Source: a virus
Lineage: Duplodnaviria > Heunggongvirae > Uroviricota > Caudoviricetes
Virus record (IMG/VR): IMGVR_UViG_2897358383_000002
Strand: one strand, 5' to 3'
Length of the DNA stretch: 64,000 nt
Shown here: one piece after another, positions 1-64,000 of the stretch
How positions within the stretch are numbered: position 1 is the first letter of the stretch
How the letters are laid out: every line of letters starts with the position of its first letter
Translations under genes and position numbers: made by a program
The notes under the pieces: generated by a model
The model's database searches: none
What the model saw: only the letters and a program-made list of their open reading frames with translations
Told to the model about the DNA's origin: nothing

Positions 1-197
1 GTGGAGTCCAGGGTGTCAAACAGGGATGCAAATTCAGCATCCAGCGCCGCTTTTTTGTAGGCTTCGAAAGTAGCCTTGCTGACAATTACTGCTGGCTCAC
101 GGCCTCTGCGGGTGATTTCAACCTCTTCCCCGGCCTCAACATTGTTGAGCACTTCAGAAAGGTTGCCGCGCGCGGTACGGAAGTTAATGGATTGCAT
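1..197 (-). CDS. phd: Phd/YefM-family antitoxin, N-terminal part (gene runs off the left edge; doc expected beyond it)
   Basis: Reverse-strand translation from ATG at 197 gives MQSINFRTARGNLSEVLNNVEAGEEVEITRRGREPAVIVSKATFEAYKKAALDAEFASLFDTLDS, which matches P1 Phd as I remember it. GAGG precedes the ATG. Confidence 0.85.
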   Translation of the reverse strand, partial: MQSINFRTARGNLSEVLNNVEAGEEVEITRRGREPAVIVSKATFEAYKKAALDAEFASLFDTLDS

Positions 198-204
198 AAA
201 TACC

Positions 205-240
205 TCGTGTACTCGTTATGTGTACACAATTATAAACTTC
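205..240 (-). promoter_or_regulatory. Putative phd-doc promoter and operator
   Basis: Palindromes CGTGTAC and TGTGTACACA sit just upstream of phd, followed on the reverse strand by a TATAAT-like hexamer (231-236). Phd is known to bind GTGTAC-type palindromes. Confidence 0.45.
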
Positions 241-373
241 ACAGGCATAAAGCACCAGCACTTTGCGGCTTAACAAACCTCTAGGCAGGTCATTCGTAGC
301 CTAATGTCCGAACTGCTAAAGCATCCAAGTTGCTGTAGAATCACATCCAATTACTTAAACCTGAAATAAGTGG

Positions 374-1932
374 ATGAAAATGACAAGTATTCAACAACGT
401 GCAGAGCTTCATCGCCAGATCTGGCAAATTGCTAACGATGTCAGGGGTTCAGTCGATGGATGGGATTTTAAGCAGTACGTTTTGGGCGCGCTTTTTTACC
501 GTTTTATCAGCGAAAATTTTTCCAGCTATATTGAAGCCGGTGATGACAGTATCTGTTATGCGAAACTGGATGACAGCGTAATTACTGATGACATTAAAGA
601 CGATGCCATCAAAACCAAAGGTTACTTCATCTACCCCAGTCAGCTTTTCTGCAACGTAGCGGCGAAAGCAAATACCAATGACAGACTGAATGCGGATTTA
701 AACAGCATCTTCGTTGCTATCGAAAGTTCTGCTTACGGTTATCCTTCAGAAGCTGACATCAAAGGTTTGTTTGCTGATTTCGATACAACCAGTAACCGCC
801 TGGGGAATACCGTTAAGGATAAAAATGCCCGCCTGGCTGCGGTTCTGAAAGGGGTTGAAGGGTTAAAACTTGGTGACTTCCACGAACATCAGATTGACCT
901 GTTCGGTGACGCCTATGAGTTCCTGATTTCTAACTATGCGGCGAATGCCGGTAAGTCAGGCGGCGAGTTCTTTACACCGCAGCACGTCTCTAAGCTGATT
1001 GCACAACTGGCTATGCACGGGCAGACCCACGTTAACAAAATCTACGACCCGGCAGCAGGCTCCGGTTCGCTGTTGTTGCAGGCTAAAAAACAGTTTGATG
1101 ACCATATCATCGAAGAAGGTTTTTTTGGTCAGGAAATCAACCATACGACCTATAACCTGGCGCGTATGAACATGTTTTTGCACAACATCAACTACGACAA
1201 GTTTGATATCAAGCTGGGTAATACACTGACTGAGCCGCACTTCAGAGATGAAAAACCGTTTGATGCCATCGTTTCTAACCCGCCGTATTCGGTGAAATGG
1301 ATTGGCAGCGATGACCCGACGCTGATTAACGATGAACGTTTTGCCCCGGCTGGCGTTCTGGCCCCCAAATCCAAAGCTGACTTTGCGTTTGTATTACATG
1401 CGCTGAACTATCTTTCGGCCAAAGGTCGCGCTGCGATTGTCTGCTTCCCAGGCATTTTTTACCGTGGCGGCGCGGAGCAGAAAATCCGTCAGTATCTGGT
1501 CGATAATAACTATGTCGAAACCGTGATTTCACTGGCTCCGAACCTGTTCTTTGGCACCACCATTGCCGTAAACATTCTGGTTCTGTCTAAACATAAAACG
1601 GATACCAAAGTTCAGTTTATTGACGCCAGCGAACTGTTCAAAAAAGAGACTAACAACAACATCCTGACCGATGCCCATATCGAAAAAATTATGCAGGTAT
1701 TTGCCAGCAAGGAAGATGTTGCTCATCTGGCGAAATCTGTTGCGTTTGAGACTGTTGTCGCGAATGACTATAACCTGTCGGTGAGCAGCTATGTGGAAGC
1801 GAAAGATACTCGCGAAATTATCGATATCGCTGAGCTGAATGCTGAGCTGAAAACCACGGTCAGCAAAATCGACCAGTTGCGCAAAGATATTGATGCGATT
1901 GTGGCTGAAATTGAAGGCTGCGAGGTGCAGAA

Positions 1933-1936
<4 letters not shown>
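374..1936 (+). CDS. hsdM: Type I restriction-modification N6-adenine DNA methyltransferase subunit (HsdM), Type IC/EcoR124-like
   Basis: 520-aa ORF with the NPPY catalytic motif (VSNPPYS) and AdoMet-binding region ([10 protein letters not shown]). Stop overlaps the hsdS start (ATGA). Confidence 0.95.
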
Positions 1937-3189
<1,253 letters not shown>

Positions 3190-3310
3190 TTGACCATTGC
3201 TACAGACCGGCTCACCTTAACATCCGGTCAGTATATAGACTATTTTTTACGCGCCGGAAGTCACTCTTAACGCCCTTCCGGCTCTTGCCAGGCGGCACAA
3301 AGGATGCGCT

Positions 3311-6300
3311 ATGACTCATCAAACACACACCATTGCTGAATCCAATAACTTTATCGTCCTTGATAAGTACATCAAAGCTGAGCAAACAAGCGACAGCTAC
3401 CAGAGCGAATCGGACCTGGAACGTGAACTGATTCAGGACCTGCGGAATCAGGGTTATGAATTTATTTCCGTAAAATCACAGTCGGCAATGCTGTCTAATG
3501 TTCGGGAACAGCTTCAGAGCCTCAATGGTGTGATGTTTAATGACAGCGAGTGGCGGCGCTTCACGGAGCAGTATCTGGACAACCCCAGCGATGGTATTCT
3601 GGATAAAACCCGTAAAATCCATATCGACTATATCTGCGACTTTATTTTTGACGACGGGCGACTTGAGAACATCTATTTGATAGATAAAAAGAATCTCATG
3701 CGCAATAAGGTGCAGATTATCCAGCAGTTTGAACAGACGGGTTCTCATGCTAACCGTTATGACGTCACGATCCTGGTTAATGGTTTACCGCTGGTGCAAA
3801 TCGAACTAAAAAAACGCGGGGTGGCGATTCGTGAGGCTTTCAACCAGATACATCGTTACAGTAAAGAGAGTTTTAACAGCGAAAATTCCCTGTTTAAGTA
3901 TCTGCAACTGTTTGTCATTTCTAACGGCACCGATACCCGTTATTTTGCCAACACAACAAAGCGCGATAAAAACAGTTTTGACTTCACCATGAATTGGGCG
4001 AAATCAGACAACACGCTGATTAAAGACCTCAAAGACTTTACCGCTACCTTTTTCCAGAAACATACTCTGCTGAATGTTCTGGTGAACTACAGCGTTTTTG
4101 ACAGTAGTCAGACGCTACTGGTGATGCGACCGTACCAGATTGCCGCCACCGAACGAATCTTATGGAAAATCAACAGCTCCTATAAAGCGAAAAACTGGTC
4201 TAACCCCGAAAGCGGTGGCTTTATCTGGCACACTACCGGTTCTGGTAAAACACTGACCAGCTTTAAAGCCGCGCGTCTGGCAACAGAACTGGACTTTATT
4301 GATAAAGTCTTCTTCGTGGTCGACAGGAAAGACCTCGATTACCAGACCATGAAGGAATATCAGCGTTTTTCGCCAGACAGCGTCAACGGCTCGGAAAATA
4401 CCGCAGGCCTTAAACGAAATCTGGATAAGGACGATAACAAAATTATCGTCACTACTATTCAGAAACTCAATAACCTGATGAAAGCAGAAAGCGACCTGTC
4501 TGTATATAATCAGCAAGTGGTGTTTATATTTGATGAATGCCACCGCAGCCAGTTTGGAGAAGCGCAGAAAAACCTGAAGAAGAAATTCAAACGCTATTAT
4601 CAGTTTGGTTTTACCGGCACACCTATTTTCCCGGAAAACGCCTTAGGCTCAGAAACGACCGCCAGCGTATTTGGTCGTGAATTGCATTCGTATGTAATTA
4701 CCGATGCGATTCGTGATGAAAAAGTGCTCAAATTCAAGGTGGACTACAACGATGTGCGGCCACAGTTTAAGTCTTTAGAGACAGAAACTGACGAGAAAAA
4801 ACTAAGTGCGGCTGAAAATCAGCAGGCGTTTCTTCATCCCATGCGTATACAGGAAATTACGCAATATATTCTGAATAACTTCCGCCAGAAGACCCACCGT
4901 ACTTTCCCAGGTTCCAAAGGCTTTAATGCTATGTTGGCAGTGAGCAGCGTGGATGCTGCAAAAGCCTATTACGCGGCGTTTAAACGGTTACAAGAGGAAG
5001 CCGCTAATAAATCTGCAACTTATAAACCGCTGCGTGTTGCGACAATCTTCTCCTTTGCCGCTAATGAAGAACAAAATGCCATTGGTGAAATTTCCGATGA
5101 AACTTTTGATACCAGCGCAATGGACAGCAGTGCTAAAGAGTTTCTTGACGCTGCAATTCGTGAGTATAACAGCTATTTTAAAACTAACTTCAGCACCGAC
5201 GGTAACGGTTTTCAGAACTACTATCGCGATTTAGCCCAACGGGTTAAAAATCAGGATATCGATCTGTTAATTGTCGTGGGGATGTTTTTAACTGGCTTCG
5301 ATGCTCCAACATTGAACACGCTATTCGTCGATAAAAACCTGCGTTTTCACGGCTTGATGCAGGCATTTTCCCGCACCAACCGTATTTATGATGCAACTAA
5401 AACCTTCGGTAATATCGTCACTTTCCGGGATCTGGAACGCTCAACTATTGATGCCATAACGCTGTTTGGTGACAAAAACACCAAAAATGTGGTTTTAGAA
5501 AAGAGTTATGCAGAGTATATGGAAGGCTTTACTGATGCTGCCACTGGTGAAGCTAAGCGCGGCTTTATGGCAGTAGTTTCAGAACTGGAACAACGGTTCC
5601 CTGACCCTGCCAGTATTGAAAGTGAAAAAGAGAAGAAAGACTTCGTTAAACTGTTTGGTGAATACCTGCGTGCCGAGAACATCCTGCAAAACTATGATGA
5701 ATTTGCCACGCTGAAAGCCCTGCAACAAATCGATCTTAGCGATCCTGTTGCGGTAGAAAAATTCAAAGAAGAACATTATGTGGATGATGAAAAGTTCGCT
5801 GAATTGCAAACGATTCGTCTCCCTGCTGAACGCAAGATTCAGGATTATCGTTCTGCCTATAACGATATTCGTGACTGGCAGCGCCGCGAGAAAGAAGCTG
5901 ATAAAAAAGAAAAATCAACCACTGACTGGGATGACGTGGTTTTTGAGGTCGATTTGCTGAAGTCTCAGGAAATAAACCTGGATTATATCCTTGGACTGAT
6001 TTTCGAACACAACAGACAAAATAAAGGCAAGGGCGAAATGATCGAAGAGGTCAAACGCTTAATTCGTTCAAGCCTGGGGAACCGGGCGAAAGAGGGCCTG
6101 GTGGTCGATTTTATTCAGCAAACGAACCTGGATGATTTACCAGACAAAGCCAGTATCATTGAGGCATTCTTTACGTTTGCTCAACGCGAACAGCAACGTG
6201 AAGCAGAAGCATTGATAAAAGAAGAAAATCTCAATGAAGATGCAGCAAAACGCTATATTCGCACGTCTTTAAAACGCGAATACGCCACCGAAAATGGCAC

Positions 6301-6427
6301 AGAATTAAACGAAACATTACCAAAACTTAGTCCGTTGAATCCGCAATATAAAACGAAAAAACAGGCAGTTTTCCAGAAAATCGTCTCGTTTATTGAGAAG
6401 TTTAAAGGCGTAGGCGGAAAAATATAG
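3311..6427 (+). CDS. hsdR: Type I restriction enzyme endonuclease/translocase subunit (HsdR)
   Basis: 1038-aa ORF with SF2 helicase motifs (Walker A TTGSGKT, DEAH-box FDECHRS) and an N-terminal nuclease region. Length class matches EcoR124-type HsdR. Confidence 0.95.
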
Positions 6428-6506
6428 CCCAATTCGTATTTTTCTTGCGGGTTCTTAATTAAACCCGCAAGAGACCGTGGGGTTCCAAATGGCTAATATA
6501 CTCCCC

Positions 6507-6592
6507 TTACCCATGAGCGACGATGCCGCCAAAAGTGATAGAGAACAGCCAGAAATAGATCGCGGTCATAATGATTTTGAATGCCGTGTTCA
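6507..6592 (-). CDS. Small hydrophobic peptide, 28 aa (MNTAFKIIMTAIYFWLFSITFGGIVAHG)
   Basis: ATG at 6592 with GGAG 8 nt upstream. Sits between two hairpins and downstream of a late-promoter-like box. Not in the ORF track because it is under 60 aa. Confidence 0.35.
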
Positions 6593-6621
6593 TATCTTCA
6601 GCTCCTGTGATTGATTGGATA

Positions 6622-6652
6622 CATGCCGCGCCCTTGCGGCATGTTTTTATTT
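6622..6652 (+). terminator. Rho-independent terminator candidate downstream of hsdR
   Basis: Stem CATGCCGC/GCGGCATG with a 6-nt loop, followed by TTTTTATTTT on the plus strand. Confidence 0.5.
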
Positions 6653-6679
6653 TCACTTTCTCTGTTTTAAAAATCAATA

Positions 6680-6693
6680 TTTATTAGAGCAAT
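6680..6693 (-). promoter_or_regulatory. Late-promoter-like box (reverse-strand sense TTGCTCTAATAAAT, then ATTGATTTTTAAAAC)
   Basis: One of at least six copies of the same 14-mer in the window, each followed by an AT-rich -10-like element. Points leftward at the 28-aa peptide gene. Confidence 0.4.
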
Positions 6694-7199
6694 TATTGTT
6701 GATGGAGAAGCGCGTTTTCATACTCCCTGACCATTAACGTAAGCACGCCGTGCCTCCTGAAAACACGCGCCACTTCAATCTTATCTTCCAGCGCGAACGC
6801 GATTTTACTTAGACCAATTTTCTTAAGGAGATCAATCTTTGCTTGGCCGTCATTTCTGTCATCGGTGGCAGGACGCATAGATAGCAAAGGCTCAGCCCCG
6901 TTTGTTACGTACTTCCGCAGCCAGGCTCGTGTTTTATCCCTTGCGATCTCACAGCGCCCGGTTACAAACCAGACCGTGTAAACGTTAAATAACTGGCGCA
7001 CAATATCAATAACTGGAGTTATGGGAGTATCAGTGTCACAGGCGAGATTAAACTCGTTCCAGTCCTTTGTTAATGCACCTTTACCTGGTGGCGGAAGCAA
7101 ATGCAGTCTGTCTTCAGTTGCCTCTGATATTGTTCCATCAATATCAACTATGACGATATACGGACGTTCCTGGTGTGCGTGTTTATTGAAAATACTCAA
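6693..7199 (-). CDS. HAD-superfamily phosphatase-like protein
   Basis: 168 aa. DxDGT motif (VDIDGT) near the N-terminus, then TGR and K/D motifs in HAD order. TTG start with strong SD GAGGAGGG. Confidence 0.6.
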   Translation of the reverse strand: MSIFNKHAHQERPYIVIVDIDGTISEATEDRLHLLPPPGKGALTKDWNEFNLACDTDTPITPVIDIVRQLFNVYTVWFVTGRCEIARDKTRAWLRKYVTNGAEPLLSMRPATDDRNDGQAKIDLLKKIGLSKIAFALEDKIEVARVFRRHGVLTLMVREYENALLHQQ

Positions 7200-7271
7200 A
7201 TGCCCTCCTCATTGGACGAAAAAAATGCTGGTGGGCGCACTCCACCAGCATTAAAAGTGACACTGTAACTG

Positions 7272-8534
7272 TCAGCGAACATAAATAGTGCCGCCGTTCT
7301 CTTTTTCCCATGCATCGCTACGTGCATAGCAAACATCGAGAAGTCTTCTTGCCGCTGTTTCCTCTAAACCCAATTCGACAACCAACTGCTCATGACGGCG
7401 GGTAACCACATCAAACAGGGTATGCAGCCCTTTAGCTGCCAGATCATCAATAAATTCCGGTTCGAACGGCAGCTCTGCCTCTGCCAACATAACCTCTTGC
7501 GCCCACTCAACTCGACGGACCAGTTCCGGGCGGCGGCTTTCCATCTCTTTACAGATCAATTCATGGAAGAACTCTACCCAACCTTCCGGCTGGAACTCGC
7601 GGAAAATGGCCAACGGCTGGAAGTTTGGCATCAACCATTCGTTGATCCGGATATCAATGGCATAGCCCATGTCGCAGCAGAACTGATAAGCAAAGTCCAG
7701 CTTAGAAACGATATAAGGACGCTCGTTATTGAACTCTTTAGGCGATGAGATCCCATAAGCCAGGAGGCGCGGGAAGAAGGAGATTTGCCCTAACGTCGGA
7801 TGAAGTTTGCTTGCAGGGAAACGGCGCTCAGTAATGCCATACATTTCCTTCTTGAGCGTCGCAAATTTGGCATTCTCATTAACCAGCGCGGTAACCTCTG
7901 CTTTTTTATTAGCAAATGCCACGCGCGCTTCGCTTGCATCTTTAATAGTTTTTTTGAGCTGTTGGTTAAGGTCGGCGACCTGCTTACGCAGTTCCTGTCG
8001 CTCGCTTTTAGCTTTGTTATAGCGTTTCTCAAGGTTAAAAGGATCAAGTTTCATGATCTCTTTATATTGAGATTTTAGCGTTGAAATCTGTGAGTTCCGC
8101 AGTTCAACCATCGCGGTCATTTCATTGAGTTTTGTTTCCAGCTCAATGCTTATACGTTCGGCATTATCAGCACGCTGGTTGGCGTCATGCGTCGCATCGT
8201 CGATCGCGTCCTGTTGCTGGCGTTTCAAATGTTCAATTTGCAGCTGAAGCTCTTCAATTTCTTTACCCTTCAGACCGAGATCCAACTGCATATTTTCAGC
8301 TGCATCTACCAGGGAGTTATGGCTATCAGCTTCTGCGTTATAAACATCAATAAGCTGTGCGTGAAGCATCTCCGCTGACTGAACCGCATTATCAAAAAAA
8401 CGTGCTGTGAGGTCATCACAACTAACGCGGCGTTGCGCGGCCCGGATGTTCTGGATAATGGCCGGGATACCGGCATTCAGGACATCAGGGATAGATACAT
8501 TTTCGATTGATTGGTTTTGTGCTGAAGTGCTCAT
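7272..8534 (-). CDS. Hypothetical protein with long coiled-coil segment
   Basis: 420-aa ORF with heptad-rich E/K/Q/L region (about aa 60-230). Start overlaps the upstream gene stop. Confidence 0.65.
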   Translation of the reverse strand: MSTSAQNQSIENVSIPDVLNAGIPAIIQNIRAAQRRVSCDDLTARFFDNAVQSAEMLHAQLIDVYNAEADSHNSLVDAAENMQLDLGLKGKEIEELQLQIEHLKRQQQDAIDDATHDANQRADNAERISIELETKLNEMTAMVELRNSQISTLKSQYKEIMKLDPFNLEKRYNKAKSERQELRKQVADLNQQLKKTIKDASEARVAFANKKAEVTALVNENAKFATLKKEMYGITERRFPASKLHPTLGQISFFPRLLAYGISSPKEFNNERPYIVSKLDFAYQFCCDMGYAIDIRINEWLMPNFQPLAIFREFQPEGWVEFFHELICKEMESRRPELVRRVEWAQEVMLAEAELPFEPEFIDDLAAKGLHTLFDVVTRRHEQLVVELGLEETAARRLLDVCYARSDAWEKENGGTIYVR

Positions 8535-8535
8535 T

Positions 8536-8754
8536 TCAAAGTTCCGTATTAGCTTGTGCTTCGGTCATTTTTCCTAAGTATGAAGGTGGAAGGACTACGC
8601 AATTTGTATCCAGTCCCTCACCTATGGCAGCCTGTAAAATTCTGGCTAAGGTGAGTCTCTTGTTGCGATACCTGGTGATGACATGCCTGATACCGCCGGT
8701 CGGCGTAACAAAGGCGATCAGCCAGTAGTGATATTTCCGTCGGAATGGCCACAT
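8536..8754 (-). CDS. Hypothetical protein (72 aa)
   Basis: ATG at 8754 with AGGTG SD. Tightly packed with the downstream gene. Confidence 0.45.
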   Translation of the reverse strand: MWPFRRKYHYWLIAFVTPTGGIRHVITRYRNKRLTLARILQAAIGEGLDTNCVVLPPSYLGKMTEAQANTEL

Positions 8755-8776
8755 AGTGCACCTTGTAGATTGCTCT

Positions 8777-8807
8777 AATAAAAAACGTGATGAGTGTACA
8801 TCACGTT
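8777..8807 (-). terminator. Hairpin terminator candidate
   Basis: Stem AACGTGATG/CATCACGTT with a 6-nt loop, followed by a T-run on the reverse strand. Flanked by inverted copies of the TTGCTCTAATAA box. Confidence 0.45.
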
Positions 8808-8820
8808 TTAAAAATATGGA

Positions 8821-8834
8821 ATTATTAGAGCAAT
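8821..8834 (-). promoter_or_regulatory. Late-promoter-like box (TTGCTCTAATAAT, then TTTTTAAAAC)
   Basis: Same box family as 6680-6693. About 70 nt upstream of the 72-aa gene start. Confidence 0.35.
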
Positions 8835-8835
8835 A

Positions 8836-9537
8836 TTATTCTGATTCTCGCTCAAAAAATGAGCTGATAAGGGGAAGCCAATCCTCTGACACTTCGCGAG
8901 GTCGCGGTTTGCCGTGGAAAAAGATTATTCGGCAGTCTTTTGGTAATGCCCCATTCCCCCTGGAGTAACGCGCGCTCGCATATTTTGAACCAGGTTCCAC
9001 AACATCGGCCTTGTAACTTACAAACCATCCTGGATACAGATCCTGAAATGCTGGTGTATCATCGCCCATAACCTTTCGTAAGAACCCCTGGTCACCCCAG
9101 CACTCAGTAGTGACACAACGAGAAATCCAACCTTCCGGATCTTGCCAGAATGAACTCCAGATATGCGCTTTAACACTATTTGGTATCCACAGGGCACCGC
9201 TGCCACGATATTGTGGATGGTAAAAATCCCTAAGCATGGTGAAGCTGGTTGGTGGATGCTCTAGGATTGGGCGTATATCACCGGCAATAACCGTGTCCAA
9301 ATCCAGATAGAACAGATCATCGGTTATATCCGGTCGGAACAACTCTATTTTCGCCCACCAGCCACGGTACTTTTGCCACTGGTTGATCAATGGGACAACT
9401 TTGACGCCAGGTACATGTAAACGCTTCAGGTCTGTCAGGCAAATAATTTCATAGCCTTTTGGCAGTTGATTAACCAGCCACTGCACATCGGAAGCGTTAT
9501 AGTCACCACCAGAGCGAAAAACTAAAGCAATCTTCAT
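8836..9537 (-). CDS. Hypothetical protein, possible DxD-type transferase
   Basis: 233 aa. YLDLDTV is reminiscent of a GT-A DxD motif. Start overlaps the ppp stop. Confidence 0.55.
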
Positions 9538-10226
9538 GCTGCACCATCACCTTTCACTTTCATCAATGTCAGGTTTCCGCAAAATACGGCACCAGTGTCG
9601 ATATACTGCTGATTCCAGAATGTCTTCGGGCTTTTCACCGGAGTGTGACCAAAGATAAAACGATCTGCGCCCGAAATTTCGCCACCAATATCATCCATCG
9701 AATCACTGATACGCTCGCGCGCCCAGACAACGTTGAAAAGCGGCACCTCCTTACCGAATTGGTATTCATTATCCGGATAGTCGGCATGGGCTATAACGAT
9801 AGTTTCTTGCCCGGTGTTCAACTCAATGATATAGGGCAGACGCTTTACCAGCTCCACCAGCGCCCAGGCTAATATTTCCTGATCAGTGTCCAGCATGAAG
9901 AACCATTGTCCGCCATTCATTAGCCAGTTATTCACGTTGCCATCTGGACTTAACGCATCAATCATCAGCCGCTCATGGTTCCCCATCACTGCCCTGAACC
10001 AGGGCATCTGCAATAGTTCCAGACATTCGACATTTTCAGTACCGCGATCAATAAGGTCGCCGACCGATATCAGTAAATCCTGCGCCGGGTCAAAATCCAC
10101 ACGATGGAGTTCGGACATCAGTCTGGTGTAGCAACCATGCAGATCACCAACAACCCAGACATTCCTGTATTTGGTACCGTCGATACGGTGATAAATTGTG
10201 GGTGCCATCATGTATTCTTCAGCCAT
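9534..10226 (-). CDS. ppp: Serine/threonine protein phosphatase, PPP (calcineurin-like/lambda phosphatase) family
   Basis: 230 aa with the canonical metallophosphoesterase motifs GDLHG, GDLIDRG and GNHE. Confidence 0.9.
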
Positions 10227-10834
10227 TCTTTAAGAGTCATCTGCGGAATACCTCCCATTTTCCCGCATGAAACAACGTCAATCTGTTCACGCGCAGACTG
10301 GAATAACAAAGGCAGGTGACTTAGATTTTTTGGCGTGCCGCCGGAGTGAACGCGTGGTTCTTGTGTAGCGTCAACGCCCACCAGGGCGACATGTTTGAAT
10401 CCGATATGGAAAGCCAGGTTCAGAGCGCCATATGCACTATTGCCGCTGGCAATTTCATTCTCATCTTCGCAAAGTCCGAAATGTGCGGACCAGCGCCACG
10501 CCCACCACTCGGGAGAATTCATATTTTTTGGCTCCATGCCACGTTCAGCCACACGACGGAAGCACAGAACGCCGTCTCTGACTTCACGTTCTTTAACATC
10601 GGGTAGTGCCATGCAATAACAAACACCACGGCGACGGCGGCCACGACCAACGCGCCGCATATTGTCTGCCGATGGATCAAGTGTGAAAAAATAAGAAGCG
10701 CGGTTCAGCCAGTCGATGGCCCCATTGACCGCTATAATCGGCACTCCGCGCGGCGCAACAAAGTTTGCGGCGCTTGGGCCACTGCCGACGATAATAACGC
10801 GATCACTGCCTCTAAATTTATTCTTGGGAAACAT
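10208..10834 (-). CDS. Hypothetical protein, paralog B of a GSGPS-motif pair
   Basis: 208 aa. IVGSGPS...IAVNGA N-terminal motif shared with the next gene. Confidence 0.6.
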
Positions 10835-11361
10835 TGAATTGCACTGCTCCTACTTGCATTCAAAATATGTAAATCTGCGTGTTTTTTGCGGGTATCCAGG
10901 AACTGCTGTTGCCATTTTGAAATAGACACCTGCGTTGGATTCCGTAGTGCTTGAGGGTGCGCGCCATGCCAATGAAGGCCGTTTTGCAGAGAACAGTCAT
11001 AGCCGACTAATACCACTACTTCAGCCCCTGATTCAGCAGCCAGACTGATAGCCTGCGCGCCGCTATTTACCCCTTCCGCCGGTCCACAATATCGCCTGTA
11101 CTCCAACGAAAATGATTTCGCCGCCGCCAGGTTGGCTGTCACTTTGCGGAATCTCCCTCCCGGTATGGTGGATCCGTATTGCTTCCACCATGACAAATCA
11201 CCGGCGTATAAGGCATAAATGTCATCGAACATCTGCCAGGAATTGTTAACCGCGATGATTGAACAGCCAGTTTTTTCTATAGCAGCACAGTCCTCACGAG
11301 TGAGTGACGGACCGCTACCGACACAAAAAACAGTCCTAGTCGCCCTGGGTGGTATGTTCAT
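10732..11361 (-). CDS. Hypothetical protein, paralog A of a GSGPS-motif pair
   Basis: Start moved to the internal ATG at 11361 (MNIPPRATRTVFCVGSGPS...). The 3' end overlaps the start of paralog B by about 100 nt. Confidence 0.55.
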   Translation of the reverse strand: MNIPPRATRTVFCVGSGPSLTREDCAAIEKTGCSIIAVNNSWQMFDDIYALYAGDLSWWKQYGSTIPGGRFRKVTANLAAAKSFSLEYRRYCGPAEGVNSGAQAISLAAESGAEVVVLVGYDCSLQNGLHWHGAHPQALRNPTQVSISKWQQQFLDTRKKHADLHILNASRSSAIQCFPRINLEAVIALLSSAVAQAPQTLLRRAECRL

Positions 11362-11491
11362 TCTCAGCTGCAAATTCAGCCTCCAGGCGAGCATTCATTT
11401 CAGCGATTACCGGGTCCACTACAGCATCTGCTTCCTGTTCATTACGCGGCATGATCGATGCCAGCGATTCATAATTAGCCTTGGATGACAC
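11336..11491 (-). CDS. Small acidic hypothetical protein (51 aa, GTG start)
   Basis: GGGAG SD before GTG at 11491. Weak call. Confidence 0.25.
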   Translation of the reverse strand: MSSKANYESLASIMPRNEQEADAVVDPVIAEMNARLEAEFAAENEHTTQGD

Positions 11492-11557
11492 GATTATTCT
11501 CCCGATGTTAATGTGCGCTGTATCAAAGAACACATATGCACTAATTAATTTATTATT

Positions 11558-12136
11558 TCACGTAGTGTACAACCACTTGTCACCGTTCAATACATGCTCA
11601 ATAGCCTCACCCTTTTTAAGGCTCATGTATTCCAGGATGGCGGTTATCGCTTGTTCTGCACCATACGCAAGAACGACGTAGTAACCTTCCTCTCTAAGCC
11701 TGCGCATCCAGGCGATCTGCTCATGCGTCGGGGCTTTACCATTTGGTTCTTTAAGCTCAATTCGCATGCCGTGATAAATACCGCATGCTTTATCGAGACT
11801 CATGTCCGGATAACCTTTTTTCTGCCCTTCAGCCTTCATTTTCCCGGCGGTTGCTTTTGAACGTTTCCCTCCGTTAGGCGTTGCATGCAACAGCTCATAG
11901 ATGTCAGGGTGCTTGCGTTCGAAGTAATCAAAAATGAAAACCTGCTCGAAGTGCTCGCAATTTCCGTCGCGCAGGTCTGGGGTCTTTGCCAGTGCTGCAA
12001 GTGCCTTCGCATGTGGAGAAACTTCTGTTACCGGCGCAAGCGATAAGAATGGATCCTTTTTGGTTTTTGGCCTGGACTGCCCCTTATTTCTACGCTCACT
12101 AAAAGCCTGAAACTCTTCCTCAGTAAAGCGCAACAT
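11558..12136 (-). CDS. VRR-NUC domain nuclease-like protein
   Basis: 192 aa. C-terminal GYPDMSL...GMRIELKEPNGKAPTHEQIAWMRRLREEGYYVVLAYG fits the VRR-NUC (PD-(D/E)xK) pattern. Confidence 0.65.
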   Translation of the reverse strand: MLRFTEEEFQAFSERRNKGQSRPKTKKDPFLSLAPVTEVSPHAKALAALAKTPDLRDGNCEHFEQVFIFDYFERKHPDIYELLHATPNGGKRSKATAGKMKAEGQKKGYPDMSLDKACGIYHGMRIELKEPNGKAPTHEQIAWMRRLREEGYYVVLAYGAEQAITAILEYMSLKKGEAIEHVLNGDKWLYTT

Positions 12137-12138
12137 AA

Positions 12139-34733: not shown

Positions 34734-36323
34734 ATGTCTCAATATTCAATTCAACAGTCATTAGGTAATGCATCCGGCGTCGCGGTTAGCCCGATCAATG
34801 CCGATGCGACGTTATCTACCGGTGTTGCATTAAATAGCAGCTTGTGGGCTGGTATTGGCGTATTTGCGCGTGGCAAGCCGTTTACTGTTCTTGCGGTTAC
34901 TGAGTCCAATTACGAAGATGTTCTTGGCGAACCGCTGAAGCCGTCTTCCGGCTCACAGTTTGAACCAATTCGCCATGTGTACGAAGCTATTCAGCAAACG
35001 TCTGGTTATGTTGTCCGTGCTGTTCCGGATGATGCGAAGTTCCCGATTATTATGTTCGATGAATCAGGCGAACCGGCTAACAGTGCGTTGCCATACGGTT
35101 CTGAAATTGAACTTGATAGCGGCGAAGCCTTTGCTATCTACGTTGATGATGGTGATCCGTGTATTTCACCTACCCGTGAGTTAACCATCGAAACGGCAAC
35201 AGCGGACAGCGCGGGTAATGAACGCTTCCTCTTAAAACTGACCCAGACGACTTCGCTCGGTGTGGTAACGACCCTGGAGACACACACTGTGTCTTTGGCG
35301 GAAGAAGCGAAAGATGACATGGGCCGCTTGTGTTATCTGCCTACGGCTCTGGAAGCCCGTTCTAAATATCTGCGTGCGGTTGTTAATGAAGAGCTGATTT
35401 CTACAGCGAAAGTAACAAATAAAAAATCGGTGGCATTCACTGGCGGTACCAATGGCGATCAGTCGAAAATCTCAACCGCTGCTTACCTGCGTGCGGTTAA
35501 AGTGCTGAATAATGCGCCGTACATGTACACCGCTGTTCTTGGCCTGGGCTGCTATGACAATGCGGCTATCACCGCATTAGGTAAAATCTGTGCAGATCGC
35601 CTGATTGATGGCTTCTTTGATGTCAAACCGACATTAAGGTACGCAGAAGCACTAACAGCTGTTGAGGGTACCGGTTTACTTGGTACCGATTATGTAAGCT
35701 GTTCTGTCTATCACTACCCGTTCTCCTGCAAAGACAAATGGACCCAATCCCGTGTGGTCTTCGGTCTGTCTGGCGCGGCGTATGCGGCGAAAGCTCGTGG
35801 CGTCAAGAAAAACTCTGATGTCGGCGGTTGGCATTACTCACCGGCTGGTGAAGAACGTGCCGTCATTGCTCGTGCGTCAATTCAACCGCTGTATCCGGAA
35901 GATACCCCGGACGAAGAAGCAATGGTCAAGGGCCGTCTCAATAAAGTATCTGTTGGCACCTCTGGCCAGATGATCATCGACGATGCTTTAACTTGCTGCA
36001 CGCAGGATAACTATCTGCACTTCCAGCACGTCCCATCCCTGATGAATGCAATCAGTCGTTTCTTTGTCCAGTTAGCCCGACAGATGAAGCATAGCCCGGA
36101 CGGTATTACTGCGGCTGGCCTGACTAAAGGGATGACCAAACTTTTAGATCGCTTTGTCGCCTCCGGCGCTCTGGTGGCTCCTCGTGATCCCGATGCTGAC
36201 GGTACAGAACCGTATGTGCTGAAAGTTACGCAGGCGGAATTCGATAAATGGGAAGTAGTCTGGGCCTGCTGCCCGACTGGCGTAGCCCGTCGTATCCAGG
36301 GCGTACCGCTGCTTATTAAGTAA
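34734..36323 (+). CDS. Hypothetical structural protein (529 aa)
   Basis: ATG with GGGAAA SD. In the structural operon. Confidence 0.55.
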   Translation: MSQYSIQQSLGNASGVAVSPINADATLSTGVALNSSLWAGIGVFARGKPFTVLAVTESNYEDVLGEPLKPSSGSQFEPIRHVYEAIQQTSGYVVRAVPDDAKFPIIMFDESGEPANSALPYGSEIELDSGEAFAIYVDDGDPCISPTRELTIETATADSAGNERFLLKLTQTTSLGVVTTLETHTVSLAEEAKDDMGRLCYLPTALEARSKYLRAVVNEELISTAKVTNKKSVAFTGGTNGDQSKISTAAYLRAVKVLNNAPYMYTAVLGLGCYDNAAITALGKICADRLIDGFFDVKPTLRYAEALTAVEGTGLLGTDYVSCSVYHYPFSCKDKWTQSRVVFGLSGAAYAAKARGVKKNSDVGGWHYSPAGEERAVIARASIQPLYPEDTPDEEAMVKGRLNKVSVGTSGQMIIDDALTCCTQDNYLHFQHVPSLMNAISRFFVQLARQMKHSPDGITAAGLTKGMTKLLDRFVASGALVAPRDPDADGTEPYVLKVTQAEFDKWEVVWACCPTGVARRIQGVPLLIK

Positions 36324-36332
36324 GGGAATACA

Positions 36333-37148
36333 ATGAGCAAAAACTTTTTTCAATCCGGGGCATTTTTGGGGAATGGACTGTCCCGTTTCGCTTTGAACTC
36401 TGATCCTGTGCAGCTGATGGAGTCTGCCCGAGCAAGCGCCGAACCGCCAACAGATCCGGTTATTAATAATAATCCGGAACCGGCGGCACAGACTAACGAT
36501 AACGTTCCATCTGCCCCGGCTCCAGAGCAAATCCTGGAAGGGAAAGACGGTAAAGAATGGACCGTCGAACAGGCGCACCAGATGATTCTGGAAGCTGCAA
36601 ATCGAAGTGCTATGCAGAATGCGTTGAGTGATGCGGCCGACGCCGTTTTCTCCTGGGCTGATAGCGGTGATCTGACTTTCGACTCCCTTGATGGTTTCGT
36701 TCAGGCTATCGCTGGTATCTCTGATGACGACGACTCCGAAGTTACAGAAGAACAGGACGATGCCTATAACGAAGCATGGGCAAATGTTGCTGACTTCCTC
36801 GCAGCATGCGGTGTAGATGATGACCTGATCGAAGCACTGGCTGACGATGAAGACGACGACGCTGCTGCTGATGTTGGTGCCTCTATCGCTGGTTTAGATA
36901 GCGACGACCGCGACGAACTGGAAGCGGCGTTTGTTGTTGCTGGCACTTCTGATGAAATGCTGACTGAAGCATTTAAGAAGGTTGTTCGTAACGGTGAGAT
37001 CAAACTCATCCGTAAACGCCTGCGTAAAAAACGTCTGACTGCGGCTCAAAAATCGGCGCTGAAAAAAGCGCGTCGAAAAGCCCAGACCGGCGCGGCAAAA
37101 CTTGCCCGCAAAAAGTCAATGAAACTGCGCCGTAAGCGCCTTGGCTAA
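36333..37148 (+). CDS. Acidic protein with strongly basic C-terminal tail
   Basis: 271 aa. D/E-rich body, then KLIRKRLRKKRLTAAQKSALKKARRKAQ...RRKRLG. Confidence 0.55.
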   Translation: MSKNFFQSGAFLGNGLSRFALNSDPVQLMESARASAEPPTDPVINNNPEPAAQTNDNVPSAPAPEQILEGKDGKEWTVEQAHQMILEAANRSAMQNALSDAADAVFSWADSGDLTFDSLDGFVQAIAGISDDDDSEVTEEQDDAYNEAWANVADFLAACGVDDDLIEALADDEDDDAAADVGASIAGLDSDDRDELEAAFVVAGTSDEMLTEAFKKVVRNGEIKLIRKRLRKKRLTAAQKSALKKARRKAQTGAAKLARKKSMKLRRKRLG

Positions 37149-37183
37149 AGGAGGAGGCCGGAGAACTCCGGCCTTTAACTTGA

Positions 37184-37765
37184 ATGGCACCTATACCTTA
37201 TGGGGTTTACAGCCAGGCTGACGGTGTATCGCCATTTCTGAAAGTTACTTTAACGAACTCTCAGTACCAGGTTACCGGATATATCAGCCAGGGAGCGGCA
37301 ATGAACATGGCCCAGAATTGGGAAGCGCCGTTTACCGGTATGTCCATGGGATCTGTTTCTGGTGCTCTGGGTGGTTTTGTGCAAGTAGGTACTGAAACAA
37401 CGTCGGTTGCCCGTTGGAATAGCTTAATGGTTTGGGAAGGGGGGACTCCGCCGACGTTCACGCTGCCTGTAACTTTCATTGCTTTGAACAATCCATTCAT
37501 TGAAGTTTCAGGCGCTATCGCCGCGTTGACAGCCATGATTAGCCCGGAACTAAAAGCGGCCAATGTTGGTGGTCGAATCCCGGAGCGCGTGACGCTAAAC
37601 ATTGGTCGCCGGATCAACATCACCGATGTCGCCATCCAGGACTTAAGTTTTGATCTCGATGCGCCAAGGGACAGTAATGGATATTTCCTGAAAAACACCG
37701 TCAACCTCCAGTTGACCGGTTCTTCGATATATAACAGCTCCGATATTGTTCGGGCGTTCCAGTAA
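37184..37765 (+). CDS. Hypothetical structural protein (193 aa)
   Basis: ORF in the operon. Start uncertain. Confidence 0.5.
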   Translation: MAPIPYGVYSQADGVSPFLKVTLTNSQYQVTGYISQGAAMNMAQNWEAPFTGMSMGSVSGALGGFVQVGTETTSVARWNSLMVWEGGTPPTFTLPVTFIALNNPFIEVSGAIAALTAMISPELKAANVGGRIPERVTLNIGRRINITDVAIQDLSFDLDAPRDSNGYFLKNTVNLQLTGSSIYNSSDIVRAFQ

Positions 37766-37776
37766 AAGGATTTTAT

Positions 37777-38286
37777 ATGGGGCACAATAACACTAAGGGA
37801 AACCGTAAATTTATTAAGGGCCGCTATACTGCCAACGCGGCCAAAGGCGAACGACTGGTATCTTCTGAATTCCAGCTCACTTTTGCAGGCCATGAAGATA
37901 TCAGCGTACTGGTTCGCACGTCGCAAATCCCTGAAATGACACGCGAGGATGTGGAGGACTATGGTCCGAATGGTGTGAAGTTCAACCAGCACGGACCAAT
38001 TCGAAACTCTGGGGAAATCCAGGTCCAGTGCGTGGAGACTATCGAAGGCGATATTCTTCAGTTCATCAAGGATCGCATTGCGGCGAAGGACTATGTTGAT
38101 ATCACGATGGCTGCTACCCCTGAATCCAAATCTTCCGGGGTTAACGCTGTGACAAAAGCTGCTACAACAATTGAAATGTTGGACTGCAAAATCTACAGTG
38201 ATGCAATCGACTTTAGTACCGAAGATGTGACTGCCGCTGTGCGCCCGTCACTTCGTATCGTCTACAACTGGATTGAGTGGGATTAA
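37777..38286 (+). CDS. Hypothetical structural protein (169 aa)
   Basis: ATG with AAAGGA SD. Followed by a terminator. Confidence 0.55.
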   Translation: MGHNNTKGNRKFIKGRYTANAAKGERLVSSEFQLTFAGHEDISVLVRTSQIPEMTREDVEDYGPNGVKFNQHGPIRNSGEIQVQCVETIEGDILQFIKDRIAAKDYVDITMAATPESKSSGVNAVTKAATTIEMLDCKIYSDAIDFSTEDVTAAVRPSLRIVYNWIEWD

Positions 38287-38305
38287 GAGTCATCCCTTGT
38301 ATTTT

Positions 38306-38330
38306 AAAGCTCCTTCGGGAGCTTTTTTTA
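38306..38330 (+). terminator. Rho-independent terminator
   Basis: AAAGCTCC-TTCG-GGAGCTTT followed by TTTTTTTA. Confidence 0.7.
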
Positions 38331-38389
38331 TAACTATTTTATATAAGAATGCATCGATAACATTGTCTTGAGTTTTATGTTAGATTATT

Positions 38390-38404
38390 AATGTTCTAAT
38401 AAAC
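38390..38404 (+). promoter_or_regulatory. Late-promoter-like box variant (TGTTCTAATAAAC, then TTATTGAGG)
   Basis: Resembles the 12443 box. About 55 nt upstream of the next gene. Confidence 0.3.
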
Positions 38405-38457
38405 TACAATTATTGAGGTAGATGTTTGTGCCTGTACTGTTAAAGGGGGACTCTAAA

Positions 38458-39054
38458 ATGGCTGTGATTCCAATGTCGTACTCCCCGGGTACTGTCGCTC
38501 GTCGATTTTCGATCCTGGACGGAGTTACCATCCAGGGTGTGCTTTACCAGGTTATATGGGATTCCAAAACCCCATTTGCAGCTGTAATAGAGGCTGCGCC
38601 TTCTGTTATCGATGGTGATATGCGCCATAAGGTTGTCGCTACTCTTGAACTTCAACGTCGCCCGCAGCTTGAAGGCGTACTGGTAAGGAAGTTCTGGGAG
38701 GATAGCGATGTTGCCCAGATTGAAGGTATCGTGGTTGATGGAACCGTCCGGGATGTCGGTTTAGCTACTTTTGTTTACGAAACCGTAGCCTCAAAAGCTG
38801 GTGTTGTTTTGCTCAGTGATAATGAGCAATACGAAGGTGGAAAAGCTCTTTGGCAACACATCGCCCGTCGCTCTTCCGAGCTAAAAGTGTTTATCCTCGA
38901 CACCGATGCCGCTCAGTATTACCCGTTTGACGGCGAACGTGTTTGCTATGACGGGGTAAGTATTCCTGAATCCGAGATATGGAGTGAACACCCAGATCGA
39001 AGTAAGCATGGGGTTGTTCTGGTCGCTGAATCCATAATTGGAAAGGCGGCATAG
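38458..39054 (+). CDS. Hypothetical protein
   Basis: ATG 38458 (MAVIPMSYSPG...). Track ORF starts at an upstream alternative start. Confidence 0.5.
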   Translation: MAVIPMSYSPGTVARRFSILDGVTIQGVLYQVIWDSKTPFAAVIEAAPSVIDGDMRHKVVATLELQRRPQLEGVLVRKFWEDSDVAQIEGIVVDGTVRDVGLATFVYETVASKAGVVLLSDNEQYEGGKALWQHIARRSSELKVFILDTDAAQYYPFDGERVCYDGVSIPESEIWSEHPDRSKHGVVLVAESIIGKAA

Positions 39055-39236
39055 CAGTAAAAAATTCCTTGCTCCTAAAAAGGGGAGAGGGCTAATCTAC
39101 GTATGCTAAGCATAGATATGGCCTCAGATTAATGTTAAGCGTCTTGCAGGACGCGTAATGTTATCTGGGGCTTTCTTCTATCTGCTTGTCGGGTAATGCC
39201 TGAAGCAGATAGCCTCAAGCACCCGCAGCGATTGTA

Positions 39237-39482
39237 TCAATGTCTGGCTTTTTTTCTATAGAAATCACCTGGAAGGGTGAATATCCACATCAGAAGAAAT
39301 GTTGCAGCAAACATGATCCCTAATGGCCAGACCGCGCCAAAGAAAATCCATACTAAGATCTCCTCTGCTCGTTCTTTGCGGTCGATATCGACAAGCATTT
39401 TTCGGCTGATCATGTATACACAGAAGCCAATACAAACATATCCTGCAAAAGCGATCGCTAACTGTAAAAAATCAGATTGCAT
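39237..39482 (-). CDS. Small membrane protein (about 81 aa)
   Basis: ATG 39482 with GAGG SD. Two hydrophobic helices. Degenerate late-box-like sequence just upstream. Confidence 0.4.
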   Translation of the reverse strand: MQSDFLQLAIAFAGYVCIGFCVYMISRKMLVDIDRKERAEEILVWIFFGAVWPLGIMFAATFLLMWIFTLPGDFYRKKARH

Positions 39483-39532
39483 CTCCGACCTCAAACTGAA
39501 AACGCCAGGTGACTCCAGATTAGAGCAATCTA

Positions 39533-40378
39533 TCACCCTCTGAATCCTGCCGGTATACCCCATTTTTCGTTATCTTTATTTTTGGCTAAAACCGCATTAA
39601 GAGCTTCGTTTACCGTCATGCAATGCGGCAAATTATCGAAGTTTGATACCCCGCCAATATCAGGAGAACGCTTGTTCTTCAGGTAAGCATATTTCCGCGC
39701 TGCCGCCTCTACTTTCTGCTTGAACTCATGTTTTTGTGCGCGTTTTTTGGATAACCGCAGATTGTCAGCCTTTGCTTTTGTCTCAGCGATCCATGAAGTC
39801 AATTTTTTGAGTCTGCTCGTTCCGGCACCGCCGGAAACTGATCTTTTTGTTTTTTTAACTTGTGACTTCTTATTCTTTATTGCCACGTCATCCTGACAGG
39901 GGGAGGGGGTATCATTTTGACATGGGGGTGTGGATAAAAAATTAAATAAAGCCAATGTCTTAGCGAGAACAGCTTTAACCTTGGTTGCCGCTGAAGAGAT
40001 CTTTAATTTGCTTTCAATCAGCGCATTTTTGGCTTGTTGTGCGAAGGCCAAAAAGGATGGTGTAAACCGGTACAGGTTAGCGCGACGTTCACGGTGATCG
40101 CCGATAACAATCTCTACAGACAGGATTCCTTTGTTTACAGCTTCACGGAATGCACGAACGACGGTTGATTGGCTATAACCAGTTTCTGCCGCGATCAGGC
40201 GGTGAGGCTTGTGAATGAAGTATTCACTGGTTGTTGCCGCGAGATTTGCACATTGCGACAGGATATGCCCGGCGCTACGGGATAGACCGGAGTGTGTTAC
40301 AAAGCAGGCCAATTCATAGCCAGAAAAAGTAAAATCGCTCATCGTTATACAGCTCAGGAAAGTGACTTTAGCCAGCAT
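39533..40378 (-). CDS. repL: Lytic replicon protein, RepL-like
   Basis: 281 aa directly downstream of the kilA-like gene, as in the P1 kilA-repL operon. Call rests on synteny and size. Confidence 0.5.
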   Translation of the reverse strand: MLAKVTFLSCITMSDFTFSGYELACFVTHSGLSRSAGHILSQCANLAATTSEYFIHKPHRLIAAETGYSQSTVVRAFREAVNKGILSVEIVIGDHRERRANLYRFTPSFLAFAQQAKNALIESKLKISSAATKVKAVLAKTLALFNFLSTPPCQNDTPSPCQDDVAIKNKKSQVKKTKRSVSGGAGTSRLKKLTSWIAETKAKADNLRLSKKRAQKHEFKQKVEAAARKYAYLKNKRSPDIGGVSNFDNLPHCMTVNEALNAVLAKNKDNEKWGIPAGFRG

Positions 40379-40407
40379 TACAATGCTGGTGGTTCTTACT
40401 ACGTCTG

Positions 40408-41208
40408 TTAGCGCGTTGCCGCGACAGGTACCAGCACACCAGCATCAAGCAATCGCTTCATCAGCCACTGCTGACCTTTGCCGGTTATACGAGTCGTGAA
40501 AGAAATCCTGCTTCCATTGCTTGTATCGATCACGGTTTCTTTAAGGGTGAAATACCCACGGGATATGTATTCTTGTTTGGGGACGTTCCTGCGTTCACCG
40601 GTTGCGATCAGAATTCCGTTATCACGCAACCAGGTGAAGAGATAGTTTTGGCCCAGGCCGAGCACTTTGGCATAGTTGCCGATTAGAACCCCGCTGGCGG
40701 TAGCAACGCGTTCGGCGAATTCGACTTTAGGTGCATCCATAAGCATTTTTTGCTCCAGCCGTTGCTTTTGCTCTGCCAGGTCGGCAGCCAAACGGAGAGC
40801 TTCAGGGAGACTCTGCGGAATAGCAGGTTGTAATCTTCCGGCTCGATAGTCGATAAATGTCTGGTTTACCTTCAGCCGAAACGCGGGAGAAATCCAGCCT
40901 GCGTACTCCACAGCGAGCAATTCATGGGCAAAAGTGCCGCCGCCACGGCCTTCGAACGAAACTATGCAATTCTGCATAGTTTCTTTTTCAAGCTCTTCGA
41001 TGAGCTGTTTGGCTGACAGCGTTCTTAGCCATTGAGCTGGCGCTTTATGGGCACCGAGTCCGCTCGCTCTGTGTAGAGCATTAAGGTTGTAACGGCCAGC
41101 GCGGTCGGTCGTAATTTCAACACCACAAATAACAGGCAGAGTGGTTGAAGGATCGACATTTTGATGAAGGTTTGATATATTCATATCCGCATTGAATGTT
41201 TGTTGCAT
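40408..41208 (-). CDS. kilA: KilA-like protein sharing a C-terminal domain with the antirepressor
   Basis: 266 aa. C-terminal region (LPEALRLAADLAEQKQRLEQ...GQQWLMKRLLDAGVL) is paralogous to the C-terminus of the 347-aa gene. Confidence 0.65.
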   Translation of the reverse strand: MQQTFNADMNISNLHQNVDPSTTLPVICGVEITTDRAGRYNLNALHRASGLGAHKAPAQWLRTLSAKQLIEELEKETMQNCIVSFEGRGGGTFAHELLAVEYAGWISPAFRLKVNQTFIDYRAGRLQPAIPQSLPEALRLAADLAEQKQRLEQKMLMDAPKVEFAERVATASGVLIGNYAKVLGLGQNYLFTWLRDNGILIATGERRNVPKQEYISRGYFTLKETVIDTSNGSRISFTTRITGKGQQWLMKRLLDAGVLVPVAATR

Positions 41209-41278
41209 TTTTTCTCCAAATTTGCATCAACCTTCAATCACCAGCTCGAAATGGTGATTCTTTGCACTTAGAAAACGA

Positions 41279-41294
41279 AATTTATTAGAGCAAA
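41279..41294 (-). promoter_or_regulatory. Late-promoter-like box (TTTGCTCTAATAAATT)
   Basis: 70 nt upstream of the kilA-like start. Confidence 0.4.
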
Positions 41295-41372
41295 TTTTTC
41301 TGACTCGATCCAGATCGGGTTGGACGATCTGCTCAGAAACCTGCCAGTTTGCTGGCAGGTTTTTTTCTTTTG

Positions 41373-42416
41373 TTAACCTATTGCTACTGGTTTTAACAAA
41401 CCAGCATCAAGTAGCTTGCGAGTTAACCACTGCTGGCCTTTACCCGTTAATTGGGGCGTCAGCCGTATCTGGTAGCCATTTTCATCATCCAGCACCACTT
41501 CTTTCACCGTGAAATACCCGGCGTTGATGTACTGTTGGCGCGGTACGTTTTTGCGCGCACCAAAAGCCATGAGAATGCCGTTCTGGCGCAACCATGAGAA
41601 AAGGGCGTTTTGCTTAAGTCCAACGACCTTTGCAAAGTTCCCGATCAGGATTCCATTGGCCGCTGATACCCGGTCGGCAAAATCGACTTTAGGGGCTGCG
41701 GCCACCAGCTGCTGTTCCAACTGCATTTTCTGTTCTGCCAACTCGGCAGCCAGGCGTAGAGCTTCTGGTAATGTTTGGGGGATCGATGGGGCAGGGGAGT
41801 TTGCCTGCTGCAATTCTTCCAGTTTGTCGATCAGCGAACGGCGGACCGCTTTTGACTCACGCGCGGCGACTCGCAAGGCTTGTTTGTAGGTCATGGTGAT
41901 GACCTCAAAAGAGCGCCCAGCCCTTGTGCCATGGGATTTTGCACTTTTTGTGTAAAATTCACCTTCAAGTTCATCGAGTATTTTTTCGATGAATTTATTG
42001 TTTCTAACCTCTGGTTCTCCACATAACTTGCGTGCCTCATTGACCATCTTCAACAATGTTTGGCTGTCGATTGTGTCTCCGGTGTTGGGGATGACATTCA
42101 CGGCTGGTGTTGGCGTAGCTGACGTAACAGGTGCTGGTTTCTCAACATTCAAATTTTTACCGGTCACTCTATGTGCCTCCTTTCTCATTTCTGCTGCCAC
42201 TGTTGCGTAACGTAGACGTCCTTGTTCAATCAAATAATCCCTGATCTCGGCTATCAGTAGCCTGTTGATCACAGCCTTATCTGTTCGGGTATAAAAACGT
42301 CTGGTTATCATGAAATAGTTAGCAATTGCGCCGGGGATCTCCCGTGTCGGCATACAGGCAGTATGCAAGGCGATCGCTTCGGCTATTTCATTACGGGTGA
42401 CGAGAGGTGTTTTCAT
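41373..42416 (-). CDS. ant: Antirepressor (Ant-like)
   Basis: 347 aa. Start ATG overlaps the stop of the upstream small ORF (ATGA), the arrangement described for P1 icd-ant. Confidence 0.75.
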   Translation of the reverse strand: MKTPLVTRNEIAEAIALHTACMPTREIPGAIANYFMITRRFYTRTDKAVINRLLIAEIRDYLIEQGRLRYATVAAEMRKEAHRVTGKNLNVEKPAPVTSATPTPAVNVIPNTGDTIDSQTLLKMVNEARKLCGEPEVRNNKFIEKILDELEGEFYTKSAKSHGTRAGRSFEVITMTYKQALRVAARESKAVRRSLIDKLEELQQANSPAPSIPQTLPEALRLAAELAEQKMQLEQQLVAAAPKVDFADRVSAANGILIGNFAKVVGLKQNALFSWLRQNGILMAFGARKNVPRQQYINAGYFTVKEVVLDDENGYQIRLTPQLTGKGQQWLTRKLLDAGLLKPVAIG

Positions 42417-42634
42417 AACCCCCCCTGAACGTCGGCAGAGAAGGGGAGGCTCCAGTAACTAAGTGAATTGCGCGAGTTAGTTGAAAAACGGGCAGTAAAA
42501 ATGCAGGGGCCATCAGGCAATTGAGAGCGTGCTTCGTCTTCTGTTGCTGCGATAACGAAGTGATAGTGGTGTTTTTTACAGGAATAGAAACGCCAGATGA
42601 ATTCTTGGCGTGCGCAAGGATTGGCATTAACCAT
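42413..42634 (-). CDS. icd: Icd-like small protein (73 aa), translationally coupled to ant
   Basis: Internal ATG at 42634 with GAGG SD gives exactly 73 aa ending in a TGA that overlaps the ant ATG. Confidence 0.55.
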   Translation of the reverse strand: MVNANPCARQEFIWRFYSCKKHHYHFVIAATEDEARSQLPDGPCIFTARFSTNSRNSLSYWSLPFSADVQGGL

Positions 42635-42950
42635 AGTTACGGCCTCATTCGTAGGTTTAACAACCTGCGCCCCGCTGCTAAACGGGTGGCAGGACGTGAC
42701 GGGGTTAGCAGACTGGCACGAATGAAACCAGCAGGCCGAAGCCTCCCCATCACGCCCCACCATAATTCGGGCGTAACGTGGTTTTACGGACACAAAAATT
42801 CCGCAATATCGGATATCTGCGGTTGTCCGCATTCGTATTCAGGCTGCTAAACCCGGTCGCAGAATTTGCTACGACGGCGGAACTATAAGCCTGAACGATT
42901 AAAAGGTCAATATGATGCGAAAAGATAGCATTCGCGACTTAAAAATACAA

Positions 42951-42964
42951 ATTTATTAGAGCAT
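42951..42964 (-). promoter_or_regulatory. Late-promoter-like box (ATGCTCTAATAAAT)
   Basis: Same box. Lies upstream of the c4/icd/ant region on the reverse strand. Confidence 0.35.
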
Positions 42965-43061
42965 TATTTGTGCAATAAATGCACAAATGGATCTAATAAC
43001 CTCTTTTTTTTAAAGGCGAAAATATGTACCCTAAATGGGTTATAAGGCAGGTGAGATTATA

Positions 43062-43193
43062 ATGAGAAGACTATTACTACCGTTATTATTTATGGCCGGG
43101 ACTGTTAATGCAGCATCAAGCGTAAAGGAGATTTGTACCGATTATACGAAATACCTTGGGCACGTTTACGCCTTTGCGATCAATGACTATTAA
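43062..43193 (+). CDS. Small signal-peptide peptide (43 aa: MRRLLLPLLFMAGTVNA / ASSVKEICTDYTKYLGHVYAFAINDY)
   Basis: GGTGAG SD. Classic Sec signal peptide with AxA site. In the AT-rich islet. Confidence 0.35.
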   Translation: MRRLLLPLLFMAGTVNAASSVKEICTDYTKYLGHVYAFAINDY

Positions 43194-43214
43194 TCCATGC
43201 GTAGGAGTGGATTT

Positions 43215-43532
43215 ATGCTGATTCGTTTGTTTTTAGTGCTTTCCTTTTTAACATTTAATGTTTTTGCTGATGAAGTTGACTTTTCGAAGGTAGATTGCAA
43301 TTCAGTGGAAACAAGAAAAGCTCTTATTGAAGAATATAACGAAATATTATCGTCATATGGAATAACAGTGGTTGATTCTTATAATCAAAAAACTATTCAG
43401 AAAGGAATAAATAAACTGGTTTGTTATGGTGTTTACCAATATTCAGATGGCTCTTCGGAGTATGTTATTTATAAAGCATACCCAAATAGTCTTGGTGAAT
43501 TGATTAGTGAGTTTAAACCGATTAATGAGTGA
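43215..43532 (+). CDS. Secreted small protein (signal peptide, 2 Cys)
   Basis: ATG 43215 with GGAG SD. MLIRLFLVLSFLTFNVFA then DEVDF. AT-rich codon usage. Confidence 0.55.
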   Translation: MLIRLFLVLSFLTFNVFADEVDFSKVDCNSVETRKALIEEYNEILSSYGITVVDSYNQKTIQKGINKLVCYGVYQYSDGSSEYVIYKAYPNSLGELISEFKPINE

Positions 43533-43539
43533 ATGGAAA

Positions 43540-44319
43540 ATGAAATTATTTAATGTAATAACATTTTGTTGTGCTATTTTTGCTGGAAGCGCGATAGCTG
43601 ATAATAAATTGCCAGATTGGCTTTCTACTTCAAAAAAAGATTATGATTTAGTAAGGGTGTTCTATTTGTCTGGATTTGCCTCGAAAGCAATGAATAATCA
43701 ATTTGGTTATCATTTTCCATCTGAGTTGGTTAATGATTTTAAAGATAATGAATTTGCCGCTCAGGAAAAATGGAATACAATTTCAATTCTATATGGTGAA
43801 ATAAAATCCATAAGAATGGTGAATAATGAACCAATTGTAGAGTTATTTACTCCAGGGGAAAATGCAACGCCACTAAATTATATCAAATTGAAAGTGTTGG
43901 ATTCAAAACAAAACTCTCTGTTAAAACTAAAAAAAGGGGATGATATATATGCAGTGTGCTCCGGTGCTAATTTTAGGTTAGTGCCAATTCTGAGCAACTG
44001 CACTCCAGCAACTGACGTCATTGATGCTGCACTCTCTTTTTCTGGTGAATATATGTTCCCTGCTTTTGATTCTTTTTCACCTACTAAGCAAAACGTCAAA
44101 TATATATTCACAAATCAAGATCCTGTTCAGATGATGAATTTTATAGGGTACCTATCCTTAGTCGATACAACGAAGGATAAGAATAAAATGGATATGGTTC
44201 GTAAGTGTACGCCTTGGAAGCCGGAATGTTCACAACAATTCGTTGATGTAATGGAAGGATTTGATAACATCATGTATAAATATGAGAGGGAATTTAAAAA
44301 TTACATAGAATTAAAATAG
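43540..44319 (+). CDS. Secreted or periplasmic protein (signal peptide, 4 Cys)
   Basis: MKLFNVITFCCAIFAGSAIA then DNK. AT-rich. Track ORF starts 33 nt earlier. Confidence 0.55.
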   Translation: MKLFNVITFCCAIFAGSAIADNKLPDWLSTSKKDYDLVRVFYLSGFASKAMNNQFGYHFPSELVNDFKDNEFAAQEKWNTISILYGEIKSIRMVNNEPIVELFTPGENATPLNYIKLKVLDSKQNSLLKLKKGDDIYAVCSGANFRLVPILSNCTPATDVIDAALSFSGEYMFPAFDSFSPTKQNVKYIFTNQDPVQMMNFIGYLSLVDTTKDKNKMDMVRKCTPWKPECSQQFVDVMEGFDNIMYKYEREFKNYIELK

Positions 44320-44353
44320 TATTTGAAAGGATAGTCAATTTAAGTTTTAACAA

Positions 44354-44382
44354 AACGCCCATTAAAGGGCGTTTTATTGTTT
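44354..44382 (+). terminator. Rho-independent terminator
   Basis: AACGCCC-ATTAAA-GGGCGTT followed by TTATTGTTTT. Confidence 0.65.
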
Positions 44383-44542
44383 TACTCAAAACAACCTGAC
44401 TCAAAGCAACCTGATTGTGTGATAACCATATGATACTCCTCATTCCATCTACACTACCTACTCTAACTTAATGATACCATATTACTCCCGGACGGCAATA
44501 TTCCCACTCAATGAACAAATGACTACTCGTAGAATCGGTTAA

Positions 44543-45133
<591 letters not shown>

Positions 45134-45143
45134 GGGGGCTGAT

Positions 45144-45755
45144 ATGGGGCTTAATGTTGCTTCAGTAAAGTCTTATGTATCTTCGGCATTAACGACGACA
45201 TTATTTGGCTCCGGCGTTGGTGAGCGGGAAGTTGGTAAGCTGACGTCAATCATCATGAACAAAATGCTGTTCGCGCAAGGATGGCAGTTCTCTGTCGAAG
45301 TTGATGGTCTGGAGGGGGCAGACTTCTTTGCTAAAGACATTACCTACCACGATTACAGCATCGAATATGAAACGATTAAAATCGGCGGAGGGAATATCCT
45401 TCAGCCAACGGAGCGTTCGCCTGGGCAGATAACAATGATGGTCAGGGATACCGTTGATGGCCTCGTTTTGGACTGGTTTAAGACGGCAAAAAGTCGGGTG
45501 ATCAATCCGGACGGTACCGGGAATATACCGTCTAAATATTTGCTCAATGTGCGTATTTATCGGTTGCTGTCCTCCGGTTTAACCAAACTGGAAAATGAGA
45601 TGACGGTATTCCCGGTCACTACCGGCGATGTCACCTATGCGCGGGATCAGGTTACGGAATTTAAGTCATTCCCAATGACCTTCGCGTTGCACAGCACGTT
45701 TAACCAATCCTCAAGTTCTTTAGCTTCCCTTCTGGGCTTTAGTTTTTCGCTTTAA
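45144..45755 (+). CDS. Hypothetical structural protein (203 aa)
   Basis: GAGGGGG SD. Confidence 0.55.
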   Translation: MGLNVASVKSYVSSALTTTLFGSGVGEREVGKLTSIIMNKMLFAQGWQFSVEVDGLEGADFFAKDITYHDYSIEYETIKIGGGNILQPTERSPGQITMMVRDTVDGLVLDWFKTAKSRVINPDGTGNIPSKYLLNVRIYRLLSSGLTKLENEMTVFPVTTGDVTYARDQVTEFKSFPMTFALHSTFNQSSSSLASLLGFSFSL

Positions 45756-45769
45756 ATTAAGGAGCAAGG

Positions 45770-46651
45770 ATGCTTTTACCCCTTTTCCCGCTACCATCGC
45801 GGCCAACTGAATTAATCCAGTTCCGTCAGCCAAATATTGCTGATGCGATGCGTTTCAACTCGATAACACCGGAGGAACAAGAACAGCAGACAACAGCGTA
45901 TTTAAAAGCCTTGCTGGCTGAAGCTGCGAAACATGATCCACTGAAATGGACGGCACAGGACCGGATTACCGCGTTATGGTGGATATTTACTGGCTCCCGC
46001 GAAACACCGATCGAGACATTTACCTACACCTGTAAACATTGCGGTAAAGAGCATTATTACGATTGCGATATGAATGCTCTGGCTGAAGATATCCAGGTCC
46101 TGGAAGTGGAACCGTTCATTGACGATATTGAGGTGTCTGTAGAGGGCGTGCCTTATCAATGGCGTATCGTGCCGCTTGATGGTTGGGCAATGGAAATGCT
46201 GGAGATGCGCCGAGCAGCATTGCCACCTGAAGACGACGCGGAATTCAAAGAAGCGATCGTTGATTTGCGTTTTTGGGAATTCGCTTATCAGTGTGAACTT
46301 TATAACGATGTTAGCGGTACTCGTGAAGAGCAGGCTGAGCGTCGTTATGAAACGATCAAACGGATGGCCATTGATACTGAATTTATGAAGCTGGCGGCAC
46401 ACATCCGGCTGGCTCATGAAAAGCTCGAACATGGTTTACCGTGCTACATCGATAAAGGCGAAATGCGTCTTCGTCTCCCGCCGCACAAATGCCCAAACCA
46501 GGATACAAAGGAGTCCACAGAGGGTGCGTATACCCGTCTGTGGGTGCCCTTTCGGGCTACCGACTTCATTCCACAGGTGGGGATTGAAAAGCTATCAGAC
46601 CTTAGTGTCCAACCTGGTTTTGTATGGGGGTATACCGATTCAGGACGCTGA
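45770..46651 (+). CDS. Hypothetical protein with CxxC zinc-ribbon motif (293 aa)
   Basis: AAGGAG SD. CKHCGKEHYYDC motif. Confidence 0.55.
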   Translation: MLLPLFPLPSRPTELIQFRQPNIADAMRFNSITPEEQEQQTTAYLKALLAEAAKHDPLKWTAQDRITALWWIFTGSRETPIETFTYTCKHCGKEHYYDCDMNALAEDIQVLEVEPFIDDIEVSVEGVPYQWRIVPLDGWAMEMLEMRRAALPPEDDAEFKEAIVDLRFWEFAYQCELYNDVSGTREEQAERRYETIKRMAIDTEFMKLAAHIRLAHEKLEHGLPCYIDKGEMRLRLPPHKCPNQDTKESTEGAYTRLWVPFRATDFIPQVGIEKLSDLSVQPGFVWGYTDSGR

Positions 46652-46732
46652 AAGGCTTACTGAATCCTATGCGTTTTTCCTGTTGGAGAAACTGGAAGAA
46701 AAACTTAAACCGAAACGGTAGGCGATAAGATC

Positions 46733-49700
46733 ATGGAAAGAAAAAACGCCAATATTGACGATGTTATAAGGACAGTTGAAACCGCCAGCGCGAAAGAGCT
46801 GGAAGAGCTTGCAGGTATTCGGGAAGCTGTTGAAGATTTGAAAGGGGAACGAGTTGCAACTGTTGATCCTGTCTCTCGCAGTGTGTCGGCATTAAATCGC
46901 ACAATCGAAAATTCCCGGCCAGACTTTGTGGCCAATGCGCCATCAGTAGACCCTATTGTTGACGCAATGAAACGGCTTAATTTAGGGGACGTTTCTCGTA
47001 TACGGGAGGACAAAGTCACTAACCGTGAACAGCAGGTTGCACCAACAGCGCACAATCCCCCAAATAGACGAAGAGAGGCAATAACAGAGGATGTTAAAGC
47101 ACAGCGGTTAGAAACGGTCAAACTCGCTCGTGATTTGAGAGGGGGACGCGTTGCAACGGTTGACCCAGTATCTCGCAGTGTGTCGGCATTAAATCGAACA
47201 ATCGAAAATTCCCGGCCAGACTTTGTGGCCAATGCGCCATCAGTAGACCCTATTGTTGACGCAATGAAACGGCTTAATTTAGGGGACGTTTCTCGTGTAG
47301 TTCAGGAGGGCATTGCTCAAGAGGAACAGCAGGCCAAATCAACTACACCAAAGGGTAAAAAAAGACGCAGGAAGGCTATATCAGAGGATATAAAGGCACA
47401 ACGGACCGAAGCAGCCGAACACGCTCGCGAAATGTTCGATCAAAAAGGCGGTGCGCAAAAAAGCCAAAACCAACGCGATGCGCGTGGTCGTTTTATTGGA
47501 AAGTCAGGGAGTAAGGCCGCAGCGGAAGATGTCCGTGCTGAACGTGCTGAAAAGGCCAGGCGCAAAGAGGATGATGAGCGTCTAAATGCTGAATCAGGTT
47601 TATTAAAAAAACTGTCAAAAGTAGCTGAAGGCATAGGTAACCCTTCAGAGACTCGTGCCGTCGATGCGTTAGGTTATGCCGTTGCTGGTCCATTGTGGGC
47701 AGCAGGGAAGGAGCTTGGCGGGATATCAAAAGAAGTTGGTGGATCGCTTAATGGTGCCAGAAAGTCTATTGCCGATGTGATTCGTGGCAATGACGATAAC
47801 AGCCGTAGAAAAGGTTTTTTTAGGCGTAAATCGCAAAATAGTGCCGATGTCGTTCAGGTTAACACCCAAAAACGGACGGTTCAGGAACTTCAGGAGCAGA
47901 CCAGCGAAATTAAAGAGGGCAATGACAAGATTCTCAGCGCCCTTGATCAGATAGCCAAAAACACCGGGAAAAAGAAGGGCGGCTTGCTGTCCAAACTATT
48001 TAGCCTGTTAGGGAAGGGGGCCGGTGGTATTGCTTCCCTTATTTTTGGCCGTGGGGTACTAAAGAAAGTTGGCTCGATGGCACTAGGCGCTTTAGGTATA
48101 AAAAAAGTTGCAAGCTTATTGGGCTTTGGTGGGAAAAAAGCTGCTGCCAAAGAAGCTGGCGAATTGGCTACTCGCGGTGCCGGAAAACTTGCAACTAAGG
48201 GATTGGGGAAACTAGGTGTTAAGGCTCTTGCAAAGGGGGCTTTACGCGCAATTCCGCTAGTCGGCACGGTGGCTGGAGGTATCTATGATGCGGTAACCGG
48301 TTGGAATGATACAGAAGCACAACGTCGGACCTTTGGGCTTAAGGATGGGGAAGATCCATCTTTTCAGCAAAAAGCGGCTTATACACTGGCTAACGTTCTC
48401 GATATGGGAGGACTGGTATCTGGTATTAGCAGTGCCATTGGCGGCGTTCTCAAATCACTTGGATTTGAGGATATCGGCAATATGTTGCAATCATTTTCGA
48501 CGGAAAGTATTGCCCAGGCCATTGATAGTGGGATTACCAATTTAGAAACATATATTTCTAACCTTGGTGATACTATATCCACGACATTTAGTGATTATAC
48601 TGCAAAGATTGGTGATGCTATTTCAGCATGGTTCAGTGACACAACAAAGAACCTGAACGAAAAATTAGACGCCATCAAAAACTTCTTTACTGTCGATAAC
48701 CTGAAACAGGTTTTCAGTGATGCAATTGATAGTGCAATTGATTTCATTAAGAACCCAGGGAAATACATTAAAGAAGCTGGCAGTAATCTATGGAGTGCCG
48801 CAAAAGAGCTTTCAGGTGAGGTTGCAGATGCCGCTGTTCAGAGCACCCCTGTGGCCTGGGTTGCATCAAAGCTAGTCAACAAAGCGGATGCGAAAGAGGT
48901 TACACCTGAATTAAAAACACCAGCTAAAGAAAGTCAGGAGGACAATGCTCCTAAGACTGAATATACCCCTAAAAAGGCTAATATTGTCACTCGTGTTGTA
49001 AATGCATCCCTAGATACGGCGAAAGATAGCAATAAAACAGTTAAAGAAACTGCTAATCAGATTATCAATGCAAATGCCGTAGAAACGGGCAATAGCGCGT
49101 TGCAGAAAATTGATAAAGCTATTGGTCAAAATAGCTCGTCATCATCGTCGCTTAATACCACTGGCACCAGGAATGACATTCAGAAAGCTGCGGATACCTA
49201 CAACAATGGCAACTTGGATGTAAAAGTCGGAAGTCTTGGCGCTGAAGGTAAGGCAAATCTCGATAAGTTGGCTCCGTATTTTGCCGAACTAGAGAATAAA
49301 TACGGTCTTCCAGAAGGCACTCTTTACGCGATTGCTGCAACTGAATCTGGTGGTAATCCGTATGCAAAATCCCAAACCGGTGCTCTGGGGATGTTTCAGT
49401 TCACGGGGATTGCTCGTGAAGAGACTGGCTTAGCTGAAGGTGAATCGTTTGATCCTGTGAAATCGGCAGAAGCTGCGGCTCTTCTCATGAGCAAATATCT
49501 GAAGCAAGCCAATGGAGACTTAAACGAGGCCATCACTGCATATAATGCTGGGTTTGGCACTATCAATAAGTGGAAAAAAGGCACAGGTGACTTATCGAAA
49601 GAAAACCGTGAGTACGCGATCAAGGTCAATACTCATCGTGCTCGCTATTTAGGTGGTGAAATCTATACACCTGGAGCAGGAGCACAGGGTGGGGCGCAAT

Positions 49701-50428
49701 ATGGAGTGAGGGGACCACTGCCTGATAACGCTGTTATCGATCAGTCTACTGGCCTGGCGTTTACCCCTGGTGATAGCCCGTTTGAGAAAGGCGGTCTGGT
49801 AGACAAAATTGGCAATGCTGTTGGCGTTAACGATCTGGTCAACAAATTCATGAATGGCCGGGGTATGCGTCGGGAAGTCGTTCAGGGAACGCTCGAAGAA
49901 CGTGCACGAGGGAAGGGGACCGCAACAGCAGCTGGCAATGTGTATGTTGATACTCCGATGCCAGTTGAAGAGGCGCGTCCGGTGGCCAGCAACTCAAGTT
50001 ACTTTGACCAACTCGGCGCACAAATGGGGATTGATGGACTATTTGATAAACTCCGCAACTCGCCGGGGATGCGGAAAAATAATGCGCCTGAACCAGCCTC
50101 CACGTCCCAGGTGACGACTGCCGCCAACGATTTGCAGCAACCAACCGGTCGTATGCAGATAGACGGACAGGTTATTAGTGACCTTGGCGGCTCCGGTGCC
50201 AAGCCGACAATGCAGTTGGCTGATAATACCGTTTCACTTGATGGTGAAACGAAGCGGCTGTTTGCGCAGATGACCTCATTGCTTGCCAGGATTGAAGAGC
50301 ACACTAAAGACTCGGCGAAAGGCCAGGGAACTGTCGTAAAGGTCAGCACGCCTCAACCGGGCGTTATGCGCACGGTGCCACTGTCAATTGATGATCCGTT
50401 GATGAATGACTACGCGAGAGTTGATTGA
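46733..50428 (+). CDS. sit: Tail tape-measure / injection protein with lytic transglycosylase (SLT) domain (P1 Sit-like)
   Basis: 1231 aa. Gly-rich membrane-like segment and SLT motif AIAATESGGNPYAKSQTGALGMFQFT. Confidence 0.8.
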   Translation: MERKNANIDDVIRTVETASAKELEELAGIREAVEDLKGERVATVDPVSRSVSALNRTIENSRPDFVANAPSVDPIVDAMKRLNLGDVSRIREDKVTNREQQVAPTAHNPPNRRREAITEDVKAQRLETVKLARDLRGGRVATVDPVSRSVSALNRTIENSRPDFVANAPSVDPIVDAMKRLNLGDVSRVVQEGIAQEEQQAKSTTPKGKKRRRKAISEDIKAQRTEAAEHAREMFDQKGGAQKSQNQRDARGRFIGKSGSKAAAEDVRAERAEKARRKEDDERLNAESGLLKKLSKVAEGIGNPSETRAVDALGYAVAGPLWAAGKELGGISKEVGGSLNGARKSIADVIRGNDDNSRRKGFFRRKSQNSADVVQVNTQKRTVQELQEQTSEIKEGNDKILSALDQIAKNTGKKKGGLLSKLFSLLGKGAGGIASLIFGRGVLKKVGSMALGALGIKKVASLLGFGGKKAAAKEAGELATRGAGKLATKGLGKLGVKALAKGALRAIPLVGTVAGGIYDAVTGWNDTEAQRRTFGLKDGEDPSFQQKAAYTLANVLDMGGLVSGISSAIGGVLKSLGFEDIGNMLQSFSTESIAQAIDSGITNLETYISNLGDTISTTFSDYTAKIGDAISAWFSDTTKNLNEKLDAIKNFFTVDNLKQVFSDAIDSAIDFIKNPGKYIKEAGSNLWSAAKELSGEVADAAVQSTPVAWVASKLVNKADAKEVTPELKTPAKESQEDNAPKTEYTPKKANIVTRVVNASLDTAKDSNKTVKETANQIINANAVETGNSALQKIDKAIGQNSSSSSSLNTTGTRNDIQKAADTYNNGNLDVKVGSLGAEGKANLDKLAPYFAELENKYGLPEGTLYAIAATESGGNPYAKSQTGALGMFQFTGIAREETGLAEGESFDPVKSAEAAALLMSKYLKQANGDLNEAITAYNAGFGTINKWKKGTGDLSKENREYAIKVNTHRARYLGGEIYTPGAGAQGGAQYGVRGPLPDNAVIDQSTGLAFTPGDSPFEKGGLVDKIGNAVGVNDLVNKFMNGRGMRREVVQGTLEERARGKGTATAAGNVYVDTPMPVEEARPVASNSSYFDQLGAQMGIDGLFDKLRNSPGMRKNNAPEPASTSQVTTAANDLQQPTGRMQIDGQVISDLGGSGAKPTMQLADNTVSLDGETKRLFAQMTSLLARIEEHTKDSAKGQGTVVKVSTPQPGVMRTVPLSIDDPLMNDYARVD
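46846..47294 (+). repeat. Internal duplication in the tape-measure gene (two 150-bp near-identical segments, 300 bp apart)
   Basis: RVATVDPVSRSVSALNRTIENSRPDFVANAPSVDPIVDAMKRLNLGDVSR is encoded twice. Confidence 0.7.
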
Positions 50429-50784
50429 TGGCCAACAATAATGAAATTGATCCTTTACTGACGCTGGAGTTATCCGGCGTAAAAACGTATGAGTCCCAGG
50501 AGGAGGCCTGGGGCGCTCGTTTATATGAGTGGCTAAACACTTATCAGGGTGAGGTATACGGAGATCCGTCATGGGGCAATGTTTTACCGCAGTTTAAACA
50601 CGAACCGACCAACTTGTCGCATGTTCAAATTGCGGTTGAGGCAATGCTGTTGCAAAAACTGACGGTAGATTTACCTGACATACCGATTTCTGGCTTGTCA
50701 GTAGCCGAGGGAGATGCTTTTGATAAGTTGAAAATATCCATTCGTATCAGGGATATAACTATCACACAGGACGTGGTGCTATGA
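50425..50784 (+). CDS. Hypothetical structural protein (119 aa)
   Basis: Start overlaps the tape-measure stop (ATGA). Confidence 0.55.
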   Translation: MMANNNEIDPLLTLELSGVKTYESQEEAWGARLYEWLNTYQGEVYGDPSWGNVLPQFKHEPTNLSHVQIAVEAMLLQKLTVDLPDIPISGLSVAEGDAFDKLKISIRIRDITITQDVVL

Positions 50785-52214
50785 GTAAAACAACACCGAC
50801 TAAAGACAGTATTCGTGCAGAGTTTGAAGAGCTTGTCGAGAAAGATTCATTCTGGTCGAAGTTTGTCGGCTCTCAATTTGTCTCGATGCTGACATTGTTT
50901 ATTACCCAGATTGTCTACAGGTGCTTTCAGTATGCCGATGCGGCGCTGGCTGAAGGCTTTATATCGACCGCGACGCGGCGTTCCTCTATCCTGGCAGCGG
51001 CAGAAACGAATAGTTACGTTGGTACCAAGCCAACACCGTCATCGGGGATGATTGAGATCACCGCCACAAGTGAAGATGCCCCAGCGGTAATCCCCAAAAA
51101 TATGCCTTTAATATCTGACGACCAGTACCCTTACATGACTATGGATGTATGCAGGTTGGTTGACGGCACCGGTACGGTAGAAGTGGCACAGTTGGAAATC
51201 CAGGAGGTGACATATACCGTTACGGCAGCCAAAGAATTTCTGGAAGTCGTGTTATCAAAGGCTCTCACTGCTGTCTGCTATAAGCTGGAAGTATTCGTGA
51301 CGACCGATGGTAAGACCACGCAGTGGTCTTCCAGCACTATGTTCCGGTTAGCCGGTAGTAAAAGCCAGGTCTACGTTGAGTTTTATAAGCCATCCGAGCA
51401 GTTGGGGGTTCGATTCGGTGATGGGCTAATTGGGCAAATACCGCCAGAAGGCTCGACCATTACACTTAAGGTATGGTGCACCAACGGAGATATAACCCTG
51501 GTTGCTGGCCAAAACCTGACGCCTGTCGATTCTGCGGCTAATTTAGCTAATTTGATTTCAGTTAAGACAACGACACCCATAACCGCAGGTACCGATGCCG
51601 AAACAACGGAGATCACACGTAATCGTGCACAATATTACCTTGCCTATGATGATCAGGTCGTATGGGGCGGGGACTATACGTATTTTTTGGTGCGTAACAT
51701 CCCGGGACTGTCCTGGGTAAAGGCATGGGGCGAAGGCCAGCAAGAGAAATTAGATGGTGCTTATAATGTTCGGAATATCAATAAGATATTTATTTCAGGA
51801 TGGCATCCAAACAAAAGCCAGTCAGAGCTTGAAGAAGTGATCCTGGCTGCCTTTAAGAAGGTGCCGAATGAGTTGAACAAGAAATTCTCGTATAAAGAGG
51901 TCAGAAAACTCCCCTTTAAGATCACTATCACTGGGCGGATATCGGCAAGCCTGACCATTGAGAACGTGACTGATGAGCTGAAGTCGGCACTGGAAACAAA
52001 ATTTGGGCGTGACTCAACTTTCTTTGATCCGAACCGTGTCGGCAAGTACATCCTAATCAAGAAAAAAGACGTTTGGGCATTTATCGAAACGCTGGGTTAT
52101 TTCCGCGACTTTTATCTGGAATTTGTCGAGTGGAATGAGTCCAACGGCTTTTACGATTTCGTTTATCTGGATACAGAAAACTCCACCTTTAATATTTCGT
52201 ATGAGGAGGAGTGA
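50781..52214 (+). CDS. Hypothetical structural protein, possible baseplate component (477 aa)
   Basis: Overlapping start and stop with neighbours in the tail operon. Confidence 0.55.
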   Translation: MSKTTPTKDSIRAEFEELVEKDSFWSKFVGSQFVSMLTLFITQIVYRCFQYADAALAEGFISTATRRSSILAAAETNSYVGTKPTPSSGMIEITATSEDAPAVIPKNMPLISDDQYPYMTMDVCRLVDGTGTVEVAQLEIQEVTYTVTAAKEFLEVVLSKALTAVCYKLEVFVTTDGKTTQWSSSTMFRLAGSKSQVYVEFYKPSEQLGVRFGDGLIGQIPPEGSTITLKVWCTNGDITLVAGQNLTPVDSAANLANLISVKTTTPITAGTDAETTEITRNRAQYYLAYDDQVVWGGDYTYFLVRNIPGLSWVKAWGEGQQEKLDGAYNVRNINKIFISGWHPNKSQSELEEVILAAFKKVPNELNKKFSYKEVRKLPFKITITGRISASLTIENVTDELKSALETKFGRDSTFFDPNRVGKYILIKKKDVWAFIETLGYFRDFYLEFVEWNESNGFYDFVYLDTENSTFNISYEEE

Positions 52215-53050
52215 TGCAGCGTTCCTGGTTTAATAACCGGCTTACATCAGCTAAGCAAAAGTCATTACTTTATAAATCATTGGCTGATTTGGTTCAGTCA
52301 ATGATGGACACCTTTGTTGACCCATGGTTGGAGCGAATTACCAACCGGAAGTCTATTTTCTCCATGAGCAAGGAGGATCTGGAGACTAGGACAAATGAAC
52401 TTGGCCAGTTTTTTACTATCAGAACGTCGAATTCATCTTCCGTTCCGATGTTGTTACAACAGCGGTTTGATGAGATCCATTTTAAGGGTACTGAACGCCC
52501 TATAAACCAGACAATTTATCGCGAATTTAACGGTATATCGGTTTTATGGGATCCAATATATGCTCCGGTGGACTTTGAACGTCATCCCTATGGCACGGTC
52601 CTGATTCCAGAAAGCACACTGGAAACCACCGGCGGCACATTCGGCGAGATGTTTCTGACTTCCAGAGGAATGATCAGTATTCCCATAAACGACCTGGCCC
52701 GGACAATGGGTATTACTGGAACGATAGATCAGTCCGCAATTACAGAAGAAATTCTCAGAAAGTTTAATCAGTTCGTAAAGCCTCTACTGCCACTGCATAT
52801 AGTGTTTGATGGGCTTACGCTCTATTTGTCGGTTGTTGTAAATGAACAGGCCGACATGATCACTTTGAATGAGATTTCTGATACCGAAAAAGCATTCTGC
52901 TGGTTTGAAACTTCGGATACAACTTCGCTTACTGAAGTTACGTCGATTAACGCCCCGATCACTGCAACGCCGGGCGGCACTATTGTGAAAGCAACGCCTA
53001 CGTTTGATCGCACCCGCGCAGATGATTTGCTGTTGGATAGCGATGCGTGA
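52211..53050 (+). CDS. Hypothetical structural protein (279 aa)
   Basis: GAGGAGG SD. Overlaps the previous stop. Confidence 0.55.
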   Translation: MMQRSWFNNRLTSAKQKSLLYKSLADLVQSMMDTFVDPWLERITNRKSIFSMSKEDLETRTNELGQFFTIRTSNSSSVPMLLQQRFDEIHFKGTERPINQTIYREFNGISVLWDPIYAPVDFERHPYGTVLIPESTLETTGGTFGEMFLTSRGMISIPINDLARTMGITGTIDQSAITEEILRKFNQFVKPLLPLHIVFDGLTLYLSVVVNEQADMITLNEISDTEKAFCWFETSDTTSLTEVTSINAPITATPGGTIVKATPTFDRTRADDLLLDSDA

Positions 53051-53128
53051 CAATCACCCCGTCCGCAGGGCGGGGTGACAAGTTACTTATCTTACAATGA
53101 GGCTTCACAACATTGATTAGGGAAAATC

Positions 53129-53563
53129 ATGTCTGACGTCTCAACAAACCTCTATAAGAGTCAGTTGTTGGACTATTACTATCAGCGGCGCGCTGAATCG
53201 TCCATTAACAAAGGCTCTCGATTTTTAATCAGCAAGGCCGTTTTCGGTACCAGTTCACTGGTTACTAAGAAAGGAGATGGCACTTATGAGATTGGAGAAC
53301 TGCCAAAGGCTTTCGATCTGGCAGAACTGACCAGTCAATTTTGCACCATCAACCTCGTCCCAACCTACTCAGGCGGGATAATTACTGTCCGAATGGACCT
53401 TGATCAAAGTCAGTTGCAGGAAGGGAAAAACTACCCATTCAACACTCTGGTTGTTCTGGATAACGAGAATAAGCCAATCGCCATTATTTGTGTCCAGGAA
53501 GACTCGCTGTATGTGGGCAAAACATATACCGCAGTTATGGCCATAAACTCGACTACAGCATAA
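53129..53563 (+). CDS. Tail-fibre-associated protein (R-like), 144 aa
   Basis: Immediately precedes the tail fibre gene. An identical copy lies inverted at 61901-62335. Confidence 0.55.
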   Translation: MSDVSTNLYKSQLLDYYYQRRAESSINKGSRFLISKAVFGTSSLVTKKGDGTYEIGELPKAFDLAELTSQFCTINLVPTYSGGIITVRMDLDQSQLQEGKNYPFNTLVVLDNENKPIAIICVQEDSLYVGKTYTAVMAINSTTA

Positions 53564-53574
53564 GGATATGCTTG

Positions 53575-56499
53575 ATGAATGACGTTACAGTTGTTACATC
53601 GGTTACTTACCCATCACCCGAGTCGTTGGCTCTGGTGGCTGATGTGCAATACCACGAACCATATCTGTCAGCCGCTCTAAACCGAAAATTCAGGGGAATT
53701 GTTGACCCGGGATTTTATGCTGGTTTCTTGCCTAAGCCTGGCGGTGGGATGAACCTGTTAATCACCTCAGTGGATGGAGATAAAACCGCTGGCGCGGCGT
53801 CAGTGGATATTGGTGAATTCTACCAGGTAACTATTCAGCATCGTAAGGATATCTCTCTTGCACTTAACGCAGGCAAGAAATATGCAATTGTGCTGAAGGG
53901 AAGATACCTTCTTGGAGAAGATACCTATCAGGTGAATACCGCGTCACATATTCATGCAGCTGAATTTGTTGCCAGAACCTATACCGATTCATATCAGTTA
54001 GGTGATGGGGAACTGCTGGTTTGTACGGTGAATATCCCTGCTGGCGTATCTACCATTACTCAAGAGATGATTGATACATCCGAGCGTATCAACCGCACGA
54101 TCGGCATTGATATTTCAGACTCTGTAACCAGTACCAGAAGTGATGTTGCTGCGAGTTCGCTGGCAGTTAAAAAAGCCTACGATCTGGCGAAAAGCAAGTA
54201 TACGGCGCAGGATGCAAGCACAACGCAAAAGGGATTAGTTCAGCTCAGTAGTGCCACTAACAGTACGTCCGAAGTGCTGGCCGCCACACCGAAAGCTGTC
54301 AAGGCTGCATATGACCTGGCTAACGGGAAGTATACAGCCCAGGATGCAACCACGACACAAAAAGGGATAGTTCAGCTCAGTAGCGACACCAACAGCACTT
54401 CTGAAACATTAGCTGCAACGCCAAAAGCGGTTAAAGCTGCATACGATCTAGCAGCCGGAAAGGCACCATCCAGTCATACACATCCCTGGAATCAGATCAC
54501 TGGTGTGCCAACAGCTTCATTGACAGCGAAAGGCATCACTCAGCTCAGTAGTGCCACTAACAGCACGTCTGAAGTGCTGGCCGCCACACCGAAAGCTGTC
54601 AAGGCTGCATATGACCTGGCTAACGGGAAGTATACAGCCCAGGATGCAACCACGACACAAAAAGGGATAGTTCAGCTCAGTAGCGACACCAACAGCACTT
54701 CTGAAACATTAGCTGCAACGCCAAAAGCGGTTAAAGCTGCATACGATCTAGCAGCCGGAAAGGCACCATCCAGTCATACACATCCCTGGAATCAGATCAC
54801 TGGTGTGCCAACAGCTTCATTGACAGCGAAAGGCATCACTCAGCTCAGTAGTGCCACTAACAGCACGTCTGAAGTGCTGGCCGCCACACCGAAAGCTGTC
54901 AAGGCTGCATATGACCTGGCTAACGGGAAGTATACAGCCCAGGATGCAACCACGACACAAAAAGGGATAGTTCAGCTCAGTAGCGACACCAACAGCACTT
55001 CTGAAACATTAGCTGCAACGCCAAAAGCGGTTAAAGCTGCATACGATCTAGCAGCCGAAAAAGCACCATCCAGTCATACACATCCCTGGAATCAGATTAC
55101 TGGTGTGCCAACAGCTTCATTGACAGCGAAAGGCATCACTCAGCTCAGTAGTGCCACTAACAGCACGTCTGAAGTGCTGGCCGCCACACCGAAAGCTGTC
55201 AAGGCTGCATATGACCTGGCTAACGGGAAGTATACAGCCCAGGATGCAACCACGACACAAAAAGGGATAGTTCAGCTCAGTAGCGACACCAACAGCACTT
55301 CTGAAACATTAGCTGCAACGCCAAAAGCGGTTAAAGCTGCATACGATCTAGCAGCCGGAAAGGCACCATCCAGTCATACACATCCCTGGAATCAGATCAC
55401 TGGTGTGCCAACAGCTTCATTGACAGCGAAAGGCATCACTCAGCTCAGTAGTGCCACTAACAGCACGTCTGAAGTGCTGGCCGCCACACCGAAAGCTGTC
55501 AAGGCTGCATATGACCTGGCTAACGGGAAGTATACAGCCCAGGATGCAACCACGACACAAAAAGGGATAGTTCAGCTCAGTAGCGACACCAACAGCACTT
55601 CTGAAACATTAGCTGCAACGCCAAAAGCAGTTAAAGCTGCATACGATCTAGCAGCCGGAAAGGCACCATCCAGTCATACACATCCCTGGAATCAGATCAC
55701 TGGTGTGCCAACAGCTTCATTGACAGCGAAAGGCATCACTCAGCTCAGTAGTGCCACTAACAGCACGTCTGAAGTGCTGGCCGCTACACCGAAAGCTGTC
55801 AAGGCTGCATATGATTTGGCTAATGGAAAGCAAGCGGCAGACGCTACGCTCACTGCTCTAGCGGCACTAGCTACCGCAGCAGATAAACTCCCTTATTTCA
55901 CAGGGGTTGATCGTGCCGCGTTAACTGCACTGACAAGTGTTGGACGTGCAATTCTTAGTAAGCCCAGTATTCAGAGCGTTCTTAATTACCTTGGTTTAGG
56001 GGAAGGCTCGGCGCTGCCCGTTGGTGTACCTGTTCCATGGCCCTCAGCCACACCACCAACGGGGTGGCTGAAATGTAACGGAGCAGCATTTTCTTCTGAA
56101 AAGTACCCAAATCTGGCAAAGGTTTACCCAACGTTAAAATTACCTGATTTACGCGGTGAGTTTATCCGTGGTTGGGATGATTCGAGAGGGATTGATACAG
56201 GGCGTTCATTGCTAAGTGGTCAGACTGCAACATTTATTCGTACAGCTTTGCAGGATTATTACGGTGTCGATCTGACTACTAATGTCAAAGTAGGTATCGC
56301 TTATGCTACTGCTGATTCTGTTATAACTGTTGGAAACCCTGCTAATCCTAAAGCAGGAGATAATAGCGATTATGTTCCAGCATCATCAGATAACTCCATA
56401 ACAGGCACTCAAAGGACGGCAGAGGATAATTTTACCGGGGCATGGATATCAATGCGCCCCCGCAACGTTGCTTTTAATTACATCGTAAGGGCAGCATGA
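53575..56499 (+). CDS. Tail fibre protein (S-like) with repetitive shaft and exchangeable C-terminal domain
   Basis: ATG 53575 with AAGGA SD (track ORF starts at 53488 inside the R-like gene). Repeats ATPKAVKAAYDLA. C-terminus GVPVPWPSATPPTGWLKCNGAAFS...LPDLRGEFIRGWDD is the conserved fibre-tip module. Confidence 0.85.
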   Translation: MNDVTVVTSVTYPSPESLALVADVQYHEPYLSAALNRKFRGIVDPGFYAGFLPKPGGGMNLLITSVDGDKTAGAASVDIGEFYQVTIQHRKDISLALNAGKKYAIVLKGRYLLGEDTYQVNTASHIHAAEFVARTYTDSYQLGDGELLVCTVNIPAGVSTITQEMIDTSERINRTIGIDISDSVTSTRSDVAASSLAVKKAYDLAKSKYTAQDASTTQKGLVQLSSATNSTSEVLAATPKAVKAAYDLANGKYTAQDATTTQKGIVQLSSDTNSTSETLAATPKAVKAAYDLAAGKAPSSHTHPWNQITGVPTASLTAKGITQLSSATNSTSEVLAATPKAVKAAYDLANGKYTAQDATTTQKGIVQLSSDTNSTSETLAATPKAVKAAYDLAAGKAPSSHTHPWNQITGVPTASLTAKGITQLSSATNSTSEVLAATPKAVKAAYDLANGKYTAQDATTTQKGIVQLSSDTNSTSETLAATPKAVKAAYDLAAEKAPSSHTHPWNQITGVPTASLTAKGITQLSSATNSTSEVLAATPKAVKAAYDLANGKYTAQDATTTQKGIVQLSSDTNSTSETLAATPKAVKAAYDLAAGKAPSSHTHPWNQITGVPTASLTAKGITQLSSATNSTSEVLAATPKAVKAAYDLANGKYTAQDATTTQKGIVQLSSDTNSTSETLAATPKAVKAAYDLAAGKAPSSHTHPWNQITGVPTASLTAKGITQLSSATNSTSEVLAATPKAVKAAYDLANGKQAADATLTALAALATAADKLPYFTGVDRAALTALTSVGRAILSKPSIQSVLNYLGLGEGSALPVGVPVPWPSATPPTGWLKCNGAAFSSEKYPNLAKVYPTLKLPDLRGEFIRGWDDSRGIDTGRSLLSGQTATFIRTALQDYYGVDLTTNVKVGIAYATADSVITVGNPANPKAGDNSDYVPASSDNSITGTQRTAEDNFTGAWISMRPRNVAFNYIVRAA
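54301..55800 (+). repeat. Five near-perfect 300-bp tandem repeats inside the tail fibre gene
   Basis: Units begin aaggctgcatatgacctggctaacgggaag at 54301, 54601, 54901, 55201 and 55501. Only a few SNPs between copies. Confidence 0.9.
55984..56008 (+). other. Putative recombination crossover site at the fibre constant/variable junction
   Basis: TTAATTACCTTGGTTTAGGGGAAGG. The same TTGGTTTRGGGGAAGG core precedes every cassette. Confidence 0.5.
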
Positions 56500-56520
56500 A
56501 AACGTTGGTTTGGGGGAAGG
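56500..56520 (+). other. Putative crossover site before cassette 2
   Basis: AAACGTTGGTTTGGGGGAAGG immediately after the fibre stop. Confidence 0.5.
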
Positions 56521-56938
56521 CTCTGCACTGCCTGTTGGTGTGCCCGTTCCGTGGCCCTTAGAAACACCACCAACGGGCTGGCTAAAATGTAACGGAGCAG
56601 CATTTTCTTCTGAAATGTATCCCAAACTGGCAAAAGCCTACCCCACCAATAAATTACCGGATTTACGCGGTGAATTTATCCGTGGCTGGGATGATGGGCG
56701 CGGGATTGATGCGGGACGTACCCTGCTTTCAGGGCAGGATGGTACAAGTTTTTCTCATTACGGAGGTAATTTCGACATTGGGTCTGGTCATTCAATCAAT
56801 AACTATGACCAAATTGTTTCTAACCAACCAGGATTTTCCCGTTTTTCATTTGCAGGGCCTTCACGAGGTGATGGGGTTAATTATGTAACCATTCGTCCTC
56901 GTAACATTGCGTTTAATTATATCGTAAGGGCGGCATGA
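56510..56938 (+). other. Promoterless alternative tail-fibre C-terminal cassette 2
   Basis: Encodes GEGSALPVGVPVPWPLETPPTGWLKCNGAAFS...NYIVRAA. The track's M is a TTG inside the crossover site. Confidence 0.6.
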
Positions 56939-56961
56939 AAACGTTGGTTTGGGGGAAGGCT
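56939..56961 (+). other. Putative crossover site before cassette 3
   Basis: AAACGTTGGTTTGGGGGAAGG. Confidence 0.5.
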
Positions 56962-57407
56962 CTGCACTGCCCGTTGGCGTGCCCGTTCCGTGGCCATCAG
57001 CCACACCTCCAACGGGGTGGCTGAAATGCAATGGCGCAGCATTTTCTTCTGAAAAGTACCCAAATCTGGCAAAGGTTTACCCAACGTTAAAATTACCTGA
57101 TTTACGCGGTGAGTTTATCCGTGGTTGGGATGATGGGCGAGGTGTGGATGCGGGAAGGGTCATCTTAAGCATACAGGGGTGGTTAACAGGAAGTCATTAT
57201 CATAATATTCGGTCATGGGACGCGTGGGATAACACGGTATTGGTGCCAAATGACAGAGGGGGGGATAGCCTGTTGTCGACAGATAACGCCGTCCAAGAAG
57301 GAGCGATTAATGGTAAATTTACCAGTCAATACAGAACGGAGTTATCTGGGGGGAATGAAACCCGCCCACGTAACATTGCCTTCAATTATATTGTGAGAGC
57401 AGCATAA
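56949..57407 (+). other. Promoterless alternative tail-fibre C-terminal cassette 3
   Basis: Same conserved N-terminal 60 aa as the fibre tip. Unique middle. Ends NYIVRAA. Confidence 0.6.
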
Positions 57408-58018
57408 TGGATAATGCGATATTAAATAGCGAACTTATAGCCATACAGGCAGGAAACATTATCGTTTATAACTATGATGGTGGTAATCGGGAATATATTT
57501 CTGCATCAACTGAATATCTTGCTGTTGGCGTTGGTATTCCGGCACATTCTTGTTTGGATGCTCCAGGCTCACATAAAGCAGGTTATGCGATTCTCCGTTC
57601 AGAGGATTTAAGTTCATGGGAGTATGTGCCAGATCATCGTGGCGAAACTGTCTATAGCATTGACACAGGGAATCCCGAAGAAATCACGGTGTTGGGTGAC
57701 TATCCGGAAAATACAACCACTATCGCCCCGCTAACACCATACGACAAATGGGATGGAGAGAAATGGGTGGTTGATACTGAGGCTCAACATAGTGCAGCTG
57801 TAGAGGCAGCAGAAACAAAACGTCAGTCATTGATTGATACTGCGATGGATTCCATTAGTCTGATTCAGTTGAAATTACGGGCTGGACGGAAGTTGACGCA
57901 GGCAGAAACCACGCAGCTTAACTCCGTGCTAGATTATATAGACGAGCTGAACGCGATGGATTTAACCACGGCACCAGATCTCAACTGGCCTGAAAAACAA
58001 CTTTCTACAGCCAGTTGA
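57407..58018 (+). CDS. Tail fibre assembly chaperone (Tfa / U-like)
   Basis: 203 aa. C-terminal DLNWPEKQ is typical of Tfa proteins. Confidence 0.7.
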   Translation: MDNAILNSELIAIQAGNIIVYNYDGGNREYISASTEYLAVGVGIPAHSCLDAPGSHKAGYAILRSEDLSSWEYVPDHRGETVYSIDTGNPEEITVLGDYPENTTTIAPLTPYDKWDGEKWVVDTEAQHSAAVEAAETKRQSLIDTAMDSISLIQLKLRAGRKLTQAETTQLNSVLDYIDELNAMDLTTAPDLNWPEKQLSTAS

Positions 58019-58023
58019 TATAA

Positions 58024-58521
58024 TTAATCCGCCCTCACAATATAATTAAATGCAATATTACGAGGGCGGGTTTCTAAGCCAGCAGTACCTAAATTAGCTA
58101 CGGACTGTTTATATGTTTTAAAAGTTCCATAATTAGGGGCTGGCAATCCTGCATCGCTTGTGTTCCCCCATCTGATAACTCCCGTATTACCACTAGTAGC
58201 CCATGCCTCGTCAAAGTAGAAATTAATTGAGCTGTCAGTTGCTACGGTTGATTTTGACGGTAATCCGTGAGCATGATCCTCCGTTGCATATCCTTGCTCG
58301 CTTAAAATAGAGCGACCTGGATCAATCCCGCGCCCGTCATCCCAGCCACGAATGAACTCACCACGTAAATCAGGCAATTTATTTGTCGGGTAAGCCTTTG
58401 CCAGATTTGGGTACTTTTCAGAAGAAAATGCTGCACCATTGCATTTCAGCCACCCCGTTGGAGGTGTGGCTGAAGGCCACGGAACAGGGACACCAACAGG
58501 TAATGCAGAGCCTTCTCCCAA
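58024..58521 (-). other. Alternative tail-fibre C-terminal cassette 4 (reverse orientation)
   Basis: Reverse-strand GEGSALPVGVPVPWPSATPPTGWLKCNGAAFS...unique...NYIVRAD, preceded by the crossover core (58509-58533). Confidence 0.6.
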
Positions 58522-58623
58522 ACCAACGTTTTTATGCCGCCCTTACGATGTAATTAAATGCGATATTTCGTGGACGGGTTACTCCCCATATTACCTCCCT
58601 CGTGAATGAAGTGTCGGTGATGA

Positions 58624-58968
58624 TCAAATCCTCTGTATTGTCATCAGATCCATCCTTGGTGTATGTTTTTTTGAAATGTCCCAGCTCCCATTCATCTTTT
58701 GTGTCGTAACCATCATGCTACAAAATATGTCGATGCTTTCAGCATTCCTGTCTGAATGCCAATAAAGCACGTCCCGCATCCACCCCGCGCCCATCATCCC
58801 AGCCGGAATAAATTCTCCCGTAATCCGGTAATTTATTGGTGGGTAGCTTTGCCAGATTTGGGTACTTTCAGAAGAAAATGCTGCACCATTGCATTTCAGC
58901 CACCCCGTTGGAGGTGTGCTGAGGGCCACGGAACGGGACGCCAACAGGCATGCAGAGCCTTCCCCCAA
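58624..58968 (-). pseudogene. Alternative tail-fibre cassette 5, disrupted by several 1-bp indels
   Basis: Recognisable conserved start (TPPTGWLKCNGAAFSSE), then frame loss. Crossover-like core at 58956-58980. Confidence 0.5.
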
Positions 58969-58995
58969 ACCAACGTTTTTTATGCTGCCCTTACG

Positions 58996-61889
58996 ATGTA
59001 ATTAAAAGCAACGTTGCGGGGGCGCATTGATATCCATGCCCCGGTAAAAATTATCCTCTGCCGTCCTTTGAGTGCCTGTTATGGAGTTCTGATGATGGAA
59101 CATAATCGCTATTATCTCCTGCTTTAGGATTAGCAGGGTTTCCAACAGTTATAACAGAATCAGCAGTAGCATAAGCGATACCTACTTTGACATTAGTAGT
59201 CAGATCGACACCGTAATAATCCTGCAAAGCTGTACGAATAAATGTTGCAGTCTGACCACTTAGCAATGAACGCCCTGTATCAATCCCTCTCGAATCATCC
59301 CAACCACGGATAAACTCACCGCGTAAATCAGGTAATTTTAACGTTGGGTAAACCTTTGCCAGATTTGGGTACTTTTCAGAAGAAAATGCTGCGCCGTTGC
59401 ATTTCAGCCACCCCGTTGGAGGTGTGGCTGAATGGGCCTGGAACAGGGTACGCCAAACGGGCCAGTGCAGAGCCTTCCCAAACCAAGGTAATTAAGAACG
59501 CTCTGAATACTGGGCTTACTAAGAATTGCACGTCCAACACTTGTCAGTGCAGTTAACGCACCCCTGTGAAATAAGGGAGTTTATCTGCTGCGGTAGCTAG
59601 TGCCGCTAGAGCAGTGAGCGTAGCGTCTGCCGCTTGCTTTCCATTAGCCAAATCATATGCCAGCCTTGACAGCTTTCGGTGTAGCGGCCAGCACTTCAGA
59701 CGTGCTGTTAGTGGCACTACTGAGCTGAGTGATGCCTTTCGCTGTCAATGAAGCTGTTGGCACACCAGTGATCTGATTCCAGGGATGTGTATGACTGGAT
59801 GGTGCCTTTCCGGCTGCTAGATCGTATGCAGCTTTAACTGCTTTTGGCGTTGCAGCTAATGTTTCAGAAGTGCTGTTGGTGTCGCTACTGAGCTGAACTA
59901 TCCCTTTTTGTGTCGTGGTTGCATCCTGGGCTGTATACTTCCCGTTAGCCAGGTCATATGCAGCCTTGACAGCTTTCGGTGTGGCGGCCAGCACTTCAGA
60001 CGTGCTGTTAGTGGCACTACTGAGCTGAGTGATGCCTTTCGCTGTCAATGAAGCTGTTGGCACACCAGTGATCTGATTCCAGGGATGTGTATGACTGGAT
60101 GGTGCCTTTCCGGCTGCTAGATCGTATGCAGCTTTAACCGCTTTTGGCGTTGCAGCTAATGTTTCAGAAGTGCTGTTGGTGTCGCTACTGAGCTGAACTA
60201 TCCCTTTTTGTGTCGTGGTTGCATCCTGGGCTGTATACTTCCCGTTAGCCAGGTCATATGCAGCCTTGACAGCTTTCGGTGTGGCGGCCAGCACTTCAGA
60301 CGTGCTGTTAGTGGCACTACTGAGCTGAGTGATGCCTTTCGCTGTCAATGAAGCTGTTGGCACACCAGTAATCTGATTCCAGGGATGTGTATGACTGGAT
60401 GGTGCTTTTTCGGCTGCTAGATCGTATGCAGCTTTAACCGCTTTTGGCGTTGCAGCTAATGTTTCAGAAGTGCTGTTGGTGTCGCTACTGAGCTGAACTA
60501 TCCCTTTTTGTGTCGTGGTTGCATCCTGGGCTGTATACTTCCCGTTAGCCAGGTCATATGCAGCCTTGACAGCTTTCGTGTGGCGGCCAGCACTTCAGAC
60601 GTGCTGTTAGTGGCACTACTGAGCTGAGTGATGCCTTTCGCTGTCAATGAAGCTGTTGGCACACCAGTGATCTGATTCCAGGGATGTGTATGACTGATGG
60701 TGCCTTTCCGGCTGCTAGATCGTATGCAGCTTTAACCGCTTTTGGCGTTGCAGCTAATGTTTCAGAAGTGCTGTTGGTGTCGCTACTGAGCTGAACTATC
60801 CCTTTTTGTGTCGTGGTTGCATCCTGGGCTGTATACTTCCCGTTAGCCAGGTCATATGCAGCCTTGACAGCTTTTCGTGTGGCGGCCAGCACTTCAGACG
60901 TGCTGTTAGTGGCACTCTGAGCTGAGTGATGCCTTTCGCTGTCAATGAAGCTGTTGGCACACCAGTGATCTGATTCCAGGGATGTGTATGACTGGATGGT
61001 GCCTTTCCGGCTGCTAGATCGTATGCAGCTTTAACCGCTTTGGCGTTGCAGCTAATGTTTCAGAAGTGCTGTTGGTGTCGCTACTGAGCTGAACTATCCC
61101 TTTTTGTGTCGTGGTTGCATCCTGGGCTGTATACTTCCCGTTAGCCAGGTCATATGCAGCCTTGACAGCTTTCGGTGTGGCGGCCAGCACTTCGGACGTA
61201 CTGTTAGTGGCACTACTGAGCTGAACTAATCCCTTTTGCGTTGTGCTTGCATCCTGCGCCGTATACTTGCTTTTCGCCAGATCGTAGGCTTTTTTAACTG
61301 CCAGCGAACTCGCAGCAACATCACTTCTGGTACTGGTTACAGAGTCTGAAATATCAATGCCGATCGTGCGGTTGATACGCTCGGATGTATCAATCATCTC
61401 TTGAGTAATGGTAGATACGCCAGCAGGGATATTCACCGTACAAACCAGCAGTTCCCCATCACCTAACTGATATGAATCGGTATAGGTTCTGGCAACAAAT
61501 TCAGCTGCATGAATATGTGACGCGGTATTCACCTGATAGGTATCTTCTCCAAGAAGGTATCTTCCCTTCAGCACAATTGCATATTTCTTGCCTGCGTTAA
61601 GTGCAAGAGAGATATCCTTACGATGCTGAATAGTTACCTGGTAGAATTCACCAATATCCACTGACGCCGCGCCAGCGGTTTTATCTCCATCCACTGAGGT
61701 GATTAACAGGTTCATCCCACCGCCAGGCTTAGGCAAGAAACCAGCATAAAATCCCGGGTCAACAATTCCCCTGAATTTTCGGTTTAGAGCGGCTGACAGA
61801 TATGGTTCGTGGTATTGCACATCAGCCACCAGAGCCAACGACTCGGGTGATGGGTAAGTAACCGATGTAACAACTGTAACGTCATTCAT
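58996..61889 (-). pseudogene. Inverted second copy of the tail fibre gene, fragmented by frameshifts
   Basis: Track ORFs 61014-61976, 60644-60892, 59653-60363 and 59051-59266 together reproduce the 53575-56499 fibre protein, with 1-bp indels between fragments. Confidence 0.6.
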
Positions 61890-61900
61890 CAAGCATATCC

Positions 61901-62335
61901 TTATGCTGTAGTCGAGTTTATGGCCATAACTGCGGTATATGTTTTGCCCACATACAGCGAGTCTTCCTGGACACAAATAATGGCGATTGGCTTATTCTCG
62001 TTATCCAGAACAACCAGAGTGTTGAATGGGTAGTTTTTCCCTTCCTGCAACTGACTTTGATCAAGGTCCATTCGGACAGTAATTATCCCGCCTGAGTAGG
62101 TTGGGACGAGGTTGATGGTGCAAAATTGACTGGTCAGTTCTGCCAGATCGAAAGCCTTTGGCAGTTCTCCAATCTCATAAGTGCCATCTCCTTTCTTAGT
62201 AACCAGTGAACTGGTACCGAAAACGGCCTTGCTGATTAAAAATCGAGAGCCTTTGTTAATGGACGATTCAGCGCGCCGCTGATAGTAATAGTCCAACAAC
62301 TGACTCTTATAGAGGTTTGTTGAGACGTCAGACAT
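61901..62335 (-). CDS. R-like tail-fibre-associated protein, inverted identical copy
   Basis: 144-aa product identical to that of 53129-53563. Confidence 0.5.
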   Translation of the reverse strand: MSDVSTNLYKSQLLDYYYQRRAESSINKGSRFLISKAVFGTSSLVTKKGDGTYEIGELPKAFDLAELTSQFCTINLVPTYSGGIITVRMDLDQSQLQEGKNYPFNTLVVLDNENKPIAIICVQEDSLYVGKTYTAVMAINSTTA

Positions 62336-64000
62336 GATTTTCCCTAATCAATGTTGTGAAGCCTCATTGTAAGATAAGTAACTTGTCACCCCGCCCTGCG
62401 GACGGGGTGATTGTCACGCATCGCTATCCAACAGCAAATCATCTGCGCGGTGCGATCAAACGTAGGTTGCTTTCACAATAGTGCCGCCCGGCGTTGCAGT
62501 GATCGGGGCGTTAATCGACGTAACTTCAGTAAGCGAAGTTGTATCCGAAGTTTCAAACCAGCAGAATGCTTTTTCGGTATCAGAAATCTCATTCAAAGTG
62601 ATCATGTCGGCCTGTTCATTTACAACAACCGACAAATAGAGCGTAAGCCCATCAAACACTATATGCAGTGGCAGTAGAGGCTTTACGAACTGATTAAACT
62701 TTCTGAGAATTTCTTCTGTAATTGCGGACTGATCTATCGTTCCAGTAATACCCATTGTCCGGGCCAGGTCGTTTATGGGAATACTGATCATTCCTCTGGA
62801 AGTCAGAAACATCTCGCCGAATGTGCCGCCGGTGGTTTCCAGTGTGCTTTCTGGAATCAGGACCGTGCCATAGGGATGACGTTCAAAGTCCACCGGAGCA
62901 TATATTGGATCCCATAAAACCGATATACCGTTAAATTCGCGATAAATTGTCTGGTTTATAGGGCGTTCAGTACCCTTAAAATGGATCTCATCAAACCGCT
63001 GTTGTAACAACATCGGAACGGAAGATGAATTCGACGTTTGATAGTAAAAAACTGGCCAAGTTCATTTGTCCTAGTCTCCAGATCCTCCTTGCTCATGGAA
63101 AAATAGACTTCCGGTTGGTAATTCGCTCCAACCATGGGTCAACAAAGGTGTCCATCATTGACTGAACCAAATCAGCCAATGAAAGTAATGACTTTTGCTT
63201 AGCTGATGTAAGCCGGTTATTAAACCAGGAACGCTGCATCACTCCTCCTCATACGAAATATTAAAGGTGGAGTTTTCTGTATCCAGATAAACGAAATCGT
63301 AAAAGCCGTTGGACTCATTCCACTCGACAATTCCAGATAAAAGTCGCGGAAATAACCCAGCGTTTTCGATAAATGCCCAAACGTCTTTCTTGATTAGGAT
63401 GTACTTGCCGACACGGTTCGGATCAAAGAAAGTTGAGTCACGCCCAAATTTTGTTTCCAGTGCCGACTTCAGCTCATCAGTCACGTTCTCAATGGTCAGG
63501 CTTGCCGATATCCGCCCAGTGATAGTGATCTTAAAGGGGAGTTTTCTGACCTCTTTATACGAGAATTTCTTGTTCAACTCATTCGGCACCTTCTTAAAGG
63601 CAGCCAGGATCACTTCTTCAAGCTCTGACTGGCTTTTGTTTGGATGCCATCCTGAAATAAATATCTTATTGATATTCCGAACAACATTATAAGCACCATC
63701 TAATTTCTCTTGCTGGCCTTCGCCCCATGCCTTTACCCAGGACAGTCCCGGATGTTACGCACCAAAAAATACGTATAGTCCCCGCCCCATACGACCTGAT
63801 CATCATAGGCAAAGGTAATATTGTGCACGATTACGTGTGATCTCCGTTGTTTCGGCATCGGTACCTGCGGTTATGGGTGTCGTTGTCTTAACTGAAATCA
63901 AATTAGCTAAATTAGCCGCAGAATCGACAGGCGTCAGGTTTTGGCCAGCAACCAGGGTTATATCTCCGTTGGTGCACCATACCTTAAGTGTAATGGTCGA

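Follow-up and report, generated by a model that had tools for sequence, protein, structure and literature searches.

Superinfection exclusion by Sim, historically termed 'superimmunity', has been known since 1982. The primary papers, by Devlin in 1982, Kliem and Dreiseikelmann in 1989, and Maillou and Dreiseikelmann in 1990, are said to describe exclusion by the cloned sim gene, with adsorption that is normal and transfection that succeeds; they reportedly also describe a SecA-dependent processing of the protein from 25 to 24 kDa that removes 20 residues. The exclusion of superinfecting phages by P1 is attributed to sim (PMC9177967), which may act by stopping these phages from injecting their DNA into the cytoplasm (PMC8546580). 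It is simC that is cited as the superinfection-exclusion gene of Maillou and Dreiseikelmann 1990 (PMC2409434), and experiments with CRISPRi indicate that plaques form without any need for simA, simB or simC (PMC10695390). P1-like phage-plasmids have eight regions that are low in GC and highly variable, simABC being one (PMC9603915); both the low GC content of the locus and its variability in these plasmids have been published, and it has been described as "recently acquired" (PMC9603915, PMC6906374).

It is informative to consider Sim alongside SieA of phage P22. Both are prophage-encoded and block the delivery of DNA after adsorption. SieA provides a model for how Sim may act on ejected proteins, and the mutations by which P22 escapes SieA map to its ejection proteins (PMC10883804). 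SieA sits in the inner membrane as an integral protein and obstructs the ejection-protein DNA conduit, whereas SimC is, by prediction, a soluble protein of the periplasm. We detected no sequence relationship between SieA and SimC, and the two share no PADLOC, Pfam or PDB family. Sim goes unmentioned in the P22 SieA paper and in a superinfection-exclusion review.

The locus described here lies in a window of 64,000 nucleotides, the whole stretch of DNA that was analysed. The initial annotation had correctly recognised the slot beside c4 as the position that sim occupies in P1, with which the P1 annotation is collinear, and it went on to describe unrecognised proteins standing where P1 has sim. 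The latter claim is refuted by comparison with P1, since the proteins are SimA, SimB and SimC themselves. Specifically, a megablast search of 42900-44500 against the phage collection aligned 42900-44399 with phage P1 (NC_005856 46706-48205) at 97.5% DNA identity and the sim locus with that of Escherichia phage vB_EcoM-673R5 at 99.8%. The megablast identity to the entry 'Bacteriophage P1 sim region' (M34382) is 96.7%, and across the locus the E. coli plasmid NZ_CP033882 matches at 100%. Over the 25 kb around the locus, identity is 96.4% with P1 and 99.8% with vB_EcoM-673R5. At the protein level, SimA matches its P1 counterpart at 49 of 52 residues (94%), SimB at 111 of 111 (100%), and SimC, without gaps, at 254 of 264 (96%); the 259-aa SimC frame is 'sim region ORF 2' of M34382. 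The P1 RefSeq annotation lists Oc4, PsimA, simA, simB, simC ('superimmunity'), LPsit, pmgC, tub, pmgB and sit, arranged and oriented as they are here, and the wider gene order is that of P1 as well (repL, kilA, ant, icd, c4, Oc4, sim, pmgC, tub, pmgB, sit). As in P1, sim lies between the Oc4/c4 immunity operon and pmgC (start at 44567) and is divergent from c4.

The window therefore shares locus, order, orientation and terminator with P1 simABC (NC_005856 46786-48070; M34382) and differs from it by 10 substitutions in SimC, three in SimA and small indels 3′ of the terminator. Given that DNA, proteins and synteny all match P1, these comparisons indicate that the islet is the P1 simA-simB-simC superinfection-exclusion operon, already known, and not cargo that has taken the place of sim; by the same reasoning from sequence, the window is a P1-like (Punavirus) phage-plasmid. 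The dN/dS ratio between the window and P1 is 0.18 for simC, and simB differs by no nonsynonymous and three synonymous changes, which argues that both are genuine genes under purifying selection and not chance ORFs; in simA the number of sites is too small to test for selection.

Features of the sim locus and its neighbours (positions in the window)
Feature	Coordinates	Strand	Basis and remarks
ant	41373..42416	-	
C4 RNA	42682..42767	-	Rfam
a1b1 target element of C4 RNA	42836..42888	-	Rfam
Oc4, C1 repressor operator (AAATTTATTAGAGCATT)	42949..42965	none	P1 RefSeq annotation transferred; left edge of the variable slot
PsimA, predicted sigma-70 promoter (-35 TGCAAT, -10 TCTAAT)	42971..42997	+	P1 annotation only; weak consensus match
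simA, 43 aa	43062..43193	+	ATG preceded by a Shine-Dalgarno sequence; P1 annotation 52 aa from 43035
simB, 105 aa	43215..43532	+	P1 annotation 111 aa from 43197
simC, sim gene proper, 259-aa precursor	43540..44319	+	P1 annotation 264 aa from 43525
Intrinsic terminator of the sim operon	44352..44385	+	Folding; kept in P1 and vB_EcoM-673R5
LPsit late promoter (-10 TAGAAT at 44530-44535)	44517..44535	+	Transferred from P1 and P7 annotations

The features that had been read from the letters of the islet all hold. Its AT-richness is confirmed, the GC content of 42950-44400 being 32.8% and that of the whole window 47.0%, and 300-nt windows give 30-36% inside the islet and 45-52% in the flanks. The three rightward ORFs of 43, 105 and 259 aa are found as described at the ATGs 43062, 43215 and 43540, of which the first is preceded by the Shine-Dalgarno sequence AGGTGAG and the second by TAGGAGTG, both of them good; the longest plus-strand ORFs are 43035-43193 (52 aa), 43197-43532 (111 aa) and 43507-44319 (270 aa, with a GTG start). 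The P1 RefSeq starts of SimA (52 aa), SimB (111 aa) and SimC (264 aa) lie upstream of those used here, and the shorter forms place a positively charged n-region at the extreme N-terminus, as signal peptides should have. A strong terminator, placed by the initial annotation at 44354-44382, is also present: the stem spans 44352-44375 with nine pairs, five of them G-C, and is directly followed by the T-run TTTTATTGTTTT, with a folding energy of -14.6 kcal/mol (z = -3.75; none of 200 shuffles folds equally well). The opposite direction of transcription to c4/icd/ant is borne out as well, since ant, the C4 RNA and its a1b1 target element all lie on the minus strand. The generic promoter scan missed PsimA. 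Taken together, simABC would be transcribed divergently from c4-icd-ant, from just past Oc4 to its own terminator before the late tail operon. Beyond that terminator, at 44391-44480, there are short insertions relative to P1, among them a repeated CAACCTGA motif and some 25 extra bases; at ~44391-44480 these are common to the window and vB_EcoM-673R5 and not found in P1.

All three proteins show the features of N-terminal Sec-type signal peptides in a heuristic test of n-, h- and c-regions, in agreement with what had been suggested, and their mature parts contain one, two and four Cys, respectively. Each N-terminus has one or more basic residues followed by a hydrophobic core (mean Kyte-Doolittle 2.7 over nine residues), and the same test predicts AXA-type cleavage sites at VNA/ASS in SimA, VFA/DEV in SimB and AIA/DNK in SimC. 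For SimC, the n-, h- and c-regions are present and processing is predicted at AIA/DN, after residue 20 of the 259-aa form, which agrees with the 20 residues reportedly removed and would leave DNKLPD at the start of the mature protein. The canonical lipobox [LVI][ASTVI][GAS]C, looked for directly in the sequences, is absent from SimA, SimB and SimC; F and C stand before the Cys10-Cys11 of SimC, where a lipobox would have G, A or S. In this the Sim proteins differ from exclusion proteins of the lipoprotein type (TraT, T5 Llp, Ltp), which have a lipobox. SimC carries a cleavable signal peptide only, and the prediction is of a soluble protein in the periplasm.

These features suggest a pathway in which SimC, made as a 259-aa precursor, would be Sec-exported, probably cleaved after AIA(20), and stabilised by disulfides in the periplasm. 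As the published phenotype and the proposed block at the injection step would have it, periplasmic SimC would then keep the DNA of an adsorbed superinfecting P1 out of the cytoplasm, and SimB may serve as an accessory periplasmic partner. We thus favour, with a probability of about 0.93, the explanation that the islet represents simABC, as an operon, in a P1-like phage-plasmid whose Sec-exported periplasmic SimC stops the DNA of superinfecting P1.

It is also worth considering why these proteins looked unfamiliar. Scans of SimA, SimB and SimC against Pfam, NCBIfam and PADLOC gave no family above threshold, and for all three proteins PADLOC-DB returned no family at E <= 0.1. The remark that no family was recognised is thus accurate as far as these thresholds go, although the proteins can be identified as P1 SimABC; it reflects poor database labelling, in that most copies are called 'hypothetical protein' and there is no Pfam family. 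The matching PHROGs 3933, 14329 and 14355 (SimA being phrog_3933 and SimB phrog_14329) are all labelled 'unknown function', and the majority of database copies carry the name 'hypothetical protein'. Matches of SimB to TcpS, eut_hyp and fadh2 lie far below the cut-offs and are noise. SimC falls into four clusters in a word-indexed search of 5.8 billion proteins and, in a set of 1.84 billion representatives, has 14 matches at E <= 1e-3. No more than three of the 14 are near full length, at 83%, 39% and 28% identity. For SimB there are 12 clusters, and every one with a named source comes from E. coli or Enterobacteriaceae. By these searches, SimB and SimC form a tiny family that is confined to P1-like elements. 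One such element, a divergent P1-like contig (L007, GCA_005690115.1), has adjacent homologues of SimB (61%) and SimC (39%) in the same slot; a megablast of this slot against the phage collection found nothing. The adjacency of the pair, kept in so divergent an element, can be taken to argue that the two proteins work together.

The structure of SimC offers some further hints. Residues ~62-154 align with the PF12869 'tRNA_anti-like' profile (positions 52-144 of 146), the window's own protein at 15.9 bits and E = 0.01 against a Pfam gathering cut-off of 23.5, and five of eight SimC-family members match this profile, the best at 2e-14. Structure prediction, which had been proposed as a check, gave an AF2 model of SimB with a pLDDT of 78 and one of SimC with an overall pLDDT of 58 (low confidence) that reaches 66-78 across the OB-like domain. 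The best compact match of the low-confidence SimC model in Foldseek is 3f1z (TM 0.62-0.64 normalised to 3f1z, rmsd 3.6-4.0); only this compact OB match was used, as support for the Pfam evidence from the relatives. Together, profile and model suggest that the central domain of SimC (~residues 60-155) is probably an OB fold of the PF12869 type. The putative fold would be that of exported OB proteins such as 3f1z, a putative nucleic-acid-binding lipoprotein of Klebsiella. SimC differs from the PF12869 proteins in that it scores below threshold, has extra N-terminal helices and a C-terminal part of ~100 residues that is predicted to be helical and contains CTPWKPEC, and is not a lipoprotein. A profile of the SimC family gave only chance-level matches against PDB sequences (E of at least 0.19), and among the literature matches listed none mentions PF12869 or the tRNA_anti-like domain. 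The SimB model shows a small alpha+beta protein with two Cys, in which one helix packs on a four-stranded sheet; Foldseek found no match for it in the PDB at E <= 0.05. Its helix-on-sheet topology, of the cystatin/NTF2-like kind, is generic and uninformative as a family assignment. By analogy with SieA, we speculate that the OB-like domain of SimC might bind some part of the conduit that carries DNA across the envelope, be it the ejected Sit or a host partner.

A comparison of this junction across P1-like genomes, another of the checks proposed at the outset, reveals a cargo hot spot with sharp edges and variable contents between Oc4 and LPsit (42965-44515). At the left edge, all compared elements are collinear through Oc4, with P7 diverging at ~42965 and the elements with a long simA at ~43205. 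At the right edge, the six compared elements are all identical again from ~44515, at LPsit, which belongs to the pmgC-tub-pmgB-sit operon and not to sim. At least 80% of the sim query is present in 136 of 484 matching plasmid records. Elsewhere the slot is filled differently. The slot of P7 (upf50.5/upf50.0) holds an outer-membrane lipoprotein and a DUF5384 protein, both with annotated signal peptides. The P7 lipoprotein weakly resembles TraT, the surface-exclusion lipoprotein of the F plasmid, at an E of 7e-5 that falls short of the cut-off. The slot of p1303_95 holds a 224-aa long SimA and a protein of 158 aa whose N-terminus is hydrophobic and resembles a signal peptide; a Pfam scan of the latter found no match, and its near-identical counterpart in the Logan contig L008 has a precomputed match to PF27224 YfjT. 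The slot of pRHB09-C18_2 encodes a 'simA domain protein' of 172 aa, a protein of 168 aa related to the 158-aa one, and a protein with an SH3 domain, and that of L008 a 107-aa protein, SimB, SimC (82%), a long SimA and the YfjT-like protein. The alternative cargo of P7, p1303_95 and pRHB09-C18_2 thus shares the boundaries and the orientation of the window's islet, whereas its proteins are unrelated to SimB and SimC, some having only the 5′ end of simA in common. Every alternative cargo examined consists of exported or membrane proteins.

In the window, simA, the first gene of the operon, encodes a signal peptide and a tail of 26 aa. The first ~45 residues of SimA, comprising the signal peptide and about 25 more, are identical to the N-terminus of a 'long SimA' of 172-224 aa in other P1-like plasmids (loci L003, 1636-2310; L004, 3136-3654; L007, 5059-5598; L008, 1876-2568). 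The nucleotide homology does not end at the stop codon of simA (TAA in the window, where the long form has GAA) but extends to 43205, and this stretch includes the ATG of the 111-aa SimB annotated in P1. Of the 213 positions in the phrog_3933 profile, SimA covers 1-41 and no others. These alignments suggest that the P1-type simA is probably what truncation has left of the 5′ end of a longer gene, and a vestige in this lineage. In the divergent contig L007, SimB and SimC follow a SimA of full length (179 aa), which shares 59% identity with that of p1303_95, and the simplest reading would be an ancestral operon of long simA, simB and simC from which most of simA was deleted in the P1 lineage.

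Conversely, SimA (43 aa), SimB and SimC might all be functional subunits of one exclusion complex, with simA no vestige. The P1 annotation does call SimA and SimB a 'putative superimmunity accessory function', and simA retains its Shine-Dalgarno sequence, signal peptide and open frame, with differences from P1 at only three of 52 residues. Nonetheless, we consider this unlikely: what the gene encodes covers no more than the first 41 of 213 profile positions, versions of 172-224 aa exist with which homology runs through the stop to 43205, and the divergent element has a full-length SimA upstream of its SimB and SimC.

A second question is whether sim, at the single-copy dosage of a prophage, has mainly some other role at the envelope (protection late in infection, defence against other phages, or conjugation), the classical phenotype being an effect of overexpression. 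The phenotype was reportedly defined with multicopy clones. In addition, the predicted promoter PsimA is weak, sim is dispensable for plaque formation (PMC10695390), and most P1-like plasmids are without it, the full region being found in 136 of 484 flank-matching records. However, simB and simC are under purifying selection, the SimB-SimC pair is kept in a divergent lineage, and the alternative cargo of the slot is also exported, with the weakly TraT-like lipoprotein of P7 befitting a slot of an exclusion type; we therefore judge such a role to be very unlikely as the main one.

Finally, the notion of a novel exclusion, surface-modification or effector cargo made up of three unrecognised secreted proteins in the place of sim deserves next to no credence, for although it could draw on the lack of any Pfam, NCBIfam or PADLOC family, on the PHROGs label 'unknown function', on the many copies named 'hypothetical protein' and on the different cargo that does occupy the slot in other P1-like plasmids, the proteins are 94-100% identical to the annotated SimA, SimB and SimC of P1 at the same locus, so that of the original suggestion the guess of periplasmic exclusion stands, the genes being sim, and the novelty falls.

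With the islet read as the simABC operon, the finding itself adds nothing new, in that sim, its low GC content and its variability were already known. What it does provide are entry points to the mechanism of Sim: the OB-like domain of SimC, the conserved SimB-SimC pair, and the truncated simA, whose full-length relatives contain a segment that is Sit-like. Residues 131-177 of the long SimA of p1303_95 align with residues 1028-1070 of Sit at 49% identity over 47 aa (pairwise E = 7e-9), and the long SimA of pRHB09 aligns with Sit at 36% identity over 99 residues. The segment shared between long SimA and the C-terminal part of Sit reads GMR..V[Q/E]GTL..RA.G.G. The divergent lineage also has this similarity between SimA and Sit (L007 5059-5598 and L007 9007-12264), and a substitution within it follows the lineage, with VQGTL in both SimA and Sit of the P1-like elements and VEGTL in both proteins of L007. 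The Sit-like segment is confined to the long SimA of other elements and absent from the truncated simA of the window. When the window's SimA, SimB and SimC were searched by tblastn across the whole window, neither a paralogue nor any similarity to virion proteins came up.

We hesitate to build much on these alignments. One could imagine that long SimA is a secreted mimic of Sit, the injected tape-measure/transglycosylase, and that the slot excludes by competing for the periplasmic or inner-membrane partner of Sit, in which case SimB and SimC would have to exclude on their own where, as in P1 and the window, only a stub of simA is left. This idea is a tentative one that we regard as rather unlikely to be right; if it were true, it would offer a first molecular clue to what Sim targets.

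The sit gene of the window (46733-50428) has a peculiarity of its own. Near its 5′ end, at 46835-47404, lies a tandem duplication of 297 bp (1.9 copies, 82% matches), which gives a Sit of 1231 aa here as against 1140 aa in P1, where there is one copy. The duplication is common to the window, vB_EcoM-673R5 and phi456 and, as Sit is a putative tail ruler, it might alter the length of the tail.

Follow-up and report, generated by a model that had tools for sequence, protein, structure and literature searches.

The inverted duplication at the right end of the analysed window, a stretch of 64,000 nucleotides, is very probably an assembly artefact at a contig end, built on the real and known biology of a tail-fibre switch. 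The window corresponds to the final 64,000 nt of GenBank record CP027133.1, an E. coli P1-like plasmid. The real element is a P1-like phage-plasmid with a multiple-inversion region of the p15B-Min type at the end of its tail-fibre gene S; this region comprises six hix/cix-like crossover sites, a single fibre-assembly gene and six C-terminal cassettes that have no promoter. A sequence-only reading of the window had offered, as one origin of the duplication, consensus error in a low-coverage path or an assembler crossing an invertible region in both orientations, and this is closely supported by the multi-site cassette centre, the one-sided, indel-noisy terminal arm and the order of the cassettes as that of an inversion isomer.

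The tail-fibre region carries on the plus strand, under their P1 gene names, bplA (50781-52214), gp16 (52211-53050), R (53129-53563) and S (53575-56499), the last consisting of a constant part (Sc) and a cassette. Pfam matches on the first copy of this region (arm A) comprise Baseplate_J, Phage_fiber_2 (12 times) and Collar, and a 300-nt tandem repeat inside S (54240..55830, plus strand; 5.3 copies at 98% identity) encodes the Phage_fiber_2 repeats. The currently expressed C-terminal tip of S is cassette cas1 (55988..56501, plus strand; Collar domain), which is part of arm A. It is followed on the same strand by the silent cassettes cas2 (56502-56940) and cas3 (56941-57406) and by a U-like tail-fibre assembly gene (Caudo_TAP, here TAP; 57407..58018), all three 100% identical to the sibling plasmid. 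Cassette cas4 with its crossover site s4 is inverted (58024..58538, minus strand), and the clean sequence stops at about its end. Each cassette ORF starts at its crossover site, bears a Collar domain and lacks a start of its own; among the siblings, either cas1 or cas2 is joined to the same Sc.

When arm B (64000-58769) is reverse-complemented, its alignment with arm A (51453-56719) spans 5281 columns; identity is 98.4%, mismatches number 23 and gap openings 39, a similarity far beyond chance. The truly duplicated DNA is 51453-56501 versus 64000-58974; the alignment extends to 56719/58769 because neighbouring cassettes have a common conserved 5' region. The inverted repeat described in the sequence-only reading is thereby confirmed at slightly refined coordinates. 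Its gene content, given there as the fibre gene, R and upstream genes, holds with one amendment, in that the arm also takes in cas1; the duplicated content is part of bplA, gp16, R, and S with its expressed C-terminal cassette. The 3' part of bplA, gp16, R and Sc in arm A (51453..55978, plus strand) form the clean copy, identical and without indels to sibling plasmid NZ_JBQJRN010000004.1. Their reverse-complement copy in arm B (59490..64000, minus strand) has 17 indels and one 2-nt substitution and runs to the end of the record. The inner end of arm B is a second, noisy copy of cas1 together with the crossover site that joins cas1 to Sc' (58974..59498, minus strand). The 300-nt tandem repeat, with its 5.3 copies, is the same in both arms and is mirrored in arm B at 59637-61224.

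The spurious tail starts with a very noisy copy of cas6 (58527..58973, minus strand), which measures 447 nt versus 487; its alignment has 443 matching positions, 4 mismatches and 28 gap blocks. The window skips cas5, which the sibling has at this place. Reading the sibling's distal cassette as an inverted cas1, with a breakpoint at 59490, proved incorrect; perfect collinearity is lost at about 58573, and what follows is the noisy cas6.

Between the arms lies a 2.5-kb non-palindromic spacer (cas2-cas3-TAP-cas4'-cas6'), and the arms, which hold whole cassettes, have their ends at crossover sites. The simple fold-back that had also been suggested from the sequence does not agree with this layout. 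A technical fold-back read at the contig end, arising from a missed hairpin adapter, template-then-complement read-through or an amplification palindrome, would yield a segment followed directly by its own reverse complement, ending at an arbitrary fragment end, and the order after the turn would be cas3'-cas2'-cas1' instead of the cas4'-cas6'-cas1' observed. Chimeric reads of palindromic form are known among long-read artefacts (for example PMC13265396), and the tail is indeed terminal and noisy, but the asymmetric centre already largely refutes this explanation, and we regard it as very improbable. A random ligation chimera was rejected as well.

The quality of the two copies differs sharply. 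Against the sibling NZ_JBQJRN010000004.1, positions 1-58573 of the window (58,573 nt) show 7 mismatches and no gap; arm B contains 63 gap positions in about 5.3 kb. Comparison of 51453-55998 with arm B gave 19 differences, i.e. 18 indels of 1-10 nt and one 2-nt substitution, about half of them of homopolymer type. At 17 of these 19 differences the arm-A version of the surrounding 60-mer is present exactly in relatives, and the arm-B version at none; hence 17 polarise to arm B and 0 to arm A. Across the whole tail, 45 deletion and 10 insertion events were counted, of which 27 (of 55) are of homopolymer type, and the error density falls with distance from the junction, from 6.8 per 100 nt in cas6 through 2.9 in the second cas1 to 0.42 in the Sc' arm. 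This spectrum of differences is that of sequencing error and not of mutation. The consensus quality is strongly one-sided, unlike that of the equally supported arms of a palindrome, with quality serving only as a proxy for coverage. The two cas1 copies also differ by six clustered substitutions directly 3' of the crossover site, for which a mixed-isomer consensus is a candidate explanation.

The open reading frames follow the same pattern. The genes of arm A are intact; those of arm B are broken into fragments of 124, 185, 56, 233 and 231 aa, in line with the earlier claim that single-base indels split the fibre gene of the second copy into at least four ORF fragments. Such splitting could also be expected if the inverted duplication were real and stable and its second copy had decayed to pseudogenes. 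Decay should leave mostly substitutions, however, and the 4.5 kb of Sc' hold a single 2-nt substitution versus 17 deletion-biased, homopolymer-linked indels. The noise climbs steeply toward the junction, the remaining plasmid is free of indels relative to the sibling, which leaves no time for decay, the copy stops at the contig end, and the layout is absent from all relatives; a decayed duplication is therefore the least probable of the explanations considered, with next to no likelihood.

Six imperfectly symmetric 26-bp sites of the hix/gix/cix type were found in the window, conserved across the cassettes. Site s1 at the boundary of Sc and the cassette (55979..56004, plus strand) reads TTCTTAATTACC TT GGTTTAGGGGAA and was aligned with the annotated cixR of P1 (TTATCCAATACC TT GGTTTAAGAGAA), in which crossover takes place in the central TT. 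Sites s2 (56493-56518, before cas2) and s3 (56932-56957, before cas3) are also on the plus strand; s4 in cas4 (58513-58538), the site starting at 58960 and the site at the cas1'/Sc' join (59473-59498; with a 2-nt deletion) are on the minus strand. The sibling has three sites in each orientation, and the pattern in the window is identical; with sites of both orientations, the expressed cassette is swapped by inversion and not by deletion.

Enumeration of a six-site model gave 240 inversion isomers, and the cassette order of arm B is obtainable in this model by inversions alone. Read backwards, the tail has the order Sc-cas1-cas6-cas4, which is a legitimate alternative inversion isomer in reverse. 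The adjacency of cas1 to cas6 occurs in clean sequence in sibling NZ_OZ282438.1, and that of cas4' to cas6' in phage ON470615.2. Synthetic queries spanning the cas1|cas6 and cas6|cas4 junctions were ambiguous against E. coli genomes, since matches were joined over intervening cassettes, and cassette adjacency was read from direct mapping of the cassettes on the siblings. Near-identical genomes (L004, L010 and L001) are fixed in different cassette orders, to which the window tail adds a further one; inversion therefore actually occurs in this region. The cas3-TAP-cas4' module is bounded by the inverted sites s3 and s4 and is found in either orientation relative to Sc among the isomers. From the sibling configuration, the arm-B order is reached by three inversions, or by one inversion plus loss of cas5, so that more than one route leads to the tail read and its exact history is not unique.

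The last 5.4 kb of the CP027133.1 contig make up the second arm. Window position 64000 is record position 97167, the end of the record, and the sequences are identical; the length of the arm, about 5 kb, is set by the end of the deposited contig and not merely by the cutting of the window. In the siblings, Sc is followed by six cassettes and TAP, a serine recombinase (Resolvase/HTH_7) and then holins; the recombinase lies directly after the last cassette in three of them (L004, L002 and L010; Resolvase 2e-51, HTH_7 3e-15). In the window, the tail occupies the place of cas5' and of this recombinase, and no recombinase ORF was found at 56.5-64 kb (the first 33 kb of the record lie outside the window). 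A collinear match covering at least 80% of 53000-64000 was found in none of 72,556 plasmids, 50,697 phage records and 5,426 complete E. coli genomes, and an exact scan with an arm-B-specific 39-mer gave no match in viral_contigs or genome_contigs. The truncated arm-B proteins occur on the CP027133.1 contig only, and a literature search on this accession and its neighbours returned nothing relevant. The suggestion that, if real, two convergent fibre genes would draw on one cassette pool is left unsupported by any related record, and the tail displaces the recombinase gene.

These observations also bear on the possibility that the tail represents a real, rare head-to-head recombinant (inverted dimer) and that the contig end incorporates a single long read of it. 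Such a molecule could form when RecA, or the invertase acting between molecules, recombines two copies of the plasmid that differ in isomer state, across oppositely oriented cas3-TAP-cas4' modules; one junction would then read Sc-cassettes-Sc' and the other recombinase-cassettes-recombinase'. The junctions show no seam and fall within sequence that is homologous or bounded by sites, and the cassette order is that of a legitimate isomer, as such an event would leave them; a join made in silico and one made in vivo are indistinguishable from sequence, and a single genuine recombinant molecule would give the same contig. Against this stand the very poor, one-sided consensus of the tail and its stop after 5.4 kb, by which such molecules would be at most a tiny minority, and the absence of the layout from every related record searched. 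Din-family invertases (Hin, Gin, Cin) are, moreover, generally known to be strongly biased toward intramolecular inversion, and a join made by the assembler requires no added assumption. We consider the inverted dimer improbable, though the least so of the alternatives; if it were true, a multi-inversion host-range switch would at times yield giant replicons, quasi-palindromic in structure, in which two fibre operons converge.

For the assembly artefact, we propose that the sequenced culture held the cassette region in several inversion isomers, one being Sc-cas1-cas2-[cas3-TAP-cas4']-... and another, on the opposite strand, ...[cas3-TAP-cas4']-cas6'-cas1'-Sc'. The 1.6-kb cas3-TAP-cas4' module would be common to both in the same orientation, and through it a long-read overlap assembler may have crossed from the first isomer into a single read, or a small number of reads, from the second. 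The path would then have returned through the fibre gene, R, gp16 and bplA in reverse until the read or reads ended, which would be the contig end. Low read support of the tail is inferred from its consensus quality, and sequencing-type indels would have been kept in the consensus because few reads supported it. Errors would accordingly be expected to be worst at the isomer-specific cassette adjacency and mildest in Sc', which is common to every molecule. According to PMC5430464, structural heterogeneity within a clone makes multiple-inversion regions very difficult to assemble.

The biological weight of the finding is small, since fibre switches of the Min/Cin type have been known for decades, although the tail is an indirect sign of active flipping of the switch in the culture that was sequenced. 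Its consequences are mainly for the public record: CP027133.1, labelled 'complete', carries a 5.4-kb spurious, frameshifted inverted tail and needs correction, and, judged by its length relative to the siblings, it probably lacks about 4.5 kb (cas5, a proper cas6, the invertase and the holin region). Bogus truncated proteins derived from it have entered the protein databases (AVJ68581.1, RefSeq WP_249827762.1; AVJ68582.1). The record is a clean example of how heterogeneity from programmed inversion misleads long-read assemblers.

By its architecture, the region resembles most closely the Min system of the E. coli plasmid p15B, with its Din-family serine invertase. Both have a P1-related phage-plasmid backbone, Sc followed by a block of about 3.5 kb with six crossover sites, three per orientation, and several start-less C-terminal cassettes with one assembly gene; in the siblings of the window, a Resolvase/HTH_7 recombinase adjoins the block. 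Unlike p15B Min, the window is without a recombinase at the expected place, and its cassettes are followed by another Sc in reverse; this difference is the artefact. Sandmeier, Iida and Arber, around 1990-92, reportedly arrived at 240 isomers for p15B Min, equal to the figure from the six-site model.

The Cin/C-segment of phage P1 (and the Gin/G-segment of Mu) shares the sit, pmgA, bplA, 16, R, S neighbourhood, and P1 is about 97% identical to the window at the DNA level up to Sc; the same 26-bp site type with a central TT stands at the Sc boundary. The number of sites is two in P1, with two alternative sets of Sv/U, whereas the present element has six, along with six short Collar-domain cassettes and only one assembly gene. 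The cin gene of P1 contains an annotated recombinational enhancer (Fis-dependent in this type of switch), and the corresponding sequence lies outside the window.

Palindromic chimeric long reads likewise produce noisy inverted duplications at contig ends, but they are without a unique spacer, and here 2.5 kb bounded by recombination sites separates the arms. Shufflons and other multi-inversion regions share with the present case a clonal culture of many isomers that leads to wrong or chimeric assembly paths. The shufflons of R64 and IncI2 employ the tyrosine recombinase Rci on pilV, and the outcome here is a terminal inverted spur and not a collapsed or fragmented region. The sibling records are each fixed in a different isomer.

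An inverted-repeat search of the window returned long complementary blocks, perfect or nearly so, at 51.4-56.4 kb and 59.1-64.0 kb. By BLAST, 51453-56719 (arm A, the clean forward copy) pairs with the reverse complement of 64000-58769 (arm B, the noisy copy) as a single alignment of 5281 columns with 98.4% identity, 23 mismatches and 39 gap openings. Compared base by base over 51453-55998, the arms differ at 19 points, i.e. by 18 indels of 1-10 nt and one 2-nt substitution; the latter falls within a tandem repeat. In arm A, bplA, gp16 and R were called intact, as was the tail-fibre gene S (974 aa); the gene calls of arm B on the public record are pieces of 124, 185, 56, 233 and 231 aa. These data confirm the sequence-only reading of the tail region as an inverted duplication with small indels, the second copy of which is broken into ORF fragments. 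S contains a tandem repeat of a 300-nt (100-aa) unit (5.3 copies, 98% identity) at 54240-55830, found also at 59637-61224. The fibre has 859 aa in one relative and 974 aa in the window, and these differing lengths suggest that the repeat copy number varies.

In DNA searches the window grouped with the P1-like (Punavirus) phage-plasmids; as far as the constant part of S (Sc) it is about 97% identical to P1, P7 and SJ46. Pfam assignments comprise an SLT-domain protein (Sit), a baseplate J-like protein (BplA), a 12-repeat Phage_fiber_2/Collar protein (the S tail fibre), several short ORFs with a Collar domain, and a single assembly protein (Caudo_TAP). The gene bplA (50781-52214; Baseplate_J / gp6-like) goes by the name 'bleomycin hydrolase' in numerous plasmid entries of RefSeq, an apparent propagated misannotation. 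All well-assembled relatives share one architecture: Sc, six short fibre-tip cassettes (cas1-cas6) with one assembly gene (TAP), a recombinase of 190 aa (Resolvase, 2e-51; HTH_7, 3e-15), and holin genes. A conserved region of crossover site plus cassette 5' end is present in six copies in the window and in six in the main sibling plasmid, three per orientation. The site cores read ...AAAACG TT GGTTTGGGGGAA and, at the Sc boundary, TTCTTAATTACC TT GGTTTAGGGGAA; they match the annotated cixR of P1, TTATCCAATACC TT GGTTTAAGAGAA, where crossover occurs at the central TT. The block is a multiple inversion system of the p15B-Min type.

The 185-aa frameshift-truncated protein of arm B was found on one public contig only, CP027133.1, an E. 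coli plasmid of 97,167 bp (assembly GCA_002968735.1). The window is identical to the final 64,000 nt of this record; position 64000 is its last base, so arm B makes up the last 5.4 kb of the deposited contig. Against the main comparison plasmid, the circular sibling NZ_JBQJRN010000004.1 (96,236 bp), window 1-58573 aligns gap-free over 58,573 nt, with 100% identity in 1-35237 and seven mismatches in 35238-58573; the remainder, i.e. the tail that follows the reversed cassette cas4', shows 22 mismatches and 63 gap positions. Without its 5,427-nt tail, CP027133.1 measures 91,740 nt, about 4.5 kb below the 96.2-kb siblings, a shortfall close in size to the sibling interval that holds cas5', cas6', the recombinase and the holins; judged from lengths only, the deposited record may lack the invertase, cas5 and the holin region. 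The truncated products (AVJ68581.1 / WP_249827762.1 and AVJ68582.1) are now in protein databases.

Cassette mapping gave the layout Sc-cas1-cas2-cas3-TAP-cas4'-cas6'-cas1'-Sc', followed by the reversed upstream genes; cas6' is noisy (447 nt vs 487 expected), as is cas1', and the sibling continues after cas4' with cas5'-cas6'-recombinase. Read on the opposite strand, the tail becomes Sc-cas1-cas6-cas4-TAP'-cas3'..., which in the six-site model is reachable by inversions alone, three inversions away from the order of the sibling. NZ_OZ282438.1 (Sc-cas1-cas6-cas3-TAP-cas4'-...) differs from it by one flip of the cas3-TAP-cas4' module, and the cas4'-cas6' adjacency occurs in phage ON470615.2. An order within reach of inversions, with adjacencies found in relatives, indicates that the tail is, in reverse, a legitimate inversion isomer. 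The tail and the main path have a 1.6-kb cas3-TAP-cas4' module in common, equally oriented in both. Both arms end at crossover sites and hold whole cassettes, and the 2.5 kb separating them are without self-complementarity; a simple fold-back read (template/complement or missed adapter) is thereby excluded, as is a random ligation chimera. A technical fold-back read in general is very unlikely, being contradicted by the asymmetric, site-bounded centre. In NZ_OZ282438.1, two identical cas2 copies adjoin (2733-3610 of its extracted locus) and cas5 is absent; gene conversion may account for this, or an assembly that resolved a repeat wrongly.

When polarised against three outgroup relatives, the 19 differing positions gave an exact match to arm A in 17 cases and to arm B in none. 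Counted against the clean expectation (Sc + cas1 + cas6), the tail carries 0.42 errors per 100 nt in Sc', 2.9 in cas1' and 6.8 in cas6'; the events are 45 deletions and 10 insertions, 27 of the 55 of homopolymer type. This is the spectrum expected of a thinly supported long-read consensus and not of mutation. A genuine duplication that has since decayed is thus extremely improbable: error spectrum and noise gradient contradict it, the rest of the plasmid is at zero divergence, and the copy stops at the contig end. The two cas1 copies differ by six clustered substitutions within the first 95 nt past the crossover site, and at all six arm B has the base that the other cassettes show in their consensus, in keeping with reads of other isomers having drawn the sequence their way. 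Directly 3' of s1, the site at the Sc/cassette boundary, an 80-nt stretch (55998-56076) holds six of the seven positions at which the sibling departs from window 1-58573 (window/sibling A/G, G/T, G/A, C/T, A/G, T/C), and its arm-A variant (GGCTCGGCGCTG) was present in none of the other loci compared. This cluster could be a gene-conversion hot spot among cassette 5' regions or isomer consensus mixing. NZ_OZ282438.1 likewise differs from the sibling in cas1, by four mismatches.

No collinear match to at least 80% of 53000-64000 was found among 72,556 plasmids, 50,697 phage records or 5,426 complete E. coli genomes; hundreds of P1-like plasmids matched one half or the other. The inverted duplication is very probably an assembly artefact and not a real feature; one-sided noise, contig end and isomer order support the earlier suggestion of consensus error or of an assembler path through an invertible region. 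The sequenced culture would have held mixed inversion isomers. An overlap-based assembler would have entered the block from Sc along the most frequent isomer and, within the shared module, switched to the reverse-strand sequence of another isomer, carried by a single read or a few and leading out into Sc'. The contig would run on to the end of this read or these reads and then halt, arm A having already taken up all other reads of that stretch. Correction and polishing would be good in Sc', to which any molecule contributes, and poor in cas6'-cas1', where the rare adjacency alone is informative, which would explain the noise gradient. PMC5430464 describes multi-inversion regions as exceptionally hard to assemble because isomers are mixed. 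A rare real head-to-head recombinant molecule, caught by one read, is unlikely, and would not be the genome structure of the plasmid.

Other records and features were also noted. The record ON470615.2 (phage vB_EcoM-673R5) is fragmented: Sit is split over several ORFs, the fibre too is broken up, and the invertase bears the two names 'Hin1' and 'Hin2'. Aligned to the sibling, its cassettes have 2-14 gaps, and the record resembles a long-read assembly left unpolished. The 'Escherichia phage P1' records MH445380.1 (126,505 bp) and MH445381.1 (66,750 bp) are far from the ~94 kb of P1 and may contain duplications or truncations from assembly. A type I restriction-modification operon (hsdM, 520 aa; hsdS, 418 aa; hsdR, 1038 aa) lies at 374-6427, with the phd/doc addiction genes directly upstream in relatives; on the P1 map, the corresponding part is occupied by the res/mod genes of the type III system EcoP1. 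ARAGORN predicted a tRNA-Met (anticodon CAT) at 19978-20053, the same gene of the sibling being tRNA-Ile in RefSeq. This and the other tRNAs (tRNA-Thr and tRNA-Asn, 21485-21638), the C4 antisense RNA with its targets (42682-42888) and a sok-like RNA (39050-39224) are standard P1 features.

The main use of the finding is to flag a faulty public record, CP027133.1. The Min-type six-site tail-fibre switch beneath the duplication is biology already known. A simple six-site, inversions-only model of the block yields 240 configurations, the same count as the isomer figure reportedly published for p15B.

Follow-up and report, generated by a model that had tools for sequence, protein, structure and literature searches.

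The window analysed here, the whole stretch of DNA with a length of 64 kb, contains a phage tail-fibre gene followed by alternative 3′ cassettes in both orientations. The question raised by this locus is what kind of DNA-inversion system it represents, and where its recombinase is encoded. The locus very probably belongs to a P1-like phage-plasmid and is a multiple DNA-inversion system of Min (p15B) type; the right end of the window has probably been misassembled. As a system it is already known, and is ordinary; the Min multiple DNA-inversion system of plasmid p15B of E. coli 15T- (min region, X62121) was reportedly described by Sandmeier et al. (1990, PNAS 87:1109; 1991, NAR 19:5831; 1992, J Bacteriol 174:3936).

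The fibre gene, its cassettes and the crossover sites

The coordinates of the features are collected in Table 1. The P1 late-promoter-like motif at the left of the locus was deduced by visual inspection of this site and of two sites upstream of the lysis genes of the closest finished relative (the locus, designated L090, of the E. coli phage-plasmid p50579417_1). The motif has a single exact match in trustworthy sequence, and the other exact match (62366–62384) lies only in the inverted duplicate at the right end of the window. The product of the R-like gene that follows has no Pfam match. The constant part of the fibre gene S (Sc) includes five tandem 300-nt repeats (54240–55739), and is 100% identical to nucleotides 4653–7068 of the p50579417_1 locus.

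Downstream of Sc and its fused cassette A, the promoterless cassettes B and C lie in the same orientation, followed by a single tail-fibre assembly gene (tfa) and then by cassettes in the reverse orientation. The initial annotation had described this layout with two reverse cassettes; the forward pair and the one tfa stand as described, but the reverse cassettes number three (D′, X′ and A′). Every cassette is in frame from its site, reading GLGEGS... As had been noted, the cassettes share a conserved start. The first 60 codons of A, B, C and D have amino acid identities of 90–100% and nucleotide identities of 84–93%, and all finish in RPRN(I/V)AFNYIVRA(A/D). The window holds five distinct cassettes and one tfa, in keeping with the earlier expectation of five or more alternative fibre tips. 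Cassette N is absent from the window.

Table 1. Positions and strands of the features of the fibre locus within the window.
Feature	Position	Strand	Remarks
P1 late-promoter-like motif AAGTTACTT-N4-TACAAT	53080–53098	+	Upstream of the R–S operon
R-like gene, 144 aa	53129–53563	+	Precedes the fibre gene; annotated in relatives as hypothetical or phage tail protein
Fibre gene S	53575–56499	+	3′ end is cassette A
Sc, constant part of S	53575–55990	+	Pfam Phage_fiber_2 x12
mix1, 26-bp crossover site TTCTTAATTACC TT GGTTTAGGGGAA	55979–56004	+	Sc/cassette junction
Cassette A	55993–56499	+	At present fused in frame to Sc; Collar domain and variable tip
mix2, AGCATGAAAACG TT GGTTTGGGGGAA	56493–56518	+	
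Cassette B, silent	56507–56938	+	Collar domain
mix3, GGCATGAAAACG TT GGTTTGGGGGAA	56932–56957	+	
Cassette C, silent	56946–57407	+	Stop codon overlaps start of tfa (ATAATG)
tfa, single tail-fibre assembly (chaperone) gene, 203 aa	57407–58018	+	Pfam Caudo_TAP, E = 3e-30
Cassette D′, silent, intact	58024–58524	-	Tail-to-tail with tfa; stop codons 5 nt apart
mix4′, GGCATAAAAACG TT GGTTTGGGAGAA	58513–58538	-	
Cassette X′ (E′ of the initial annotation)	58532–58971	-	Same cassette as X of relatives; riddled with indels from 58581
mix5′, GCATAAAAAACG TT GGTTTGGGGGAA	58960–58985	-	Low-quality sequence
A′, second copy of expressed cassette A	about 58980–59484	-	Indels; mosaic 5′ end
mix6′, TTCTTAATTACC TT GGTTTGGGAA, 2-nt deletion	59475–59498	-	Joins A′ to inverted copy of Sc
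Error-ridden reverse-complement copy of 51453–55978 (Sc, R, baseplate genes)	59499–64000	-	All ORFs frameshifted; outside the locus

The core TTGGTTTRGGGGAAGG is present in five copies at ≤2 mismatches, against 0.04 expected. The six sites of the window conform to the Din-family 26-bp pattern, all having a central TT and a right half-site GGTTT(A/G)GG(G/A)GAA. The sequence of mix1 matches tabulated Din-family sites (PMC4134206); the EC958 Phi2 sites TCCTCAATTACCTT GGTTTAGGAGAA and GAGAGATAAACGTT GGTTTGGGGGAA are available for comparison from the same source, together with a Din consensus. At least six crossover-like sites had been claimed, and the sixth is indeed present with its 2-nt deletion, but only four (three forward and one reverse) are trustworthy, the other two lying in low-quality sequence. 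Moreover mix6′ joins A′ to the inverted copy of Sc, and so cannot belong to one invertible locus. Trustworthy sequence is limited to sites 1–4 and cassettes A–D.

Relatives, inversion isomers and the invertase

Nucleotides 1–55990 of the window are collinear with the finished plasmid p50579417_1 (NZ_CP033882.1, 33078–89067) and 100.0% identical to it. The A, B and C-tfa-D′ modules each match the p50579417_1 locus at 100.000% with 0 gaps, and it is their order and orientation that differ. Cassette A of the window is identical to a cassette A that is silent in p50579417_1, cassette B is identical to the one fused to Sc there, and the C-tfa-D′ module is inverted. The order in the window is Sc.A B C TFA D′ and that in p50579417_1 is Sc.B A D TFA′ C′ X′ N′ MIN, with the breakpoints of the rearrangement falling exactly at the site cores. 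Since the modules are identical yet permuted and inverted at crossover sites, the window is, judged from its sequence, another inversion isomer of the known six-cassette (A, B, C, D, X, N) Min-type system. Six near-identical records (the window, L090, L091, L089, L003 and L084) have six different arrangements. The comparison shows inversion to be recent or ongoing in this plasmid lineage, because near-identical plasmids occupy different isomers.

Among the relatives, intact S genes are fused to A, B, C, D, H, I, N and X, which contradicts the possibility, raised at the outset, that the cassettes might be out of frame in every isoform. The number of sites per relative ranges from 3 to 17 (six in p50579417_1), and the cassette sets vary. 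By enumeration 240 isomers can be reached with this module layout, equal to the figure of 240 isomers that is reportedly given for p15B Min. Plasmid records matching this region number 230. A search of IMG/VR with Tfa returned mostly unrelated prophages at ~80% identity and contigs in which the locus is broken, and the useful ones were L006, L007 and L010 only.

A single chaperone gene set between cassettes of both orientations had been considered unusual. It is the rule in this family, the one tfa lying within an invariant mix-C-tfa-D′-mix′ module in 15 of 15 relatives. The gene is 99.5–100% identical across all of them, and cassette C lies directly upstream of it in every relative except L084, where the reading frame of C is broken. 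In plasmid pMCR_SCKP-LL83 (L004) the gene is annotated as tfaE-like.

A 190-aa recombinase is encoded in 14 of the 15 relatives, 100% identical and always 67 nt beyond the last site (10597–11169 in the p50579417_1 locus); the fifteenth reaches its contig end before the far side of the array. The protein comprises the Pfam domains Resolvase and HTH_7, and matches solved DNA-invertase chains (4m6f/3uj3) with E = 4e-92, its closest solved relative being a 193-aa DNA-invertase. In Gin, Cin and Hin systems a Fis-dependent recombinational enhancer sits within the 5′ part of the invertase gene. A tblastn search of the 64-kb window with the invertase of the relatives as query gave no match. The earlier observation that no invertase gene lies in the window is thus correct, but the absence is not puzzling, given that the finished plasmid of identical backbone carries the gene just past its last site. 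With neither a recombinase nor cassette N in the window, membership of the Min type leans on the relatives. Identity between the region of the window and pMCR_SCKP-LL83, which has the same cassette families, is 93.7% over 67% of the length of the region, and a segment of pMCR_SCKP-LL83 is reported to be 99% identical, with 92% coverage, to the min region of p15B (PMC5786510).

The initial annotation had likened the locus to both Min and the R64 shufflon (Rci, sfx, pilV), rather than to the switches of P1 or Mu. The likeness to the multiple inversions of Min of p15B is upheld, but that to R64 extends only to its logic. In both cases the 3′ end of one gene is shuffled by inversions among many sites, with many cassettes, sites in both orientations and one constant 5′ part. 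In a true shufflon of that kind an Rci-like tyrosine recombinase would act on sfx-like repeats to change a conjugative pilus adhesin. Here the sites are different, fitting the 26-bp pattern of serine invertases, the enzyme encoded beside the array in all complete relatives is of the serine type and close to the solved DNA-invertases, and the target is a Phage_fiber_2/Collar tail fibre and not PilV. A shufflon of R64 type is scarcely credible.

In the mechanism proposed for the Min-type system, Sc ends at a 26-bp crossover site, and each promoterless 3′ cassette, made up of a Collar domain and a variable tip that binds the receptor, opens with a site of the same type with a central TT. Min, a serine invertase like Gin, Cin and Pin, would recombine pairs of inverted sites. 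This would flip and shuffle the cassettes, such that any one of A, B, C, D, X and N could become fused in frame to Sc. The swap of tip would probably change the host range, as suggested by the literature on p15B and P1.

The right end of the window

The section from 58769 to 64000 is the reverse complement of 51453–56719, with 98.4% identity and 41 indel events; this had been overlooked in the initial annotation. There are no indels relative to p50579417_1 in 57066–58580, and then 30 events in 58581–58976. Comparison of X′ with the intact X of L090, L091, L089 and L003 gives 40 gap columns and 4 mismatches in 487 columns, and that of A′ with A of p50579417_1 gives 14 gap columns and 8 mismatches in 521 columns. 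Beyond 59499 the alignment with p50579417_1 has 36 gap columns and 2 mismatches in 4540 columns, against 0 and 0 for the left copy. With L001 as the reference, gaps number 1 over 6497 nt in the left copy and 45 over 4764 nt in the right. An exact 57-mer taken across the damaged junction has no match in the genome and viral contig collections. The final 5.4 kb is most probably not the true continuation of the fibre region but an inverted copy of it, full of errors, the pattern of which points to an artefact. The invertase is missing from the window because the quality of the sequence collapses from 58581, making the right end unreliable; the inverted arm, with its many errors, stands where the gene is expected. 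Relative to A, the first 100 nt at the 5′ end of A′ has ~7 substitutions, every one of which matches other cassettes. A pure copy with random errors is thus insufficient to account for A′, while a mixed consensus or localized conversion would fit.

These same data bear on whether the array might be a fossil, in which the invertase has been lost and the cassette order fixed, the right arm being the decayed remnant of an ancient inverted duplication. Such an origin would agree with the lack of an invertase within 64 kb, and with the disruption of X′, A′ and all the right-arm ORFs. However, indels nearly free of substitutions, as found beyond 59499, are the signature of sequencing error and not of decay. 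Furthermore, min is present in a finished plasmid to which the remainder of the window is 100% identical, and near-identical plasmids are found as different isomers. We consider a fossil array to be very improbable indeed. Evolutionary decay of a real duplication is rejected as the source of the right arm, because indels so far outnumber substitutions.

The palindrome has arms that stop at mix2 and mix5′, with a non-palindromic loop of 2.5 kb between them. A random fold-back (template/complement) read was rejected as the cause of the palindrome on account of this loop bounded by crossover sites. The palindrome might nevertheless be a real molecule that was badly sequenced, either a head-to-head (inverted) dimer or a snap-back genome. 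In this case the invertase would have joined mix2 of one plasmid copy to the inverted mix5′ of another, giving Sc-A-[loop]-A′-Sc′ in vivo. An intermolecular event predicts just what is seen, namely arms that end exactly at two crossover sites and a loop that is the segment those sites invert, and a random fold-back read would have no such loop. Yet the quality of the two arms is grossly unequal (0 against 36 gap columns when compared with the same finished plasmid), when a true repeat would have equal coverage and polishing in both. Din-family invertases, as known from the topology of Gin, Hin and Cin, are strongly biased towards inverted sites within one molecule. In addition, a plain mis-join of two ordinary isomers yields the same structure, an artefact of a kind that is documented (PMC4134206). 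A real palindrome therefore seems improbable.

Misassembly of a Min-type system would account for the right end as follows. The isomer in the window is Sc.A-B-C-tfa-D′-X′, with the expected continuation N′-mix′-min. From about 58581 the sequence resembles a poorly corrected long read, and it leaves the invertible segment through the wrong flank (X′-A′-Sc′...). The resulting order is the reverse complement of a sister isomer Sc.A-X-D-tfa′-C′-B′, one inversion away. By breadth-first search Sc.A X D U′ C′ B′ N′ lies one inversion from Sc.A B C U D′ X′ N′, and a loop bounded by two crossover sites is expected if reads of two isomers one inversion apart were joined. The wrong exit is probably an artefact of assembly or reading in a mixed population of isomers. 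X′ is the worst stretch, though it should be well polished if Sc.A-B-C-tfa-D′-X′-N′ were the majority isomer, and so the sample must have held a more complex mixture than this two-isomer sketch.

Long-read assemblies of DNA with mixed tail-fibre inversion isomers are known to contain contigs that are spurious and duplications that are artefacts (Forde et al. 2014, PMC4134206). There too an invertible segment that occurred in both orientations within a single preparation of DNA gave extra or duplicated sequence bounded by crossover sites, but the alternative allele formed separate contigs, whereas here it is joined to the main contig as an inverted arm. Some caution is required, as a long-read assembly can turn back on itself where an invertible region exists as a mixture of isomers. 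This duplicates the fibre gene in inverted form and hides the recombinase, so that a reader of the sequence alone may infer a system that is exotic or devoid of a recombinase.

Comparison with other switches and the orientation of tfa

The closest parallel is Min of p15B. Both are carried on P1-related phage-plasmids of IncY type, with a constant fibre part and alternative 3′ parts, a serine invertase adjoining the array, one tfa and six sites (as counted in L090). They differ in that the window contains a partial array that lacks min.

The C-segment of P1 (Cin) and the G-segment of Mu (Gin) are similar in that Sc is joined to alternative Sv sequences by a Din-family serine invertase acting at 26-bp sites, and the invertase gene adjoins the segment; the phage backbone here is the same as that of P1. 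Those switches have exactly two sites, two states and two Sv–U sets, with two chaperone genes (U and U′), one for each orientation. This two-state layout is not what is found here, where there are six or more sites, five distinct cassettes with short Collar-type tips and a single tfa. The switches of the defective prophage e14 (Pin/P-segment) and of prophages of the EC958 Phi2 type (PMC4134206) are two-site switches on chromosomal prophages, and differ in this respect. The sites of EC958 Phi2 are near-identical to the present ones, and its type, as here, has a constant part of Phage_fiber_2 repeats and an invertible part with the Collar domain.

Tail-fibre switches of Min type have been recognized since 1990 and occur in hundreds of P1-like phage-plasmids sequenced to date, and there is nothing biologically new in the present example. 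The expression of the one chaperone gene, by contrast, raises a question for the family as a whole, since tfa is antisense to S in about half of the deposited records. It is antisense to the sole recognisable late promoter (upstream of R) in exactly half of the 240 isomers, and always so when the expressed tip is D. A scan for a sigma-70 promoter belonging to tfa gave 8 hits, no excess over the 6.6 ± 2.6 of shuffled sequences, and the late-promoter-like motif has no match within 55990–59500, neither result bearing on a non-canonical promoter. The Min switch may double as an on/off switch for fibre assembly, or Collar-type tips may fold without Tfa, a reading that we regard as improbable; neither seems to be addressed in the literature within reach. 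If the on/off reading were true, half of the induced cells would release fibre-defective particles.

Organization of the tail-fibre locus

The window is a P1-like phage-plasmid, in which tail-fibre gene S is followed by alternative 3′ cassettes (a prime denotes reverse orientation). The S protein comprises 12 Phage_fiber_2 repeats and then a C-terminal Collar domain, with five exact 300-nt tandem units among the repeats of the constant part of the gene (Sc). The length of S ranges from 2019 to 2925 nt across relatives, suggesting that repeats are frequently gained or lost and that fibre length varies accordingly. Cassette A forms the final 169 codons of S, and the start of the assembly gene tfa overlaps the stop codon of cassette C. 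Upstream, the Sit-like ORF contains an internal duplication of ~100 aa, with the motif RVATVDPVSRSVSALNRTIENSRPDF... present twice; it occurs in relatives in forms of 1130 or 1231 aa.

Positions of features in the window
Feature	Position	Remarks
Type I restriction-modification operon (hsdM, hsdS, hsdR)	374-6427	In place of P1's res-mod; also at that position in pMCR_SCKP-LL83
Sit-like tape-measure/transglycosylase gene	46733-50428	Upstream of S; 1231 aa
Baseplate genes		Upstream of S
Small R-like gene	53129-53563	Upstream of S
Gene S	53575-56499	974 aa
Sc	53575-55990	Constant part of S
Tandem 300-nt units	54240-55739	Within Sc
Cassette B	56507-56938	Orientation of S; no start signals of its own
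Cassette C	56946-57407	Orientation of S; no start signals of its own
tfa	57407-58018	Sole copy; Caudo_TAP, E = 3e-30
Cassette D	58024-58524	Reverse; 5 nt past tfa stop

All cassettes share an opening of 60 codons (GLGEGSALPVGVPVPWP...LPDLRGEFIRG; 90-100% amino acid and 84-93% nucleotide identity) and the C-terminal ending RPRN(I/V)AFNYIVRA(A/D). Each is preceded by a 26-bp site, xxxxxxAAAACG TT GGTTT(A/G)GG(G/A)GAA, that at the Sc junction being TTCTTAATTACC TT GGTTTAGGGGAA. The initial annotation of a fibre gene and cassettes with 60 shared starting codons, each behind a common core, is borne out by the ORFs and by comparison of the sites and cassettes; its 16-nt core has five copies at ≤2 mismatches, against 0.04 expected by chance. 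They differ little from the crossover sites listed for the invertase of E. coli EC958 prophage Phi2, and conform to the consensus for Mu/P1/e14/p15B given in the same paper (PMC4134206). The first ~100 nt past each crossover core (55991-56110 in the window, and the equivalents in relatives) are mosaic between cassettes and records, a pattern that localized conversion or homologous exchange between the conserved 5′ portions would produce; cassette A, for example, has different 5′ ends in L089, L003, L086 (all related loci) and the window.

The inverted duplication at the right end

Matches to the region come from 230 plasmid records, nearly all of them non-mobilizable plasmids of E. coli with sizes of ~95-100 kb. 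Nucleotides 1-55990 are 100.0% identical to and collinear with 33078-89067 of plasmid p50579417_1 (NZ_CP033882.1, E. coli 50579417; L090) in single alignments. Judged by this identity, the window represents a further copy, or an isomer, of that already finished phage-plasmid.

In a self-comparison, 58769-64000 matches 51453-56719 in reverse complement at 98.4% identity. The copies differ by 41 indel events and 21 mismatches, nearly all of the latter falling where different cassettes are aligned. The ORFs of the right copy (fibre, R and baseplate genes) are all frameshifted; those of the left are intact. L090 served as the reference for deciding which copy is aberrant. Segments 49000-53574, Sc, A, B and C-tfa-D′ are each 100.000% identical to it without a gap. 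X′, the cassette after site mix4′, has 40 gap columns and 4 mismatches in 487 columns; the next cassette, A′, has 14 and 8 in 521, the inverted Sc (59491-61900) 15 and 2 in 2424, and 61901-64000 has 21 and 0 in 2116. Compared with another relative (L001), there are no indels in 57066-58580 and then 30 indel events within 58581-58976. The errors are mostly deletions, several of them 5-10 nt long in non-repetitive context. The indel to substitution ratio of roughly 18:1 is the signature of what would be uncorrected long-read sequence, rather than divergence. Of the two reverse-orientation cassettes originally described, D′ therefore stands as clean sequence and the second lies inside the unreliable part. 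The sixth site as then placed (59475-59498, 2 nt missing) also falls there, joining the second copy of A to the inverted constant region, and is not upheld.

The palindrome has arms that stop at mix2 (after A) and mix5′ (between X′ and A′), and its loop is [B C tfa D′ X′]. Reversed, the right part reads Sc.A-X-D-tfa′-C′-B′, an ordinary isomer exactly one inversion from that on the left; its Sc.A-X junction is shared by two sister plasmids, L089 and L003. A read of this isomer, joined to the contig of the other via their common 2.5-kb segment, would give precisely Sc-A-[segment]-A′-Sc′, and we infer that the fold-back is an artefactual join of two isomers. Assemblies from PacBio data that incorporate an invertible tail-fibre segment in its alternative orientations, with the attendant risk of artefactual duplication, have been described (PMC4134206). 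A random template/complement fold-back read does not fit, as it would contain no such non-palindromic loop between crossover sites. A genuine head-to-head dimer arising by intermolecular recombination at mix2 and mix5′ would have the identical structure, but is very improbable: both of its arms should show equal sequence quality, and this family of invertases is known to act almost exclusively between sites of one molecule. The simplest join of two isomers would have X′ well covered, yet this is the stretch of worst quality, and the first 100 nt of A′ carry ~7 substitutions relative to A that match other cassettes. Both features suggest that the mixture of isomers was more complex, or that the consensus is a mixed one.

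Invertase, isomers and relatives

Sites, cassettes, tfa and recombinase were annotated in the window and 15 related loci. A 190-aa recombinase with 100% identical protein sequence is encoded in 14 of the 15, the contig of the other (L010) ending before the far end of the array. In every case the gene (min) begins 67 nt from the outermost site and reads outward from the array. The protein has Resolvase and HTH_7 domains. Among solved structures it is closest, over its full length, to the 193-aa DNA-invertase chains 4m6f/3uj3 (E = 4e-92), which we take to be Gin of Mu. While the window indeed holds no invertase gene, the array is very probably not one without a recombinase, for the finished plasmid of 100% identity carries the gene; the corrupted right end explains why it is missing here. 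Beyond X′ one would expect N′ and the last site, with min following after 67 nt.

Arrangements of the array, Sc forward
Locus	Arrangement
Window	Sc.A B C TFA D′ X′ [A′ Sc′]
L090	Sc.B A D TFA′ C′ X′ N′ MIN
L091	Sc.X B A B D TFA′ C′ N′ MIN
L089	Sc.A X B C TFA D′ psiA′ N′ MIN
L003	Sc.A X C TFA D′ B′ B′ MIN
L084	Sc.D TFA′ psiC′ B′ A′ X′ N′ MIN

The invertase would recombine one forward and one reverse site, flipping whatever lies between. With a site at the 5′ end of all cassettes and one at each end of the module [mix-C-tfa-D′-mix′], repeated inversions would shuffle both order and orientation. Enumeration gives 240 reachable isomers, with Sc fused to A, B, X or N in 48 each and to C or D in 24 each. 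This matches the number for the Min system of p15B, for which the work of Sandmeier et al. (1990) reportedly gave 240. The trustworthy part of the window is the isomer Sc.A-B-C-tfa-D′-X′, which three inversions would convert to the L090 arrangement and a single one to that of L084. Modules of 100% identity are permuted and inverted between the window and L090 with site cores as their boundaries, providing comparative evidence that the sites are used.

More distant relatives have 3 to 17 sites and additional cassette types G, H, I, J and K. L086 (NZ_CP135665.1, 5997-14959) has 17 cassettes, including four X and three J; other finished plasmids have two B (L003 and L091) or two A (L085). These duplications may be real amplifications or an isomer-mixing assembly artefact like that of the window. 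Of the 79 contigs retrieved from IMG/VR with Tfa (L005-L083), about half stop ~1.1 kb or less from the tfa match; invertible regions of this type seem to interrupt short-read assembly.

With six sites, six cassettes in the lineage (A, B, C, D, X and N) and a serine invertase in relatives, the original proposal of p15B-like multiple inversion rather than two-state switching holds. The system works like Min of p15B and is very probably Min-type: the defining features tested were all found, except an invertase gene within the window itself. Six sites and a single tfa rule out a two-state Cin/Gin switch, while an R64-type shufflon is ruled out by the serine type of the recombinase and the tail-fibre target. 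Switching is stated to change host range in the P1/p15B literature.

Provision of the chaperone Tfa

The window and all 15 relatives have a single tfa, invariably flanked by C and, tail-to-tail, by D; among these relatives is pMCR_SCKP-LL83, with a segment reported to share 99% identity with the min region of p15B (PMC5786510). One chaperone serving cassettes in both orientations, initially considered unusual, is thus the family norm. Among the 240 isomers tfa is co-oriented with S in 120 and antisense in 120, and is never co-oriented when D is expressed. In the deposited relatives (L001-L004, L006, L010, L084-L091) it is co-oriented in six and antisense in eight (seven versus eight with the window); in three of the antisense records Sc is fused to D.

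The motif AAGTTACTT-N4-TAnnAT, which looks like the P1 late-promoter signature, precedes the R-S operon (53080-53098) and the lysis genes (L090, about 11572-11600 and 11895-11915). It has 14 matches in the window at ≤2 mismatches, against 5.2 expected. Exact matches occur only at 53080 and in its inverted duplicate, with no copy inside the invertible segment, where no enrichment of sigma-70-like promoters was found either. The kind of system, its family and even the exact plasmid backbone are already in databases and the literature; any novelty could lie only in how antisense isomers are supplied with Tfa.

Follow-up and report, generated by a model that had tools for sequence, protein, structure and literature searches.

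Resistance genes in E. coli, Salmonella and Klebsiella are commonly carried by P1-like phage-plasmids, whose tail fibres determine the range of cells open to them. The 64,000-nt stretch analyzed here (IMG/VR virus record IMGVR_UViG_2897358383_000002, termed the window) contains a tail fibre gene with a run of long, nearly identical tandem repeats, raising the questions of what these repeats are, whether their number varies among relatives, and whether the number assembled here is the true one. We consider it highly probable that module pairs of Pfam family PF03406 were amplified in frame within the constant part (Sc) of gene S, that unit number varies through recombination, that five units is correct for this window, and that a mirror-image arm lying downstream is misassembled.

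The repeat array of gene S

Judged by its sequence, the host element is a P1-like (Punavirus) phage-plasmid with a fibre operon of the p15B/Min multiple-inversion type. Positions 1-25000 of the window are 100% identical to P1-like plasmids, the operon context is present and collinear with annotated relatives (sit-pmgA-bplA-16-R 5' of S, a tail fibre assembly gene 3'), and the surrounding ORFs gave Pfam matches to SLT, Baseplate_J and Caudo_TAP. The S product (gpS) is 91% identical, in the best local alignment, to the p15B 'Sc protein (SvO)' Q47431, and a 'tail fiber protein' of the same 974 aa is annotated in NZ_CP076303.1 and NZ_LR882054.1. Twelve stretches of gpS match PF03406 (Phage_fiber_2, phage tail fibre repeat) with 726.6 bits and an E-value of 8.9e-225, exceeding the curated gathering score of 22 bits that defines membership. 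Residues 817-864 match PF07484 (Collar; 1.7e-13), the C-terminal part has PDB matches to the T4 gp37 tip (2XGF) and a short tail fibre (9CUY), and nucleotide identity to the P1/P7 Sc region is 96% across query positions 1-864.

Table 1 Features of the fibre region in the window.
Feature	Position	Strand	Evidence
Gene R, tail fibre protein R, 144 aa, directly 5' of S	53129..53563	+	ORF; annotated in P1, P7, vB_EcoM-673R5
Gene S, 974-aa p15B-type gpS (P1-like N-terminal domain, repeat shaft, Collar tip)	53575..56499	+	Translation, Pfam
Degenerate lead-in module, counterpart of P1 'repeated element a0/a1'	54196..54239	+	TRF 132-nt period from 54196
Tandem array, 5.3 x 300-nt unit, in frame, constant (Sc) part of S	54240..55830	+	TRF, repeat search, translation
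First crossover-like site, Sc/Sv boundary	55991..56012	+	TTGGTTTRGGRGAAGGCTCTGC; at GLGEGSALP motif common to all cassettes
Crossover-like site before cassette c1	56505..56526	+	Pattern match
Cassette c1, promoterless alternative fibre tip	56510..56938	+	Pfam Collar 6.9e-15; conserved 5'/3' ends
Crossover-like site before cassette c2	56944..56965	+	Pattern match
Cassette c2, alternative fibre tip, Collar domain	56949..57407	+	Pfam, conserved ends
Tail fibre assembly protein (Tfa/U-like chaperone)	57407..58018	+	Pfam PF02413 Caudo_TAP 3e-30
Cassette c3, inverted alternative fibre tip; crossover-like site 58505-58526	58024..58521	-	Pfam, conserved ends, pattern
Low-quality mirror arm: cX', Sv', Sc', R', 16', bplA'	58574..64000	-	Self-alignment, plasmid comparison
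Mirror-arm cassette cX', frameshifted; crossover site 58952-58973		-	Pattern match
Second 5.3-unit array, inverted, within Sc'	59637-61224	-	Repeat analysis
R'	61901-62335	-	Mirror arm

TRF assigned the array a 300-nt period with 98% matches, 0% indels and a score of 3105. A repeat search placed five in-register copies at 54240, 54540, 54840, 55140 and 55440, with 98-100% identity, followed by a partial sixth copy of ~90-110 nt; beyond 55830 the sequence is divergent. Only six columns vary among the five copies, five of them synonymously and one causing a G->E change in unit 3. Each translated unit comprises 100 aa holding two '...LAATPKAVKAAYDLA...' modules and one SHTHPW (His-x-His linker); at the DNA level it consists of a 132-nt 'a' module and a 168-nt 'a-prime' module, the latter with a APSSHTHPWNQITGVP... 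insert, and this 132/168 sub-period occurs in 11 copies. Each of the three periods (300, 132 and 168 nt) is divisible by 3. The initial annotation had described five near-identical 300-bp repeats differing by a few bases, 100-aa units with two modules and a location in the fibre shaft, all of which is borne out, the array being flanked in gpS by a P1-Sc-like N-terminal domain and by the Collar/receptor-binding end. The span it gave, 54181-55830, was exact at the end; its start lies ~15-60 nt 5' of the tool-defined one and takes in the degenerate first module.

P1 has the same operon order (sit, pmgA, bplA, 16, R, S) and ~96% nucleotide identity over R plus the initial 690 nt of S, but the match ends at window position 54263, where the array starts. 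At the homologous place, P1 record M81956.1 is annotated with elements a0 (36 bp) and a1 (132 bp), and a1 shows 74-82% aligned identity to every module of the array. P1 Sc already has an annotated 132-bp 'repeated element a1', present singly and followed by b1/b2 elements, and its Cin C-segment is one invertible segment with two tips, whereas several cassettes are found here. Of the 528 P1-like plasmids sampled, about two thirds are of this P1 type and lack the array.

In p15B, gene S (Sc-SvO) has an N-terminal domain, a/a-prime modules, post-array segment and Sv tip nearly identical to those found here; this gene and the Min multiple inversion region were reportedly described by Sandmeier, Iida and Arber in 1992 (J Bacteriol 174:3936). 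Several Collar cassettes, lying in either orientation and accompanied by conserved crossover sites, are present in the p15B Min region as well as in the window. However, p15B S is 762 aa long and has the module order (a a')(a a a')(a a), with the HTHPW linker occurring twice, whereas the 974-aa protein studied here has a regular (a a') x5 + a; moreover, the p15B-type system has a recombinase gene and the window does not. In Mu gpS/gp49 (PDB 5YVQ, 8JU3, 9KI1), one PF03406 module (residues 106-148) aligns to the unit, compared with twelve here, and Mu gpS has neither a tandem 300-nt array nor the HTHPW linker. A PDB search with one unit retrieved only this single Mu module, the rest being weak chance matches, mostly to antibody Fabs; the SHTHPW linker thus lies outside any homologue of solved structure. 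In Mu, as in the p15B/P1-type system, tip exchange depends on a serine invertase (in Mu, Gin, acting on the G-segment). Amplified repeat elements in P1/p15B fibre genes have been known since 1992, so the present result extends rather than overturns that knowledge, and the array is ordinary biology, a known kind of length-variable fibre module.

The Mu fibre docks on the baseplate wedge by its N-terminus and binds the receptor by its C-terminus, with a chaperone (PMC11915804). For gpS, the N-terminal ~214 aa would likewise attach the trimeric fibre to the baseplate, the shaft would be built from the repeat modules, and the Collar-domain C-terminus would form the receptor-binding tip, swapped among cassettes by site-specific inversion. 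The array ends 160 nt before the first crossover site; because it lies 5' of that site, every alternative tip comes with an array of the same length. An AlphaFold2 monomer of S residues 200-440 reached a mean pLDDT of 42 and a pTM of 0.26, with a weak hint of strand-strand-helix per module, and gave no shaft model; shaft length would be expected to scale with unit number.

Unit number among related plasmids

The p15B-type fibre shaft is a copy-number-variable module, with 1-7 units in otherwise identical genes from relatives with identical flanks, and the length of the fibre gene is unfit as a stable marker. Complete plasmids compared at the DNA level contain 1, 2, 3, 4, 5 and 6 units, and match spans in PLSDB vary by multiples of 300, +/- 132/168. 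At the protein level, the 120 best clusters have 2-7 HTHPW units, spaced by 100 aa (299 times), 56 aa (24 times) or 143/144 aa (3 times). Of these 120 clusters, 100 have an N-terminal 214-aa domain with 100% identity to the one studied here, and in this set the unit number is two (21 clusters), three (29), four (41), five (4) or six (5). Copy number therefore varies among close relatives with the frame kept in all changes, one of the two features by which a contingency locus is recognized; the other would be frequent gain or loss of units within a single clonal population or lysate, with a selectable phenotype.

Lineage-specific SNPs are common to all units of one plasmid's array (concerted evolution), and this homogenization suggests that the array grows and shrinks by recombination, always in frame. 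One unit allele is present as a single copy in one plasmid and in four copies in another, and a second allele occurs in 2, 5 and 6 copies. Given the identical N-terminal domain, the same allele at differing copy number suggests that changes in unit number are recent relative to point mutation. We infer from these sequence comparisons a recombinational mechanism, in which unequal homologous recombination or replication slippage would act between the 98-100% identical 300-nt units or between the 132/168-nt sub-units; each event would keep the frame and add or remove 100 (or 44/56) residues per chain. The initial annotation had anticipated such expansion and contraction, and the steps of 300 or 132/168 nt and the homogenized units fit the slippage or unequal recombination it invoked. 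It had also expected the array to be hard to assemble, as indeed it is: of the 22 IMG/VR contigs with this type of fibre, 8 terminate within the array, and no contig holds three or more full units. Short-read assemblies of such plasmids will usually be broken or collapsed at the array, and the low counts in some public records may reflect collapsed assemblies rather than biology. A literature search retrieved no paper on differing unit numbers of the array among P1-like plasmids.

Unit number may matter for adsorption or host range. Tetart et al. are said to have observed, in 1996, altered host range upon duplication of His boxes in T4 gp37. Tandem duplications in tail fibre genes that evolved under host resistance in Enterococcus phage EfV12-phi1 alter its host range (PMC6365445). 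Both cases resemble the present one in that a fibre segment is tandemly amplified in frame, in variable copy number; they differ in that those duplications appeared de novo during selection and were tested for their phenotype, whereas the variation described here is known from the comparison of natural plasmids alone.

A different view holds the array to be a structural feature that evolves slowly, with copy-number differences that are rare, historical and selectively neutral and that play no role in host range. The identical five-unit array, internal SNPs included, is found in isolates from China, Germany and the window's source, indicating that turnover is not very fast in the five-unit lineage, and identical arrays in unrelated isolates argue against extreme instability. 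Furthermore, a dedicated inversion system varies the tip, and changes in length therefore do not have to be adaptive. Slow neutral change is difficult to reconcile, however, with the spread of 2-6 units among proteins sharing the same 214-aa N-terminal domain, with one unit allele occurring both singly and in four copies and a second in 2, 5 or 6 copies, and with the selection of fibre tandem duplications within days in an experimental arms race of another myovirus (PMC6365445). We therefore regard it as doubtful, while allowing it some weight, and retain recombination-driven variation as the preferred explanation.

Alternative tips and the mirror-image arm

A crossover-like pattern, TTGGTTTRGGRGAAGGCTCTGC, derived empirically from the cassette junctions, has 5 matches in the window (3 on the + strand, 2 on the - strand) versus 0 expected; the classical gix/cix core AAACCNNGGTTT has zero matches within the window. 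These sites stand at the start of each Collar cassette, in both orientations, as in inversion systems of the Min/Cin/Gin type (Din family). Cassette c1 is named 'phage tail protein' in annotated relatives. No resolvase/invertase Pfam match indicating a serine invertase (min/cin) was detected in the 16 ORFs scanned between 46733 and 63613. Relatives have a 'recombinase family protein' after the inverted cassettes, a place occupied here by the mirror arm, and the invertase gene is probably missing from the window because of misassembly.

The inverted second array and the mirror arm containing it were overlooked in the initial annotation, and the arm is probably the real assembly problem. Self-alignment pairs 51453-56719 with 64000-58769 at 98.3% identity (27 mismatches, 36 gap openings), the differences being almost all small indels, and 16' and bplA' are broken. 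Between the arms, 56470-58573 is 99.8% identical to the normal plasmid NZ_CP076303.1 without gaps, and the good match to this plasmid ends at the crossover site where the arms join. Most probably, the segment 58574-64000 arose by hairpin misassembly, in which reads from different inversion isomers, forward and reverse, were joined. Left unflagged in this record, it would lead to annotation as duplicated, frameshifted tail genes.

Alternatively, the mirror copy could be real, i.e., a head-to-head dimer or large inverted duplication with two array copies in the molecule, which would have originated when crossover sites or cassettes in opposite orientation on two plasmid copies recombined. Inferred from the site map, recombination of a site with an inverted site in another copy would yield the order R-Sc-Sv-cassettes-Sv'-Sc'-R', and the center (56720-58768) is unique instead of forming a perfect foldback. 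The two arms are nevertheless of unequal quality: in the comparison with reference plasmids, 0 differences were seen over 9797 nt of the + arm, whereas 4349 nt of the - arm showed 2 mismatches and 15 gap openings, these 17 differences being almost without exception gene-breaking indels. Such inequality fits a thinly covered chimeric contig end rather than two equivalent copies. A real duplication also fits poorly with the cassettes not being followed by a recombinase gene, unlike in relatives, with the end of the normal-plasmid match at a crossover site, and with the mirror layout being found in 0 of 72,556 plasmid records, 0 of 50,697 phage records and 0 of 5,426 E. coli genomes. A genuine mirror copy is thus improbable, and we treat the arm as misassembled.

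In the T4 gp37 tip (PDB 2XGF), the His-x-His fibre motif coordinates a metal ion through the HxH of three chains. One could imagine the array as a fast-switching length dial combined with Min inversion, with shafts of several lengths (1-7 units) and up to six tips within one lysate, an HxH metal ring perhaps stiffening each unit, and length tuned to the depth of O-antigen or capsule; we mention this as a speculative and unlikely reading.

The number of units in this window

Because such arrays expand, contract and are hard to assemble, the initial annotation had cautioned that the count given here might not be the true one. This doubt is not supported: NZ_CP021203.1 is 100.000% identical to window positions 46000-55796 and NZ_CP076303.1 to 49923-55796, both with zero gaps, and the private SNPs marking units 1, 3 and 5 are also present in these two independent complete plasmids. 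Five units are likewise found in NZ_LR882054.1 and NZ_CP033882.1. Given the agreement with these records, the five-unit count is very likely correct, so that the initial interpretation holds for shaft, unit, variability and assembly difficulty but not for its doubt on the count. An assembly error with a true number above or below five, although brought to mind by the gross anomaly 2.7 kb downstream in the same assembly, by the breakage and collapse of such arrays in short-read contigs and by the differing counts in public records, is very unlikely, since ordered markers would not recur in a collapsed or expanded array as they do in the two gap-free matches, and since the mirror arm, built from other reads, also has 5.3 units.

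The 183-kb NZ_CP021203.1, considered as a candidate inverted dimer, proved instead to be an IS26 cointegrate; its S gene is cut short by IS26 where the array ends.

Repeat array in the tail fibre gene of a P1-like phage-plasmid

The array of tandem 300-nt repeats lies in the tail fibre gene S. In the gene product, Pfam detects PF03406 'Phage tail fibre repeat' twelve times (726 bits), with a phage tail Collar domain at the C-terminal end. The initial annotation described five near-identical 300-bp tandem repeats, each encoding 100 aa with two modules, and our analysis bears this out. Tandem Repeats Finder returned a single array at 54240-55830 (period 300, 5.3 copies, 98% matches, 0 indels, score 3105), and a repeat search placed five in-register copies, 98-100% identical, starting at 54240, 54540, 54840, 55140 and 55440. 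The span first proposed, 54181-55830, was correct to within one degenerate module, its 5' end being the part that needed revision; a more degenerate 132-nt period begins at 54196. Each unit splits into 132-nt and 168-nt sub-repeats, giving 11 sub-repeat copies in total, and its translation contains two '...LAATPKAVKAAYDLA...' modules. The five full copies differ in just six columns: five carry synonymous third-position changes and the sixth a G->E replacement in unit 3. Private changes number two in unit 1, three in unit 3 and one in unit 5.

Features of the tail fibre region
Feature	Position	Strand	Basis
Gene S, 974-aa ORF, N-terminus MNDVTVV; contains array	53575-56499	+	Translation
Promoterless Collar-domain cassette c1	56510-56938	+	Pfam
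Promoterless Collar-domain cassette c2	56949-57407	+	Pfam
Tail fibre assembly gene (Tfa)	57407-58018		Pfam
Promoterless Collar-domain cassette c3	58024-58521	-	Pfam
Fourth promoterless Collar-domain cassette (cX), frameshifted	58624-58968	-	Pfam

The stretch that spans R and the initial 690 nt of the S ORF is ~96% identical to the gene S region of phages P1 and P7, and this match ends at 54263, the array start. The P1 genes sit (SLT domain), pmgA, bplA (Baseplate_J), 16 and R lie 5' of S, positions 1-25000 are 100.0% identical to the P1-like plasmids NZ_CP033882.1 and CP119117.1, and all three P1-type tRNA genes were found in the window. This S match, gene order, 25-kb plasmid identity and tRNA set place the window in a P1-like (Punavirus) phage-plasmid. 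Within sit, which encodes a 1231-aa SLT-domain protein, another, older tandem repeat occupies 46835-47404 (297 nt x 1.9 copies, 82% identical), and a 21-bp unit (TTGACTATACGCGATTTATTG), iteron-like in appearance, is present in 3.7 copies at 28191-28267. In identical plasmids, 374-6427 is annotated as hsdM, hsdS and hsdR of a type I restriction-modification system; classical P1 has the type III EcoP1I res-mod system instead.

Relation to p15B and P1 and the predicted fibre shaft

The fibre is of the p15B type. The p15B 'Sc protein (SvO protein)' (UniRef Q47431; Sc is the constant part of S) is 91% identical to S and has the same modules, ordered (a a')(a a a')(a a) over 762 aa. In the P1 record M81956.1 (GenBank), a 'repeated element a0' (36 bp) and 'a1' (132 bp) are already annotated in Sc, and P1 a1 aligns to every module of the array at 74-82%. 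Since a1 aligns to all array modules and p15B has the same modules, the 300-nt unit consists of an 'a' module (44 aa) and an 'a-prime' module (56 aa), the latter distinguished by an extra APSSHTHPWNQITGVP... linker. Amplified 'a' elements in the Sc of P1 and p15B were reportedly described by Sandmeier et al. in 1992, and the array is a further, larger and regular example.

In phage Mu, gpS attaches to the baseplate wedge by its N-terminus, and its C-terminus, together with a chaperone, binds the receptor (PMC11915804). By homology, S would dock through its N-terminus and bind the receptor through its C-terminus and a chaperone, the repeat modules forming a trimeric shaft between them. Each unit gained or lost changes each chain by 100 residues, which may affect reach, stiffness or host range. 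Variable-number tandem duplications in a tail fibre have arisen experimentally under host resistance (PMC6365445). The Mu gpS structures (PDB 5YVQ, 8JU3 and 9KI1) have one PF03406 module in common with S, no solved homologue covers the SHTHPW motif, and the AF2 monomer model (pLDDT 42) was too poor for use. This His-x-His motif occurs once per unit, at S residues ~297-301 and then every 100 aa along the array. His-x-His motifs in other fibres, e.g. T4 gp37, bind metal on the trimer axis, and a putative metal-binding ring formed by SHTHPW is offered here only as a lead.

Unit number in the window and among relatives

The five-unit count is probably trustworthy. The doubt first raised about it is not supported, as two plasmids reproduce the array with the ordered marker SNPs of units 1, 3 and 5: positions 46000-55796 are 100.000% identical to NZ_CP021203.1 and positions 49923-55796 to NZ_CP076303.1, both with zero gaps. 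NZ_CP033882.1 matches as one piece of ungapped length, and a 974-aa fibre is annotated in NZ_CP076303.1 and NZ_LR882054.1. Because identical arrays occur in unrelated isolates, array turnover is not extremely fast. In NZ_CP021203.1 (183-kb cointegrate p1002-1), IS26 truncates S at the array 3' end (locus 14397-15154; window-equivalent 55796), with aac(3)-IIe and blaCTX-M-15 beyond it; the fibre gene is thus the point at which the P1-like backbone joins a resistance region.

As had been suggested, unit number varies widely between arrays, with 1-7 units and concerted unit alleles among relatives. The region matched 528-538 PLSDB records, about one third of which have this array type, the others matching the P1-like 5' part only. 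Match spans differed from the query by -1200, -900, -600, -300, 0 or +300 nt, plus further 132/168-nt steps; each of these periods (300, 132 and 168) is divisible by three, and therefore no such event breaks the frame. Among the best 120 protein clusters, all beginning MNDVT, proteins have 2 to 7 HTHPW linkers, spaced by 100 aa (299 cases), 56 aa (24) or 143/144 aa (3). The 100 clusters with a 100% identical 214-aa N-terminal domain comprise 21 with two units, 29 with three, 41 with four, four with five and five with six.

Arrays of complete plasmids, decomposed into units and alleles
Plasmid	Units	Unit allele
NZ_CP048611.1	6	As in the window
NZ_CP009168.1	2	As in the window
NZ_CP063505.1	4	76T/77T/181T in all
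NZ_CP044439.1	1	76T/77T/181T
NZ_CP058881.1	3	259T in all
NZ_LR882054.1	5	116G/118T/181T in all

In the arrays that we retrieved from complete plasmids, units are more alike within than between arrays, lineage-specific SNPs being common to all units of one array, and one unit allele occurs at 1 versus 4 copies and another at 2, 5 and 6 copies. Such within-array likeness, with one allele at differing copy numbers, is characteristic of concerted evolution, whether through unequal recombination, gene conversion or slippage. Population-wide polymorphism of 1-7 units is an expected property, of which a literature search found no description.

The expectation that these arrays assemble poorly agrees with 22 IMG/VR contigs having this fibre type: 8 terminate within the array and several more in the inversion region that directly follows, and all contain two full units at most. 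Owing to this poor assembly, some low unit counts in public records may be collapses, and the practical value of the array analysis lies in assembly warnings.

Inversion region and mirror arm

The region 55991-58973 contains five crossover-like sites, four Collar tip cassettes and one Tfa gene. The crossover-like pattern TTGGTTTRGGRGAAGGCTCTGC occurs three times on the + strand and twice on the - strand, versus none expected, and an identical starting sequence is found in every cassette and in the S tip at 55991. This layout is that of a Min-type multiple inversion system (p15B/Min-like). Relatives have the order S, cassettes, Tfa, inverted cassettes, then a 'recombinase family protein' and holins; the invertase/recombinase gene expected 3' of the cassettes is absent from the window. 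Between the array end and the first crossover site downstream there are 160 nt, which places the array in the constant part; one shaft would therefore serve every alternative tip.

Positions 58769-64000 are the reverse complement of 51453-56719 (+ arm) at 98.3%, and this mirror, or - arm, continues past the window end. A second 5.3-unit array (59637-61224) lies in it, and R, 16 and bplA are duplicated there as well. Aligned to each other, the arms show 27 mismatches and 36 gap openings, mostly 1-10 nt indels that break genes. Against the reference plasmids, the + arm has 0 differences in 9797 nt and the - arm 2 mismatches and 15 gap openings in 4349 nt, with its copies S', 16' and bplA' broken. 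A gap-free 99.8% match to NZ_CP076303.1 ends at position 58573, at the c3 crossover site.

Read on the - strand, the - arm has the order Sc-Sv-cX-c3-Tfa'-c2'-c1' (Sv being the variable tip), an order that is a valid inversion isomer for a plasmid like NZ_CP076303.1. Because the - arm is thus another valid isomer, the simplest reading, and in our view a probable one, is that the contig runs forward through one isomer and was then lengthened by a small number of reverse-strand reads from another, which would make the mirror a hairpin misassembly whose tail is unpolished. A real head-to-head dimer is unlikely; the mirror layout was found in none of 50,697 phage records, 72,556 plasmid records and 5,426 E. 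coli genomes. Since the two arms are different isomers (cX adjoins Sv on the - arm only), inversion is implied to have been active in the sequenced culture. Whether the mirror is a misassembly or a dimer, the array at 54240-55830 sits on the high-quality arm.
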